Part shown: piece by piece, positions 1 to 64,000 of the stretch | How positions within the stretch are numbered: position 1 is the stretch's first letter | Layout of the letters: each line of letters starts with the position of its first letter | Assembly (NCBI GenBank): GCA_951406725.2 | Contig: OX597823.1 | Span: 94,860,001-94,924,000 of the forward strand | From: Octopus vulgaris | Taxonomy: Eukaryota | DNA: 64,000 nucleotides | Direction of reading: 5' to 3' | Position numbers and translations under genes: made by a program | The notes under the pieces: model-generated | What the model saw: the letters and a program-made list of their open reading frames with translations, nothing else | The model's database searches: none | Told to the model about the DNA's origin: nothing

Positions 1-516
1 CGAGGCCTATGCCAGTACTGTATAACCAGCCCACTTATGAGTACCCCTCATTCATTCAGAATGAGGGGAATCTGGAATGAAGGATAAATCTATTTTTAAT
101 CAAGAACAAAGAAGAGATGCACCACCACTTCAAGCAATGCCAAAGTTTTAACTGTGTTACGTTTCAGGTGTGTTCAATGAAGATTTAGCTTGAAAAAGCT
201 CAGAACTTTCTGGATGACCTAATATATATATACATATATTCACACACACGTGTGTGTGTGAAACCCACATGCAGTGTTGTCATCTCTTGTCAACGAATCA
301 TCAACTCATTTTGTACCTTCAAAGACATAAAATCCATTCCTTGCTAAAAGAAAGTAAGGAACTTCTTATTTCACACTTGGAGAGCAAGCAAGGGTTAATG
401 ACAGGAAGGGCATCTGGCTGTAAAACAATGAATGACTAATATAGATTCATCTAACTCATGCTAGCATGAAAAAAAAGAGATGTAAAACAGAGGAGCGAAT
501 GACCAGTATAACTTAC

Positions 517-602
517 CCTCGAACACAGGTCAATCGAGCAAGGGCAAGGTGCGATGGTTTCAATGTGGATCGTGTTCCATCACTTTTTAATTCTGCTTGT
601 TC
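517..602 (-). CDS. PAN2: PAN2 exon 23 ([28 protein letters not shown])
   Basis: Acceptor TGACAG, donor GTAAGT; 86 nt, phase 0 to 2. Confidence 0.95.
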
Positions 603-3600
603 CTGTCAGAAATTGGAAACAGAAAATATTACTTTCTACAATCAAAAACAACAGACTATACCAAAGATTCTCAACCACAGCTCCCAGGGCCTCATGCAGC
701 CCTCAACAATCTTCCCTCTATAAATATAAAAATTTTTTCTTTAATTGACTTACGTTTGACTCCTTTGGGCACAGCCCAGGTTTTGTTGAGAGTCACTGGA
801 TTAGACACGAAATCTGTTAGTTTCTCTTAAAACACGGGGTTTAGATTTTTATTTATTTATTACACAGGTATTGAGAGATAACGTTATTTACATTTGACGG
901 ATATTTGTCCTCATCTTGTTTGTTGTTAACACGATATTTCGGCTGATATACCCTCCAGCCTTCATCAGGTGTCTGGGGAAATTTCGAACCTGTGTTCTCA
1001 TTCCATTACGCCATATGCCCACGGGCATATGGCATAATGGTTAAGAACGTGGGCTACCCCAAGATTCCGAGTTCGATTCCAAGCAGTGACCTGAGCAACA
1101 ACAATAACGAAAAACACCTTAGGAATGAGAACGCAGGTTCGAATTTTCCCCCAAGAGACCTGATGAAAGCTGGAGGGTATATCAGTTGAAATGTGTTAAC
1201 AACAAACAAAATGAGGACAAATATCCGACAAATGTAAATAATTCCTCATCTCTTAAATATAGAACTGTATTGAGACAGAAGTTGGGCATAAGAGGAATTA
1301 GATGCAATGTGCAAGAGAGGAGACTGCAGTGGAGTGGTCATGTGATGCAGATGGATGGGGACAGTTGCATAAAAAAGTGCCAATCACTCAAAGTGGAGGG
1401 AAGTTGACCCAGGAAGACATGGGATGAGGTCCTGAACCTTACAAAGGAGATGAAAGAGGACCGAGATATGTAGAACAAGGCCTGCCCACCACAATAGAAC
1501 CGAGACCCTAAAACCAAGGTGCCATATAAAAAGCATTGGTGCAGGTTCCACTTAAAAAGCACCCAGTACGCTCTGTGGAGTGGTTGGCATAAGGAAGGGC
1601 AAGCAGCTGCAGATACCAAATGAAAAAAGAGTATGGAACCTGGAGTGCTCCAGGCCTCACCAGTTCCTGTCCAACACATGCCAGCATGGAAAAGTGGACA
1701 GTCCATCTATAATTGCGACAAAACTTGATATCTAATTCTTCACTTTACTAGAAAAGTCCTGTGACAATGAATATCTGCACAGACACACACACATGCATGC
1801 ACGTGCAAGGACAATTATTTGATGAGTCAACAATCAGGAGCCACAACATGACTGCCTGGTCTGCTAGAAATAGCAACCAAATCTTTTTCAGATTCATTCT
1901 CTGTGAAATGAAGGCCACATTGCAGTCCTAGACATATTATGATAGGATGGTTGTTGCTGGTAGTTCTTTCTTTTCTTTGATCTGGTCACAGTTTAAGTAA
2001 TCCCTTTGATGTTAGGTCTGCCCATCCAGTCCTGGAGGAGGACGATGATCACCACCACCACTACCACCACCAACAACAGCAGTTATCAGAATGTAAACCA
2101 GCAGCAGGAATAAGTAAAGGCCTTACCTGATCTAATGAGACAAACTCTGCATCCAGGGCGACCAGAGACCCTCTTTTGGGGATTTCGTCTGGGGTTAATG
2201 GAATAAAGGTCTTCTCTGTAATTTTAGGGTTCACAACTCCACTTTGGTCCAAAAGAACTTCTGATGTGATGGGGTTTTGCACTGGAAAAATTAAATGAGA
2301 AATCACAAATCATAAAACTAGTTGGCACTTTTGTGCTTCCATACTATAGCAAAGTATGAGTCAAGGAGGCTGTCTATAGGTCAGTCAACTTGGTAGAAAT
2401 AGCAGCCAGATCGGTGTCAAATCACATTGTATTGTCTTAATAAAAGGGCACACAATACAATATGGCCCCTGGTATAGAGTAAGATGGGATGATCATGGCT
2501 GAAACCCTCTTTCATCATTGGTGTACTCAGTCAGCATTACCTAGGGCTAAACAGCAACTATGCAAACAATTCACCACATCTATGTTTCTCAAACTAACAA
2601 GGCAGCTTCTATGTCATTTAATCAGCTAGAAATAGCAGCTAAATCTCCCTCAAGGAACTCACTAGATCCTGTTGAACTGCTCAACCCATACCAGTATGGA
2701 AAGGTGATAATGAGGACAATAACAATGATGATGATGATGATGCTAATGATGACAATGACAAAGACGATGATAAGGATGCCAATACTGGAACTCAAGCCTG
2801 CAAAATAACCAAGTGCTTTGGCGTCAAGGTTATATGTATGTGTTAATGGCTTGAAAAAAAAAATTTTTTAACCTCAACCCAGATGGTAACATCTAGAATG
2901 CAGGAAGAATACTTTAAGCAGTTGCCATAGAAACAAGGATTCACGAAGCACAGTTAGTTATGACAATATATATACATCCAGTGAAGGCACATGGCTTAGT
3001 GGTTAAGGCATTCGACTCACGATTGTAAGGTTGTGAGTTCAATTCCCAGCGACGCGTTGTGTCCTTGAGCAAGACATTTTATTTCACGTTGCTCCAGTCT
3101 ACTCAGTTGGCAAAAATGAGTAGTACCTGTATTTCAAAGGGCTGGCCTTGTCACACTCTGTATCACACTGAATCTCCCCGAGAACTATGTTAAGGGTACG
3201 CGTGTCTGTGGAGTGCTCAGCCACTTGCATGTTAATTTCACAAGCAAGCTGTTCTGTTGATCGGATCAGCTGGGACCCTCATTGTTGTCGTAACCAACAG
3301 AGTGCTCCTTATATACATCTACATGTCATATGTCGACTCACTGATGACATAATTAGGGTTAAACATCAAGAAAATAAATAATAGGACTAACGAACAAGCC
3401 TCTTTTGTAGTCACTCAAATTGCTAAATATAGCAGCCAAATCTCTCAAATCACATTCCAGTACATTAAAATGAAGTTTTATTGGATAATGTGGCCTTAGA
3501 TGGATTGTCTGAATAATAAATGGGATGGTCATAGAATGATTAAAACACTTTAATCTTAAAACTTGTTCTGCGATGATCTTTTCTCTCATATGTTAATTCA

Positions 3601-6600
3601 GGGGTTTTCAACCGGGGTCCATATAAGATTTTTTTGTCAAAATTTATGTGCAAAACATCATTTATATTTCTATAATAAATAAAATATCATTATTTTTATA
3701 CAATTCCTAATAGTGTTCAACTATAAACATAGAATAGGATTTTATTTAAACATTGAATGGGGTCTAGTGGAGTGAAATAGGAATCAAAGTGGTTCATTGG
3801 GTAAAAATGGTCAAGAACCACTGCTTTAAGCCTTCATCTCCAAGCATAAAATCACCTCTCTCAGGGTTCATAGTTTTGTAAGTGACATGGTAACCTCACT
3901 AGTGCTGGTGCCATGGAAAAAAAAGGCATTCGATGCACTCTGTAAAGTGGTTGGTATTAGGAAGGGCATCCAGCCATCGAAACCGTGTCTAAGCAGACAC
4001 TGGAGTATGATGCAGTCCTTGGATCCATTAGATTCTGTTGAACCATACAACTTAGGCCAGCATGGAACAACATGGACATTAAATGCTGAGCATGATGGTG
4101 ATGATGATGATATATCAGACATCATCTGGGGCTAAACACCAAATCAACAACTCAACAACAAACAACACAAATTGTGTCTATTTCTAGTGAAGGTCAAGTA
4201 GAGGCACAAAGTGTAGCTGTGTGGTCAAGAAGCTTTGCTTGCTAGCTGTGTGGTTTTGGGTTCAGTCCCACTGCAAAGCATCTTGGGCAAGTGTCCTCTA
4301 CTTTAGCCACAAACCAATCAAAGCCTTCCAAGTTGATTTTCTAGATGGAAACTGAAAGAAGCCCATGATAAAGGTCAATTTGTTTGAATAAACCCTGAAG
4401 GAGATGCCCCAGTACGGCCACAACCCAAAGACTGAAACAAGTAAAAGCTACTCACCCGTTATATCATGGTATTGGTTGATATTTTTCCGAGTAAAATAAA
4501 TGATGCAGGGTATTTTCCAGTCCATGTCAAAATGCAAAGCTTCTGACTGAAAACATAATTTGAAATTAAAAGGAAAATCTTTATCAATAAAAGAGACTTT
4601 CTAAAAATTAGGGGAACAACAACAGTTCTGGGGGCTTCAAGAAACCACAAAACTCGAGAGAAAATTTTGACAAACTTACTAAATCATCATCATCATCATC
4701 ATCGTTTAACGTCCGTTTTCCATGCTAGCATGGGTTGGACGGTTCAACTGGGGTCTGGGAAGCCAGAAGGCTGCATCAGGCCCAGTCTGATCTGGCAGTG
4801 TTTCTACGGCTGGATGCCCTTCCTAACACCAACCACTCCGAGAGTGTAGTGGGTGCTTTTTATGTGCCACCGGCACGGGTGCCAGACGAGGCTGGCAAAC
4901 GGCCACGATCGGATGGTGCTTTTTATGTGCCACCGGCACGGAGGCCAGTCGGGGCGGCGCTGGCAATGGCCATGTTCGGATGGTTCTCTTATGCCACCGG
5001 CACTGGTATCTCAGCTACAATTTCCATTCATGTTGAAAGATTTTGATTTCGATTTTCACTTGCGTCAACAGGTCTTCACAAGTAGGGTTTGTGTCACAAG
5101 AAGGAAAGGTATGCATAAGTGGGCTGGCTACGTCCCAGGTAGAGGCCATAGGTTATGGTCTCACTTGTCCTGCCAGGTCTTCCCACGCACAGCATACTTC
5201 CAAAGGTCTCGGTCTCTGGTCATTTCCTCGGTGAGACCTAAAGTTCGAAGGTCATTCTTCACCACCTCGTCCTAGGTTTTCCTGGGTCTATCTCTTCCAC
5301 AGGTTCCCTCAATCGCCAGGGTGTGGCACTTTTTCACACAACTATCTTCATCTATTCTCGCTACATGACCATAGCAGCGCAAACGTCTCTCTTGCACACC
5401 ACAACTGATGCTTCTTAGGTACAACTTTTCTCTCAAGGTACTTACACTCTGTCGAGTATGAACCCTGACATTACACATCCATCGGAGCATACTGGCTTCA
5501 TTTATTGCGAGCTTACGCATATCCTCAGCAGTCATGGCCCAAGTTTCACTGCCATTCTCCCTGGAATGTGGTGGAAGCTGGTCTCTGAGCATTTTCAGTG
5601 TTTATTGCTCCCGAGCATCTGCCACATACAAAAACTATCTTCCCAGTTAGCCTTCCTTTGACATTGCTGCACCTCTTATGTGTCCATAGCTTACACTTGG
5701 TGCATCTTATAGAGTTTCTACCTACACCTTTTCTACAGATCGAGCAGGGCCATCTACCTGAAGGCATTTGTGATTTGCCTGCCTTCCTACATATTAGGAC
5801 TTTGGTTTTAGCTAGGTTGATTTTAAGGCCCTTCGATTCTAATCCTTGTCTCCACACTTGAAACTTTGCCTCTAGTTCTGATAGTGACTCAGCAATTAGT
5901 ACAGTTCTATATTTAAGAGATGAGGAATTATGTACATTATTTACATTTGACAAATATCTGTCAAATGTAAATAATGTAAATAATGAACCTAACTAAATAT
6001 TTACAATATATCACCAGATATATATTTGTGTGTGTGTCCATCCCCGTCCATGTTCAATCAGTCCAAATGCATATTCGGAAGGTTCTGCCACACGTCAGGC
6101 ATTGGTCATCTGCTGGGACTGAAGACAAAGCGTTTGCTCTGAACTTGTGTAGATCCTGTATATTTTTTTGGTTCCCTTGCAATCCTTGTTCGTAGAAGGT
6201 GACACCTCTGTTGGTAGAGCTTTGCCAGGTAGGGCAGTCTTGAGTCAGAGTTTCCCCAGGTGTTGACATTTTGATCTCAAAGCTTGTCAGTGAGGTTTTG
6301 AGTGGGTCTTTGAAGTACTTTTTCTGTCGACTTTCTGTACTTTTGTGTTCTATCAGTTCAGTGTAAAACAGTTTCTCAAGGATCCCACATCAGGCATTTA
6401 AACAAAGTGGCCTGCCCCCACCTGACTTATGCTCTCTTCAGCTGTGTGTAATATGGTTGGCAGATCAGCTCAAGAGAGGACCTCTGTGCCTGGGATCCGG
6501 TAACTTTCAACAAGTTTTTCAGGCAGTTCATATGGAAGCAGTTTAGTTTTTTGGCATGTGTATATATATCATACACGCACACAAATATATTTATAAATAC

Positions 6601-7690
6601 ATAATGTTTAACTATTACATGCATTTCAGGTGATTTCATAACAAGAAATCTGTTCTGCTTTGGCCCTTTCCTCTCGTACTTTACTCTTCTCTACTCCTCA
6701 TCTCTTCCCCACTCAGGGGTTTGAAATCTCACAAGCTAAATGGTCACCTTATTAATGCTGGTAGCACAACAACAAAACACCCTGCACATATCATAAAGTG
6801 TTTGGTGCAAGAAAGGTCATCCAGCTGAAAAAAACAAAGACCTGTCAAAGCAGACAGTGGAGCACAATACAGTCTGTCAGACCATCCAACCCATGCCACC
6901 ATGGAACTGGGACGTTAAATGATGGTGAATATATATATATATAGGGGGAAATAGTGAGAGGGTTTTGTTATCTGGGAAATAGGGTGGATGTGAAGCAGCT
7001 GTGACAGCAAGAGCAAGACTTGGCTGGGTGAAGTTCAGGGAATGTGGAATGTTGTTGTATGGGAAAAGGTCCTCATTGAATATGAAAAGAAGGGTCTATA
7101 GGGGTTACGTGAGAGCTGCAATACTGTATGGGAGTGAGACATGGTGTTTGAGGGACAGAGAGATGGCAATTTTGAGGACTGAGGACTTGGAGATGCTGGG
7201 GTTGGAGGAATTGGTGGAATGGTTGGAAAGGATGAGTGGAGTGAGGTGGTATGGGAATGTGTTGAGGAGGAATGAGGAGAATGTTCTGAAGTGGGTGCTA
7301 GAGTTTGAGGTAAATGGACATCGAAAGTGAGGTAGACCGAAAAAAATGTGGAGGGGATTGGGAAGTTCGGCTTGAGAAGGGAAGAATGCCCAAAATTGGG
7401 CAAGATGGTGAGATGGTGGTTGCTATGGCATTGAGGTAGATCTGGCCACTACCATTAATGGGGACAAAACCTGGATTTAAAACACTGGATGATGGATGGA
7501 TGGATGTAAGAGAATCTTCGTGGTAAGAGGCTTGCTTCCTAACCACATGGTTCCAGGTTCAGTCCCACTGCATGGCACCTTGGGCAAGTGTCTTCTGCTA
7601 TACCCTTGAGCCAACCAAAGTCTTGTGAGTGGATTTGGTAGACAGAAACTGAAAGAAGCCTGTTGTATATATATATATATATATACACAC

Positions 7691-7723
<33 letters not shown>

Positions 7724-7750
7724 CATATATATATACACACATATATATAC

Positions 7751-7781
<31 letters not shown>

Positions 7782-7818
7782 CATATACATATATACATAT
7801 ACATATATATATATATAC

Positions 7819-7874
<56 letters not shown>

Positions 7875-8057
7875 TTGTCTCTCCATCATCACTTGATAAC
7901 TAACATTGGTGTTTACACCCCTATAACTTAGTGGTTCAGCAAAAGAGACTGGTAGAATAAGTACTAGGCTTACAAAGAATAAGTCCTGGAGTCGATTTGA
8001 TCGACTATAGGTAGTGCTCCAGCATGACCACAGTCAAATGACTGAAACAAGTAAAAA

Positions 8058-8100
<43 letters not shown>

Positions 8101-11100
8101 TAAATATACACACATATACATAAATATATATATACACACATATACATATATATATATACACACACATACATATATATACATGTATGTATACACACACAAG
8201 ATTTAACTATTGAATGCATTTCTTGCAGTTTCATCATCATCATTGTTTAACGTCCGTTTTCCATGCTGGCATGGGTTGGACAGTTTGACTGGGGACTGGC
8301 AAGCCAAGAGGTCACACCAGGCTGCAGTCTGATCTGGCAAGGTTTCTACAGCTGGATGCCCTTCCTAATGCCAACCACTCCGAGAGTGTAGTGGGTGCTT
8401 TTTACATGCCTGCACAGGAGCTAGAAGGGGCTGGTATCGACCATGATCAGATGGTGCTTTTTTTTGTGCCATCAGCATGGGAGCCGTTCAAGGTGGTGCA
8501 GGCATCGGCCACATTTGGCTGGTGCTTTTTACATGCCACCAGCACAGAAGCCAGTCGGGGCGAGGCAGCTGGCATCGACCATGTTCGGAGGTGCTTTTCA
8601 TGTGCCACCAGCATGGGGACCACAACTACAATTTCCATTTGATTGTGATTTGATATTGCTGTTGATGTTGAATGTACTTGACTCAATAGGTCTCCTCAAG
8701 CACGGCATGTTGCCCTACGAGCCAAGGTACTTTTGAGTGAGCTGGTTATGTGACACTGGTGTAGGTTACAGCTGTGATCTCACTTTATTTGCCGGGTCTT
8801 TTCAGTCTTATATATAATATAAATGGTTGTGTGGTAAAGAAATATGTTCTATCACAACCAGAATTTTACTGGAGGGTTTTGAATCCCCCAACATCAGACT
8901 TGTATTTTGGTCAAGAGCGTTCCATGGCGGCGAGCTGGCAGAATCGTTAGCATGCCAGGCAAAATGCATAGCCGTATTTCGTCTGCCGTTACGTTCTGAG
9001 TTCAAATTCTGCCGAGGTCGACTTTGCCTTTCATCCTTTCGAGGTCGATAAATACCAGTTACGCACTGGGGTCGATGTAATCGACTTAATCCATTTGTCT
9101 GTCCTTGTTTGTCCCCTCTGTGTTTAGCCCCTTGTGGGTAGTAAAGAAATAGGTATCTGTGAGGTGTTTATCTTGTTTAGGTTGTGCGTATGTCATAATA
9201 ACAAGAAAAAAGAAACAACAAAGATACAATAAAAGAAAAAGAAAGAAGAAGAACTGAACTCACCATTTCGATTGGTGTGATGGAGAAATCGTTGAAGAGG
9301 TACCATTGGGTACAAGTGACTTTTTCTTTCCGTTGGTGGTACTTCTTGCCGACTTTGACACAGCTGACTAAATTACCTGAGGTTTTACCATCTTTGATGT
9401 GTGACACTGTGGCATAGATTTCATAATCCTTTGAGAACTCATCCGGTGGTGACGTCTTTGCCTGGAATTAACAGGGAAACAGTGAAAGAAAGAAAGGAAG
9501 GGAGGGAGGGAGAGAGAGAGAGAGAGAGAAAGCCATTAAAAGATATTCAGGTAACAGTGTCACTAATTATGATGAATGACTTGGAGGTAGAATCACTGAA
9601 GAAATTTCACATATACAGGCTGTGCCATATGTACGTAAGTGGCCATGGTAGGCTGGGCACTCCATTGGTTACAACAAGGAGTTCCAGTTGATCTGATCAA
9701 CAGAATGGCCTGCTCGTGAAATTAATACATAAGGGGCTGAATATTCCACAGACATGCGTACCCCTAACATAGTTCTTAGGGAGACTGAGTGTGACACAGA
9801 ATGTGACAAGGCTCATTTTTGCCAGCTGAATGGAGTGGAGCAATGTGAAATAAAGTGTCTTGCTCAAGGACACAACGTGCCCCCAGGAATCAAACTCATG
9901 ACTTTACAATTGTGAGCCAAACACCCCTAACCACTGAGCCATGGCCCCTTTGCATAAACACAAATATTCACACTTGAAATAACAGAAATCGTTCTTGATT
10001 ATGACTTAGTGGTAGGGCAGTTGGAAAATGACTGAAACATTGAAGCAGAGTGAAAATTATTTTGTTGTATTTTGGGAGGGTCGTTGTGCCAATAACACTC
10101 ACACTGGTCCTATTTCATGTCTTTTACTTTTTATTTGTCAAGTCGTTAAGTAGTTAACCAATTAACTAACCAACTGCTTGATTAATCAATTCAGTTAATC
10201 ACTCCATCAGGTTTGTCAAAGTCCTTTTGGTGCCATTTGAGATGTCAACCATGACATGCCTTCTCTGCTTCGAATTTAATAAAAAATAGGTTTTAAGAAA
10301 TGTCTGGGATTAAAAAGAAGGAAAAACATTGCCTTGCTTTGTCTTCCCAAGGGTATTTGAACTGTTGTGGATTAACATCAAGATCAACTCTGCTTAAGAA
10401 CACAACTGAAGGACATATTGGACAACGTCATCCTTGAGAAAACAAACAGATGGGTTGGTCATGGCTGGACAGCTGATGAATTTAATTGATATGTTAGATT
10501 AGGCAAATCCTGTTTCTACAGTGAATTTGAGGACGGTCTTCAAATACATCACAATAAACCAGACCAAAAGTGACATGTTCTGATAGCTTTATAATTTATA
10601 TAACAGGACATGGACACTCTCAAAGTGGTAGGTGTTAGGAAGGGCATCCAGCTGTAGAAACTCTGTCAGATCAAGATTGGAGCCTGGTGTAGCCTCCTGG
10701 CTTCCCAGACCCCAGTCGAACCGTCCAGCCTATGCTATCATGGAAAGCGGATGTTAAACGATGATGATGATGATGGACAGATGAGCATAAGATGTGAGAC
10801 ATGGACCCAGATGAGATTAGGGTATCGTTTATCCAGACTGAAAAACATTTGATTAGGGATTTGCAGTAGAATGACCACTGGTGAGGCACTGGTGAAGTAA
10901 GGCAGCTAGAAACAGTGTCTTTAGGTAGCTAAGGTTTTACCATTTCCTCTTAGTTCCCACCATGGTTTGGACCAATGTACAACATGCATTTGATGTTGGG
11001 ACATTTATCAAGAATGGTAGATCTGAGAAATTCTTTTACTGCACGCAGTATATCTGCTAAAACAACACTAACAGAAGTTATTCAGCAGCAGGAACAACAC

Positions 11101-14100
11101 AGGGAAGTGAATCACAATATAATTAACATAATTTAATTAGAGAACACCCCTTTCCTGCAAATACCTGCCCCACTTCCTCACTTACCTCTTCTGTTAATCT
11201 GTTCACTGAAAATACGTTGTTTGAGAGAGAAAGCCGTAAGCCTGTTGGGACGTAGCTGGACTGAGAATTTTCTTCGTTAAGTGAATCCCCACCATCACTT
11301 GATTGATCATAACTCCTGAAGAAGACAAAGAGGAATATAAGGTCAAAGGAAAAGATTTCTTACACGGAAGAAAATATCAGCCACACCCCCATATTATCTT
11401 TTACTCGTTTCAGTTACTTAGACTACAGCCATGCTGGAGTACCACCTTCAAGAACTTCAAGTACATGTATCCCAGTGCCTATTTTTTTAAAGCCGGATAC
11501 TTATTCCATCAGTTTCCCTGGTGGCACGTAAAAGCACCCGCTACACTCTCGGAGTGGTTGGCATTAAGAATGGCATCCAGCTGTAGAAAACTATGCCAAA
11601 TCAGTCTGAAGTCTGGTGCAGCCTTCCAGCATGGACAACGGACATTAAATGATGATGATGTGAATAAATAAGCATTCCAGTTGACAGAATAATTTTAATG
11701 TTAAAGGGTTAAACAGCAGAAAATTACAAGAAAATTGGTGAATAAGATGATGCAAAGAGATGAATGGATAAAAACCAGACACATTATGAGACCTGCATGA
11801 CAAACTAAGACACTAAACAAGTGGTCCTCAACTGAGGTCCATCCGACACTTAAACGAAGTGGGGGAGAAGAGGGCTCTACATAAGATTTTGTTGTTAAAA
11901 TTTGCAACAAATTGGTTATGCTCCTTCAATACACAGAATATTTTAACAATTTTTTAATACAATTTCTTATAATATTCAATTATAAAAAAATGTAATAAGA
12001 TTTTCTGAAACATCGAATGGCTATGAAGGAGCAGTAGGAATCAAAGGAGTTTGTAGATAAAAATGGTTAACAACCATGCTACTAAACTATACAAGACAAC
12101 ATTCCAGATTTACCATGGTACTCCAGACTTGCTGCTGCATCCCAAATGCACTACAAAATCCCAGGTACCCTACAACACACCAAACCCTATACCACTACCC
12201 CAGACATTTCACAAAAACAGCTGAAACAAAATAAATCTGCTCCTCCCTATCCGTCTCTCCCCCACCCGTATCTATCTTTTTTCCTCACTCAATATTTACT
12301 CATTGTAAGGCAGTGAGCTGGCAGAAATGTTAGCACACCGGGAAAAATGCTTAGCGATATTTCGTCTGTCTTTATGTTCTCAGTTCAAATTCCGCTGAGG
12401 TTGACTTTGCCTTTCATCATTTTGGGGTCGATAAATTAAGTAACAGTTACATACTGGGGTCAATCTAATCGACTGGCACTCTCCCCCAAAATTTCAGGTC
12501 TTGTGCTTAGAGTAGAAAAGAATATTTTACAAATATAAGACAGCAAGCAGGCAGAAACGTTAGCATGCTGAGCGAAATGCTTAACAGTATTTCATCTGAC
12601 GTTACGTTGTGAGTTCAAATTCCACTGAGGTCGACTTTGCCTTTCATCCTTTCGGTGGTTAATAAATTAAGTACCAGTTATGCACTGGGGTCGATATAAT
12701 CGACTTAATCCATTTATCTGTTCTTGTTTGTCCCCTCTGTGTTTAGCTCCTTGTGGGTAGTAAAGAAATAGGTATTTCATCTGTCTTGACAACCAAATCA
12801 AAATAGATGAACATCAATGGAATTTGTATCTTTGTGGTACCAGTACCGGTGGCACACAAGAAAACCATCCAAACGTGGCCGTAGCCAGTACCGCATCGAC
12901 TGGCCTCTGTGATGTGGGCACATAACAAACACCATCCGATCGTGGTGGCCCCTACCTGGGACGTAGTCAGTCCACCTGTGCATACCTTCCTTCTTGTGAC
13001 ACTTGTGAAGACCTGTTGAGGCAAGTGAAAATCAACAAATCAAAAAATCAAAACAAATCAAAATAGATGAACATCAATGGAATCTGTATCTCTGTGGTAC
13101 CAGTGCCGGTGGCACACAAGAAAACCATCCGAACGTGGCTGTAGCCAGTACCGCATCGACTGGCCTCCGTGCTGTGGGCACATAACAAACGCCATCCGAT
13201 CGTGGCCGTTCGCCAGCCTCATCTGGCACCTGTCCGAAGACCCGGCAAGACTAGTCAGGCCATAGCCTGTGGCCCCTTCCTGGGACGTAGTCAGTCCACC
13301 TGTGCATACCTTCCTTCTTATGACACTTGTGAAGACCTGTTGAGGCAAGTGCAAATCAAATCAAACCAAATGACACTCGTGAAGACATGTTGAGGCAAGT
13401 GATAATAATAATAATCATAATCAAATCAAAATAGATGAACATCAATGGAATTTGTATCTTTGTGGTACCAATGCCGGTGGCACACAAGAAAACCATCCGT
13501 AGCCAGTACCACATCGACTGGCCTCCGTGCTGTGGGCACGTAACAAATACCATCCGATCGTGGCCGTTCGCCAGCCTCATCTGGCACCTGTGTTGGTGGC
13601 ACATAAAAACACCATCCAAAGACCCGGCAAGACTAGTCAGGCCATAACCCGTGGCCCCTACCTGGGACGTAGTCAGTCCACCTGTGCATACCTTCCTTCT
13701 TATGACACTTGTGAAGACCTGTTGAGGCAAGTATGTGACACTTGTGAAGACCTGTTGAGGCAAGTGTGTGACACTTGTGAAGACCTGTTGAGGCAAGTGA
13801 AAATCAAATCAAACCAAATCAAAATAGATGAACATCAATGGAATTTGTATCTTTGTGGTACCAGTGCCGGTGGCACACAAGAAAACCATCCGAACGTGGC
13901 CGTAGCCAGTACCGCATCGACTGGCTTCCGTGCTGTGGGCACGTAACAAACACCATCCGATCGTGGCCGTTCGCCAGCCTCATCTGGCACGTGTCGGTGG
14001 CACATAAAAACACCATCCGAGCGTGGCCGTCTGCCAGCCTCGTCTGGCACCTGTGTCGGTGGCACATAAAAAACACCATCCGAGTGTGGCCGTTCGCCAG

Positions 14101-15125
14101 CCTCGTCTGGCACCTGTGTCGGTGGCACATAAAATCACCCACTACACTCTCGGAGTGGTTGGCGTTAGGAAGGGCATCCAGCTGTAGAAACACTGCCAGA
14201 TCTGACTGGCCTGGTGCAGCCTTCGGGCTCCCCAGACTCCAGTTGAACCGTCCAACCCATGCTAGCATGGAAAGCGGACGTTAAATGATGATGATGATGA
14301 TTGACATTCTGAGTTCAAATTCTGCAGAGGTTAACTTTGCCTTTCATCCTTTTCGGGTCGATAAATTAAGTACCATTTGCATACTGGGGTCAATCTAATT
14401 GACTGGCCCCCTCCCCCAAAATTTCGAGCCTAGTTCTTAGAGTAGGAAAAAAAAAAATTACTCACTGTGGGTTTGGTTCATGCCGAAAGAAGCAATCTTT
14501 CCGTTTACAGAGTTTACCATAACGACACAGTTTCTTCTTTGGACTAGCTATTTCTTCCTTCTGTTCTGTGCTGTCTTTTTTGATAATCTTAGGAAAAACA
14601 AAAAGAATAGAAAAAAAACCCACATTAAAAATCAAGAAACCTTATTATTTTTTTAAAGTCAAATATCACAGAAATCACAACTATGTTCCAGAAGAACCCC
14701 AATTCACGAATTCTTTCCTGAAGGTCATCCATCACCTGAAAGAGATTTTATGTTAAAAAAATTGCTTGTGAAACTGATTTGCATGTAAAGTGAAGATCCA
14801 GAGTACTTTAACAAGTTGCCTGGTTCCACATTCCACCCCAACTCCAGGTCTTTCCTGGACAGGTTCAGGATTAAGCATTAGCTACATCATTTCACTCACA
14901 CATCTGCAAGAATTTGTAAATGCTATAAAAAAAAGACATTGCTCTCATTCCTCTAATTAATAATAAAATCAAAATCAAAATCAAAATAAAATATAAAATT
15001 CACCAGTCGTAGTAAAGATAATCTGTCAAGGAGAAGGAAATCTCTGAAATAAAAACTGTTCAGCAGGGACTTGTAACCAGTTGATACTATTTTGCAAAGA
15101 AAAAAATTGACTGATTCATACATAC

Positions 15126-15179
<54 letters not shown>

Positions 15180-18100
15180 TCATCATTGTCCTGAAGGCTG
15201 TACCAGGCTCCAATTTGATCTGGTAAGGTTTCGACAGCTGGATGCCCTTCCTAATGCCAATCACCCCGAGAGTGTAGTGGGTTCTTTTTATGTGCCACCA
15301 GCATGAGGGCCATTCAGGTGGTACTGGCATTGACCATGCTTGAATGGTGCTTTTTACATGCCACCAGCACGGGAGCCAGTCAGGTGGCACTAGCATCAAC
15401 CATGGTTGTGTATACATATTATATATATATATATATATGTACACTGCTGCCACCACCACCATTGTCATCATGTAAACTCTGTTTTCTATGCTGGCATATG
15501 TTGGACAGTTTGACAGGAGATGGCAAGGCTGGAGGGTCGCCCCAGGCTCCAACTGTTTGTTTTGGCATGGTTTCCATGGTTGGATGCTTTTCCTAATGCC
15601 AACCACTCGACAGTGTGTGGTGGGTGCTTTTGATGTGCCACCAGCACAACAAGTAGTTTTATGTGGCACCAGTGCAAGTGCCTTTTAGATGGCACCAACC
15701 ACAAATGCTTTACACCATCAACATGGGTGATTTATACATGGCACCAGCATGGGGGCTTTTTTATGTGGAACCAGCACAGGTGACTTTACACGGTGGGATG
15801 AGAGGAGGAGGCGACTCATGCGAACTAAACAAAATTGGAAGGTAACAAACAAGCAAAAAAATATATCAAGAGTGAAAAACTCACCTGTAACTGCGTCTTC
15901 CAGAATTCTATATCACGAGGGTTGTCGAGGCCACAATTTAAGGCAATAATATCTGGAAGAGATTTTATGAGTTTTTTCTGGACCTGTAAAAAGAAGAAAG
16001 GATCACTATCACTATGTATATGTGTGTGTGTGTTAGGGTGTTCTGCATGTGATCATAAAGTTGTGAGTTCAATTCCTGGCAGCATGTTATGTCCTTGAGC
16101 AAGACACTTTATTTCACATTGCTGCTGTCCACTCAACTGGGCAACAATGAGCTGTACTTGTATTCGAAAGGGGCCAGCCTTGTCTCACTCTCTACTAGAG
16201 AACTTTGTTAAGGGTAAGTGTGTCTGTGGGGTACTCAGCCACTTCCCTGTTAATTTCACGAGCAGGTTAGGGTGGCGAGCTGGCAAAAACATTAGTAAGC
16301 TGGGCAAAATGCTTAGTGGTATTTCATCTGTCTTTACATTCTGAGTTCAAACTCTGCCAAGGTCAACTCTGCTAAGGTCAACTCTGCCTTTCATCCTTTT
16401 GGGGTCGATTAAATAAGTACCAGTTACACACTGGGGTTGATGTAATCAACTTAATCCCTTTGTATGTCCTTGTTTGTCCCCTCTATGTTTAGCCCCCTGT
16501 GGGTAATAAAGAAATAAAATTTCACGAGCAGGCCGTTCCTTTGATTGGATCAACTGGAACACTCGTCATCATAACGAACGGAGAGCCAGTTTATTTTTCA
16601 TCTTTGTGTATGTGTGTACACGTTTGTGTATGTGCATGCATGTGTGTGCACGGACTACTCACATGGGTTTGATAACGGCTGCAAACACTGCACCAAGCTT
16701 GCATCACCTGCTCTGATGTTAAACTGTGCAACAAGATGTTAGAGAATGAAATGACTTGAGGAGGTTCATCTGTAAAACAAAACAAAACAAAACAAAAATC
16801 AGTGGTTTGAGGGGGAGTATGCAGAGGGTGGGGTCTTTTTTTATCTTTTGTTTCAGTAATTAGACTGTGGCCATACTGGGGCACCACCATGACATGTTAT
16901 TAGTCGAATAAATTGAGCCAAGTACATTTATTTTTTTAAAACCTGGTACTTAGTCTATTGGTCTCTTTTGCCAAATTGTTAAAACCAGCGTCGCATTACT
17001 GGCATTCGAGCCCCGTTCTAGTAGGGTATTAAGAGCACCATCCGATCGTGATCGTTGCCAGAGCGGCTATCTGGCCTCGGTGCCGGTGGCAAGTAAAAGA
17101 TACCATTCGAGCTTGATCGTTACCAGCATTGCTTTACTGGCACCTGTGCCGGTGGCATGTGTAAAAGATTTGAGTGAGGTCTTTGCCAGTGCTGCCTGAC
17201 TGGCCTCGTGCCGGTGACACGTAAAAGCACCCACTATACTCTCGGACTGGTTGGCATTAGGAAGGGCATCCAGCTTTAGAAACTCTGCCAGATCAAGATT
17301 GAAGCCCGGTGCAGCCATCTGGTTCACCAGCCCTCAGTCAAAATCGTCCAACCCATGCTAGCATGGAAAGTGGACGTTAAATGATGATGATGATGATGGA
17401 CATAAACAAACACCAGTTGTCGAATGGTGGGTGGGGACAAACACACAAAGGCGTACACATGAATATATATATGACAGGCTTTTTACAGTTTCCATCTACC
17501 AAATCCACTCACAAGGCTTTGGTCAGCTTGAAGCTATAGCAGGCAACACTTGACCAAGGTGCCACACAGTGGGGCTGAGTCTGCAACCATGGGGCAGAAG
17601 AGAGTGGTGGAGGGACGACATTGGAATACACTGGAGAAGAGGGGAAGGAGGAGGAGCAGAATACACTCACACAACAGATTCTTATCTATGTTTATGTTTG
17701 ATTAAACGAGATTATCTATGTAGTCAGTAGACAAAACCTCCCTTCTTGAAAGTTGTATTTAGAAGCTAAAAAAAAAACATGCAAGGGAGATAACTCCTAT
17801 AAAATAAACTGAACATTTTGGCAAAGTAATGGATATTTTCCAGTCTTATTGCATCTCCTCAGGTAAGAATATTTTATATAGTCAGCAAGACTTTGAAGTA
17901 ATTTATATATAACACACACACATATATATATAGAGAGAGAGACGGACAGGACATTGTCAAGGGCATTGAAGTCTCCTTTGTTCTCGTGATGGCGTTTGAG
18001 GAGGTGTTGAAGGGCTGTTGATGCTTGTCTTGTAACTTATATAACACCAGATTGTAAAGACTATGTAACACAACGGATGTATACCCTGAGGGTTGTAACA

Positions 18101-20379
18101 TACATAACACCAAGTTGTAACACAGCAGGTGTGTAACTTAAGATTGTAACTTATCTAACACCAAATTTGTAATTTGGGAGCTGAAAGTTGTGTAACACCA
18201 CCAGACAGCAACACCTGGTTACACACTGGATGTGTAACCATGGTGATGTAATTTATGCAGGACATCATCTGCATCATTCAATGTCCATTTTTCATGCTGG
18301 CATGGGTTGGATGGTTTGACGGGAGCTGGTAAGGCAAGGGGCCGCACCAATCACCATTGTCTGTTTTGGATTGGTTCCCACAGTTAGATACTTTTCGTAG
18401 TACCAATATAAGACAGTAAGTTGAAGAACTGATTTGCTGAGATTATTCATGTAAATGTTGTTGCTGAAGCCATCATCTATTCTGTGGTGAGGGTGGTGGT
18501 TGTGATGCACGATGGCCCCATGTTGGGATGTGTGAGTTAGTGATGTTGAAGACAGGGATCTGACTGATACAACTATTTTGGTGTGGTTTTTGTGGTTTTG
18601 GTGTGGGTGGAATTTAGGGTCAGGATTCTACTTGATTTCCAAAATCTGGAGACTTTGACAATGTCAATATGAGTGGTTTAAGTTGGTAGGGGCAGTGATT
18701 CCCTCAGGCCCTGTGTGGTTTAGGCATTGGTTTGTATATCTAACGCAGATGAACCGTTTAGCATCCAGATTACTTTATCAAATATTCATCATCATCGTTT
18801 AACGTCCGTTTTCCATGCTAGCATGGGTTGGACGGTTCGACTGGGGTCTGGGAAGCCAGGAGGCTGCACCAGGCTTCAGTCTGATCTGGCAGTGTTTCTA
18901 CAGCTGGATGCCCTTCCTAATGCCAACCACTCTGTGAGTGTAGTGGGTGTTTTTTACGTGCCACCGGCACAGGTGCCAGGCGGGGCTGGCAATGGCCACA
19001 ATTGGTTGGTGCTTTTTACGTGCCACCGACAATGAAGCTAGTCAAGAAGGCGCTGGCATCAAATATTAGGTCTGTTTATTCAGATTGTTTTAAATTAATC
19101 ATGCATTATCTCGTAGCATTGAAATTTTGATGTGATTGTTTATTTTTCAGAATGACATTGTAGGGTAGGTATGAGAGACCAGATCTTCCCCGTTTGAACA
19201 TAGAACACATATGGTGTTTGGGCTTAATATGGGTGGTTTAAATGCTAAACGATTAAGTTATGAAAGGGGCTACACAGAAGAAATAGAAAATAACAGAAGT
19301 AAGATGGAAAAGTATAACAGGAAACAACAGAAAAAAAAAATAAAGGATAGCAAAAAAGGAAGCAAAATAAGATCTGTAGATGAGAGAAGATTAAAGATAT
19401 ATGACTGACCTGTGTTTGATGATGGATATGATAAGTTGGTGAGGGTAGGATAAGAGGTTCTGTGAGTCTCATGGCCACAACGACATCGTAGAAGTGTTTC
19501 CATCTCAATTCCAAACAGCTGACTTACTATAGAAACTTCTGGCTCAGATTTGGGTGGACTAAGAAAGAAAGGACAATAAATATCAACATCACTTCAGTAT
19601 CATCATCATCATCATTATTATAATTATATTAATGCGAATTTTTCCATAGATGCATTGAGGTTTTTTTTTTTGTACAAGTGGATGCCCTTCCTGTCACCAG
19701 CCTTCTTCCATTTCCAAGGCAACATTTCTCTGTGGCCAGATATGTTTCCACAGAAAATTGGAAATGAAGGACACTGTATATGACATGGGGAATACACTCA
19801 TTCACAACTATCATGCTACGTCAAACCAAGGACACACCGACACCCCTATCCCACTCTCTCCCAATATGTGCATGTGTGTGGATGTGTGCGTATATATATA
19901 TATATATATATATATATACTAGGCTGTATGGTAAGAAGTTTGTTTGCCAACAACATGGCTCTGAGTTCAGTCTCATTGCATGGCACCTTGAGTAAATGTC
20001 TTCTACTATAGCCCTGGGCCAACCAAAGCCTTGTAGGTGGATTTGGTAGATGGATACTGAAAGAAGCCTGTCATATATATATGTGTGTGTGCATATATAT
20101 ATATGTGCACATATGTGTATCAACCCATGCTAGCATGGAAAGCGGACGTTAAACGATGATGATGATGATATATATGTGCATCATCATTTAACGTCCGTTT
20201 TCCATGCTAGCATGGGCTGGATGGTTCAACTGGGGTCTGGGAAGCCAGAAGGCTGCGTCAGGCCCAGTCTGATCTGGCAGTGTTTCTACGGCTGGATGCC
20301 CTTCCTAATGCCAACCACTCTGTGAGTGTAGTGGGTGCTTTTTACGTGCTACCTGCACAGCGTACCACTTATCTATCTA

Positions 20380-20420
<41 letters not shown>

Positions 20421-23400
20421 CACACACATACACCACTTGACAAATAGTGTTGGTGTGTTTACAACCTCATAACTTAGTAGTTGGGCAAAAAGAGACCAAC
20501 AGAGTAAGGACAAGGTGTGAAAGACAAAATAAGTATTGGGGTCAATTAGTTTGACTAAAACTTCTTGAAGGCAGTGCTGCCCCAGCATGGCTGCAATCTA
20601 ATCACTGAAACAAGTAAAAAGATTTAAAAAATACATAAAGCTAGTGTGTTATATATTTATATCCCTGTCATCCATGAGATCCTAACATAGGCTTGAAACT
20701 AGACTGGCTGATCCCTCTTTTCCCATCCATGAAGATTTTGTGATACTGAACATACAGGCAAGTTACAGTCATCTACACACACACACAGAGCTAGTTAAAA
20801 ATCTATAGAAACTCCTTGTAGTATAACAGTAATTTTACTTTGGGACCAAGGCACAGACGTGGTTCTGCAGTTGAGGTTCACTTCAAAATCATGTGGTTCA
20901 TGGTTCATACCCACCACAAGACACTGTTGGCTGGTATTGTCTATCAGGGCCATGGGTTGACCAATGTGAATATCATCATCATTTAACGTCCATTTACCAG
21001 GCTGGCATGGGTTGGACAGTTTGACAGGAGCTGGCAAGACTGGAGAGCTGCCCCAGTTTCCAATTGTCTGTTTTGGCATGGTTTTCTATGGTAGGATGGC
21101 CTTCCTAATGTCAACCACTTTACAGAGTGTAACTGGGTGCTGTTTATATGACACCAGCATGCAAGCATTTCACGTGGGACCAGTACGAGTGCCCTTCATG
21201 TGGTGCTGGAATGGGTGCATTTTATATGGTGAGCTCACAAGAAAAGATAAATGGAAACTGTAAGAAGCCCAAGATGTGCACATAAACATGTATGTGTGAG
21301 TATGAGAGTGTCTGTGAGATTTGTTTGAGTATGTGTCTATGCAAGCATATCCACAGATGCCTGTGCGTGGGACTTCTTACTCTTGTCTTGATGTCTATGC
21401 ACCAATAAAAAAAAAGAACAAAGTGGTGTTGAGTCAAGTGAAGTCATTGTTGTGGCCAATGACAGTACCGCCTACTTGGCACTCGCACCGAGGGGACGTT
21501 AAAAGCACCATTCAAGCATGGTCGATGCCAGTACTGCCTGACTGGCCCTCAAACTGGTGACATGTAAAAAGCACCATTCAAGTGTGATCAGTGCTGCCTG
21601 ACTGGCTCTCGTGACGGTGGCACGTAAAAAGCACCATACAAGCTTGGTTGATGCCAGTACTGCCTGACTGGCCCTTGTGCTGGTGGCACGTAAAAAGCAC
21701 CCACTACACTCTCGAAGTGGTTGGCGTTAGGAAGGGCATCCAGCTGTAGAAACTTTGCTAGATCAGACTGGAGCCTGGTGCAGCCTCCTGGCTTGCCAGT
21801 CATCAAATTGTCCAACCCATGCCAGCATGGAAAGCAGACGTTAAACGATGACGATGAATCTTCCATGAAAACATGTCCGACTATTGATCTGTTTGTTATT
21901 GAAAAGATAAGGGGAAATATTCCATTGTTTGGAAACAGGTGACACTTGTGGACAGGATAAATCAGCCTCATTAAGTTTCTGTGAGACCCATAACAGCAGA
22001 GAAAAATAATGATGATGGTATATATTTTGCAGTGTCCTTCCTTCAAATTCGACTGGCCATAAAATATTGGTCACTCCAAGATGTCATACAATGGAATCGC
22101 ATTGCTGTGAAGTGAAATTCCTGCCTTTCAATGCTCCAGAACTGATAAAATAAAATACCAGTCAACTACTGGGGTCAATGGTACCAGGTGACCCCTTCTC
22201 TCAAGATTGTTAACCCTGTGTTTATTAGTTGAGGACTTGGGTTTGTTCTTGTACTTGGTAGAATTTATGTGGGTAGTGGGTTGTTATTAAGGCAGTGGCT
22301 GGCTGGTAGAATAGTTAGCATGTAAGGTAAAATGCTTAGTAGCATTTCACCTGTCTTTACATCCAGAGTTCAAATTCTGCAAGGTCTACTTTGCCTTTCA
22401 TCCTTTTGGGGTCGATGTAATCAACTAATCTCCTCTCCCCAATAAATATCAAATGGAAATTGTAGTTGTGATACCTGTGCCGGTGGCATGTAAAAAGCAA
22501 CATCCCGAACGTGGCCGATGCCAGCGCCGCCTTGTTGGCTTCTGTGCCGATGGCACGTAAAAAGCACCAACCAATCGTGGTTGCTGCCAGCCTCCCCTGG
22601 CACGTAAAAAGCACCCACTACACTCGCGGAGTGGTTGGCGTTAGGAAGGGCATCCAGCTGTAGAAACACTGCTAGATCAGACTGGAGCCTGGTGCAGCCT
22701 CCTGGCTTCCAAGACCCTGGTTGAACCGTCCAACCCGTGCTAGCACGGAAAACAGACGTTAAACGATGATGATGATGTGCCAAAATCACAAACAATTGAT
22801 ATTATTCTAATGTTTATCCTTTACCTTTCTGGAACAGCTTCACTGCTTTGATCTAAGATATTTGCACCTGGTGGAATGTTCTCCTGTATAGGGCAGGGTT
22901 CTGTGTAGACAGGTATGGAGTAATAATCTGCTATTTCCTGCTGGCAACCTTCAACAGGAATGGCACCTTCAGGTATGGCATTCTGGTAGATTGTGCCTCG
23001 AACACAGTATTCCTGAAATTTAGATATTTACAGAGGTTTCAGTAAATTGTGATGGCAACAAGGGTAGAATGGCTGGACTGGTTGAGAATTTGATGGAATC
23101 AGTTCTTTAAATGAGAGAGAGAGAGAGACAGACAGAGAGAGGGAGAGAGAGAGAGAAAGAGAGTTTGAATAAGTAGAAATGATGAGTTAAATCAGGATAG
23201 CTAAGTATGTACAACGACCTGTTAATGGGTTGAATGTGGGACTGAAGAAGTAGCAATAACTCCTGAAATATGAATATACACCCATTTTCTATTTTACTAT
23301 CTTTGACCAGATTGTTTCCACAGACACATTCGTAATAAGAAATGTCATAACTTTCAGTGCTGGCTCTAATTTCTGAAGAAAATCTGTAGAGATACACTTT

Positions 23401-25950
23401 AAAAAGAAGACTGAATTGCACTGCTAACACAGGTAGGATTTATAAACCTTTAAAATATACTTGGGAGTATATAGTGGTTGTTAAACGAAATACAGTGTCC
23501 CTACCAGCAATTTATATATATATATATATACATATCTTTTACATTTTACTTGTCTCAGGCGTTAGACTGCGGCCATGCTGGGGCACCACCTCGAAGAATT
23601 TTTAGTCAAATGAATTGACTCAGCACGGTACTTATTACCTCAGTCTCTTTGGTCAAACTGCTAAGTCATATTTATGTAAACACACCAACACCAGTTGTCA
23701 AGTGGTGGTGTGAGACAAACATACACAGATACAGATATAGATATATATATATAGGTTGGTAGAGTTAGCATTTGGAATAACTGTCTAAGGGATAAGAATA
23801 TCAGTTTTTATTACTGGTATAAATTACCTATGCTAACCCTGGGCATGGATATGCAAGCATACTACGCTCACTGGATACATGCAATAACAGAATAAACAAG
23901 AGTTTTATCAGGAATCAAATTTAAATTAAGGAGAAAATTCTTGATCAACAAACAAATTGACTCCCATCGGTTATTATTTTTTTTTATACAAAACTTAACA
24001 TTTCTAACAGCTGTTTCTACTTCCAATGTCAGTCAGCGCTACCGAAGAAAATTCTGAGAATAATATTTGTCATCTCTTTTAGCACATCCGATCTGGTACA
24101 GAGTGAAGAAAAATACATAAGATAGAAGAGGGAAGAAGGCTTAATATAGAAGCATCATACCATTTTGCAGTGTAAAGCTTGAAGTCGATGAGCAAATGAC
24201 TAAACTAGAAAAATAATTGGTGGGTTAATCTTTCTTTAGGGGTACCAAGGTGTATAAATGATATATTGATTAGTATTATTTACGAAATATTCTTTTTCTA
24301 GACCTATTGGCGAATCTCATATTAAAGTACTGTTTTATTTTGCCATTATCTTTCTAGTTTAGTCATTTGCTCATTGACTTCAAACTTTACACTGTAAAAT
24401 GGTGTGATTCAAATATATTAAGCCTTCTTTCCTCATCTCAAGGCCCTTTTCTTTCCTCTTCTCTTCTTTTATTTTATGCATTTGTCTTCACTCTGATCAA
24501 GCTCCATGTACCAGATCGGATGTGCCATAGAATATGACAAATATTATTCTCAGAATTTTCTTTGGCAGCACTGACTGACATTGGAAACAGAAACAGCTGT
24601 TAAAAATGTTAAGTCTTGTATAAAAAAAAAATAACCAATGGTAGTCAATTTGTTGATCAAGAATTTTCTTCATTTTGTATTTAATTTATATATCAGGAGT
24701 GGCTGTGTGGTAAGCAGCTTGCTTACCAACCAGATGGTTCCAGGTTCAGTCCCATTGCATGGCACCTTGGGTCTTCTTAAAGTTAAAAGACTTTTCCATT
24801 TTTCCTAAATGTCAAACTAATACACTCGCTTGTTCCTACACCTGTCTTTGTCTTTCTATAAACCTAAACTACCATATTTTAACGTGTATAAGGAACCATT
24901 TTTGGTCAAAAATTAGGTTAAAAAATATGGGTGTTTTTTATAAATGAATAATATTATAGATATTAATAAATTACTTAATTCCTCAAACCTCCAAATTAGG
25001 GGTTTTCTTATACACATTAAAATACTATATATATATATATATATATATTCTTTTATTTGTTTTAGTCATTTGACTGCGGTCATGCTGGGGCACCGCCTTT
25101 ATACACAAACACACACACAACTGGCTTCTTTCAGTTTCCACCTACTAAACTCATTCACAAGATTTTAATCCTCCTAGGGTTACATTAGAAGTCACCTGCA
25201 ACTCGGTGGTATTGAACCAGGAATCACATTTTAGAAAAGGCATCCAGCCATAGAAACTATGCCAAAGCAGATATCAGCACTCAGAGCAGCTCCCTGGTTC
25301 ACTGGTTTTCATACCAACATGGAATATGGGCAGTCAACAATGATGAGGATGAGGAAGGTTGTGGGGAACATCCATGTGCAAATGTGCATGCATGTATGCT
25401 GATGTATGTATAAATAAATGCATGCTTGTGTAAGATGTATAAATACATAAAGCACTGGTGACGATGCCACTTAAAAAAAGGACCCAGAACACTCAGTGGT
25501 TGGTGTTAGGAAAGGCATTCCAGCTGTGGAAACCATGCTATGGTGGACAATGGAACCTGGTGCAGCACCTAGCCTTACCGGTTCCTGTCAAACTGTCCAA
25601 CCCATGCCAGCATGGAAAAACAGACATTAGAGGATGATGATATGCATATATGTGAATGCACATATACATTTACCAATGTGAGGAGTGTGCATAGATATAT
25701 GTATGTATATACACACACACATATATATATATATTTTCTATTCTACTCTAGGCACAAGGCCCAAAATTTTTGGGGATGGGGCTAGTCGATTAGATTGACC
25801 CCAGTACGTAACTGCTACTTAATTTACCCATCCTGAAAGGATGAAAGGCAAAGTCGACCTTGGCAGAATTTGAACTGAGAACGTAAAGACAGACAAAATA
25901 TTGCTAAGCATTTCATCCAGTGTGCTAACATTTCTGCCAACTTGCCACTT

Positions 25951-26028
<78 letters not shown>

Positions 26029-26237
26029 TAAAAAGAATTCCAACCTTGTCTGATTTTCACGTTTTATTTACAATCTTATAATGATATATTATAAGATAAT
26101 ATATTATAATTGAATAAAATAAAATGAAATAGTAGAATGTTAAATATTCATTCTGATTGAACTAGTACTTTCATGCATTGAATTCTGCAATCTTCGGGTT
26201 CATGTAGTAGTGTTGACAGTCATGCTTCACAATTTTT

Positions 26238-26283
<46 letters not shown>

Positions 26284-29200
26284 TCATCATTGTTTAACAT
26301 CCACCTTCCATGCTAGCATGAGTGGAATGATTTGACAAGAGCTTGCCAGGCAGAAGCCTGCACCAAACTTCTGTTATTGTTTTGGCAGATTTCTACAGCT
26401 GGATGCCCTTCCTAACACCAACCACTCAGAAGAGTGGACTGGGTGCTTTTAAGTGGCATCTACACTGATAGGGTCACCAAGTGCCTTGCAAGAAAAAAAA
26501 TACTTTCAAGAGTTTGGGGAGGGGGGCGGAATTGGAGGAGGTGATTTTGTGTCGGAGGTTATAGTGAGACAGAGACACAAACAGGTGTCTTGCTGTAGAG
26601 ATGGTACAAGGTTACCCAACCATGAGGTGGGGAGGAGAGATCAGGAATGAAGACAGAAATAGGTGCCTTATTGCTGCAAAGGAAATACATGGTTACCCAA
26701 CTTGAGGGAAGTTCAAGAGGAGAGAGAGAGAGTGGGAGACATCAGGATAGAGATGGTGGCAAAATGCTGGGTATACTCACAAGTGACGGGGGATCAGAAT
26801 ATAAATGAGATGGTTGAGTAAAAGAAGAGAAAGATATAGACGGTGGCAAGTGCCAAGGCATACCCTTGAGGTTTGAACGCCATAATATAAGTGGCAGGAT
26901 ATTGCGAAGGAAGTGTGATTAAAGAGTGCGAGGGGTGGGGGTGGAATGAAAGCCTGGGTATATATATAGTGTAGGGGGTGACCGGATAGCAATGATAAAG
27001 AGGAACAGGGCTGCGAGGACAGGATTGGGGAGTGAGAGCTAGGCATAGTGTATGAAGGAGGAAATTTGAGAACGAGAAGAGATGTAGATTGGTTTGTTGA
27101 GGTAAGGCGAGGGAAAAGTTTTCTTGTTGTGTGTGGGTGGAACACACAGGTCGGGGGCTAGCAGATAGCTATAATACAGTGAGACAGGGAAGTGGGTGGA
27201 ACAGACAGATCAGGGGCTAGTAGAGAACAATAATACAGTGGCACAGGGCCAAGAGGACAGAACTGGGGAGTTGGAGGTAAGCATAGTACATGAAGCAGAA
27301 ATGTGATGTAGAGATGTAGTTTGATTTATTGTATTAGAGTGTGTGAGTTTTCTTGTTAAGTGTGGGTGGGACACAGCACTTCTAGAACTCAGTTTCACTG
27401 ACATAGGCGGGTCTTCTCAAGAATTTCATATCACCAGATATCTCGGTCCATTATCCTTTCCTCTGTGAGGCCCAACATCCTGAGATCGGTCCTTACCACT
27501 TCATCCCACGTCTTCCTGGGTCTCCCTCTTCCGCAGATACCATCCACTTTCAGTTAACATATATCATCATCATCATCATGGGTTGGACGGTTCGACTGGG
27601 GTTTGGGAAGCCAGGAGGCTGCACCAGGCCCAGTCTGATCTGGCAGTGTTTCTACAGCTGGATGCCCTTCCAAACGCCAACCACTCTATGGATGTAGTGG
27701 GTGCTTTTTACGTGCCAGGCAAGACTGGCAATGACCACGATCAGTTGGTGCATTTTACGTGCCACCAGCATGAAGCAGTGCTGGCAACAGCCACGTTCAT
27801 ATATAATCATATATATATATGCCAAAACAGACACAATAGCCTAGGGTAGGTTTTCTACCTGACCAGCTCCTGTCATCCATCCTACCCATGCATGCATGGA
27901 AGATGGATGTTAAATGATGATGATGATGATACATGTAAGCATATATGTAAAGTGATTGGCTCAGTAAACAGAGAAGGTGTATGGGGATTATGAAATCTTT
28001 CTCACCAAGAACCATTTCACCTTTGTAGTGTTGGTGCCATGAGAAAATGAACCAAGTACATTCCGTAAAGTGGTCATCTTTAGGAAGGGTATCCTTCAAG
28101 GGAAACAATGTCAAAGGGCCCAACCAAGCCCCTAGCTCTTAGGAGCTGCCAATAACAAGTGACTCAAGTTGCAGCAGAGGACATTAACTGATGATGACGA
28201 CCCATACCATGTTACCACACACACATACACGTATATCACCATCATCATCATTTAATGTCCATGCTGGCATGGGTTGGACGGTTTGATCAGAGCTGGTAAG
28301 CTGAGGGGTTGCACCAGACTTGCACTCCATGCGAGAGGCCTTTGTCACCAATTGAGGTAGGAGCTCTCTGAATTTTGCTCAGCCTATTCTTATTCTTGCA
28401 GCTATGCTCTCAGAGCATCCACCCCAGCTACTGACTTGGTCACCTAAGTAATGGAAGCTATCAACTACTTCTAGTTTTCCCCACTGGCATTTGACAGAAT
28501 CTATTTTCTGTGCATTTTTGGTGTTTATTGTACCTGTGCACCTTCCACACACAAAAACTAGTTTCCCTGTTAACCTTCCTCTGATATGTGTCCATAGCTT
28601 ACATCAGGTACCTCTTATGCAGTTTCTACCTATGTCTTTCCTACAGACCAAGCATGGCCATCTACCGGAGGGGATTTGTGATTTGTCTGCTTTCCTAGTT
28701 ATTAAGACTTTTGCTAGGTAAACTCTAAGGATCTTCGATTCTAGACCATGCTTTCATACCTAAAACTTCTCTAATTCTGGTAGTGATTCGGCTATAAGAA
28801 CAAGGTCAGCATCATAGAGGAGCTCCTAGAGGTAGCCTGTCTTGAATTCCTTTGTTATTGCCTAGAGGACTCTGATGAACAAGAGGGGCCTTAAGACTGA
28901 TCCTTGGTGAAACTCTACTTGTACCCTGAATTCTTTGCTATACTTGTTGCCAACCCTCACCTTACTGACAGCATCCTTGTATATGGCTTGTACAGTTCTC
29001 ACTAACCATTTGTATATCCTTAGCTTCTGCATTGACCACCATATATATATATATATATATGGGACGTAGTCAGTCCACCTGTGCATACCTTCCTTCTTGT
29101 GACACTTGTGAAGACCTGTTGAGACAAGTGATCAAATCAAATCAAATCAAATCAAAATAGATGAACATCAATGGAATTTGTATCTTTGTGGTACCAGTGC

Positions 29201-32200
29201 CGGTGGCACACAAGAAAACCATCCGAACGTGGCCGTAGCCAGTACCGCATCGACTGGCCTCCGTGCTGTGGGCACGTAACAAACACCATCCATCTGGCAC
29301 CTGTGTCGGAGACACACAAAAACATCATCCGAAGACCCGGCAAGACTAGTCAGGCCATAACCTGTGGCCCCTACCTGGGACGTTGTCAGTTCACCTGTGC
29401 ATACCTTCCTTCCTTCTTGTGACACTTGTGAAGACCTGTTGAGGCAAGTGAAAATCAAATCAAATCAAATCAAAATAGATGAACATCAATGGAATTTGTA
29501 TCCTTGTGGTACCAGTGCCGGTGGCACACAAGAAAACCATCCGAACGTGGCCGTAGCCAGTACCGCATCGACTGGCCTCCGTGCTGTGGGCACGTAAGAA
29601 ACACCATCCGATCGTGGCCGTTCGTCAGCCTCGTCTGGCACCTGTGTCGGTGGCACATAAAAACACCATCCGAGCGTGGCCGTTCGCCAGCCTCGTCTGG
29701 CACCTGTGTCGGTGGCACATAAAATCACCCACTACACTCTCGGAGTGGTTGGCGTTAGGAAGGGCATCCAGCTGTAGAAACACTGCCAGATCTGACTGGC
29801 CTGGTGCAGCCTTCGGGCTCCCCAGATCCCAGTTGAACCGTCCAACCCATGCTAGCATGGAAAGCGGACGTTAAATGATGATGATGATGATGATGATGAT
29901 ATATATATATATATATATATATGCCTGTGTATATAAGATGTGCATGTGAAAGTACAGATGTATAAACATAAGCATATGCGTGTATGTGTATGCTTTAATA
30001 AAATGAGAAAGCTGGAGGTGAAATGTGCAAAAGAAAAGTTTGATAGACATACAGAATGAACTTGTTGGTGCAAAAAGCGTTGCCAATTCTGGATGAGGCG
30101 AGTGAAGTTTGCTTTGCCCTGCAGCTGGTCATGGTCACCAATGATAAGCTCAAGAGCTGAAGCTTCCGGAATTGTACGGAAAGCTCGGAGAAAATTGTTG
30201 GCCTGCAAATGAAATATGGAATAATGGTAAAGTGCTCATGAAACTTTATCAACCAGCCATTCCCAGCAGCAACACACACACAAACATACATTGCTCTCTT
30301 GACCCGACTCTCTCTTTCCCATCTGCTCTCTCCTTTCTCTTCCAATTGGGGTATTCATGTATCCACTCAACAGCAAGACACCTACCCATGTCCCTCTTTA
30401 CCTCTAATCTCTCAACTGGCACAAATCCACTCCATCCTTAATACTACTCTCCATCATCATCATCATCATCGTTTAACGTCCGTTTTCCGTGCTAGCATGG
30501 GTTGGATGGTTTGACCGGGGTCTGGGAAGCCAGGAAGCTGCACCAGGCTCCAGTCTGATCTGGCAGTGTTTCTACAGCTGGATGCCCTTCCTAATACCAA
30601 CCACTTTGTGAGTGTAGTGGGTACTTCTTACGTGCCAGGGGAGGCTGGCAGCGACCACGATCGGTTGGTGCTTTTCATGTCCCAGGATTTTGTCTTGCAA
30701 GATGTTTGGTGACCCTGTCAGTGCTGGTGCCATTTAAAAAGCACCCAGTACATTCTGTAAAGCGGTTGGTGTTAGGAAGGGCATCCAGCCGTTAGAAACC
30801 AAACCAAAACAGACTATGGAACCTGGCTGGTGTGGCTCCTGACTTTACTGGCTCTTGTCAAATGGTCCAACCCATGCCAGCATGGAAAACGGATGTTAAA
30901 TGATGATGATGATGATCCACAAAGATACACAAACACAAAAATACAAACACACACATGCACACACACACACACATTAATCACCTGCCCATGCTGGTGGCAT
31001 GTGAAAAACAACATTCGAGCATGGTCCTTGCCAGTGCTGCCTGACTGACTCCCGTGCAGGTAGCACATAAAAGCACCTTTTGAGCATGAGCATGGTCATT
31101 GCCAGAACCGCCTGACTGGCCCTTGTGCTGATGGCACGTTAAAAGCACCCACTACACTCTTGGAGTGGTTGGCGTTAGGAAGGGCATCCAAATTAGAAAC
31201 TTTGCCAGATTGGAATGGAGCCTGGTGCAGTCTCTGGCTCAGTCTTCAGTCAAACTGTCCAACCCATGCCAGAATGGAAAGCGGACGTTAAATAATGATG
31301 ATGATGATGATGATGTTCTCACCCATCTCAAAGGTATAGAAAACCTCATCAGACCCAGATCTACACCATCCCTCCTACCCATTCTCCACCCACCAACCAT
31401 TTCGTATCAACATCCAACATTCCCTCCCATCAGTTACTGAACTTCCGCTTACCACCACTACGTCATTCCGATCTTTTCTCATGTTGGTGCCATGACTAAA
31501 ATGTTCTCTATATGCTTTATGAAGTGGTTGGTGGTAGGGTTAGGGTATCCAACCATAGAAACCGGACAAAAATGAAGTTTAAGAATGAGACACGGTCCAC
31601 TGATTCATCAGGAAGAGCAACAACAACCCATTCCATCTACACCACAATGGGAAGGAGTTCTACAGATGCTTCTACACTCCTATTGTTTACCATTTCGTTC
31701 ACTTCCTTCAGTCATTAGACTGCAGCCATGCTGGAGCACTGCCTTGAAGAATTTTTAGTCAAATGAATCAACCCCTGTACTTATGTTTTCAAAATCTGGT
31801 ACTTATTCTATCAGTTTATTTTGCAAGTCGTTAAGTCATGGGAACATAAACACACCAACACCGGTTGTCAAGCATTGGTGGGGCATAAACACAGACACAA
31901 TAACATACACACACACATATATACATGACAGGCTTCTTTTAGTTTCCATCAACCAAATCCACTCACAAGGCTTTGGTCGGTCCGCGGCTATAGTAGAAAA
32001 TATTTGCCAAAGGTTCCACACGCCTGCACCTATAAAAAATAGGTAATGGGTGTATATGCACATTTCATGAGTAATTGCACTTTCATCAATACCACATCCA
32101 TATGAAAGGAATATTAAAACAATCTAACAAAAAAAGACCATAGCAGCTATCATTCTTGCTCTAAGAGGTAAAAAACTAAAATTCCTGAAATGAAGATGTG

Positions 32201-35200
32201 GAACACTTTGTCAGTAGAGCAGTTAAATGGGTTGCCATTTGGGTGGGGCGGTCACAAAACATTTTCTGTAGTAATGTTTGAATTAATGACCAGGTGTTCA
32301 GTAGTTCAATCCTCTCTCACTTCCCAGAAGTAGAAAAAAAAAATAGAATGCAAAGTGAATGATACCTGGCAGGTTTGTCCCTTTTGTTCATCTAACATAT
32401 GGAAAAGAAAGCCAAGCTCACATGCCAAACAAAACTCTCTTTCACAGAGATGCGACTTCATTGCACATCGCAGAGGCTCAATGAAATACAAAACCTGCAA
32501 TATCAAAATAATACACAGTTAAAAATATTACAACAACAACAATTGCTTCAAATTTTGGCACAAGGTCAGCAATTTTGAGGGGAGGGGGTGGTACATATCA
32601 ATTACACTGATCCAAGAGCTCAACCGGTTCTGATTTTATTGAACCCCCACACTTGAGAAGTAAGGTTGACTTCAGTGACATTGAAGAGGAAGATGTTATA
32701 GCTTTGTCCATGCCAGTGGCACATAAGAGGGCACTATTCGTGCGTGATCGTTACCAACTTCGCTTTACTGGCACTTGTGCCCGTGCTAGTAGGGTGCCAA
32801 GAGCACCATCCGAGCATGATCGTTGCCAGAACAGCCAACTAGCTTCTGTGCCGGTGGCATGTAAAAGGGCACAATTTGAGCGTGATCATTACCAACGTCA
32901 CCTTACTGGCACCTGTGCCGGTGGCATGTGTAAAAAGATTCGAGCGAGGTCATTGCCAGTACCGCCTGACTGGCCCCTGTGCTGTGGCACGTAAAAAGCA
33001 CCCACTACACTCTCAGAGTGGTTGGCATTAGGAAGGGCATCCAGCTGTAGAAACTCTGCCAGATCAGACTGGAGCCTGGTGCAGCCATCTGGTTCGCCAG
33101 CCCTCAGTCAAAATCGTCCATCCCATGCTAGCATGGAAAGCGGACGTTAAATGATGATGATGATGATGATAACTGATAATAAAAAAATAGTTATATATAT
33201 ATATATATTGTTAATCCAAACATGAATAAGCAAGAAAAAGCAACAACATGAGGACATGGACCATCATCAACATCATCATCGTTTAATGTCCGTTCTCCAT
33301 GCTAGCATGGGTTGAACAGTTCGACCGGAGATCTGGGAAGCCAGAAGGCTGCACCAGGCTCCAGTCTGATCTGGCAGTGTTTCTACAGCTGGATGCCCTT
33401 CCTAACGCCAACCACTCTGAGAGTATAGTGGGTGCTTTTTATGTACCACCAATATATATATATATGTATATATATATAATTCAACATGAATATGAAATGA
33501 CATTAAACATCATATAAGGTAAATGAAGGTTTCTGTAGGAGCGCTCAAGTCATATTCACTTAGTGAGCTTACACGCGCAAGGATGAATTATGATGGTGTC
33601 GTCAGCGAGGTTGGCAGTGATGAATTCTATTGTCCTCACACGGAGAAAGCGAGCAATAGCTTCCTGGTGGCAAACACGAGCTAGACTTCTTAAGTGGAGA
33701 AAAACTGATCTATTTAAGGAAATAGCTGGGCTCCATTGCGATAAAGGCAGAGAGGTTCCTGGTTCAATCCCACTGTGTGGAACTCCAAGCAATGTAAAAT
33801 ATGGCTTGGACCATGATTGCCAGCATGAATGTCAAACTTCAAAAAGTAGTTAACTATTTAATGGTTATAGTAAATTTATACAGAAAAAGTAAGCATTATA
33901 CTGTCCAGCAGAAATAAAACTCAACTTCATTATATTTTTTCTGTAAAGACCTATTCTGACATTAAATGAGTCAACTTCCCGCATTAATTTTTACATTTGT
34001 ATATCATTTCCAAACAAAAAAAATTACTAAATAAATTCTAGAAATGATCTACTCATGTAATTTACGCACTGACTAAGATTTATTTTTGTTTTTGCAAAAA
34101 AAAAGTGCTTAAATTACATGGGTTTTTACTGTATATTAAGTGATGATTTGGAGTGGTTGGACTGATTTAGTATCTATCTTCAGCAAATAGGCACAGAAGC
34201 CTCTCTGCCCTTAATTATAATTGCATTTTATACTATCATAAATTTGCCTAAACAGATCTATTTTATATGCTGGCCACTGATAAAACGTCCGTTTTCCATG
34301 CTAGCATGGGATGGACGGTTCGACCGGGGTCTGGGAAGCCAGAAGACTGCACATACATACATACGTATGTGTGTGTGTCTGTTTTTATGTAAATTTATTT
34401 AAAAAACTGTGATTACTCAATACATTTTAGTAAAACATGCATTCATTAACTTTTACAAGGAAAAGGTTGAGAGTGACTTCAAAGATCCAATTTGTTCTCT
34501 TCTGCAGCCCTTAAGTAGATTGCTTTCAAATTCTGGCAGAAGGCTATCAATTTCAGAGGAAGGGGGTCAAGTCAATCACAGCAACCCCCAGTAAGCAACC
34601 GGATGAAATCAAGGATGAAAGGTAAAGTTGACCTCGGCAGAATTTTAACTCAGAACATGAAGGTGGGCAAAATGCTGCCAAGCATTTTGCCTGGTTTGCT
34701 AACGATTCAGTCAGCTTGCCACCCTACAAGTGGGAGTGCACTGGGTGCTTTATATGTGACACTAACAGCAGCGGATTTTACATGGCACCAGCACCACTGG
34801 TTCTTATGTTACACCAGCACCAGTGGTTTTCATGTGGCACCAGCACCAGTGCTTTTCAAGTGGAACCAGCATCACTGGTTCTTATATGGCACCAGCACCA
34901 GTGGTTTTTACACGGCACTAGCACCAGTGTTTTTTACATGGCACCAGCACAAGTGATTTCCATGTAGCACCAACACCAGTGGTTTCTACGTGGCACCAGC
35001 ACCAGTGCTTTTCAAGTGGAACCAGCATCACTGGTTCTTATGTGGTACCAGCACCAGTGGTTTTTACACGGCACCAGCACTAGTGTTTTTTACATGGTAC
35101 CAGCAGAAGTGGTTTTCATGTGGCACCAGCACCAGTGCTTTTCAAGTGGAACCAGCGTCACTGGTTCTTATGTGGCACCAGCACCCGTGGTTCTTATGTG

Positions 35201-36424
35201 GCACCAGCACCCGTGGTTTTTACACGGCACCAGTACCAGTGTTTTTTACATGGCACCAGCACAAGTGGTTTTCATGTGGCACCAGCACCAGTGCTTTTCA
35301 AGTGGAACCAGCATCACTGGTTCTTATGTGGCACCAGCACCAGTGGTTTTTACACGGCACCAGCACCAGTATTTTTTTACATGGCACCAGCACAAGTAAT
35401 TTTCATGTGGCACCAGCACCAGTAGTTTCTACATGGCACCAGCACCAGTGCTTTTCAAGTGGAACCAGCATCACTGGTTCTTATGTGGTACCAGCACCCG
35501 TGGTTTTTACATGGCACCAGCACAAGTGGTTTTCATGTGGCACCAGCACCAGTGCTTTTCAAGTGGAACCAGCATCACTGGTTCTTATGTGGTACCAGCA
35601 CCAGTGTTTTTTACATGGCACCAGCACAAGTGGTTTTCATGTGGCACCAGCACCAGTGGTTTCTACGTGGCACCAGCACTTTTCACGTGGCACCAGCACC
35701 AGTGTTTTTCACCAGCTGTCATTAAGTAGATTACTGGACACTTCAGCTACCCTGACTAGACTTAAGATGAATACTGGAGTGGTTTCCCATTGCCATTTCC
35801 AGGTAGGTAGGATTTGAAGTCAGAATATAGAGAACCAGAAGATATATTGTAAAACACTTCTGCCGAAATATTAACAATTCTGCCACTCTCCCATCTGCAG
35901 AGCAACTTGGAATGAAGTGTTTTGCTCAAGAACACAATGCACCGCCCGATCCAGGAATTGAACACACAATAACTAGGCCATGAGCCTTCACTGTAACAAC
36001 AATTAAAAGAGTAATTTAATAAGGAACTTCATGACTGACCTGTAGCATTCCATTGCAATAAGCGTTAGGAATTTGGGTTTCTAAACCAGCAAAATTGGTT
36101 TTGTTATAATAGCGAAATTCAAAATCGTCAATGCCAAGCTTGGAGTATTTTATTTCAACTTTGCGATATCTTTTAGGTATATTGACCAAATTATCATCTG
36201 TAGAGAAAGGAGTGTGAAAATATACAATGCATGTGAGAGTATGTGCACACACACATATACACACAAAACCACATATACATACGTATGTCATTATCATTTA
36301 CTGTCTGTCTTTCATGCCTGATATGACATGGGTTTAGCAGATTGATAGGATCCCATAAGTAGGACTCCATTATGCTCCAATTCCTGCTTGGGCATGGTTT
36401 TTATGCCTGACACACACACACGTT

Positions 36425-36460
<36 letters not shown>

Positions 36461-38969
36461 TATATACATACATATATATATATATATACACATATACATA
36501 CATATATATACACACACACACACATATATATACACACACACACATATATATACACACACACACATATATATATACACACACATCTGTTATCTATTCTATA
36601 GAAATACATAAATGTACACATAATTATGTATAAATATACAAACACACACATACACATTCCTACATCTGCTCAAATACAAATAGTTATACCTCTGCCATTG
36701 GAAGATTCAGGGATAGACTTGTAGTTATTGCTCTCATTTTTCAGATCATAGGGTACCTGGTTTCTGTGGGTGGTGCCTGGATTGGGGGCGTACCCCACAT
36801 TGTGCCTCATCTTCATGGTACGCAGCAATTCTGGTTCCACTGGTTTGTGGGCCCTAAATTAAAAGAAGGCACAGTATATAGCTTGGTAGAAATAACCAAC
36901 TAAAACACCACACATATTCATATATGTAAACATAGCTCAAACATTAATACACACACCTAAAATGGTGGCTCTGAACAGCAGCTCCCAGGGTCATGTGTGG
37001 CCCTTAACTGTCTTCCCTCTATGTAATAAATTTTTCTTTAATTGACTTCTGTTTTCCTTTTTTTCAATACAGCCCCCTAAAAAATCCAGGCCCTTTATCT
37101 GGCCTGCATATTAAAAAGGTTGAGAACCAATGATGTAAAATGTATCAAGCTGTTTTGCCTCCTCCAATAATTTGCTGACCTAATCTTTCCTATATCAGCA
37201 TCCATTTGTCCCTCTTCTACTTTGATCTCAATTCCAATTTCTTCGTGTATTGCAATGTTAATTAGTCCTTATTAATTTCCATATTACAATCGCAAATCAT
37301 TTTTAGTGACACAGGATGGTAACATCTAAAGATTTTGACATCCTTAAACTGGGTCGTTGGCATTCATACCACATAACAAAGCCTCTGCTGCTTGATCTCT
37401 CTTATGCGAATTTATTGCACTTTCTTTGCAATTCTGCTGCACTTTAACCCTTTTGTTACCATATTTCTGTTGAGATGCTCTGTGTTTCTTTCAATTAATT
37501 TTAAATATTAGAAAAAATTTAGTAAAATAACTTTGTTATCATTAAGCTAGTGTTAGGAACATAAATTGTGACTAAGGTTTGGTGGAAGATTTTAATTCAA
37601 AACTTATGGAAACAAGACATTTGTACTACAGAGCCAGAGGTGGTTTCAGGTGGGTTGGTAATGAAAGGGTTAAAATAAAGTATTTTTAACTCACCAACTT
37701 AGCATCATTCAAACAGGATTGCAAAAAATACTTTCCACTAGAGAGGATTCATAGCTGATATGAGTAACAACACTGTATTACCATATCTATGAGTTACCTG
37801 ACCTGGAGTAAGTATTCTTTTTACTACAATCTTTCACTTTGAAGACATTAAGCTGACAGCAAAATAAAAGACAAGGTGGATTAGGCTCAATGTCTTTGAG
37901 AATATGTCTGCTTTATTCTGACTGACCTGGAGATTAAGAAATGATATCAGTTACAACACTTAGGCTTGAACCAATGAGAGTGCTGCAATGTGGTCACGTG
38001 ATCAGTACAATTCTACAGTTAACTCTCTCATTTCACATCCTACTGTTTTAAATAAATGAGAAGCTATATTGGATAATGTGGACCTAAATACACTGTGTCT
38101 GTTAAAAAGATGGTATGGGCCTGGTTGGAACACCTCTGACTATAAATCTGCTAGATGAAAGAAGAACCAAGAGAAAAAAACAAAACAAAAGAAAATGTAC
38201 AATATGAGGGAAATGACTGTACTGACCTGTAAACTTTTTGACAGAGTTGTGCCGGCCAATCAGAGAGCAGAGTCACTCCACTGGGGTATGTCATAGGGAT
38301 GATGGACAAGGGTGCCAGCTCATCATTGATGTGCATAGGGGTGACAGGTTCAACCTGAGTAAAAGTATTTTAAAAGAGTAAAACATCATTATTATATCAG
38401 CTGGCAGGAATTGTCAGCCCACCACACAAAATGCTTAGCAGCTCTTCCTGCAGCTGAATGTTCTGTGTTCAAATTTCACCAAAGTTAACCTTGCATTTCC
38501 TCCTTTAAGGGTCAATACTTCAACATGTGCAGATTACACTAAAGAAATGAATTACTGTACTTTATTAACCACATACCTTCTGACATTTATTTCTCCATTA
38601 CACTTTATTACGTGTTATAGTGCCACCCATTAAGTTGGTGACTACCAATCCACTAATTCGTCACCCCCACTGGTGACCTTTCTACATATTGTTTCATTAC
38701 TAAACCATAATAACAAGACTATCCAGCTCTGAATGAACAATTGTTAATTATATGAAAATGTACATAGGTGCAGGAGTGGCTGTGTGGTAAGTAGCTTGCT
38801 TACCAACCACATGGTTCTGGGTTCAGTCCCACTGTGTGGCACTATGGGCAAGAGTCTTATACTATAGCCTCAGGCTGACCAAAGCCTTGTGAGTAGATTT
38901 GGTAGACGAAAACTGAAAGAAGCCCGTCATATATATGTGTATATATATATGTGTGTGTGTGTGTATATG

Positions 38970-39028
<59 letters not shown>

Positions 39029-42000
39029 TGTTCCCCAACATCACTTGACAACCGATGGTGGTGTGTTTACGTCCCTGTAACTTAGTGGTTCAGCAAAAGA
39101 GACCGATAGAATAAGTACTAGGCTTACAAAGAATAAGCTCTGAGGTCAATTTGCTTGACTAAAGGCAGTACTCCAGTATGGCTGCAGTCAAATGACTGAA
39201 ATGAGTAAACTTGATGGAAATAGAAAAAAAAAAAAAAAAGAAACCCCCTAAATTTATGCTAGGTTAGAAAATTAGTGTAACTGCATCAGAAGCACTACTA
39301 CAAATTCTACTACCACCTACACTACTGCAGTTACTATACTAATCCCATTACTATTGCTACTACCTCCAACATGACCACCACCACCACTAGTACCATTACT
39401 GTTGTTACTTCTACTACTATTAAGCTCTAACCCCACCCTTGTTGCTACTCTGATTAATACCACCACCATCACCACCTCCACCGCTACCACCCTGCTGAAA
39501 GCTCTCCCAAGATGTTCTGGGATCATTAAGTTACTCACGGGATCTGCAAACTCTGGTTGTTCAGGGTAAGCATTGAATGCTGCTTGCTCACTCGTAGAAA
39601 ACAAATGGATGTAACCTTCAAATAAATAGAAAAAAAATATATATACACACAGGTTTTATTTACAAATTTAACAAATTTTTTACTACTGCTTCTACTGCAT
39701 ACTAATTTAGTTAGCAGGTATTTTATCTTGATAAAAGGCGGCGAGCTGGCAGAAATGCTTAGCGGTATTTTGTCTGCTGCTACGTTCTGAGTTCAAATTC
39801 AGCCGGGGTCAACTTTGCCTTTCATCCTTTTGGGGTCGATTAAATAAGTACCAGTTACGCACTGGGGTTAATATAATCGCCTTAATCCGTTTGTCTGTCC
39901 TTGTTTGTCCTCTCTGTGTTTAGCCCCTTGTAGGTAGTAAAGAAATAGATATTTTATCTAGATGTTTGGTGCTCAAATCTCCAGAATCTTCCTTAGGATT
40001 CTTACAGAAGATAGGATGGTGCTTTTCTGCAGGTCAACAACTCTAGTTTCAGTTCCAATCTCTTTCAGTCTTTTAGATAGCATTTGGTGCCAAGTGAACC
40101 AATTCCTACAGGAATAATTGTTGTCTTCATCTTCCACAGACTCTTCATCTCTCTGGTTAAATCCTGATATTTCTCATTTTTTTCTTTTACCATTTCTTCA
40201 GTATCAACTCTGCTATCAAAGGGAATTGCAAAATCTATCATCTTAAACTATGTTTATTTTTGTCCCCTAAGACCATATTATTATTATTATTATTATTATT
40301 ATTGTTGTTGTTGTTGTTATTTAAGGCGGTGAGATGGAGGAAACATTAGCACACCGGACAAAATGCATAGTGGCATTTCGTCCATCTTTACATTCTGAGT
40401 TCAAATTCCACCGAGGTCGACTTTGCCTTTTATCTTTTCGGGGTTGATAAATTAAGTACCAGTTATGCACTGGAATTGATAAAATCGACTAGTCTCCCCA
40501 CCCCCAAATTTCAGGCCTTGTGCCTATGGTAGGAAGGATTATTATTTATACTCTCACCAAGCTCACAGCCATTGCCCTCGTTTCTACTCCCTCTCTCAGA
40601 TGAAAGGTCTTTGTTTTGCAAGCCACTTGGTAACCCCCACTGGTGCCACTTGAAAAGCACCCAGTCCACTCTGTAATGTCGATGGCATTAGGAAGTGCAT
40701 CCAGTAATAGAAACCATGCCAAAAGAGACAACTGGAGCCGGGTGCAGCCCTCTAGTCTTGCCAGCCTCTCTCAAACCATTCCAACCAATGCTAGTAAGGA
40801 AAACAGACATCGAATGATGATGATGATGTTTTGCTTGTTCGTTTTTTTCTTTCTATCATCATCATCATCATCTTTGAATGTTTCCCTTCCATGCTGGCAT
40901 GAGTTGGATGGTTTCACAAGAGCCAGCCAAGCAGAAGCCTGCAACAGGCTTCTGTGACTGTTTTGGCAGGATTTTTACAGCTGGATGCCGTTCCTAATAC
41001 CAACTGCTCAGAAGAGTGGACTTAATGGTTTTTACATATGTAAACACCCCCCCCCCCACACACACACAACACTAATCATATGAATCCCTTGAGCCTAAAA
41101 AAAAACAAAGGTCAATAACTAACAACTCACCAGTGCTGTCTCCGAAAGCCATGGACTGACATGTAGGAGACACATCAAAACTCATTAAAACACCTCCTTG
41201 AGTATCCACTTGGTACAGCATCATGGAGCCAGGAGCCATTGTTGTAGTATCCAGCACTTGAAAATGACCAACCTGCAAGAAACAGACCATTGGAAATTAC
41301 TACTGAATTTTTATAATACAGTTAGAGGGGGAGGCATGAAACAGGAGATGGTTGGGTGGACCAGGAAGGAAAAGGTTAGCAGGTTGTAGTTTGTCTCAGG
41401 TATGACACTACCTTGTGTGTGCATGCAAGTGTGTGTGTGTGTGTGTGTGTATGTGTATACATCAGTGTAGAATGGTCTCTTTACCTCAAATAGTAACTTA
41501 GCCATATCGTTTAACGTCCGCTTTCCATGCTAGCATGGGTTGGACGATTTTGACTGAGGACTAGCGAACCAGATGGCTGCACCAGGCTCCAATCTTGATT
41601 TGGCAGAGTTTCTACAGCTGGATGCCCTTCCTAACACCAACCACTCAGAGAGTGTAGTGGGTACTTTTTACGTGCCACCGGCACAGGGGCCAGTCAGGCG
41701 GTACTGGCAATGACCTCGCTCGAATCTTTTTATAGGTGCGACAAATAGAAACTGATAAAACAAGAACAAAAGTGAAGTAAGTAGTGAGGTCAAATATGGT
41801 CAATTGGAATCCTTGGAAGGTTTCCAAATGACCAGATTTCACTCCAGATTTCATTTCATGTCAATGAGTGAGAGCAGTTGAAGAATACAAGAAAAGTTCT
41901 TGGCAGAAATCTTTGTCTCAGTCTAAAGTGAGATGTCAAAATATGATGGACTTACTTGTGAAACAACACACAGTTTGTTTGGATAAGCTGGTAAGAAGCG

Positions 42001-45000
42001 GAGGAATGCTGGGTCTATAACAACTTTTATTGGTGCCATGGCTCTGATGAAACGTAGATCATACACCATGAGAAAACGGTCAGGTGCCAAGTTGCCCATT
42101 CTGAGGAATAAAATAAATACATAAATAAATGTGGTTTAGAGAAGGCAATATCATTTCTCTCTCTGTTCCAAAGAAGACAAATGTTGAAATATAATGAAGT
42201 TCAGTAAAAGCAATAGAATATCTTACATTTAACCCTTTCGTTTTTGAGATGCTCTGTGTTTCTTTCAACTAATTTTAAACATAACAAAGAATTTAGTAAA
42301 ATAACTTAGTTATCATTAAGCTAGTGTTAGGAACATAAACTGTGACTAAGGCTTGGTGGAAGATTTTAATTCAAAACTTATGAAAACAAGACGTTTGTAC
42401 TCAGAGCCAGAGCCGGTTTCAGCCAGGTTGGTAACGAAAGGGTTAAACTGACCCAAATTTTCTACCCTTTTTATTTCCAAACCAAGTTGGGTCTGGTCTC
42501 TCACACCTACCCAACAATGTCATTCTAAAAATAAACAATTACATCCTTGAAATATCAAAGCTATGAGGTAATGCATGACTAATTCGAAAACAGTAGGAAG
42601 AAATAAGAAGAATATTTACAGAGCAATCTGAAACGCTGAAGGGTAAAATATTCAATGCACTTCATAAACTGAGAAGTGCCCAGCAAAGTCATAATGACTG
42701 TAAGTTGATGAATGAACTGAGAAGGAGAGAGAGAGAGAGAGGTTTACCTGTTGGAATAACCACAGGTAACCAATAGGTTACCATTGATATCAAAATCTGA
42801 TAAAGTTCCAGTATGGGCTTCAAGGACATGTTCAGCATTAAGAGTTTTATGATCGTAAAGTGTCAGCTGAAATGTAAGAGATACAGAAGTGTTTACGGAT
42901 TGACAGGTTGGAAGATCAAATCACAGATGAATCAAATACCCTAATGTAATTAAATATTGTACAATTTTTAAGATAAGAATTAAGACAACTTTATTTGGAG
43001 TTTCAAGTGTAGAGGAGAGTCCAGTTGCAGACAGCTGAGCCTAGAATGTGTAAATCTAATATCTAGAACACTGGTTCTTAACCATTTTTGCTCTATGGAC
43101 CCTTCTGATTCCTATTTAACTCAGAGGGAACCTCATAGCCATTCCATGTTTAAAAGAAACCTCATTGTGTAACATCCGCTTTCCATGCTGGCATGGGTTG
43201 GACGGTTTGACTGCAAACCCAAACTGCAGCTCATATAAACTGTTTCTCTCCCTAATTAGTTGGGCTATGACCCTCTCCGTGACCTTCATTACCTGATCCA
43301 ACAACTTGATACCTCAGTAATTATTTGTATCTAAAACGTCACCTTTACCTTTGTAGCAGTTGACTATGGTGCTGCTACACCAGTCATTGGGTATGACTCC
43401 TTCATGTATCACCTGGTTAACTATACGGGTGACAAGGCTATAGCCAACACTGCCACACACACATGCACACACATATATATGTGTGTGCATGTGTGTATGT
43501 AAATATATACATATATGATGGACGTCTTCCAGTTTCTGTCTACCAAATCCACTCCAAGATTTTGTTCAGCCCAAGGACACTTGCCCAAGGTACTATGAAG
43601 TAGAACTGAACCTAGAACCATGTGGGTGGGAAGCAAACTGCTTACTGGATTATTACAGGTGGAAAACCTCTGGTCATAGGTCTGTTTGATCAGCCACGTC
43701 TGCACCTATAAGCTTGGTAACAAAAATAAGGGATAACCCCATACATTACAAAAAAAACCCTCCTCCTTTTCCTGTTGGATGAAGCAGTGGGGCATTTTGG
43801 CAGTCAGAAAAGTGAGTTCAATTCCAGTTGGTGGAAGAGCAACCAATCTGGCTTTTATGCCTTCATAAAATGTTGATCTACAAAGAGACGAGCATGTCCA
43901 CTTAAATGTAGGGCCTTGTTAGGTGCTAAATGTAATGATAGGCTCAGCAATAACTCAGCGAGTTAGATAAATACTGTTTCACGTGAATAAACTACAAATG
44001 TTTATAACAAATCAACACAGAAGCATTTATATGTTTGCTTGATCTGTTAAAAATAGCAACCGAATATACCCCAAGTATAATCAGTGAGGCACCATGAATG
44101 ACAAGCTCAGTAAAGCCCATCCAATGGTCTTCCATACAGTTTCTGTCTCAACCAATTTCACTCACAAAGCTTGGCTCAACCCAATATTTCCTTCTGGCCA
44201 CCCTAAATGACTGGATTATTACAGGTGGAGAACCTCTGGTCATAGGTTTGTTTGATCAGGGTGAATCAAAGACAAAACAACAACTATAATAATAATAATA
44301 ATCATAATAATAATGATGATGATGATGATAAAGATCCCTGGCTTACCATCTATGCAGGAAATGCAAAAAATTGTATTAATTGGTACGTCATTGTCGTGAA
44401 TTTTCTTTCCTTTTCCCCCCACACTTTAGTTTATTTGTTTACTTTTTTTATATTTTTCTCTCTGTCCTTCTCCTTTTGTCTATAACATGACTTTGCAAAT
44501 GAACAATCTGGTGTGTTTATTTTAATGGCCTACCAAATGTATACAGTACGTTTCTCTGCCCTAGATGTTATGAAGACACTTGGCAAGCAATGGAAACAGA
44601 ATTAAAAGAAGATGCTAATGAAAATAATAATAGGAATAAATATAATAATAATAATCCTTTCTATTATAGGTACAAAGCCTGCAATTTTGTGGGAGAAGGA
44701 CAGTCTATTAAACTGATCCCAAAACGATGAAAGTTGACCATAGTGGAATTTGAACTCAGAACGTAAAGACAGATGAAATGCCGCTGAGCAGTTCGTCCAG
44801 TGTGGTAATGATTCTGCCAGTTCACAACCTTCAAATTATTATTATTATTATTATCAATTAAGGTGGTGAACCAGCAGAATCGTTAGCATGCCGGGTGAAA
44901 TGCTTAGTGGCTTTTCGTCTGTCTGCATGCTCTGAGTTCAAGTTCCACCAAGGTCAACTTTGCCTTTCATCTTTTTTGAGGTTGATAAAATAAGTACCAG

Positions 45001-48000
45001 TTAAACACTGGGGGTCGATTAAATCGACCCCCGCCTCCCACCAAATTTCAGGCCTTGTGCCTATAGTGGAAAGGATTATTATTATCATTGATAATAATAC
45101 ATCTTCTCAATGGAGATTTAGTTCTGACAAAATGGGGCCAATGCTTGTAAGTTTTGTTACTGACGTATACAGAAAAAGGGCAGAAATGACATACCTTGCC
45201 ACTAATATCTCCAGCACAAATGAACTTGTTTGAAGCCCTGAATATAGCACAGCCAGGTTCATCAACATCAACCTATAACAGAAAGAAAACATCAAAACTT
45301 AGAGGAATAAGAGGGGTATGAGTTTACCAGGGTTAATTAGGGGTCACTTTGTAGTGGTGAGAAAGCTAAATCACTTTTGGTCAAGTCTCCACTGGTTATA
45401 AGAAATTTCATCATAAAAATTTTTGCTGTAGAGAAATTCATCATAAAGAATTTCATTTTAAATGTCCTCATCACATTTTTTTCAAGTTTGATGTTGAATA
45501 AAGAATTGTCTATTGAATTCTTTCATAAAACTTTTTTATATCAGTTTTTGTTTTTCTTTAAAAAAATGCTGATATAATACACTTCAAGCGAATTTTCTTG
45601 ATGAATTTTCGGGACAAAGTCTCTGCTATCTTTAATCCTTTAGCATTCAGGTCACTCGGTCACATGTAATGCTTAGACATTTATATCATCTTCATCATCG
45701 TTTAACGTCCGGTTTTCCATGCTGGCATGGGTTGGACGGTTTGACTGGAGACTGGCAAGCCAGAAGGCTGAACCAGGCTCCAATCTGATCTGGCAAGGTT
45801 TCTACAGCTGGATGCCTTTCCTAACGCCAACCACTCCGAGAGTGTAGTGGGTGCTTCTTACATGTTGAATTAATTATGCATTATTTTGTAGCTTCAAGTT
45901 TCAATGATGCGATAGTTTATTTTTAGAATGAACATTGTAGGGTAGGTGTGAGAGGCTAGATCTAGTCTGTTTGAACAGAAAACAATATTTTAGCTGAATA
46001 TTAACAGTTTAAATACTAAATAGCTCAAATGAGGAATGTGTGATAAAAAAAAGAATGTAGTAATGTTGCTGCCATCTTTAAAATAAGAATTATATAACAA
46101 TTAGACAACCTAAATTAACACCACCACTCTTTAATCTCTTTCTCATTCCCTCAATCCCTCCAATGTGAATAGCCATGTGGCCCCTTTAATACAAGAAACC
46201 TGTTCTGCTCTGACCCCTTCTCTCATATTTTAATCCCGCCAAACCTAAAACCACTTCTCACAGGGTTCACAGTTTTGCAAATGACATAGTGACCTCACTA
46301 GTGCTGGTGCCATGGAAAAAAAGGCATTCAAAACACTCTGTAAAGTGTTTGGTGTTAGGAAGAGAATCCAGCCTATAGAAACCATGTTTAAGCAGATACT
46401 GGACCATAATACAGTCCTTCAGCTTTTGAACCATCCAACCCATGCCAGTATGGGACATGGATGTAAAGTGACGATGATGATTAATTATCGTATCATTGAT
46501 AGTAATTTTATTGACTCAGGTGTGTTGAGAGGCTTGTATCCATGTCATATTTGAACCAGTAACTTAAGGTTCAAAACTAAGGAATTTTCACTAGAAAAGA
46601 AATTACTCACCTCTCTGGTCTTTTGTAACTTATTGAGGTCAAGCTCAATGACTTTGGTCTGGTGACCACCCATTAACACTGTCTCTGGACTGGTCATTAA
46701 GATACACTGCATGTCTTCCATATATTCGTCACTGAAAATAAATGGAATTGAAAAAAAGAAATAAAAAGATAAGAAAAAAGGAAAACAACCATGTTTAAAT
46801 TTAATTAAAAATAACGATCTCTAAATAGGAATCATGGCTAGAATTTGAGGGAAGAGGAATGGTTAATTAAATTAATCACAATACATTACATAATTACAGA
46901 GTTACTTAATTGACAGAGGCAGGAAGAATTGCAAAGCTGACGCCAGAGAAATTTTGGACTCGGAGCAAAGAGAAGTCAAACTAAGTGCCACAAAGTAGTT
47001 TAGTCAGGTCAGCTTTAGTAGTTACCTCAATGGCAGAGGAGGGTCATCACATTTCTCTCTCTGAACTATTCATTAATGCTCATGAAGTAACGAATCCATT
47101 TAGGAACATTTACATAACGACAACGATGACCTGGTTCTCATAGCATAATCTATCACAGAGCTACAGGAAAGATTTCAAACTGTGAACACTGATCCAGAGG
47201 GAAGAACTCTAAAAGTTTAACACAGCATATACCAAAGTGCTTGTTAGTAACAGAGAACACAATATGGGTGTCATCTAGAAAGTGCCCTTGCTGAATAAGC
47301 AGGAAAGGTTAAAAATAGATGTGGCGGTGTGGTTAAAAAGTTGGCTTCTGCACCACATGGTTTTGGGTTCAGTCCCACTGCATGGCACCTTGAGCAAGTG
47401 TCTTCTATGACGTCCCCAGAGGACCAAAGCCATGTGAGTAGATTTGGCATATGGAAACTGAAAGAAGTCTGTTGTACATACATACATATATATACTTGGA
47501 GGCGCAATGGCCCAGTGGTTAGGGCAGTGGACTTGTGGTCATAGGGTTATGGTTTTGATTCCCAGACTGAGCTTTGTGAGTTTATTGAGCAAAAACACCT
47601 AAAGCTCCATGAGTCTCCGGTAGGGAGTGGTGGCAAACCCTGTTGTACTCTTTCACCACAACTTTCTCTCACACTTTCTTCCTGTTTCTCTTGTACCTGG
47701 ATTACAAAGGGCCAGTCTTGTCACATTCTGTGTCATGCTGAATCTCCCCCAAGAACTACGTTAGGGGTACATGTGTCTGTGGGGTGCTGTAGATATATAT
47801 ATATATATATATATATATGTGCCCATCCACCAAATATACCAGTCAGACAGTAAAATCAAATTGCAATGATAATTGAACACTTGTGTTACAAAGAGGAGCA
47901 GTGTATTTCTGTTGAAATACACTGCCTTTGTTGCAATAAATTTTGAAATTAATGAAGAATTTAGTAAAATGACTGTCATTATTAAGTTGGCATTTAAGGA

Positions 48001-49940
48001 AGCAAGCTAGCAGAAGCACATGGGGGGAAATGCTTGCTGGCATTCTACCTGTCTTCTTGTTCTATGTTCAAATTCTACCAAGAGACAACTTTGCTTTTCA
48101 ACCTTTCAGAGTTGATAAAATAAGAACTAGTCAAGCACTCATGTTTGATTTAATCAACCATCTTCCCCACTACCAAAAGATGTCAGGCCTTTGTGCCCAT
48201 AGTAGCAAGAATTATGAAACTGGTGTTAATGGCAGAAAGCTTAGCAGCATTTCATCTGGAGTAAAGATTGTTTGCCAACATAACATGGCAGTTCTGGTTT
48301 AGGACGAATGTTGCTGTAATTTAGCCCCAGGAAACATTGTTTCCAGCTGGCTATATGACACAATCTGTGTCCTTATATTTTCGAACAAGGGAATCCTAGC
48401 ACCCCTACTCAGCTCAAAACAATATCTGTGTATCACGAGCGGGGGTGCTAGATTGCCTTGTTCGAAAATATAAGGACACAGATCGTGTCGTATAACCAGC
48501 TGGAGGCAATGTCTCCTGGGGTTAAATTACAGCAACATTTGTCCCAAACCAGGACTGCTATGTTATGTTGGCAAACAATCTTTACTCCAAAGTATTGTTG
48601 CTGAATATCTCTTGTTGTAAGATTTACAAATAGTAATTTTCTAATTTATAGATCAGTGACTAGTTGTCACTTTGAAAACTGTATATTCCGAATGGTAATT
48701 TGGCAGCACCATCTCTAGCCGAACAATTATTCTGTGCTGATGAAGGGAAACAACCTGGAAATCGTGATACACAGATATTGTTTTGAGCTGAGTGTGGGTG
48801 CTAGATTCCCTTGTTTGAAAATATAAGGACACAGATCATGTCGTATAGCCAGCTGGAGGCAATGTCTCCTGGGGCTAAATTACAACAACATTTGTCCTAA
48901 ACCAAGACTGCCATGTTATGTTGGCAAACAATCTTTACTCCAAAGATGTAATTATACATTGCTGAATATCTCTCTGTCAAGGTCAACTTTGCCTTTCGAG
49001 GTCAATAGAATAAGAACAAGTTGGGTACTATGGCTGATGTATTTGACTAATTCGCTCAGTAAAAAATCTTAGACCTTGTGCCTATGGCAGAAACGATTGT
49101 TAAGCTGGTGTTTGGAACATTAATTAACATGAAATTTTGATGGATGGTTTTAATTTAGATAAGTGGTTCCCAAACTTTTCCAGCTGTCACCCCCTTGGTA
49201 CCTGGGCCACATTCTTAGTGCCCCTCCCACTCCATTCACCACCACAAATGCAGACCACTAACTAAAACAAATTCAAAACAACTGTATTTCACAAACTGAA
49301 CCTAATGAACCCATTATTTTGTTGTTTTTACATCCATTGCCCCTTTTTTTGGCTATCCCATTTTTCTTCAAGCCCCCTGGATCTTTCCAACGCTCCCAGG
49401 GAGGGTGGCAGTACCACCCACTTTGGGAACCACTGATTTAGATAACTTTAAAACAGAAAGTTGGCATGACAGATCCAGATGCAGCTGCAGGTGGGTTGGT
49501 GTAAAAAGGGGTAAGAAAAAGGGTCCACACACATGTAGTCAAACTGCTTCAGTCCTGTTCTCATTGAACATCTCAGATTATTTCGGGTAAGGTAGAGACA
49601 GCCTGTATCCATAGATAGAATCTGACGAATTTCATCTGTTGAATGAACTTGAAAGGAAGTGTATTTCTCAAGCCCAGCACCATAGTAAGATGTGACATGA
49701 CCCTGGAGAAAGAAAAGAAAAAGGAAAATGAATCTGAGGTAAGGGGAAAGACAAATACATTTATTTTATTTTATTTTTTTTTACTTGTTTTAGTCATTTG
49801 ACTGTGACCTTGGGACTTATTCTTTGTAAGCCTAGGACTTATTGACCTCTTTTGGCAAACCGCTAAGCTATGGGGACGTAAACACACCAGCATCGGTTGT
49901 CAAGCGATGGTTGGGGGACAAGCACAGACACACACATGCA

Positions 49941-49996
<56 letters not shown>

Positions 49997-52900
49997 ATCA
50001 TCATCGTCATCGTTTAACGTCCGTTTTCCATGCTAGCATGGGTTGGATGGTTTGACCAGGGTCTGGGAAGCCAGGAGGCTGCACCAGGTTCCAGTCTGAT
50101 CTGGCAGTGTTTCTACAGCTGGATGCCCTTCCTAATGCCAACCACTCCGTGAGTGTAGTGGGTGCTTTTTATGTGCCACCGGCACATATATATACATACA
50201 CACACGAATGTGGCTGATGCTAGTACCCACTGACTGGCTCCCATGCTGGTGGCACATAAAAAACACAATCCGAATGTGGCTGATGCCAGTACTCCCTGGT
50301 TGGCTCCCATGCCGGTGCCACATAAAAAGCACTATTTGAACGTAATCAATGCCAAGTCCGCCTGACTGACTCCTGTGCTGGTGGCATGTAAAAAGCACCC
50401 ACTACACTCTCAGAGTGGCTGGCATTAGGAAGGGCATCCAGCTGTAGAAACATTGTCAGATCAGATTGGAGCCTGGATCAGCCGCTGACTCTCCAGACCT
50501 CAGTCAAACTGTCCAGTCCATGCTAGCATGGAAAAATGGACATTTAACGATGATGATGATGATGACGAAAACGGGCTTCTTTCAGAACATAACGACAGAT
50601 GAAATACTGCTAAGCATTTCATCCAGCATGCTAACGATTCTGCCATCACATCACCTTTTTAATAATAATAATAATAATCCTTTCTACTATTGGCACAAGG
50701 CCTGAAATTTTGAGGGGAAGAGTTAAGTCTATTACATTACCTGCCAGTGCTCAACTAGTAATTATTGAATTGATCCCAAAAGCTTTGGGCTGAGCCAAGC
50801 TTTGCAAAGGAAATTTAGTTTGATAGAAAACCCATTGGAGTGGCTGTACTGATTCTGTTGCACCTGATGTCTCACCGATTATTTTGAAGGGTTGTAGAAC
50901 CACCTTTGTACAAGGTAGAGTGGCTATAATCTGGAATTACTTCAGCTGATTAAACAACTGGAACAGTTATGTATATATAAACAGATAATATTTACATATT
51001 GATAACACACATGTGCTTGTGTGTATATGTTTTTTTTTTTTACTATCCACAAGGGGCTAAACACAGGAGACAAACAAGGACAGACAAACGGATTAAGTCG
51101 ATTACATAGACTCCAGTGCGTAACTGGTACTAATTTATCGACTCCGAAAGGATGAAAGGCAAAGTCAACCTCGGCAGAATTTGAACTCAGAACGCAGCAG
51201 CAGACGAAATACCGCAAAGCATTTCGCCCAGCGTGCTAACGTTTCTGCCAGGTCGCATGTGTGAAATTTTGAGTACATCAGAAGAAATGTTATCAGCACT
51301 TTTTATGTTTTAGCACAAAGCATTCACACTCAAGCCTTGTGAAAATGTGTAGAATAGACTACATGGCCTCTCTCTCTCACTCTCTATCTGTCTGTCTGTC
51401 TCTCTCTCTTTCTCTCCCCTGCCCCCAGTATAAACCAAAGAACAACTTGACATGTTACACTTGGTTATTGCCAGCTCATCAGGAGTATCTGCTTTGGCTG
51501 CCAGTTGGTATCATCTCTTTATTGTTTACACTAGTTTTGCTTTTCAAAAGGTTTTCACAAAAAAGCTTCCAAGTGCAGGCATGGCTGTGGTAAGAAGCTT
51601 GCTTCCCAACCACATAGTTCCGGGTTCAGTCCCACTGTGTGGCACCTTGGGCAAGTGTCTTCTACTATAGCATCGGGGTTGATAAAATTAGTACCAATTA
51701 TGCACTGGGGTCAATGTAATCGACTTAATCCCTTCCGCCAAATTCGAGGCCTTGTGCTTCCAGTAAAAAGGATATTATTATTATCATTAAAGGCAGTGAG
51801 CCGTAAAAATCATTAACATGTCAGACAAAATTCTCGGCGGCTTTTCACCGGTTTTTACATTCTGAGTTTAAATGCCACTGAGGTCAACTTTGCTTTTTTT
51901 CTCCTTTTGAGGTCAAAGCAGAGAAGGGTTTTGTGCCAGCAGTAGTTGAGTACCAGTCAGATGGTCCTAAGTGTGTGTGTGTGAATTTGCACACTTTGTT
52001 TGTATCTCTTTGTTTTGACATTGTACAACAGTTGTAAACAAGTGTCACCAGCATTCAGTGTTGTTCATTTTCAATCTTTTGAGAAATAGGCACAGGAGAG
52101 GCCGTGTGGTAAGAACTTTGCTTCTAAATGACATGGTTCCAAGTTCAGTTCCACTGCATAGCACCTTGCCCAAATGTCTTCTACTATGTTCTTGGGCCGA
52201 CTAAAGCCTTGTGAGGAGACTTAGAAGATGGAAACTGAAAGAACTTTCTATATATATGTTTGCATGTCTTTCTGTCTGTGTTTGTCTCCCACCACCACTT
52301 GACAACTGGTGTTGGTGTGTTTACGTCCCCCCATTACTTAGCAGTTCAACAAAAGAGATCAACAGAATAAGTACTAGGCTTTAAAAAAAAAGGGAGAAAG
52401 TATTGGGGTCAATTCATTTGACTAAAATTCTTCAGGGCAGTGCCCCAGCATGGCCACAGTCCAAAGATAAACCATATCAGGCCACAGGGAAACATGACCT
52501 TGCTTGCAAACAGGTGAGGAGTAGTGACAGGAAGAGCATCCAACCCTAGGAAATCTGCCTCTACAAATCCTGTCTGACCCATGCAAGCATGGAAAATCAT
52601 CATCATCATCATTTAACGTCCGCTTTCCATGCTAGCATGGGTTGGACGGTTCGAATGGGGTTTAGGAAGCCAGGAGGCTGCACCAGGCCCAGTCTGATCT
52701 GGAAGTGTTTCTACAGCTGGATGCCCTTCCTAATGCCAACCACTCCGTGAGTGTAGTGGGTGCTTTTTACATGCCAGGCGAGGCTGGCATCGGCCACGAT
52801 CGGTTGGTGCTTTTTACGTGCCACCGGCACGGAGGCCAGCCGGGGCAGCACTGGCATCACAACTACAATTTCCATTGATTTTTGAGCGATTTCGATTTTG

Positions 52901-53528
52901 GTTCGGACGCTAAAAGGACAATGATGATGATGAATTCAGAAAGAGCAGATTCCTGTAAATATTAGTAGCACTGTTACAACAAACTGTAAAATGCAGCCAG
53001 TTAGTCAGTTCTGGTGTAAAGAGCTTGAAAAAGCTACAAGCATTGGTATCTTAGCAATTATTGTTAACATTCAATTTACTCTGTCAAATGTGATACTTAT
53101 CCAATCACATTGTTAATTAATCATGCATTATCTTGTAACTCTGAAACCTGAATGATGTGATTGTTTAGTTTTAGAGTGACATTGTAGGGTAGGTGTGAGA
53201 GGCTGGATCTGGTCAATTTTAACATAAAACGGGGAGAATATTTGGGCTGGATATGGTCAGTTGAAATGCTAAAGGTTTAACTTACCCCTTGAGTTCCCAT
53301 CCACAGAAGTTCTTTGGCAAGATCAAATGAGAGGGAAGACACTCCAAAATGATGAGCATCGGCCAGCACGCTGTGGGTCTCTGAAAACTGGACATCTCCG
53401 GAATTGTGATGTTCGGGCTGATACAAATTTTCAGAATATCGAGTTTCCATTAAGGAGGTGTCAATAGGAATGGCTGTACTTGTAACAACACTGTTAGGAA
53501 AACCAACAGAAACACCTGGGTATTCCAT
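517..53528 (-). CDS. PAN2: PAN2-PAN3 deadenylation complex catalytic subunit PAN2 (USP52); spliced CDS, 23 coding exons in window, 3' end runs off the window start
   Basis: Hand-spliced exons give one open frame with PAN2 signature motifs in the expected order: [168 protein letters not shown]. All junctions are GT-AG with compatible phases. Confidence 0.97.
884..1269. mobile_element. Penelope-like inverted-repeat element (arms 884-1004 and 1122-1241) around a tRNA-like SINE head
   Basis: About 120-bp inverted arms, each with a CTGATGA...GAAA core; spacer holds A-box TGGCATAATGG and B-box GAGTTCGATTCC; the terminus ...CTTAAATATAGAACTGTA recurs, inverted, at about 5899-5985. Confidence 0.65.
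929..972 (-). ncRNA. Minimal type I hammerhead ribozyme motif
   Basis: Minus strand reads ACAC-CUGAUGA-A-GGCUG-gagggtatat-CAGCC-GAAA-UA-UC-GUGU: stem I ACAC/GUGU, 5-bp stem II, near-absent palindromic stem III, AUC triplet; degenerate partner at 1156-1196 (+). Confidence 0.55.
1270..1475 (+). mobile_element. RTE LINE C-terminal fragment
   Basis: [29 protein letters not shown]...PRKTWDEV. Confidence 0.8.
2127..2281 (-). CDS. PAN2: PAN2 exon 22 ([10 protein letters not shown]...[27 protein letters not shown]), DEDD nuclease ExoI motif
   Basis: Acceptor TTCCAG, donor GTAAGG; 155 nt, phase 1 to 0; intact catalytic DAE motif. Confidence 0.96.
2981..3307 (+). mobile_element. tRNA-derived SINE, family B (further copies about 9640-9950 -, 16030-16590 +, 47497-47790 +)
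   Basis: A-box TGGCTTAGTGG, B-box GAGTTCAATTCC, then GTGTCCTTGAGCAAGACA core; dispersed copies. Confidence 0.75.
3599..3823. mobile_element. hAT-like MITE (related copies about 11819-12078, 43070-43155, 62830-62923)
   Basis: Ends CAGGGGTTTTCAACC ... GGTCAAGAACCACTG are imperfect TIRs; internal sequence is shared between copies. Confidence 0.6.
4456..4546 (-). CDS. PAN2: PAN2 exon 21 ([30 protein letters not shown])
   Basis: Acceptor TTTTCAG, donor GTGAGT; 91 nt, phase 0 to 1; EA..FDM.WK.P motif. Confidence 0.94.
4685..5898 (-). mobile_element. 5'-truncated RTE LINE with full 3'UTR and (GAT)n tail
   Basis: ORF remnants [60 protein letters not shown] run directly into the UTR containing GGAAGGGCATCC and end GGACGTTAAAC(GAT)n. 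Confidence 0.88.
6050..6545 (-). mobile_element. RTE (BovB-like) LINE 3' fragment, different family
   Basis: Translated remnants [28 protein letters not shown]....GV..YE and a C-terminal C..CGR.F. Confidence 0.65.
6945..7506 (+). mobile_element. RTE LINE 3' fragment, same family as 55760-58890
   Basis: [14 protein letters not shown]...LYGSETWCL...VRWYG; 3' end near-identical to about 58290-58890, with a (GGAT)n tail. Confidence 0.85.
7665..7873. repeat. (TA/CA)n compound microsatellite inside a family A SINE (about 7518-8058); many similar tracts elsewhere
   Basis: Dinucleotide runs that generate the [10 protein letters not shown] pseudo-ORFs. Confidence 0.95.
9264..9461 (-). CDS. PAN2: PAN2 exon 20 ([66 protein letters not shown])
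   Basis: Acceptor TTCCAG, donor GTGAGT; 198 nt, phase 0 to 0; QWYLFNDF box of the UCH fold. Confidence 0.95.
11186..11315 (-). CDS. PAN2: PAN2 exon 19 ([43 protein letters not shown])
   Basis: Acceptor CTTCAG, donor GTAAGT; 130 nt, phase 2 to 0; YVP..LRL corresponds to the WLP.SIRM segment of vertebrate PAN2 (recalled). Confidence 0.85.
12792..14300 (+). mobile_element. Tandemly reiterated RTE 3'UTR insertion (4 partial units plus tail), nested in a family C SINE
   Basis: Unit start CAAATCAAAATAGATGAACATCAATGG at about 12795, 13055, 13422 and 13815; single (GAT)n tail; flanked by TTGACA at 12786-12791 and 14301-14306. Confidence 0.85.
14466..14587 (-). CDS. PAN2: PAN2 exon 18 encoding a CCCH zinc finger ([40 protein letters not shown])
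   Basis: Not in the ORF track. Acceptor TTTTCCTAAG, donor GTGAGT; 122 nt, phase 0 to 2, which bridges exon 17 (phase 0) and exon 19 (phase 2). Confidence 0.85.
15885..15983 (-). CDS. PAN2: PAN2 exon 17 ([33 protein letters not shown])
   Basis: Acceptor TTACAG, donor GTGAGT; 99 nt, phase 0 to 0; LPD...NC and FW..Q motifs. Confidence 0.93.
16267..16517 (+). mobile_element. SINE family C inserted into a family B SINE
   Basis: 15-bp target-site duplication AATTTCACGAGCAGG at 16252-16266 and 16518-16532. Confidence 0.85.
16663..16769 (-). CDS. PAN2: PAN2 exon 16 ([35 protein letters not shown])
   Basis: Acceptor TTACAG, donor GTGAGT; 107 nt, phase 1 to 0; QAWC..C..YQ motif. Confidence 0.93.
18787..19060 (-). 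mobile_element. RTE 3'UTR-derived short element (representative of dozens of copies) inserted in a piggyBac-type MITE (about 18750-19257)
   Basis: (CAT)n-GTTTAACGTCC...GGATGCCCTTCC; ATCAAATATT duplicated at 18777-18786 and 19058-19067. Confidence 0.85.
19410..19558 (-). CDS. PAN2: PAN2 exon 15 ([49 protein letters not shown])
   Basis: Acceptor TCTTAG, donor GTCAGT; 149 nt, phase 2 to 1; QLF..EME....CRCG.ET.R and LSYP motifs. Confidence 0.92.
22825..23012 (-). CDS. PAN2: PAN2 exon 14, divergent insertion ([62 protein letters not shown])
   Basis: Not in the ORF track. Open 188-nt non-repeat segment between a TTTCAG acceptor and a GTAAAG donor; its phase 0 to 2 is exactly what joins exon 13 (ends phase 0) to exon 15 (starts phase 2). 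Confidence 0.8.
23930..24670. mobile_element. Foldback/MITE-like element with roughly 290-330 bp inverted arms
   Basis: 23930-24220 is the reverse complement of 24342-24670 (e.g. GAAAATTCTTGATCAACAAA / TTTGTTGATCAAGAATTTTC; CACATCCGATCTGGTACA / TGTACCAGATCGGATGTG; GAGCAAATGACTAAACTAGAAA / TTTCTAGTTTAGTCATTTGCTC). Confidence 0.85.
24872..25027. mobile_element. Tc1/mariner-type MITE
   Basis: TA-CCATATTTTAACGTGTATAAG ... CTTATACACATTAAAATAC-TA imperfect TIRs flanked by TA. Confidence 0.55.
26281..27558 (-). mobile_element. RTE LINE 3' end of a subfamily with a long (about 1.1 kb) 3'UTR
   Basis: ORF end [25 protein letters not shown] at about 27410-27540; internal duplicated block (about 27005-27150 vs 27243-27378); GGAAGGGCATCC motif and tail at about 26281-26440. 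Confidence 0.65.
28335..29040 (-). mobile_element. RTE LINE reverse-transcriptase fragment
   Basis: [21 protein letters not shown]...[11 protein letters not shown]; [10 protein letters not shown] (degenerate YADD); [12 protein letters not shown]. Confidence 0.85.
29060..29898 (+). mobile_element. Second tandem RTE 3'UTR insertion, near-identical to about 13420-14300, inside a (TA)n tract
   Basis: Units begin at about 29147 and 29466; terminal segment matches 14040-14300 almost base for base. Confidence 0.85.
30053..30202 (-). CDS. PAN2: PAN2 exon 13 ([21 protein letters not shown]...[16 protein letters not shown])
   Basis: Acceptor TTGCAG, donor GTATGT; 150 nt, phase 0 to 0. Confidence 0.95.
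32366..32494 (-). CDS. PAN2: PAN2 exon 12 ([43 protein letters not shown])
   Basis: Acceptor TTGCAG, donor GTATCA; 129 nt, phase 0 to 0. Confidence 0.96.
34782..35712. repeat. 26-bp minisatellite (consensus TGGCACCAGCACCAGTGGTTTTCATG) with higher-order periodicity
   Basis: About 35 tandem monomers; a recurring order of monomer variants gives mostly 5-monomer (about 130 bp) blocks. Confidence 0.92.
36040..36197 (-). CDS. PAN2: PAN2 exon 11 ([52 protein letters not shown]), start of pseudo-UCH domain
   Basis: Acceptor CTACAG, donor GTCAGT; 158 nt, phase 1 to 0. Confidence 0.96.
36690..36853 (-). CDS. PAN2: PAN2 exon 10 ([35 protein letters not shown]...SNGR)
   Basis: Acceptor ATTTAG, donor GTATAA; 164 nt, phase 2 to 1; LRTMK....GYAPNP....NQ.PY motif. 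Confidence 0.92.
37448..37669. mobile_element. piggyBac-type MITE
   Basis: TTAA at 37444-37447 and 37670-37673; TIRs CCCTTTTGTTACCA / TGGTAATGAAAGGG. Confidence 0.85.
38227..38354 (-). CDS. PAN2: PAN2 exon 9 ([42 protein letters not shown]), PAN3-interacting linker region
   Basis: Acceptor ACTCAG, donor GTCAGT; 128 nt, phase 0 to 2; LLSDWPA motif. Confidence 0.93.
38767..39209 (+). mobile_element. tRNA-derived SINE, family A (copies also about 4210-4447, 7518-8058, 31700-32030 -, 52088-52465, 59313-59677 -)
   Basis: A-box TGGCTGTGTGG, B-box GGTTCAGTCC, CORE-like ACCTTGGGCAAGT in most copies, internal (TA)n and conserved ...GACTGAAACAAGTAAAAG end. Confidence 0.8.
39539..39615 (-). CDS. PAN2: PAN2 exon 8 ([25 protein letters not shown])
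   Basis: Acceptor TTGAAG after a T-rich tract, donor GTGAGT; 77 nt, phase 1 to 0. Confidence 0.9.
39736..39948 (+). mobile_element. SINE family C (many copies, e.g. 8925-9155, 12307-12520, 12537-12772, 25740-25947 -, 40323-40545, 44860-45080, 51040-51256 -, 54063-54275 -)
   Basis: GGCGAGCTGGCAGAA head, B-box-like GAGTTCAAATTC, central GCCTTTCATCCTTTCGGGGTCGATAAATTAAGTACC resembling the conserved Meta-SINE domain (recalled, not searched). Confidence 0.78.
39965..40280 (-). mobile_element. R4/Dong-like non-LTR retrotransposon fragment (restriction-like endonuclease C-terminus)
   Basis: Translates [12 protein letters not shown]...[30 protein letters not shown]...[19 protein letters not shown]. 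Confidence 0.75.
41131..41272 (-). CDS. PAN2: PAN2 exon 7 (VGHFQVLD...[16 protein letters not shown])
   Basis: Acceptor TTGCAG, donor GTGAGT; 142 nt, phase 0 to 1. Confidence 0.94.
41956..42100 (-). CDS. PAN2: PAN2 exon 6 ([48 protein letters not shown])
   Basis: Acceptor CCTCAG, donor GTAAGT; 145 nt, phase 2 to 0. Confidence 0.94.
42233..42442. mobile_element. piggyBac-type MITE, second copy of 37448-37669
   Basis: TTAA at 42229-42232 and 42443-42446; CCCTTTCGTT / AACGAAAGGG ends; near-identical interior. Confidence 0.85.
42748..42866 (-). CDS. PAN2: PAN2 exon 5 ([39 protein letters not shown])
   Basis: Acceptor TTTCAG, donor GTAAAC; 119 nt, phase 0 to 2. Confidence 0.94.
43215..43420 (-). 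mobile_element. RTE LINE RT N-terminal fragment fused directly to a 3' tail
   Basis: [21 protein letters not shown]...[21 protein letters not shown]...LQFGF. Confidence 0.8.
45195..45272 (-). CDS. PAN2: PAN2 exon 4 ([26 protein letters not shown])
   Basis: Acceptor TTATAG, donor GTATGT; 78 nt, phase 0 to 0. Confidence 0.92.
46611..46731 (-). CDS. PAN2: PAN2 exon 3 ([40 protein letters not shown])
   Basis: Acceptor TTTTCAG, donor GTGAGT; 121 nt, phase 2 to 0. Confidence 0.93.
48257..48972 (+). mobile_element. Penelope-like pseudo-LTR array: inverted copy 48257-48438, truncated direct copy 48443-48610, longer copy 48611-48972
   Basis: The block ending GTTGGCAAACAATCTTTACTCCA occurs three times, once inverted; the longest copy carries a hammerhead motif; the array interrupts a family C SINE. 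Confidence 0.75.
48731..48775 (+). ncRNA. Type I hammerhead ribozyme motif
   Basis: TCTGTG-CTGATGA-AGG-gaaacaa-CCT-G-GAAA-TC-gt-GA-TA-CACAGA: perfect 6-bp stem I, 3-bp stem II with one extra G, short stem III, AUA triplet with predicted cut after 48769. Confidence 0.65.
49161..49435. mobile_element. hAT MITE
   Basis: TIRs (A)AGTGGTTCCCAAA / TTTGGGAACCACTG with 8-bp TSD ATTTAGAT at 49153-49160 and 49436-49443. Confidence 0.88.
49533..49702 (-). CDS. PAN2: PAN2 exon 2 ([28 protein letters not shown]...FDY)
   Basis: Acceptor TTCTCCAG, donor GTGTGT; 170 nt, phase 0 to 2; conserved GH.TS..G..LE.Y.SFQV motif. Confidence 0.92.
53050..53276. mobile_element. piggyBac-type MITE, second family (copies about 18750-19257, 42447-42645, 45631-46022)
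   Basis: Shared interior AATTAATCATGCATTATCT...GACATTGTAGGGTAGGTGTGAGAG; right end AAATGCTAAAGGT followed by TTAA. Confidence 0.7.
53286..53528 (-). CDS. PAN2: PAN2 coding exon 1 (MEYPGVSVG...ELLWMGTQG); exon begins about 53537 after a TTGCAG acceptor, implying an upstream 5'UTR exon
   Basis: ATG at 53528-53526; 243 nt, phase 0; donor GTAAGT; [11 protein letters not shown] matches the PAN2 N-terminal WD40 blade. Confidence 0.88.
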
Positions 53529-55107
53529 CAACTATACCTGCAATTTGAGGGAAAAAAAAAGAAATTGGGAATTGGTAATCGTTATATTGAAGTAGTTGAT
53601 GTATGTTGTATTTATGTTGGGTGGTTGATTTCTAGAATCATGCCTTTACATTGTTTAGAGAGAAGATAAGAGAGAGAGTTAACACAAGAGGAGCAGGATG
53701 AGTGCACATACTAGGCTTGATGGCATGTAATGAGTAAAAAAAATGATAAACACACACATACAGAATGAGGGAGAAAGGATCATAGAGGAAGAGAGGAAGG
53801 AGTGAAGGACAGAGTATTTATGGAAGGCATTATACAAATGAGAAATAAGAAGTTTTCTGTAGAGAGAAGAGTCCAACAGTAACCATCATAGTTATGTTTG
53901 AATCTGCCAAAGTTCATTAAGAATGAATACGTAAGTCAATATTTTGCTTTCATCATCATCATTTAATGTCTGCTTTCCATGCTGGCATGGGTTGGACGGA
54001 CTGACTGAGGACTGGTGAGCCAGAAGGCTGCACCAGGTTACAAATCTGATCTGGCAATGTTTCTTATTTCTTTATTGACCACATGGGGCTAAACATAGAC
54101 AAACAAGGACAGACAAAGGAATTAAGTTGATTACATCGACACCAGTGTGTAACTGGTACTTAATTTATCGACCCCGAAAGGATGAAAGGCAAAGTTGACC
54201 TCGGCAGAATTTGAACTCAGAACATAATGGAAGATGAAATACTGCTAAGCATTTTGCCCGGTGTGCTAACATTTCTACAGCTGGATGCCCTTCCTAATGC
54301 CAACCACTCTGAGAGTGTAGTGGGTGCTTTTTACATGCCACCGGCATGGGAGGCAGTCAGGGGGCACTGGTGTCATTATTTAATTTTATTTTAAGGTAAT
54401 TAATAATAGTTTCAAATTTTGGCAGAAGGCCAGCAATTTCAGGGTGAGGGGTAAGTCAGTTACATTGACCCCAGTGTTCAGTTGGTACTTCTTATTTCAC
54501 TGACCCCGAGAAAATGAAAAACAAAGTCAGCCTCGACAGAATTTGAACTCAGTAAATAAAGCGGGACAAAATAACACTGTGCATTTTGTCAGTGTGCTGA
54601 CGATTCTGACAGCTTGCTGCCTTTAAGATGATAAATATTTATTAATTTGAAACATGTATTCATTTCATCATTTTGTACAAGCACCAAGAAATTTGATCAA
54701 AGTTCAATGGTGATTATTGTGTAGGCCATATTTTCTGACAACCCATGGTGGCAAAAGTATATGACTAAAGTCACCTGTCATATGACAGGTAACATTCCAG
54801 TAAGTGTTAGACCAAAACAAATTTGAACCTAGCACCACTTGCTCTAGAAAATGATTTTGCTCAGTGTGTAGTAATGGAACTAAGTAGGAACTTGATATTA
54901 TGTGTTTAGGGAAGGTACTGGGCAGACACAGAACCAAAAGCTTTACATCATTTGATACAAGAGTTATTGAAAAGAGGAACTGTTTCTTGGGAATGTAGAG
55001 ATGAGCATTTATTTATTTATCTTTTACTTGTTTCAGTCATTAGACTGCTGCCATGCTGGGGCACTACTTTGAAAAAGTTTAGTTGCAGAAATCAACCAGT
55101 TGTAACT

Positions 55108-55266
55108 AGTGCCAGTGACACATAAAAGTCACTTGTGCCAGTGACACGTAAAAGTCACTTGTGCCAGTGACATGTAAAAGTCACTTGTGCCAGTGACACG
55201 TAAAAGGCACTTGTGCCAGTGACATGTAAGAGGCACTTATGCCAGTGACACATAAAAGGCACTTGT
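55108..55266. repeat. 26-bp tandem repeat, about 6 copies of GTGCCAGTGACACGTAAAAGTCACTT
   Basis: Directly visible tandem units. Confidence 0.9.
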
Positions 55267-55759
55267 CTTCTATCCACACTGCTAGTCATGTTGCCCAGAA
55301 CAAACAAAGACACTGCAGAGCAGTGAGGACTAATCTTTTGTCTGGTAACTAACAGAATAACCTCACCAGTGCTGGTGCCACAATTAAATGCACCAAGTCA
55401 AGTAGTGGGTGAATGAGTGGAGAAAATGGAAGGTTGAGATCTTTTAGTTTTCATCATCATCATCGTTTAACATCCGCTTTCCATGCTGGCATGGGTTGGA
55501 CAGTTTGACTGAGGACTGGCAAGCCAAGAGGCTGCACCAAGCTCCAGTCTGATCTGGCAAGGTTTCTACAGCTGGATGCTCTTCCTAACACCAACCACTC
55601 TGAGAGTGTAGCGGGTGCTTTTTACATGCCACCAGCACAAGGCCCAGTCAGGCAGCACTGGCTTCAACCAAGCTTGAATGGTGCTATTTACATGCCAAGA
55701 CGTGACAACTAACAACTCTTCTAGTGTTGGTACCATGACAAAATACAACTGATATAGTG

Positions 55760-58700
55760 TTAAGTGGATGGTTGTAGGATGGGTACCTAGTCATAGAAAC
55801 CAAGCCCAAAAGGGAAGAGATAAGTGAGGTGTGGCCATCCAATACGTCAAGAATAAAAACTGATCTGTTACAAGTGGGACAAAAAGGTATGGAGATCCAT
55901 GATTGCTTATGACTGTAGGTAAGGCATATGAAGATGACCAATGGCCTGAGGAGAAGCTTGGGGTGAGGCTGGGAAGTCGGAATGTGGGGCAGTCTGTGTG
56001 AGGAATCAAGGAAGAGGCAGGTGGATGTGTGCTGTGTGCAGGAGGCTAGGTGGAGGGGCCATAGTACAAGATATGTGAGGGTCAAGGGAAGAAGGTATAA
56101 GTTGTGGTGGTCAGGAAATAGCAAGGGGACTGGAGGTGTTGGAGTTTAGGTGAAGGAAGAAATCAGTGAGAAGGTGGTGGAGGTCAGGAGAAAGAGTGAC
56201 CACAGTGGTGTTAGCATTTGAGGAAGAAGTGGTGAGGGTGATTTGTGGGTATGGTCTGCAAAGTGGAAGAGGGATCACTGAGAAAGGGTAGTTCTTTGAT
56301 GAAATGGCAAATGAGTGGGACTTACAAAAGGTAGATGAATTGGTTTTGGACATGTTGGGGAAATGGATCCAGGACTTTGAGGGGAAATGGAATTGGAGAG
56401 AGAAATTCAGAAGGAAGGATGCTGCTGGAGTTTTGCAATTGAGAAACAATTGTGTGTGGTGAATATGTGGTCGAGGAAAAGAGAGAAAAGGAAAGTGACT
56501 TTCAGTGCAGGAGGGAATGAGACAGATTGATTTTGTGTTGGTTGGCAGGAAAAAGAGAAAATATCTGAGAGATGTGAAGACAATACCAGGGGGAGTTGCA
56601 GCACAGGTTGGTGATTGCTGACTTGGATAAGAGGGAAGTTAAAATGTGTGAGAGAAAGGGAACGGTTGAGAGGAGGAAGGTGTGGAAACTGAAGGAAGAA
56701 GAAACAAGAGTAAGGTTTGAGGAGAGAGTTAGGGAGTTGGTAAGCAATGATGCACCGGATGTGTGGAAGTCCTTTAAAGAAGGAGTACTAAAGGGATGTG
56801 ACATAGTGTGTGGAAAGACGAAGGGTAGGAGGGATTTAGGAGATACGTGGTGGTGGAATGAGGAGGTGAGGGATGCGATAGCGAGGAAGGAGGAGGCACA
56901 CAAAGCTTTATGTAATAATAGGACTGAGCAAATGAAAGCCAGGTATAATAGCATGAAGAATCGTGCAAAGAGGGTGGTTGTGAGATCTCTGTGGAAGGAG
57001 GCTGAGGAGAAGTTGAGTGGGCTGGATGAGAACCTAGATAATGTTTAGGTTTATTAAATCAATGAAAAAAGATGGAAGAGATGTTGAGGGAGGAAGATGC
57101 ATGAGGGGGAGTGATGGAAGGTTGAATTTTAGTGAGAAGGACAGAGGAAGAGTTTGGAAGGTGCATATGGAGGGAATTATGAATGGGATCAGAGGATGGA
57201 AGTTGTTGTGGTGAAGGGGCCAGTGGAGAGGGTTAGTTGAGAAGTAGTGGAGGCAATGAAGGAAATGAAAAGAGGATAGGTCCATCAGAAGTAAGTGTGG
57301 AAATGATAACTGCAAGTGGAGAGATAGGGATTGTTGTGATGATGGAGCTCTGCCAGGGCGTGCTGGATGGAAGAGGAATGCCAGATGATTGGGCACTAAG
57401 TGTGGAGGTACCGATCTTCAAGGGAAAAGGGGATGTGATGAGTTGTGGAGCAAATAGAGGAGTAAAGCTATTGGAATATGCAATGAAGATAGGGGAAAGG
57501 GTGTCGGAGAGGAGAATTTGGAAGGGATGGATGTGGATGAGATGCAATTTGGTTTTATGCCAGGAAGGGGGACAATAGATGCAATGTTCATTGTAAGGAG
57601 ATTGCAAGAAGAATACTGAAATAAGGAGTTGTACATTTGGTTTGTTGATCTGGAGAAGGCATTTGATAGGGTTCCATAGAAAGTGATTGAGTGGACATTG
57701 AGGAAGAGAAGTGAACTAGGGGTCATAGCGAGGCCAGTGATGAATTTGTATGAGGGGGTAAAGTCAAGAGTTAGAGATGGACCAGAGCTGTTGGAAGAGT
57801 TTGCAGTGAAAGTTGGTGTGTATCAGATCAGGGATCTGTGTTGTCACCATCGTTGTTTGCAATAGTGGTTGATGTGGTGTTGGAGAGTGCAAGATGATGG
57901 AGATACTGTATGTAGATGAGCTTGTTCTGATGAGTGAGACAATGGAGGGATTGAGGGAGAAGTTTTGGAAATGGAAGGAGGTGTTTGAAAGCAAGGGTTT
58001 GAAGGTGTACCTTGGGAAGACAAAGGTGATGGTGAGCAGGGTGGAAGGAGAAGTGTTAGTGAATAAAGTGGATCCAAATGGTGTATGCGGGAGGAGGGTA
58101 ATGGCAAATGTGATGTTGTGTACGAGATGTGAGAAATGGATTCCTGGTAGATGTATGTAAATGAAGAAGGTGACCCCAAGACTGGCAAGAGAGTTTGTGG
58201 AAGATGTCAGAAAGGAGCTGGAGGGCTGGCAAAGTCAGTGGAAACACTATGTGATGAGGTGGAGATGGTGAAAGTGTTTTGTTATTTGGGAGATAGGGTG
58301 GATGTGAAGCAGCTGTGACAGCAAGAGCGGGACTTGGCTGGGTGAAGTTCTGGGAATGTGGAGTGTTGTTACATGGGAAAAGGTTCTCATTGAAGATGAA
58401 AGAAGAGGTCTAGAGGAGTTGTGTGAGAGCTGCAATGCTGTATGGGAGTGAGACATGGTGTCTGAGCGAGAGAGTGATGGCAATTTTGAGAAGGAATGAG
58501 AGAACAATGGTGAGAGAAATGTGTGGGGTGAAGCTGTTTGATAAGAGGAGGACTGAGGACTTGATGGGGATGCTGGGTTTGGAGGAATTGGTGGAATGGT
58601 TGGCAAGGGTGAATGGAGTGAGGTGGTATGGGCATGTGTTGAGGAGGGATGAGGAGCTTGTTCTGAAGAGGGTGAATGTGTTGGAGGTAAATGGACAGCG

Positions 58701-58890
58701 AAAGCCAGGTGGACTGTAGAAAATGTGGAGAGGACAGAAGGAGGAGGAGATTGGGAGGGTTGGCTTGAGAAGGGAGGAATGCCCAATACTGGGCAAGATG
58801 ATGTGAGGGTGGTTGCTATGGCATTGAGGTAGATCTGGCCACTCCTTTTAACGAGGACAAAACCTGAATTCAAAGTGATGGATGATGATG
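55760..58890 (+). mobile_element. Near full-length decayed RTE LINE (APE endonuclease plus RT), antisense to PAN2 in the presumed 5'UTR intron
   Basis: NVG..VDVCCVQEARWRG (APE), [82 protein letters not shown]; many stops and frameshifts; (GAT)n tail. Confidence 0.92.
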
Positions 58891-61406
58891 AAAGAGAGAG
58901 AGAGAGGAAGAAAGTGAATGGAAAGAAAAGGAAAGACAGCAATACATGACAACATTATTCCATCCAGAAGATGGGACTGTGAAGGTTTAGTAACGTTAAT
59001 GATGAATTCAGGAATTTTACAATTCAAAACAAATTGCAAAGAATTCACATAAAAATATACGAAAAAATAAAAAGGGATCTTAGTAAAATAACACTGTTGT
59101 GCAAATAAATAAATGTAAACACTTAAGTATAAACAAGAGTCCCAGGAGTGAAAGTACAGCAATATAATTTGTTGCTAATAGGCTTTATAAATTGTTGTTC
59201 TCTGAGTAGAAGCAATTAAAACTGATCTCACTACTTTACTGAAACTTATTTTGACATTAACCCTGGCGAGATGAAAAGCAAAGTCTACAACTTTGGGGTG
59301 CAAGCTCAGATCTTTTATCTTTCACTTGCTTCAGTCACTTGACTGTGGCCTTGCAGGGGCACCACCTCGAAGAATTTTAGTCAAACGAATTGACTACAGT
59401 GCTTATTGTGGTTACTCCTTAAAGTCAGGTACTTATTCTATCAGTCTCAGTTGCTGAACTGCCAAGTCATGGGGTACAAGCACAGACACAATGACATACA
59501 TAAATACCTATATACACAAGTCTTCTTAAAGTTTCCATCTACCAAATCCACTTACAAGGATTTGGTCAGCCTGAGTCTATGGTAGAAGACACTTGGGCAA
59601 AGTGCCACACAGTGGGACTGAACTCGGAACCATGTGGTTGGGAAGCAAACTTTTTACCACACAGCCATGCCTGCACCTATATGTTGAACCCTAAATATCA
59701 ATAGGTACTTGGTATGTTGCTCTATTTCTTCTTGCCACCCGAACCTTTCCTTTTAATTAATGGATTTAATTTTTTTTTAACGAAGCAAAAATGGCCAATA
59801 ATTGCAGTTAAACTTGTATTATAATAAAGCAGAAAAGTTATAATGATGTTCAAAAGTCATTAGCTGGGATTTAATTAAACTTTGAACAATATCAAAGTCA
59901 ATAGGCAGAATGCTAAAAAACAGTGGAATATGGAACCAAATGCTTTGTTACAACGTGGCTCCTAGCTTTACTGAATACAACCCATGCTGTAATAGAATTT
60001 GTATCACATCTAAAATCGATAATAATAATGATGATATTTTGGAGTCGATTTGATTGATCGATTATACCTGCCCACTCTAAAGGAATTGGTCTTGTAGTTG
60101 GTTAGAAGAAAGGAAGGCCGACTTTCGGAACAGATACCACTACCTCATGAAGAAGAAATTAGAACTGAGATGGGTAAGAGAGCAAAAATGAAAAAAAAAA
60201 ATTGAATTTTTTGGGAAAAAATTCTTTGAGAATCGTAATTCCCGGAGCATTGAAACACAGGAATAGTAAAATAATGAAGGAAACAAACACCCAATTTCTT
60301 GCTCTTTTCCCTACTCCATGAAATAATGATAGCTATTCCGAAAGTCCGTCGAAAAACTATGAGGTGCCCGATAAGAAACATGTAGAAAGCGGGGAGATAG
60401 TAAAACGTCGATATGAATGTATCAATAGAGATATTGTTGCGTCCGTTTCAGTTCTAAGTTCAAATCCCGCTGATGTATATACTTGGCCTATCATACTTTT
60501 GCGGATGGGTGCGGGTGGAGCCGATAAGTGTCACTAACATAACTTGTTCACCTTCGCAAAGTTGGCCTTGTGCAGTCCTCAAAAGCAAACCAAAACAAAA
60601 ATATTGAAGTAGATGCAAAACTTTTGATAAAAGGCGGATGTGGCGTCTGACAGTTCGTAGCTCTGTTTAAAAAATAGAAGGGAAAGAGAGAAGGAAATAA
60701 TAATGATAAAAAACCAAAAACACTTGAAATGAAACGTTTTACTCCACATGTTGATGTTTGTTTAACTCCTTGCAAACATATGGAGCGAGTGACGAGGATG
60801 GGAACGGCGGTGGATTTAGAAAGTGGTGGCCACTTTAAATAATAAAGAATTAAACAAAAACAGAGATAAGAGTATATTTGATCGATAAGATGAAAATGGG
60901 ATTCAATAACTGAAAAACAATCACCATATCATCTTGCTATATCGTTTTATAAATATATAAAGAAGTTGTGGGTTATTTTTATAAGTTAGAGAATAAATAA
61001 TTTTTATGAAGAAAAATGCCCAAAACTGGGAAGACTATAAAAATAGCTGTTGCTCTGAAATAATAATTTATTAGTGGCGGGGCAAAAACAGTAAATAAAT
61101 GTACAGCTTCTTTTTACAAGCGCCAATCCTAATTTTCTGTTGACGAGAATATTCTACCTGAGAATAATAATTCAAGTGAGAGTCATGCTTTCGAACAAGG
61201 AGACTCGAAAGTTAAACTAATACATTGATGAAATAATAAATAAACAGAATAAAAAATACGAATAAAAACAAACATGCGGATAAGGAGGGATTATATAAAA
61301 TAAGAACGGATTATATAAAATAAACATTGTACTAAAAGTTCAACGGGAATATACACACACACACATATGACTTATATATATAAATGGTATTCTTTTTTTT
61401 ACTTAC

Positions 61407-61600
61407 TATAGATCGGATGCAAAGTTTTTTTATGTGTATGTATGTGTGAGTGCGTTGGATTAGCGGTATTGATGTGAGGAATATGAAAGTTTGTTGAGGG
61501 GAATGAAATGTTATTAAAAGTTGGGCCCGAGTAGCGCCATTGTTGTTTATCAACAGCTCGGGGAACAACACACTCACAGTTCACTCCCTTGTACAAGACC
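61407..61600 (-). promoter_or_regulatory. Candidate PAN2 promoter and non-coding first exon
   Basis: Local rise in CpG, YY1-like AACAATGGCG at 61535-61544 (minus), GTAAGT donor at 61406-61401; coding exon 1 has a splice acceptor, so an upstream exon is needed. No transcript evidence. Confidence 0.35.
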
Positions 61601-61610
61601 AGCCGCGTTA

Positions 61611-63602
61611 CAGTAACCGACCGATTATCCGGCTTCCAGAAATCCGGGAATTCTGTAAAGTGGGAACTCCTTGCGGGCCAAGCAGAAAGCAAGAGATCCT
61701 TTCAGCCCAGTGCTTCTCAACGGAGGTCCATTCGGCCGCTGGGGTTTCATACAAGGTTTTGTTGTTAATATTTATATGCAATAAATTGATTATACCTCTA
61801 CAATACACGAAATATTTAGAAAAATTTTTTAATACAGTTTCTGATAATATTTAAATGTTAAAATCACAACAATTAATTATTTATATCAGTCTTCCTTTAG
61901 CTTCCATATGTCACCAGACGAGTTGACCAGAATATGTTCTTACAACATTGGATCATTTAGTTTTTATTACATAACACGTATATATATGATATATGAATAA
62001 TATAAAACCACATTAAAATATAAACCCTAAACAATAGTCATGATTCTTCCATAATATAAGTTTTCACAGAGAAAGGCAAAGAAAAAGGGAAAGGGGGGAT
62101 AAAAAAGGGGAAAGAAGATGAAAGAAAAAAAAGCATCAAGTGCTTCCATTTGTCGAATACCATAAGGCTCAACGGAACCTACCGAAGCGAGCCAGCCCGC
62201 TCACCCCACGGGCGATGGCGAGACTAAGGCGCTGGGAAAGCTAAGCACCCTCACAGGCATCTCCTAAAACCTCTGTAAGGCGAGCAGCAAACGCTGACAA
62301 GAACTTCGTGGTTAGTGGCCCAGTCCCTCCGAACGTCTCAGACACTACCGGCTCGATACTTCGGGGTTTTGTTCCATTTGGCTGCGGAAGCAGTGACCCT
62401 CCCATTTACTGCAGCATCCAAGATGTGGGAATGGGCAAAAGAATCACAGACTGCGGCGTCTTAGATGAGACGCCTACCTCTAACCCATCTGGTCTCTTTC
62501 CACCACTTGTGGATAATCTCGCCGGCTTCAGAACTGAGGAGATATTAATCGAAGCCATGGCCCTCTTAATGATTAGGTTTAGCTCAGCGTGACGAGCGAA
62601 ACGACCAGCATTTAGGCTGTAAGACAGACCGTGAAGACCTGTGGGATTGAGGGGCCTACCACAGCGATATCTCAGTCTCCTATGGACGTCAGTACCCTCT
62701 CTGTGTGCGATGGCGGTGCACAGTTCATCTAGACTGAGAAGACCTCCAATGTTGGCCACAGGCAGGGCATCAATCCAGTCCCCCGAGAATTTTGCACTAG
62801 CTGAAAGTAGGCGACAATAACAAAATACGATAGGATTTTCTAATCATTAAATGGCTATAAGGGTCCATCTGAATAAAATAGGAATCAAAGGGGCCCATAA
62901 GTAGAAAAGGTTTGAGAACCACAACTTTAGAGGAAGAACTCCTATCAACGAAGTGTTTCGACTCTTTCGATCCCCAATAAACTCTACCCTATATTGATCA
63001 AATAGATTATTTGCGAAGTTGGATGATTGGTATACGGTGTGCTAAGAATAGTTTTCCCCCCTTTTTTTCTTTTTAATTCTTTCAAATGTGTTTTGTTCTG
63101 TTTTGTCCAATTTTCTGATTTAATTTTGTAAAACGGAAAACAGTCTATTTTATAACGCTATATTTGTGTAAATTTGTAAATATATTTAATGAATATCTTC
63201 CAGAAGTCGCAAAAGAAGTTTATAAAGTAATAATAATCTTTATTAATTTACAATAAGTCAATTAATAAAGATTAAACATACACTGCTTTAGAAGTATATT
63301 AATTAATTTGTACCTGCATCTGTTGAATAAAATCATGCTCTCAACTTTCATTCAATTTTCATCTTTTAAATTGTACATGATACGATATAATGTATTTTAA
63401 GAATTTTGAGCGGCTTATCAAATACCAGAGAGACCCTGCTTTACAACTGTATTTATTTTGAATCTCTTAAATACAATTGAATTCTTTTGACTTTTCATAG
63501 TTTATTCAAAGTATAAACTTAAACTGTCTTCAGAAAACCGGAAAGTCTAGAAATCCGGGACACTTCTGGTCCTAAGCATGCCGGATTATTGGTCCGGTGC
63601 AG
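61611..63602. mobile_element. Tigger/pogo-like DNA transposon remnant containing nested insertions
   Basis: TA-CAGTAACCGACCGATTATCCGGC vs reverse complement of 63580-63602 CTGCACCGGACCAATAATCCGGC (17/23), flanked by TA; subterminal AGAAATCCGGGA at both ends; right end ACACTTCTGGTCCTAAGCAT resembles Tigger4/MER46-type ends (recalled). Confidence 0.6.
62160..62817 (-). mobile_element. CRE-clade non-LTR retrotransposon 3' fragment (zinc knuckle plus restriction-like endonuclease), pseudogenised
   Basis: RLLSASAKFSGDWIDALP..., CGRPLNPTGLHGLS, RHAELNLIIKRA, GKRPDG, (frameshift) GRRLI*DAAVCDSFA...KY, PVVSETFGGTGP...LSQRLSLAIARG. Confidence 0.8.
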
Positions 63603-64000
63603 TAATGAAATAATACTAATAATTTGTTTATAAATTTCTTAAATGAATTAATTGATCGTTTTTTTCTCCCCAAACCTCTCAACCCGAAACGTTAAGATTA
63701 ACGTATTTTGTCTCTTACTAAATGAACAAAGTTAAGATATTTTCGAAGCAGTATTATCTCCCTTGCACTTCGCTTTCTTTTCCTTTTCTGTTAGAGCTGT
63801 GTCAGGGACGCGACCCACATTTTATGACACTTTTAAAAGACCTCGCATATTACCTCCTTTTTCTCTTAATTATTTAGGTACAAGGTGACCCAAATTCGGG
63901 TTGTGTTGTAGTAGATTTAATCGATCGTCAATACTTAACTGCTATTTTTATCGATAATAAAAACGTTGAAGACAAACAACAGGGGTGTGATTTCAACTCA

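Follow-up and report, generated by a model that had tools for sequence, protein, structure and literature searches.

PAN2 exon 18 and the octopus gene

The window, i.e., the whole 64,000-nt stretch of Octopus vulgaris DNA analyzed here, carries coding exons 1–23 of PAN2 (Table 1), and the gene end past residue 1050 lies beyond the window start. The 40 residues translated from exon 18 matched a single protein, P0001 (1230 aa), which is PAN2 in the records of O. vulgaris and O. sinensis. P0001 was found in 23 segments in the window (53528 down to 516), and exon 18 is the 18th of them. Exons 17, 18, and 19, together with the segment 9461-9264, gave 183 aa that exactly matched residues 757-939 of P0001. 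The original prediction described a 122-nt, AG/GT-bounded exon with a finger at 14527-14480; the exon has this length, is preceded by a polypyrimidine tract ending in cctaag, is followed by gtgagt, and is open in frame 0. The exon was also said to be needed to keep its neighbors in frame, and its removal indeed led to a stop at codon 36, three codons into exon 19.

Table 1 Features of the PAN2 locus and other elements in the window.
Feature	Position in window	Strand	Description
PAN2 gene, coding exons 1–23	516..53528	-	Residues 1-1050: WD40, linker, pseudo-UCH, start of DEDD nuclease
PAN2 coding exon 18	14466..14587	-	Residues 790-830; end of long helix, linker, CCCH finger; identical to P0001
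Nab2-type CCCH finger	14480..14527	-	C810-x5-C816-x4-C821-x3-H825; R811, Y812, and F823 are at adenosine-binding positions
Basic lead-in of finger	14528..14545	-	SPKKKL
PAN2 exon 17	15885..15983	-	Pseudo-UCH core strands and start of predicted finger-bearing helix 778-802
PAN2 exon 19	11186..11315	-	Acidic, predicted disordered linker (831-845), then return to pseudo-UCH core
PAN2 exon 13	22827..23012	-	Second predicted disordered pseudo-UCH insert, about residues 610-679
Stretch in intron 17	14953..15684	-	Resembles the stretch used in O. bimaculoides models P0003 and P0051
LINE-like fragments	55700..58950 and 5546..5992		Broken retrotransposon fragments, read from translations
GC skew	56–60 kb		Strong

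PAN2_N WD40, UCH_1, and RNase_T domains were detected in this order in Octopus PAN2 (E = 4.7e-95, 1.8e-93, and 5e-17, respectively). The UCH domain is inactive, with Ala508 at the nucleophile position of the USP Cys box. The DEDDh residues of P0001 (D1013, E1015, D1122, H1169, and D1174) are intact, those past residue 1050 being outside the window. The second insert, that of exon 13, has a counterpart of about 24 residues in human PAN2. To gauge chance occurrence, the spacing C-x5-C-x4-6-C-x3-H was counted in the 127,996 six-frame residues of the window; it was matched three times, and the finger of exon 18 was alone among these in having the basic and aromatic code described below.

Splicing of exon 18 has indirect support from gene models of a curated type and from Logan contigs of no more than 4.0-4.1 kb in which all 1228 aa of PAN2, finger included, are encoded (P0002, P0053 [30 contigs], and P0055). 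Since the whole of PAN2 fits on contigs of this size, they must be nearly intron-free and are most likely assembled transcripts. The finger region of P0002 is identical to that of the named cuttlefish protein P0052, and PAN2 of Argonauta and cuttlefish carries the finger exon. On the other hand, exon 18 is absent from all four PAN2 models of O. bimaculoides, as it would be if it were an annotation artefact or a skippable exon. However, these models also lack core exon 17, and P0003 and P0051 were marked as faulty because they use an intron-17-like stretch in place of exons 17 and 18. The absence in O. bimaculoides would be a fault of the models or assembly. With the broken frame upon skipping and the presence of the finger in Argonauta, cuttlefish, and transcript-sized contigs, we give the artefact or skippable exon practically no credence. 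Among the 46 PAN2 homologues described below, the fingerless rows that look like faulty models are P0003, P0046, and P0043.

Family and predicted structure of the finger

In a comparison of the Octopus finger with Pfam, zf-CCCH_2 (PF14608) was the best family (E = 0.0045), although the score of 17.9 bits is below the gathering score of 25.8 bits. We then used 24 PAN2 fingers chosen from the 33 finger-bearing homologues; 21 matched zf-CCCH_2 at E ≤ 0.05 (best, 3.2e-6), whereas none matched zf-CCHH (PF10283) at this threshold. The top PDB match of a profile of the 24 fingers was fingers 5–7 of yeast Nab2 (E = 3.8e-12 over three fingers); the best single Nab2 finger gave 1.4e-5, and MBNL1 came next with 4.3e-5. 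These results agree with the Nab2/ZC3H14 type that had been proposed, and the family assignment is sound. PF14608 was listed among the precomputed domains of none of the 46 PAN2 rows, and the finger may have been overlooked for this reason.

The octopus finger starts with CRYG, which we take to resemble PBZ, and APLF was weakly matched (E = 3.5 and 7.4; Foldseek rank 5 with an rmsd of 5.3 Å), as might be expected of a PBZ-type finger binding poly(ADP-ribose). However, PBZ ligands are two Cys and two His, while the third ligand is Cys in all 88 distinct PAN2 fingers. With the zf-CCHH result above, a PBZ-type finger is very improbable.

The spacing of the Octopus finger, C-x5-C-x4-C-x3-H, lies within the Nab2-type C-x5-C-x4-6-C-x3-H, and 86 of 88 distinct PAN2 fingers have the x5/x4/x3 spacing. 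According to Kuhlmann et al. (PMC3874189), Nab2 fingers that recognize a pair of adenosines are marked by a basic residue after Cys1 and aromatics at C1+2 and C3+2; adenosines spaced apart within A-rich RNA can also be bound, and high affinity requires tandem fingers. The Octopus finger fits this code with R811 (basic, C1+1), Y812 (aromatic, C1+2), and F823 (aromatic, C3+2). Our search pattern for PAN2 fingers included the basic C1+1 and left the aromatic positions free; both aromatics, as had been noted for the octopus finger, were present in all 88 distinct fingers. Additionally, Arg was found at C2+2 in 80 of 86.

To examine the fold, we modeled exon 18 by AF2, which gave a pLDDT of 91 over residues 21-30. 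A Foldseek search with this model returned Nab2 5L2L chains in the top four rows (rmsd 0.4-1.0 Å), with E-values of 2.6-4.5, which are not significant. The full-length AF2 model, that of isoform P0048 (identical to P0001 up to residue 1131), shows a helix at 778-802 (25 residues), then the finger with a pLDDT of about 80, and then disorder at 831-845. The finger is thus predicted to sit on the tip of a long pseudo-UCH helix with flexible linkers on each side. Over 49 rows, identity to the octopus sequence was 65% in the finger, 16% and 12% in the linkers, and 51-54% in the core; in conservation, the finger surpasses the enzyme core, and its linkers by a factor of four to five. We take the finger site to be a known USP insertion point; a literature search for the site in this role found nothing.

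Nab2 (yeast ZnF5-7, PDB 5L2L/2LHN; Chaetomium ZnF3-5, 4LJ0) and ZC3H14 resemble the PAN2 finger in spacing and code and are its best sequence and fold match, the latter at the non-significant E-values given above. In contrast, Nab2/ZC3H14 is a nuclear poly(A)-binding protein with a tandem array, while the PAN2 finger is single and lies inside a cytoplasmic nuclease. Octopus PAN2 has one finger, and two were found solely in P0240 (Salpingoeca urceolata) and P0278, whose tandem fingers at the PAN2 site are nearer to a Nab2-like array. A search of the ESM Atlas gave no usable match. P0341 (675 aa), which is not PAN2, has seven matched stretches of similar Nab2-type fingers and is a possible relative of a donor array.

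The basic lead-in had been proposed to be an NLS or a CDK site. The classical NLS consensus is K-K/R-x-K/R, and it occurs in none of the 93 finger lead-ins, including that of octopus; an NLS in SPKKKL is therefore unsupported and was rejected. As for the CDK site, the octopus and squid-like sequences have the S-P-x-K pattern, but S/T-P-x-K/R was found in only 14 of the 93 lead-ins and is not broadly conserved. Since a basic residue stands two before Cys1 in 72 of 93, the lysines of SPKKK are probably the lead-in of the finger itself.

Distribution of the PAN2 and PAN3 fingers

Of 46 aligned PAN2 homologues, 33 carry the finger at this position (molluscs, Lingula, Lineus, corals, a louse, a wasp, and a hoverfly). 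The 13 without it are six vertebrate proteins, five tunicate proteins, and two faulty-looking mollusc models. The best 150 of 573 representatives added 82 proteins in which both flanking anchors are covered, 37 of them with the finger. Ten were looked up: the finger is present in S. urceolata (in tandem; transcriptome-derived), S. helianthica, Saccoglossus, a Symsagittifera cluster, and two more, and absent from Chromosphaera, Trichinella, Trichuris, and P0291, one protein of the arthropod clade. Fungal-like and protist-like representatives have a short loop at the finger site. The identified PAN2 set is without sponges, ctenophores, amphioxus, echinoderms, C. elegans, and D. melanogaster.

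The human, yeast, and Neurospora proteins (PDB 9QTU, 6R5K, and 4CZW) share with octopus PAN2 the order of WD40, linker, pseudo-UCH, and DEDD nuclease, but unlike it they have no finger. As expected in the original prediction, the finger is absent from human PAN2; a similarly placed loop there aligns without Cys/His ligands. The alignments of yeast and Neurospora PAN2 break in the finger region. The point at which the Scleropages models P0035 and P0038 diverge coincides exactly with the exon 17/18 boundary of octopus, which suggests that vertebrates keep a fingerless exon at the exon 18 site.

Among the lineages examined, those beyond protostomes with the finger are corals, a hemichordate, an acoel, and two choanoflagellates; those without it are vertebrates, tunicates, two nematodes, fungi, and one ichthyosporean. 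This pattern of absence, set against a presence that reaches from choanoflagellates to insects, indicates that the finger is ancestral and was repeatedly lost, and its presence in corals, a hemichordate, an acoel, and choanoflagellates indicates that vertebrates lost it. The losses concern vertebrates and tunicates, Trichinella, Trichuris, and P0291. Most simply, the finger would have been gained once, before choanoflagellates and animals diverged, and lost several times; the tree, which omitted 2 of 85 rows that were short and the finger loop, has weak deep nodes. It had been expected that the finger might be shared by protostomes rather than confined to cephalopods. Many protostomes do have it, but it is not a protostome addition, and the wording of an "extra" exon has the polarity reversed, the finger being ancestral and not added.

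The partner subunit PAN3 has an N-terminal finger in yeast (PDB 4CYK) and human (residues about 49-68 of the 9QTU sequence). It resembles the PAN2 finger in being a flexibly attached, poly(A)-type CCCH finger of the same complex. However, it is TIS11d-like with the spacing C-x8-C-x5-C-x3-H, lies on the regulatory subunit, and is present twice per complex. The PAN2 finger differs in both spacing and place and belongs to another subtype; therefore, it is not PAN3's finger relocated.

Octopus PAN3 lies at G000:C16:26.16-26.24 Mb. Its first coding exon (G000:C16:26235052-26235447 [L009], 132 residues) has no CCCH motif and is unlike the finger exon of other molluscs. The N-terminal finger was found in none of eight named Octopus models and none of four squid-like proteins, and it is present in 13 of 15 models of other molluscs; the two misses are short isoforms, and other isoforms of those species carry the finger. 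We also scanned 200 kb, covering the 5′ end of Octopus PAN3 and roughly 190 kb upstream, with a profile of seven invertebrate PAN3 fingers, none of them from a named mollusc; nothing scored above 11.9 bits, while all seven held-out fingers scored 36-73 bits. The 11.9-bit match, 184 kb into the scanned region, is a short frame that lies beyond another long ORF and enters a TA repeat, and it was rejected. A possible relic at residues 65-71 of Octopus PAN3 exon 1 was likewise discarded (-0.6 bits; 16 of 500 shuffles equal or better). The Solemya PAN3 finger gave eight weak matches in the Octopus genome, none on C16. About 31 kb upstream of PAN3 exon 1, a 2386-codon open frame (G000:C16:26266926-26274083, reverse strand) contains much basic and low-complexity sequence; after it comes a tandem-repeat-like block that is open in several frames.

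Among the best 120 of 536 PAN3 matches, the finger was found in none of 27 insect and none of 13 nematode proteins, and in six of 11 others (a priapulid, a nemertean, a myriapod, a tick, one annelid, and one more). The insect and nematode counts rest on gene models, in which a small first exon can be overlooked, and cover no named dipteran; the nematode species differ from the two nematodes of the PAN2 set. Judging from these sequences, the PAN2 finger would be the sole CCCH finger of the complex in cephalopods and insects, in most other molluscs it would complement the two of PAN3, and nematodes apparently lack both kinds. A strict swap of fingers between PAN2 and PAN3 was dismissed, as most molluscs carry both and nematodes seemingly neither. 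With repeated loss and the nematode case, neither finger is essential. The pattern suggests that the PAN2 finger is a stand-in for PAN3's finger, not a sign of independence from PAN3.

Possible role in poly(A) recognition

The PAN2 finger very likely adopts the zinc fold, and it probably binds adenosine, in line with a host enzyme that works on poly(A). We lean slightly towards a finger that binds zinc and an adenosine pair and acts as a weak, flexible poly(A) tether, adding to the contacts of the active site, PAN3, and PABP. Zinc would be held by C810, C816, C821, and H825; the adenines would stack on Y812 and F823 with R811 covering them, as in Nab2 fingers. About two adenosines would be bound, giving the nuclease subunit itself a weak hold on poly(A). 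One finger alone being weak, its effect would come from avidity, in combination with the active site, the PAN3 pseudokinase, and PABP contacts. Poly(A) affinity or specificity would be raised modestly, as by the yeast PAN3 finger, and the effect size is probably as modest. In one yeast study (PMC4158885), poly(A) binding by the PAN3 finger lies at about 60-100 µM, the finger slightly improves preference and rate, and isolated Pan2 shows no RNA binding; deletion of the PAN3 finger had a modest effect on deadenylation of a 90A RNP in two others (PMC6547884 and PMC10590902).

A weak hint of RNA binding comes from the embryo mRNA interactome of the fly, in which PAN2 (CG8232, as named in PMC4033318) was captured in two crosslinked and no control replicates (PMC4935972, supplement parts covered). 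In the same parts, its orthologues in human, mouse, worm, and yeast are given as not captured, CG11486 (PAN3) is missing, and fly-only capture is common among unrelated proteins such as CycB, polo, and CkIIbeta.

The finger is predicted to project from the pseudo-UCH domain, which contacts PABP RRM1-2 in yeast (PMC10590902), and might instead dock a protein (PABP, GW182, an RNA adaptor, or PAN3), its Nab2-like residues being kept for that contact. The Arg at C2+2 is outside the Nab2 code, and a lone finger binds RNA weakly. However, the conserved exposed positions are those that stack on adenine in Nab2, and known adaptors use the C-terminal part of PAN3 (bioRxiv 2025.09.27.678968). We regard docking as conceivable but unlikely. 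It is rather improbable that the finger selects A-rich 3′UTR stretches or other single-stranded RNA and steers PAN2 to a subset of transcripts rather than to the tail. Spaced adenosines in A-rich sequences are also taken by Nab2 fingers, and MBNL and other CCCH families match as well, if more weakly; yet the top matches are poly(A)-binding Nab2 fingers, and one finger reads too few bases. Repeated loss and flexible flanks would suit a structural or regulatory appendage (a redox or zinc sensor, or a spacer) with no role in ligand binding, but the surface aromatics and basic residues are conserved above the enzyme core, which leaves this reading little room.

The mechanism of PAN2-PAN3 is known from fungal and human proteins, whose PAN2 has no finger. 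A bolder reading, somewhat less likely than not, is that the ancestral animal complex had a Nab2-type poly(A)-reading finger on the nuclease and a TIS11-type one on PAN3, of which vertebrates kept only PAN3's while only PAN2's survived in cephalopods and insects. PAN2 of octopus and flies would then have taken over direct recognition of adenosine away from the active site and would bind poly(A) on its own, which the isolated fungal enzyme does not, and the division of labor given in textbooks would fail for most animals. If most invertebrate PAN2s read adenosine and insects and cephalopods lack the PAN3 finger, substrate recognition would be wired differently in Drosophila.

The finger is apparently an ancestral, undescribed domain of invertebrate and choanoflagellate PAN2. 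In the portions available of PMC4158885, PMC6547884, PMC10590902, and bioRxiv 2025.09.27.678968, PAN2 is described as WD40, linker, UCH, and nuclease only, and the accessible text and four supplements of PMC12990809 do not list a PAN2 finger. Titles and abstracts on PAN2/PAN3 mention none, with subscription journals thinly covered; published fly PAN2 alignments may show the insert. New here is also that no PAN3 finger was found in Octopus (cephalopods) and insects, complementary to the PAN2 finger.

Octopus PAN3 also differs in its PAM2-like motifs. In P0087 (PAN3, G000:C16 about 26.22 Mb), residues 175-185 and 215-222 are PAM2-like sites. Octopus and squid-like PAN3 have a degenerate form of the motif common to the bivalve and human proteins (..EFIP). 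Of an upstream motif, squid-like and gastropod proteins have a good version and Octopus a weaker one; PABP recruitment via PAN3 may differ in octopods.
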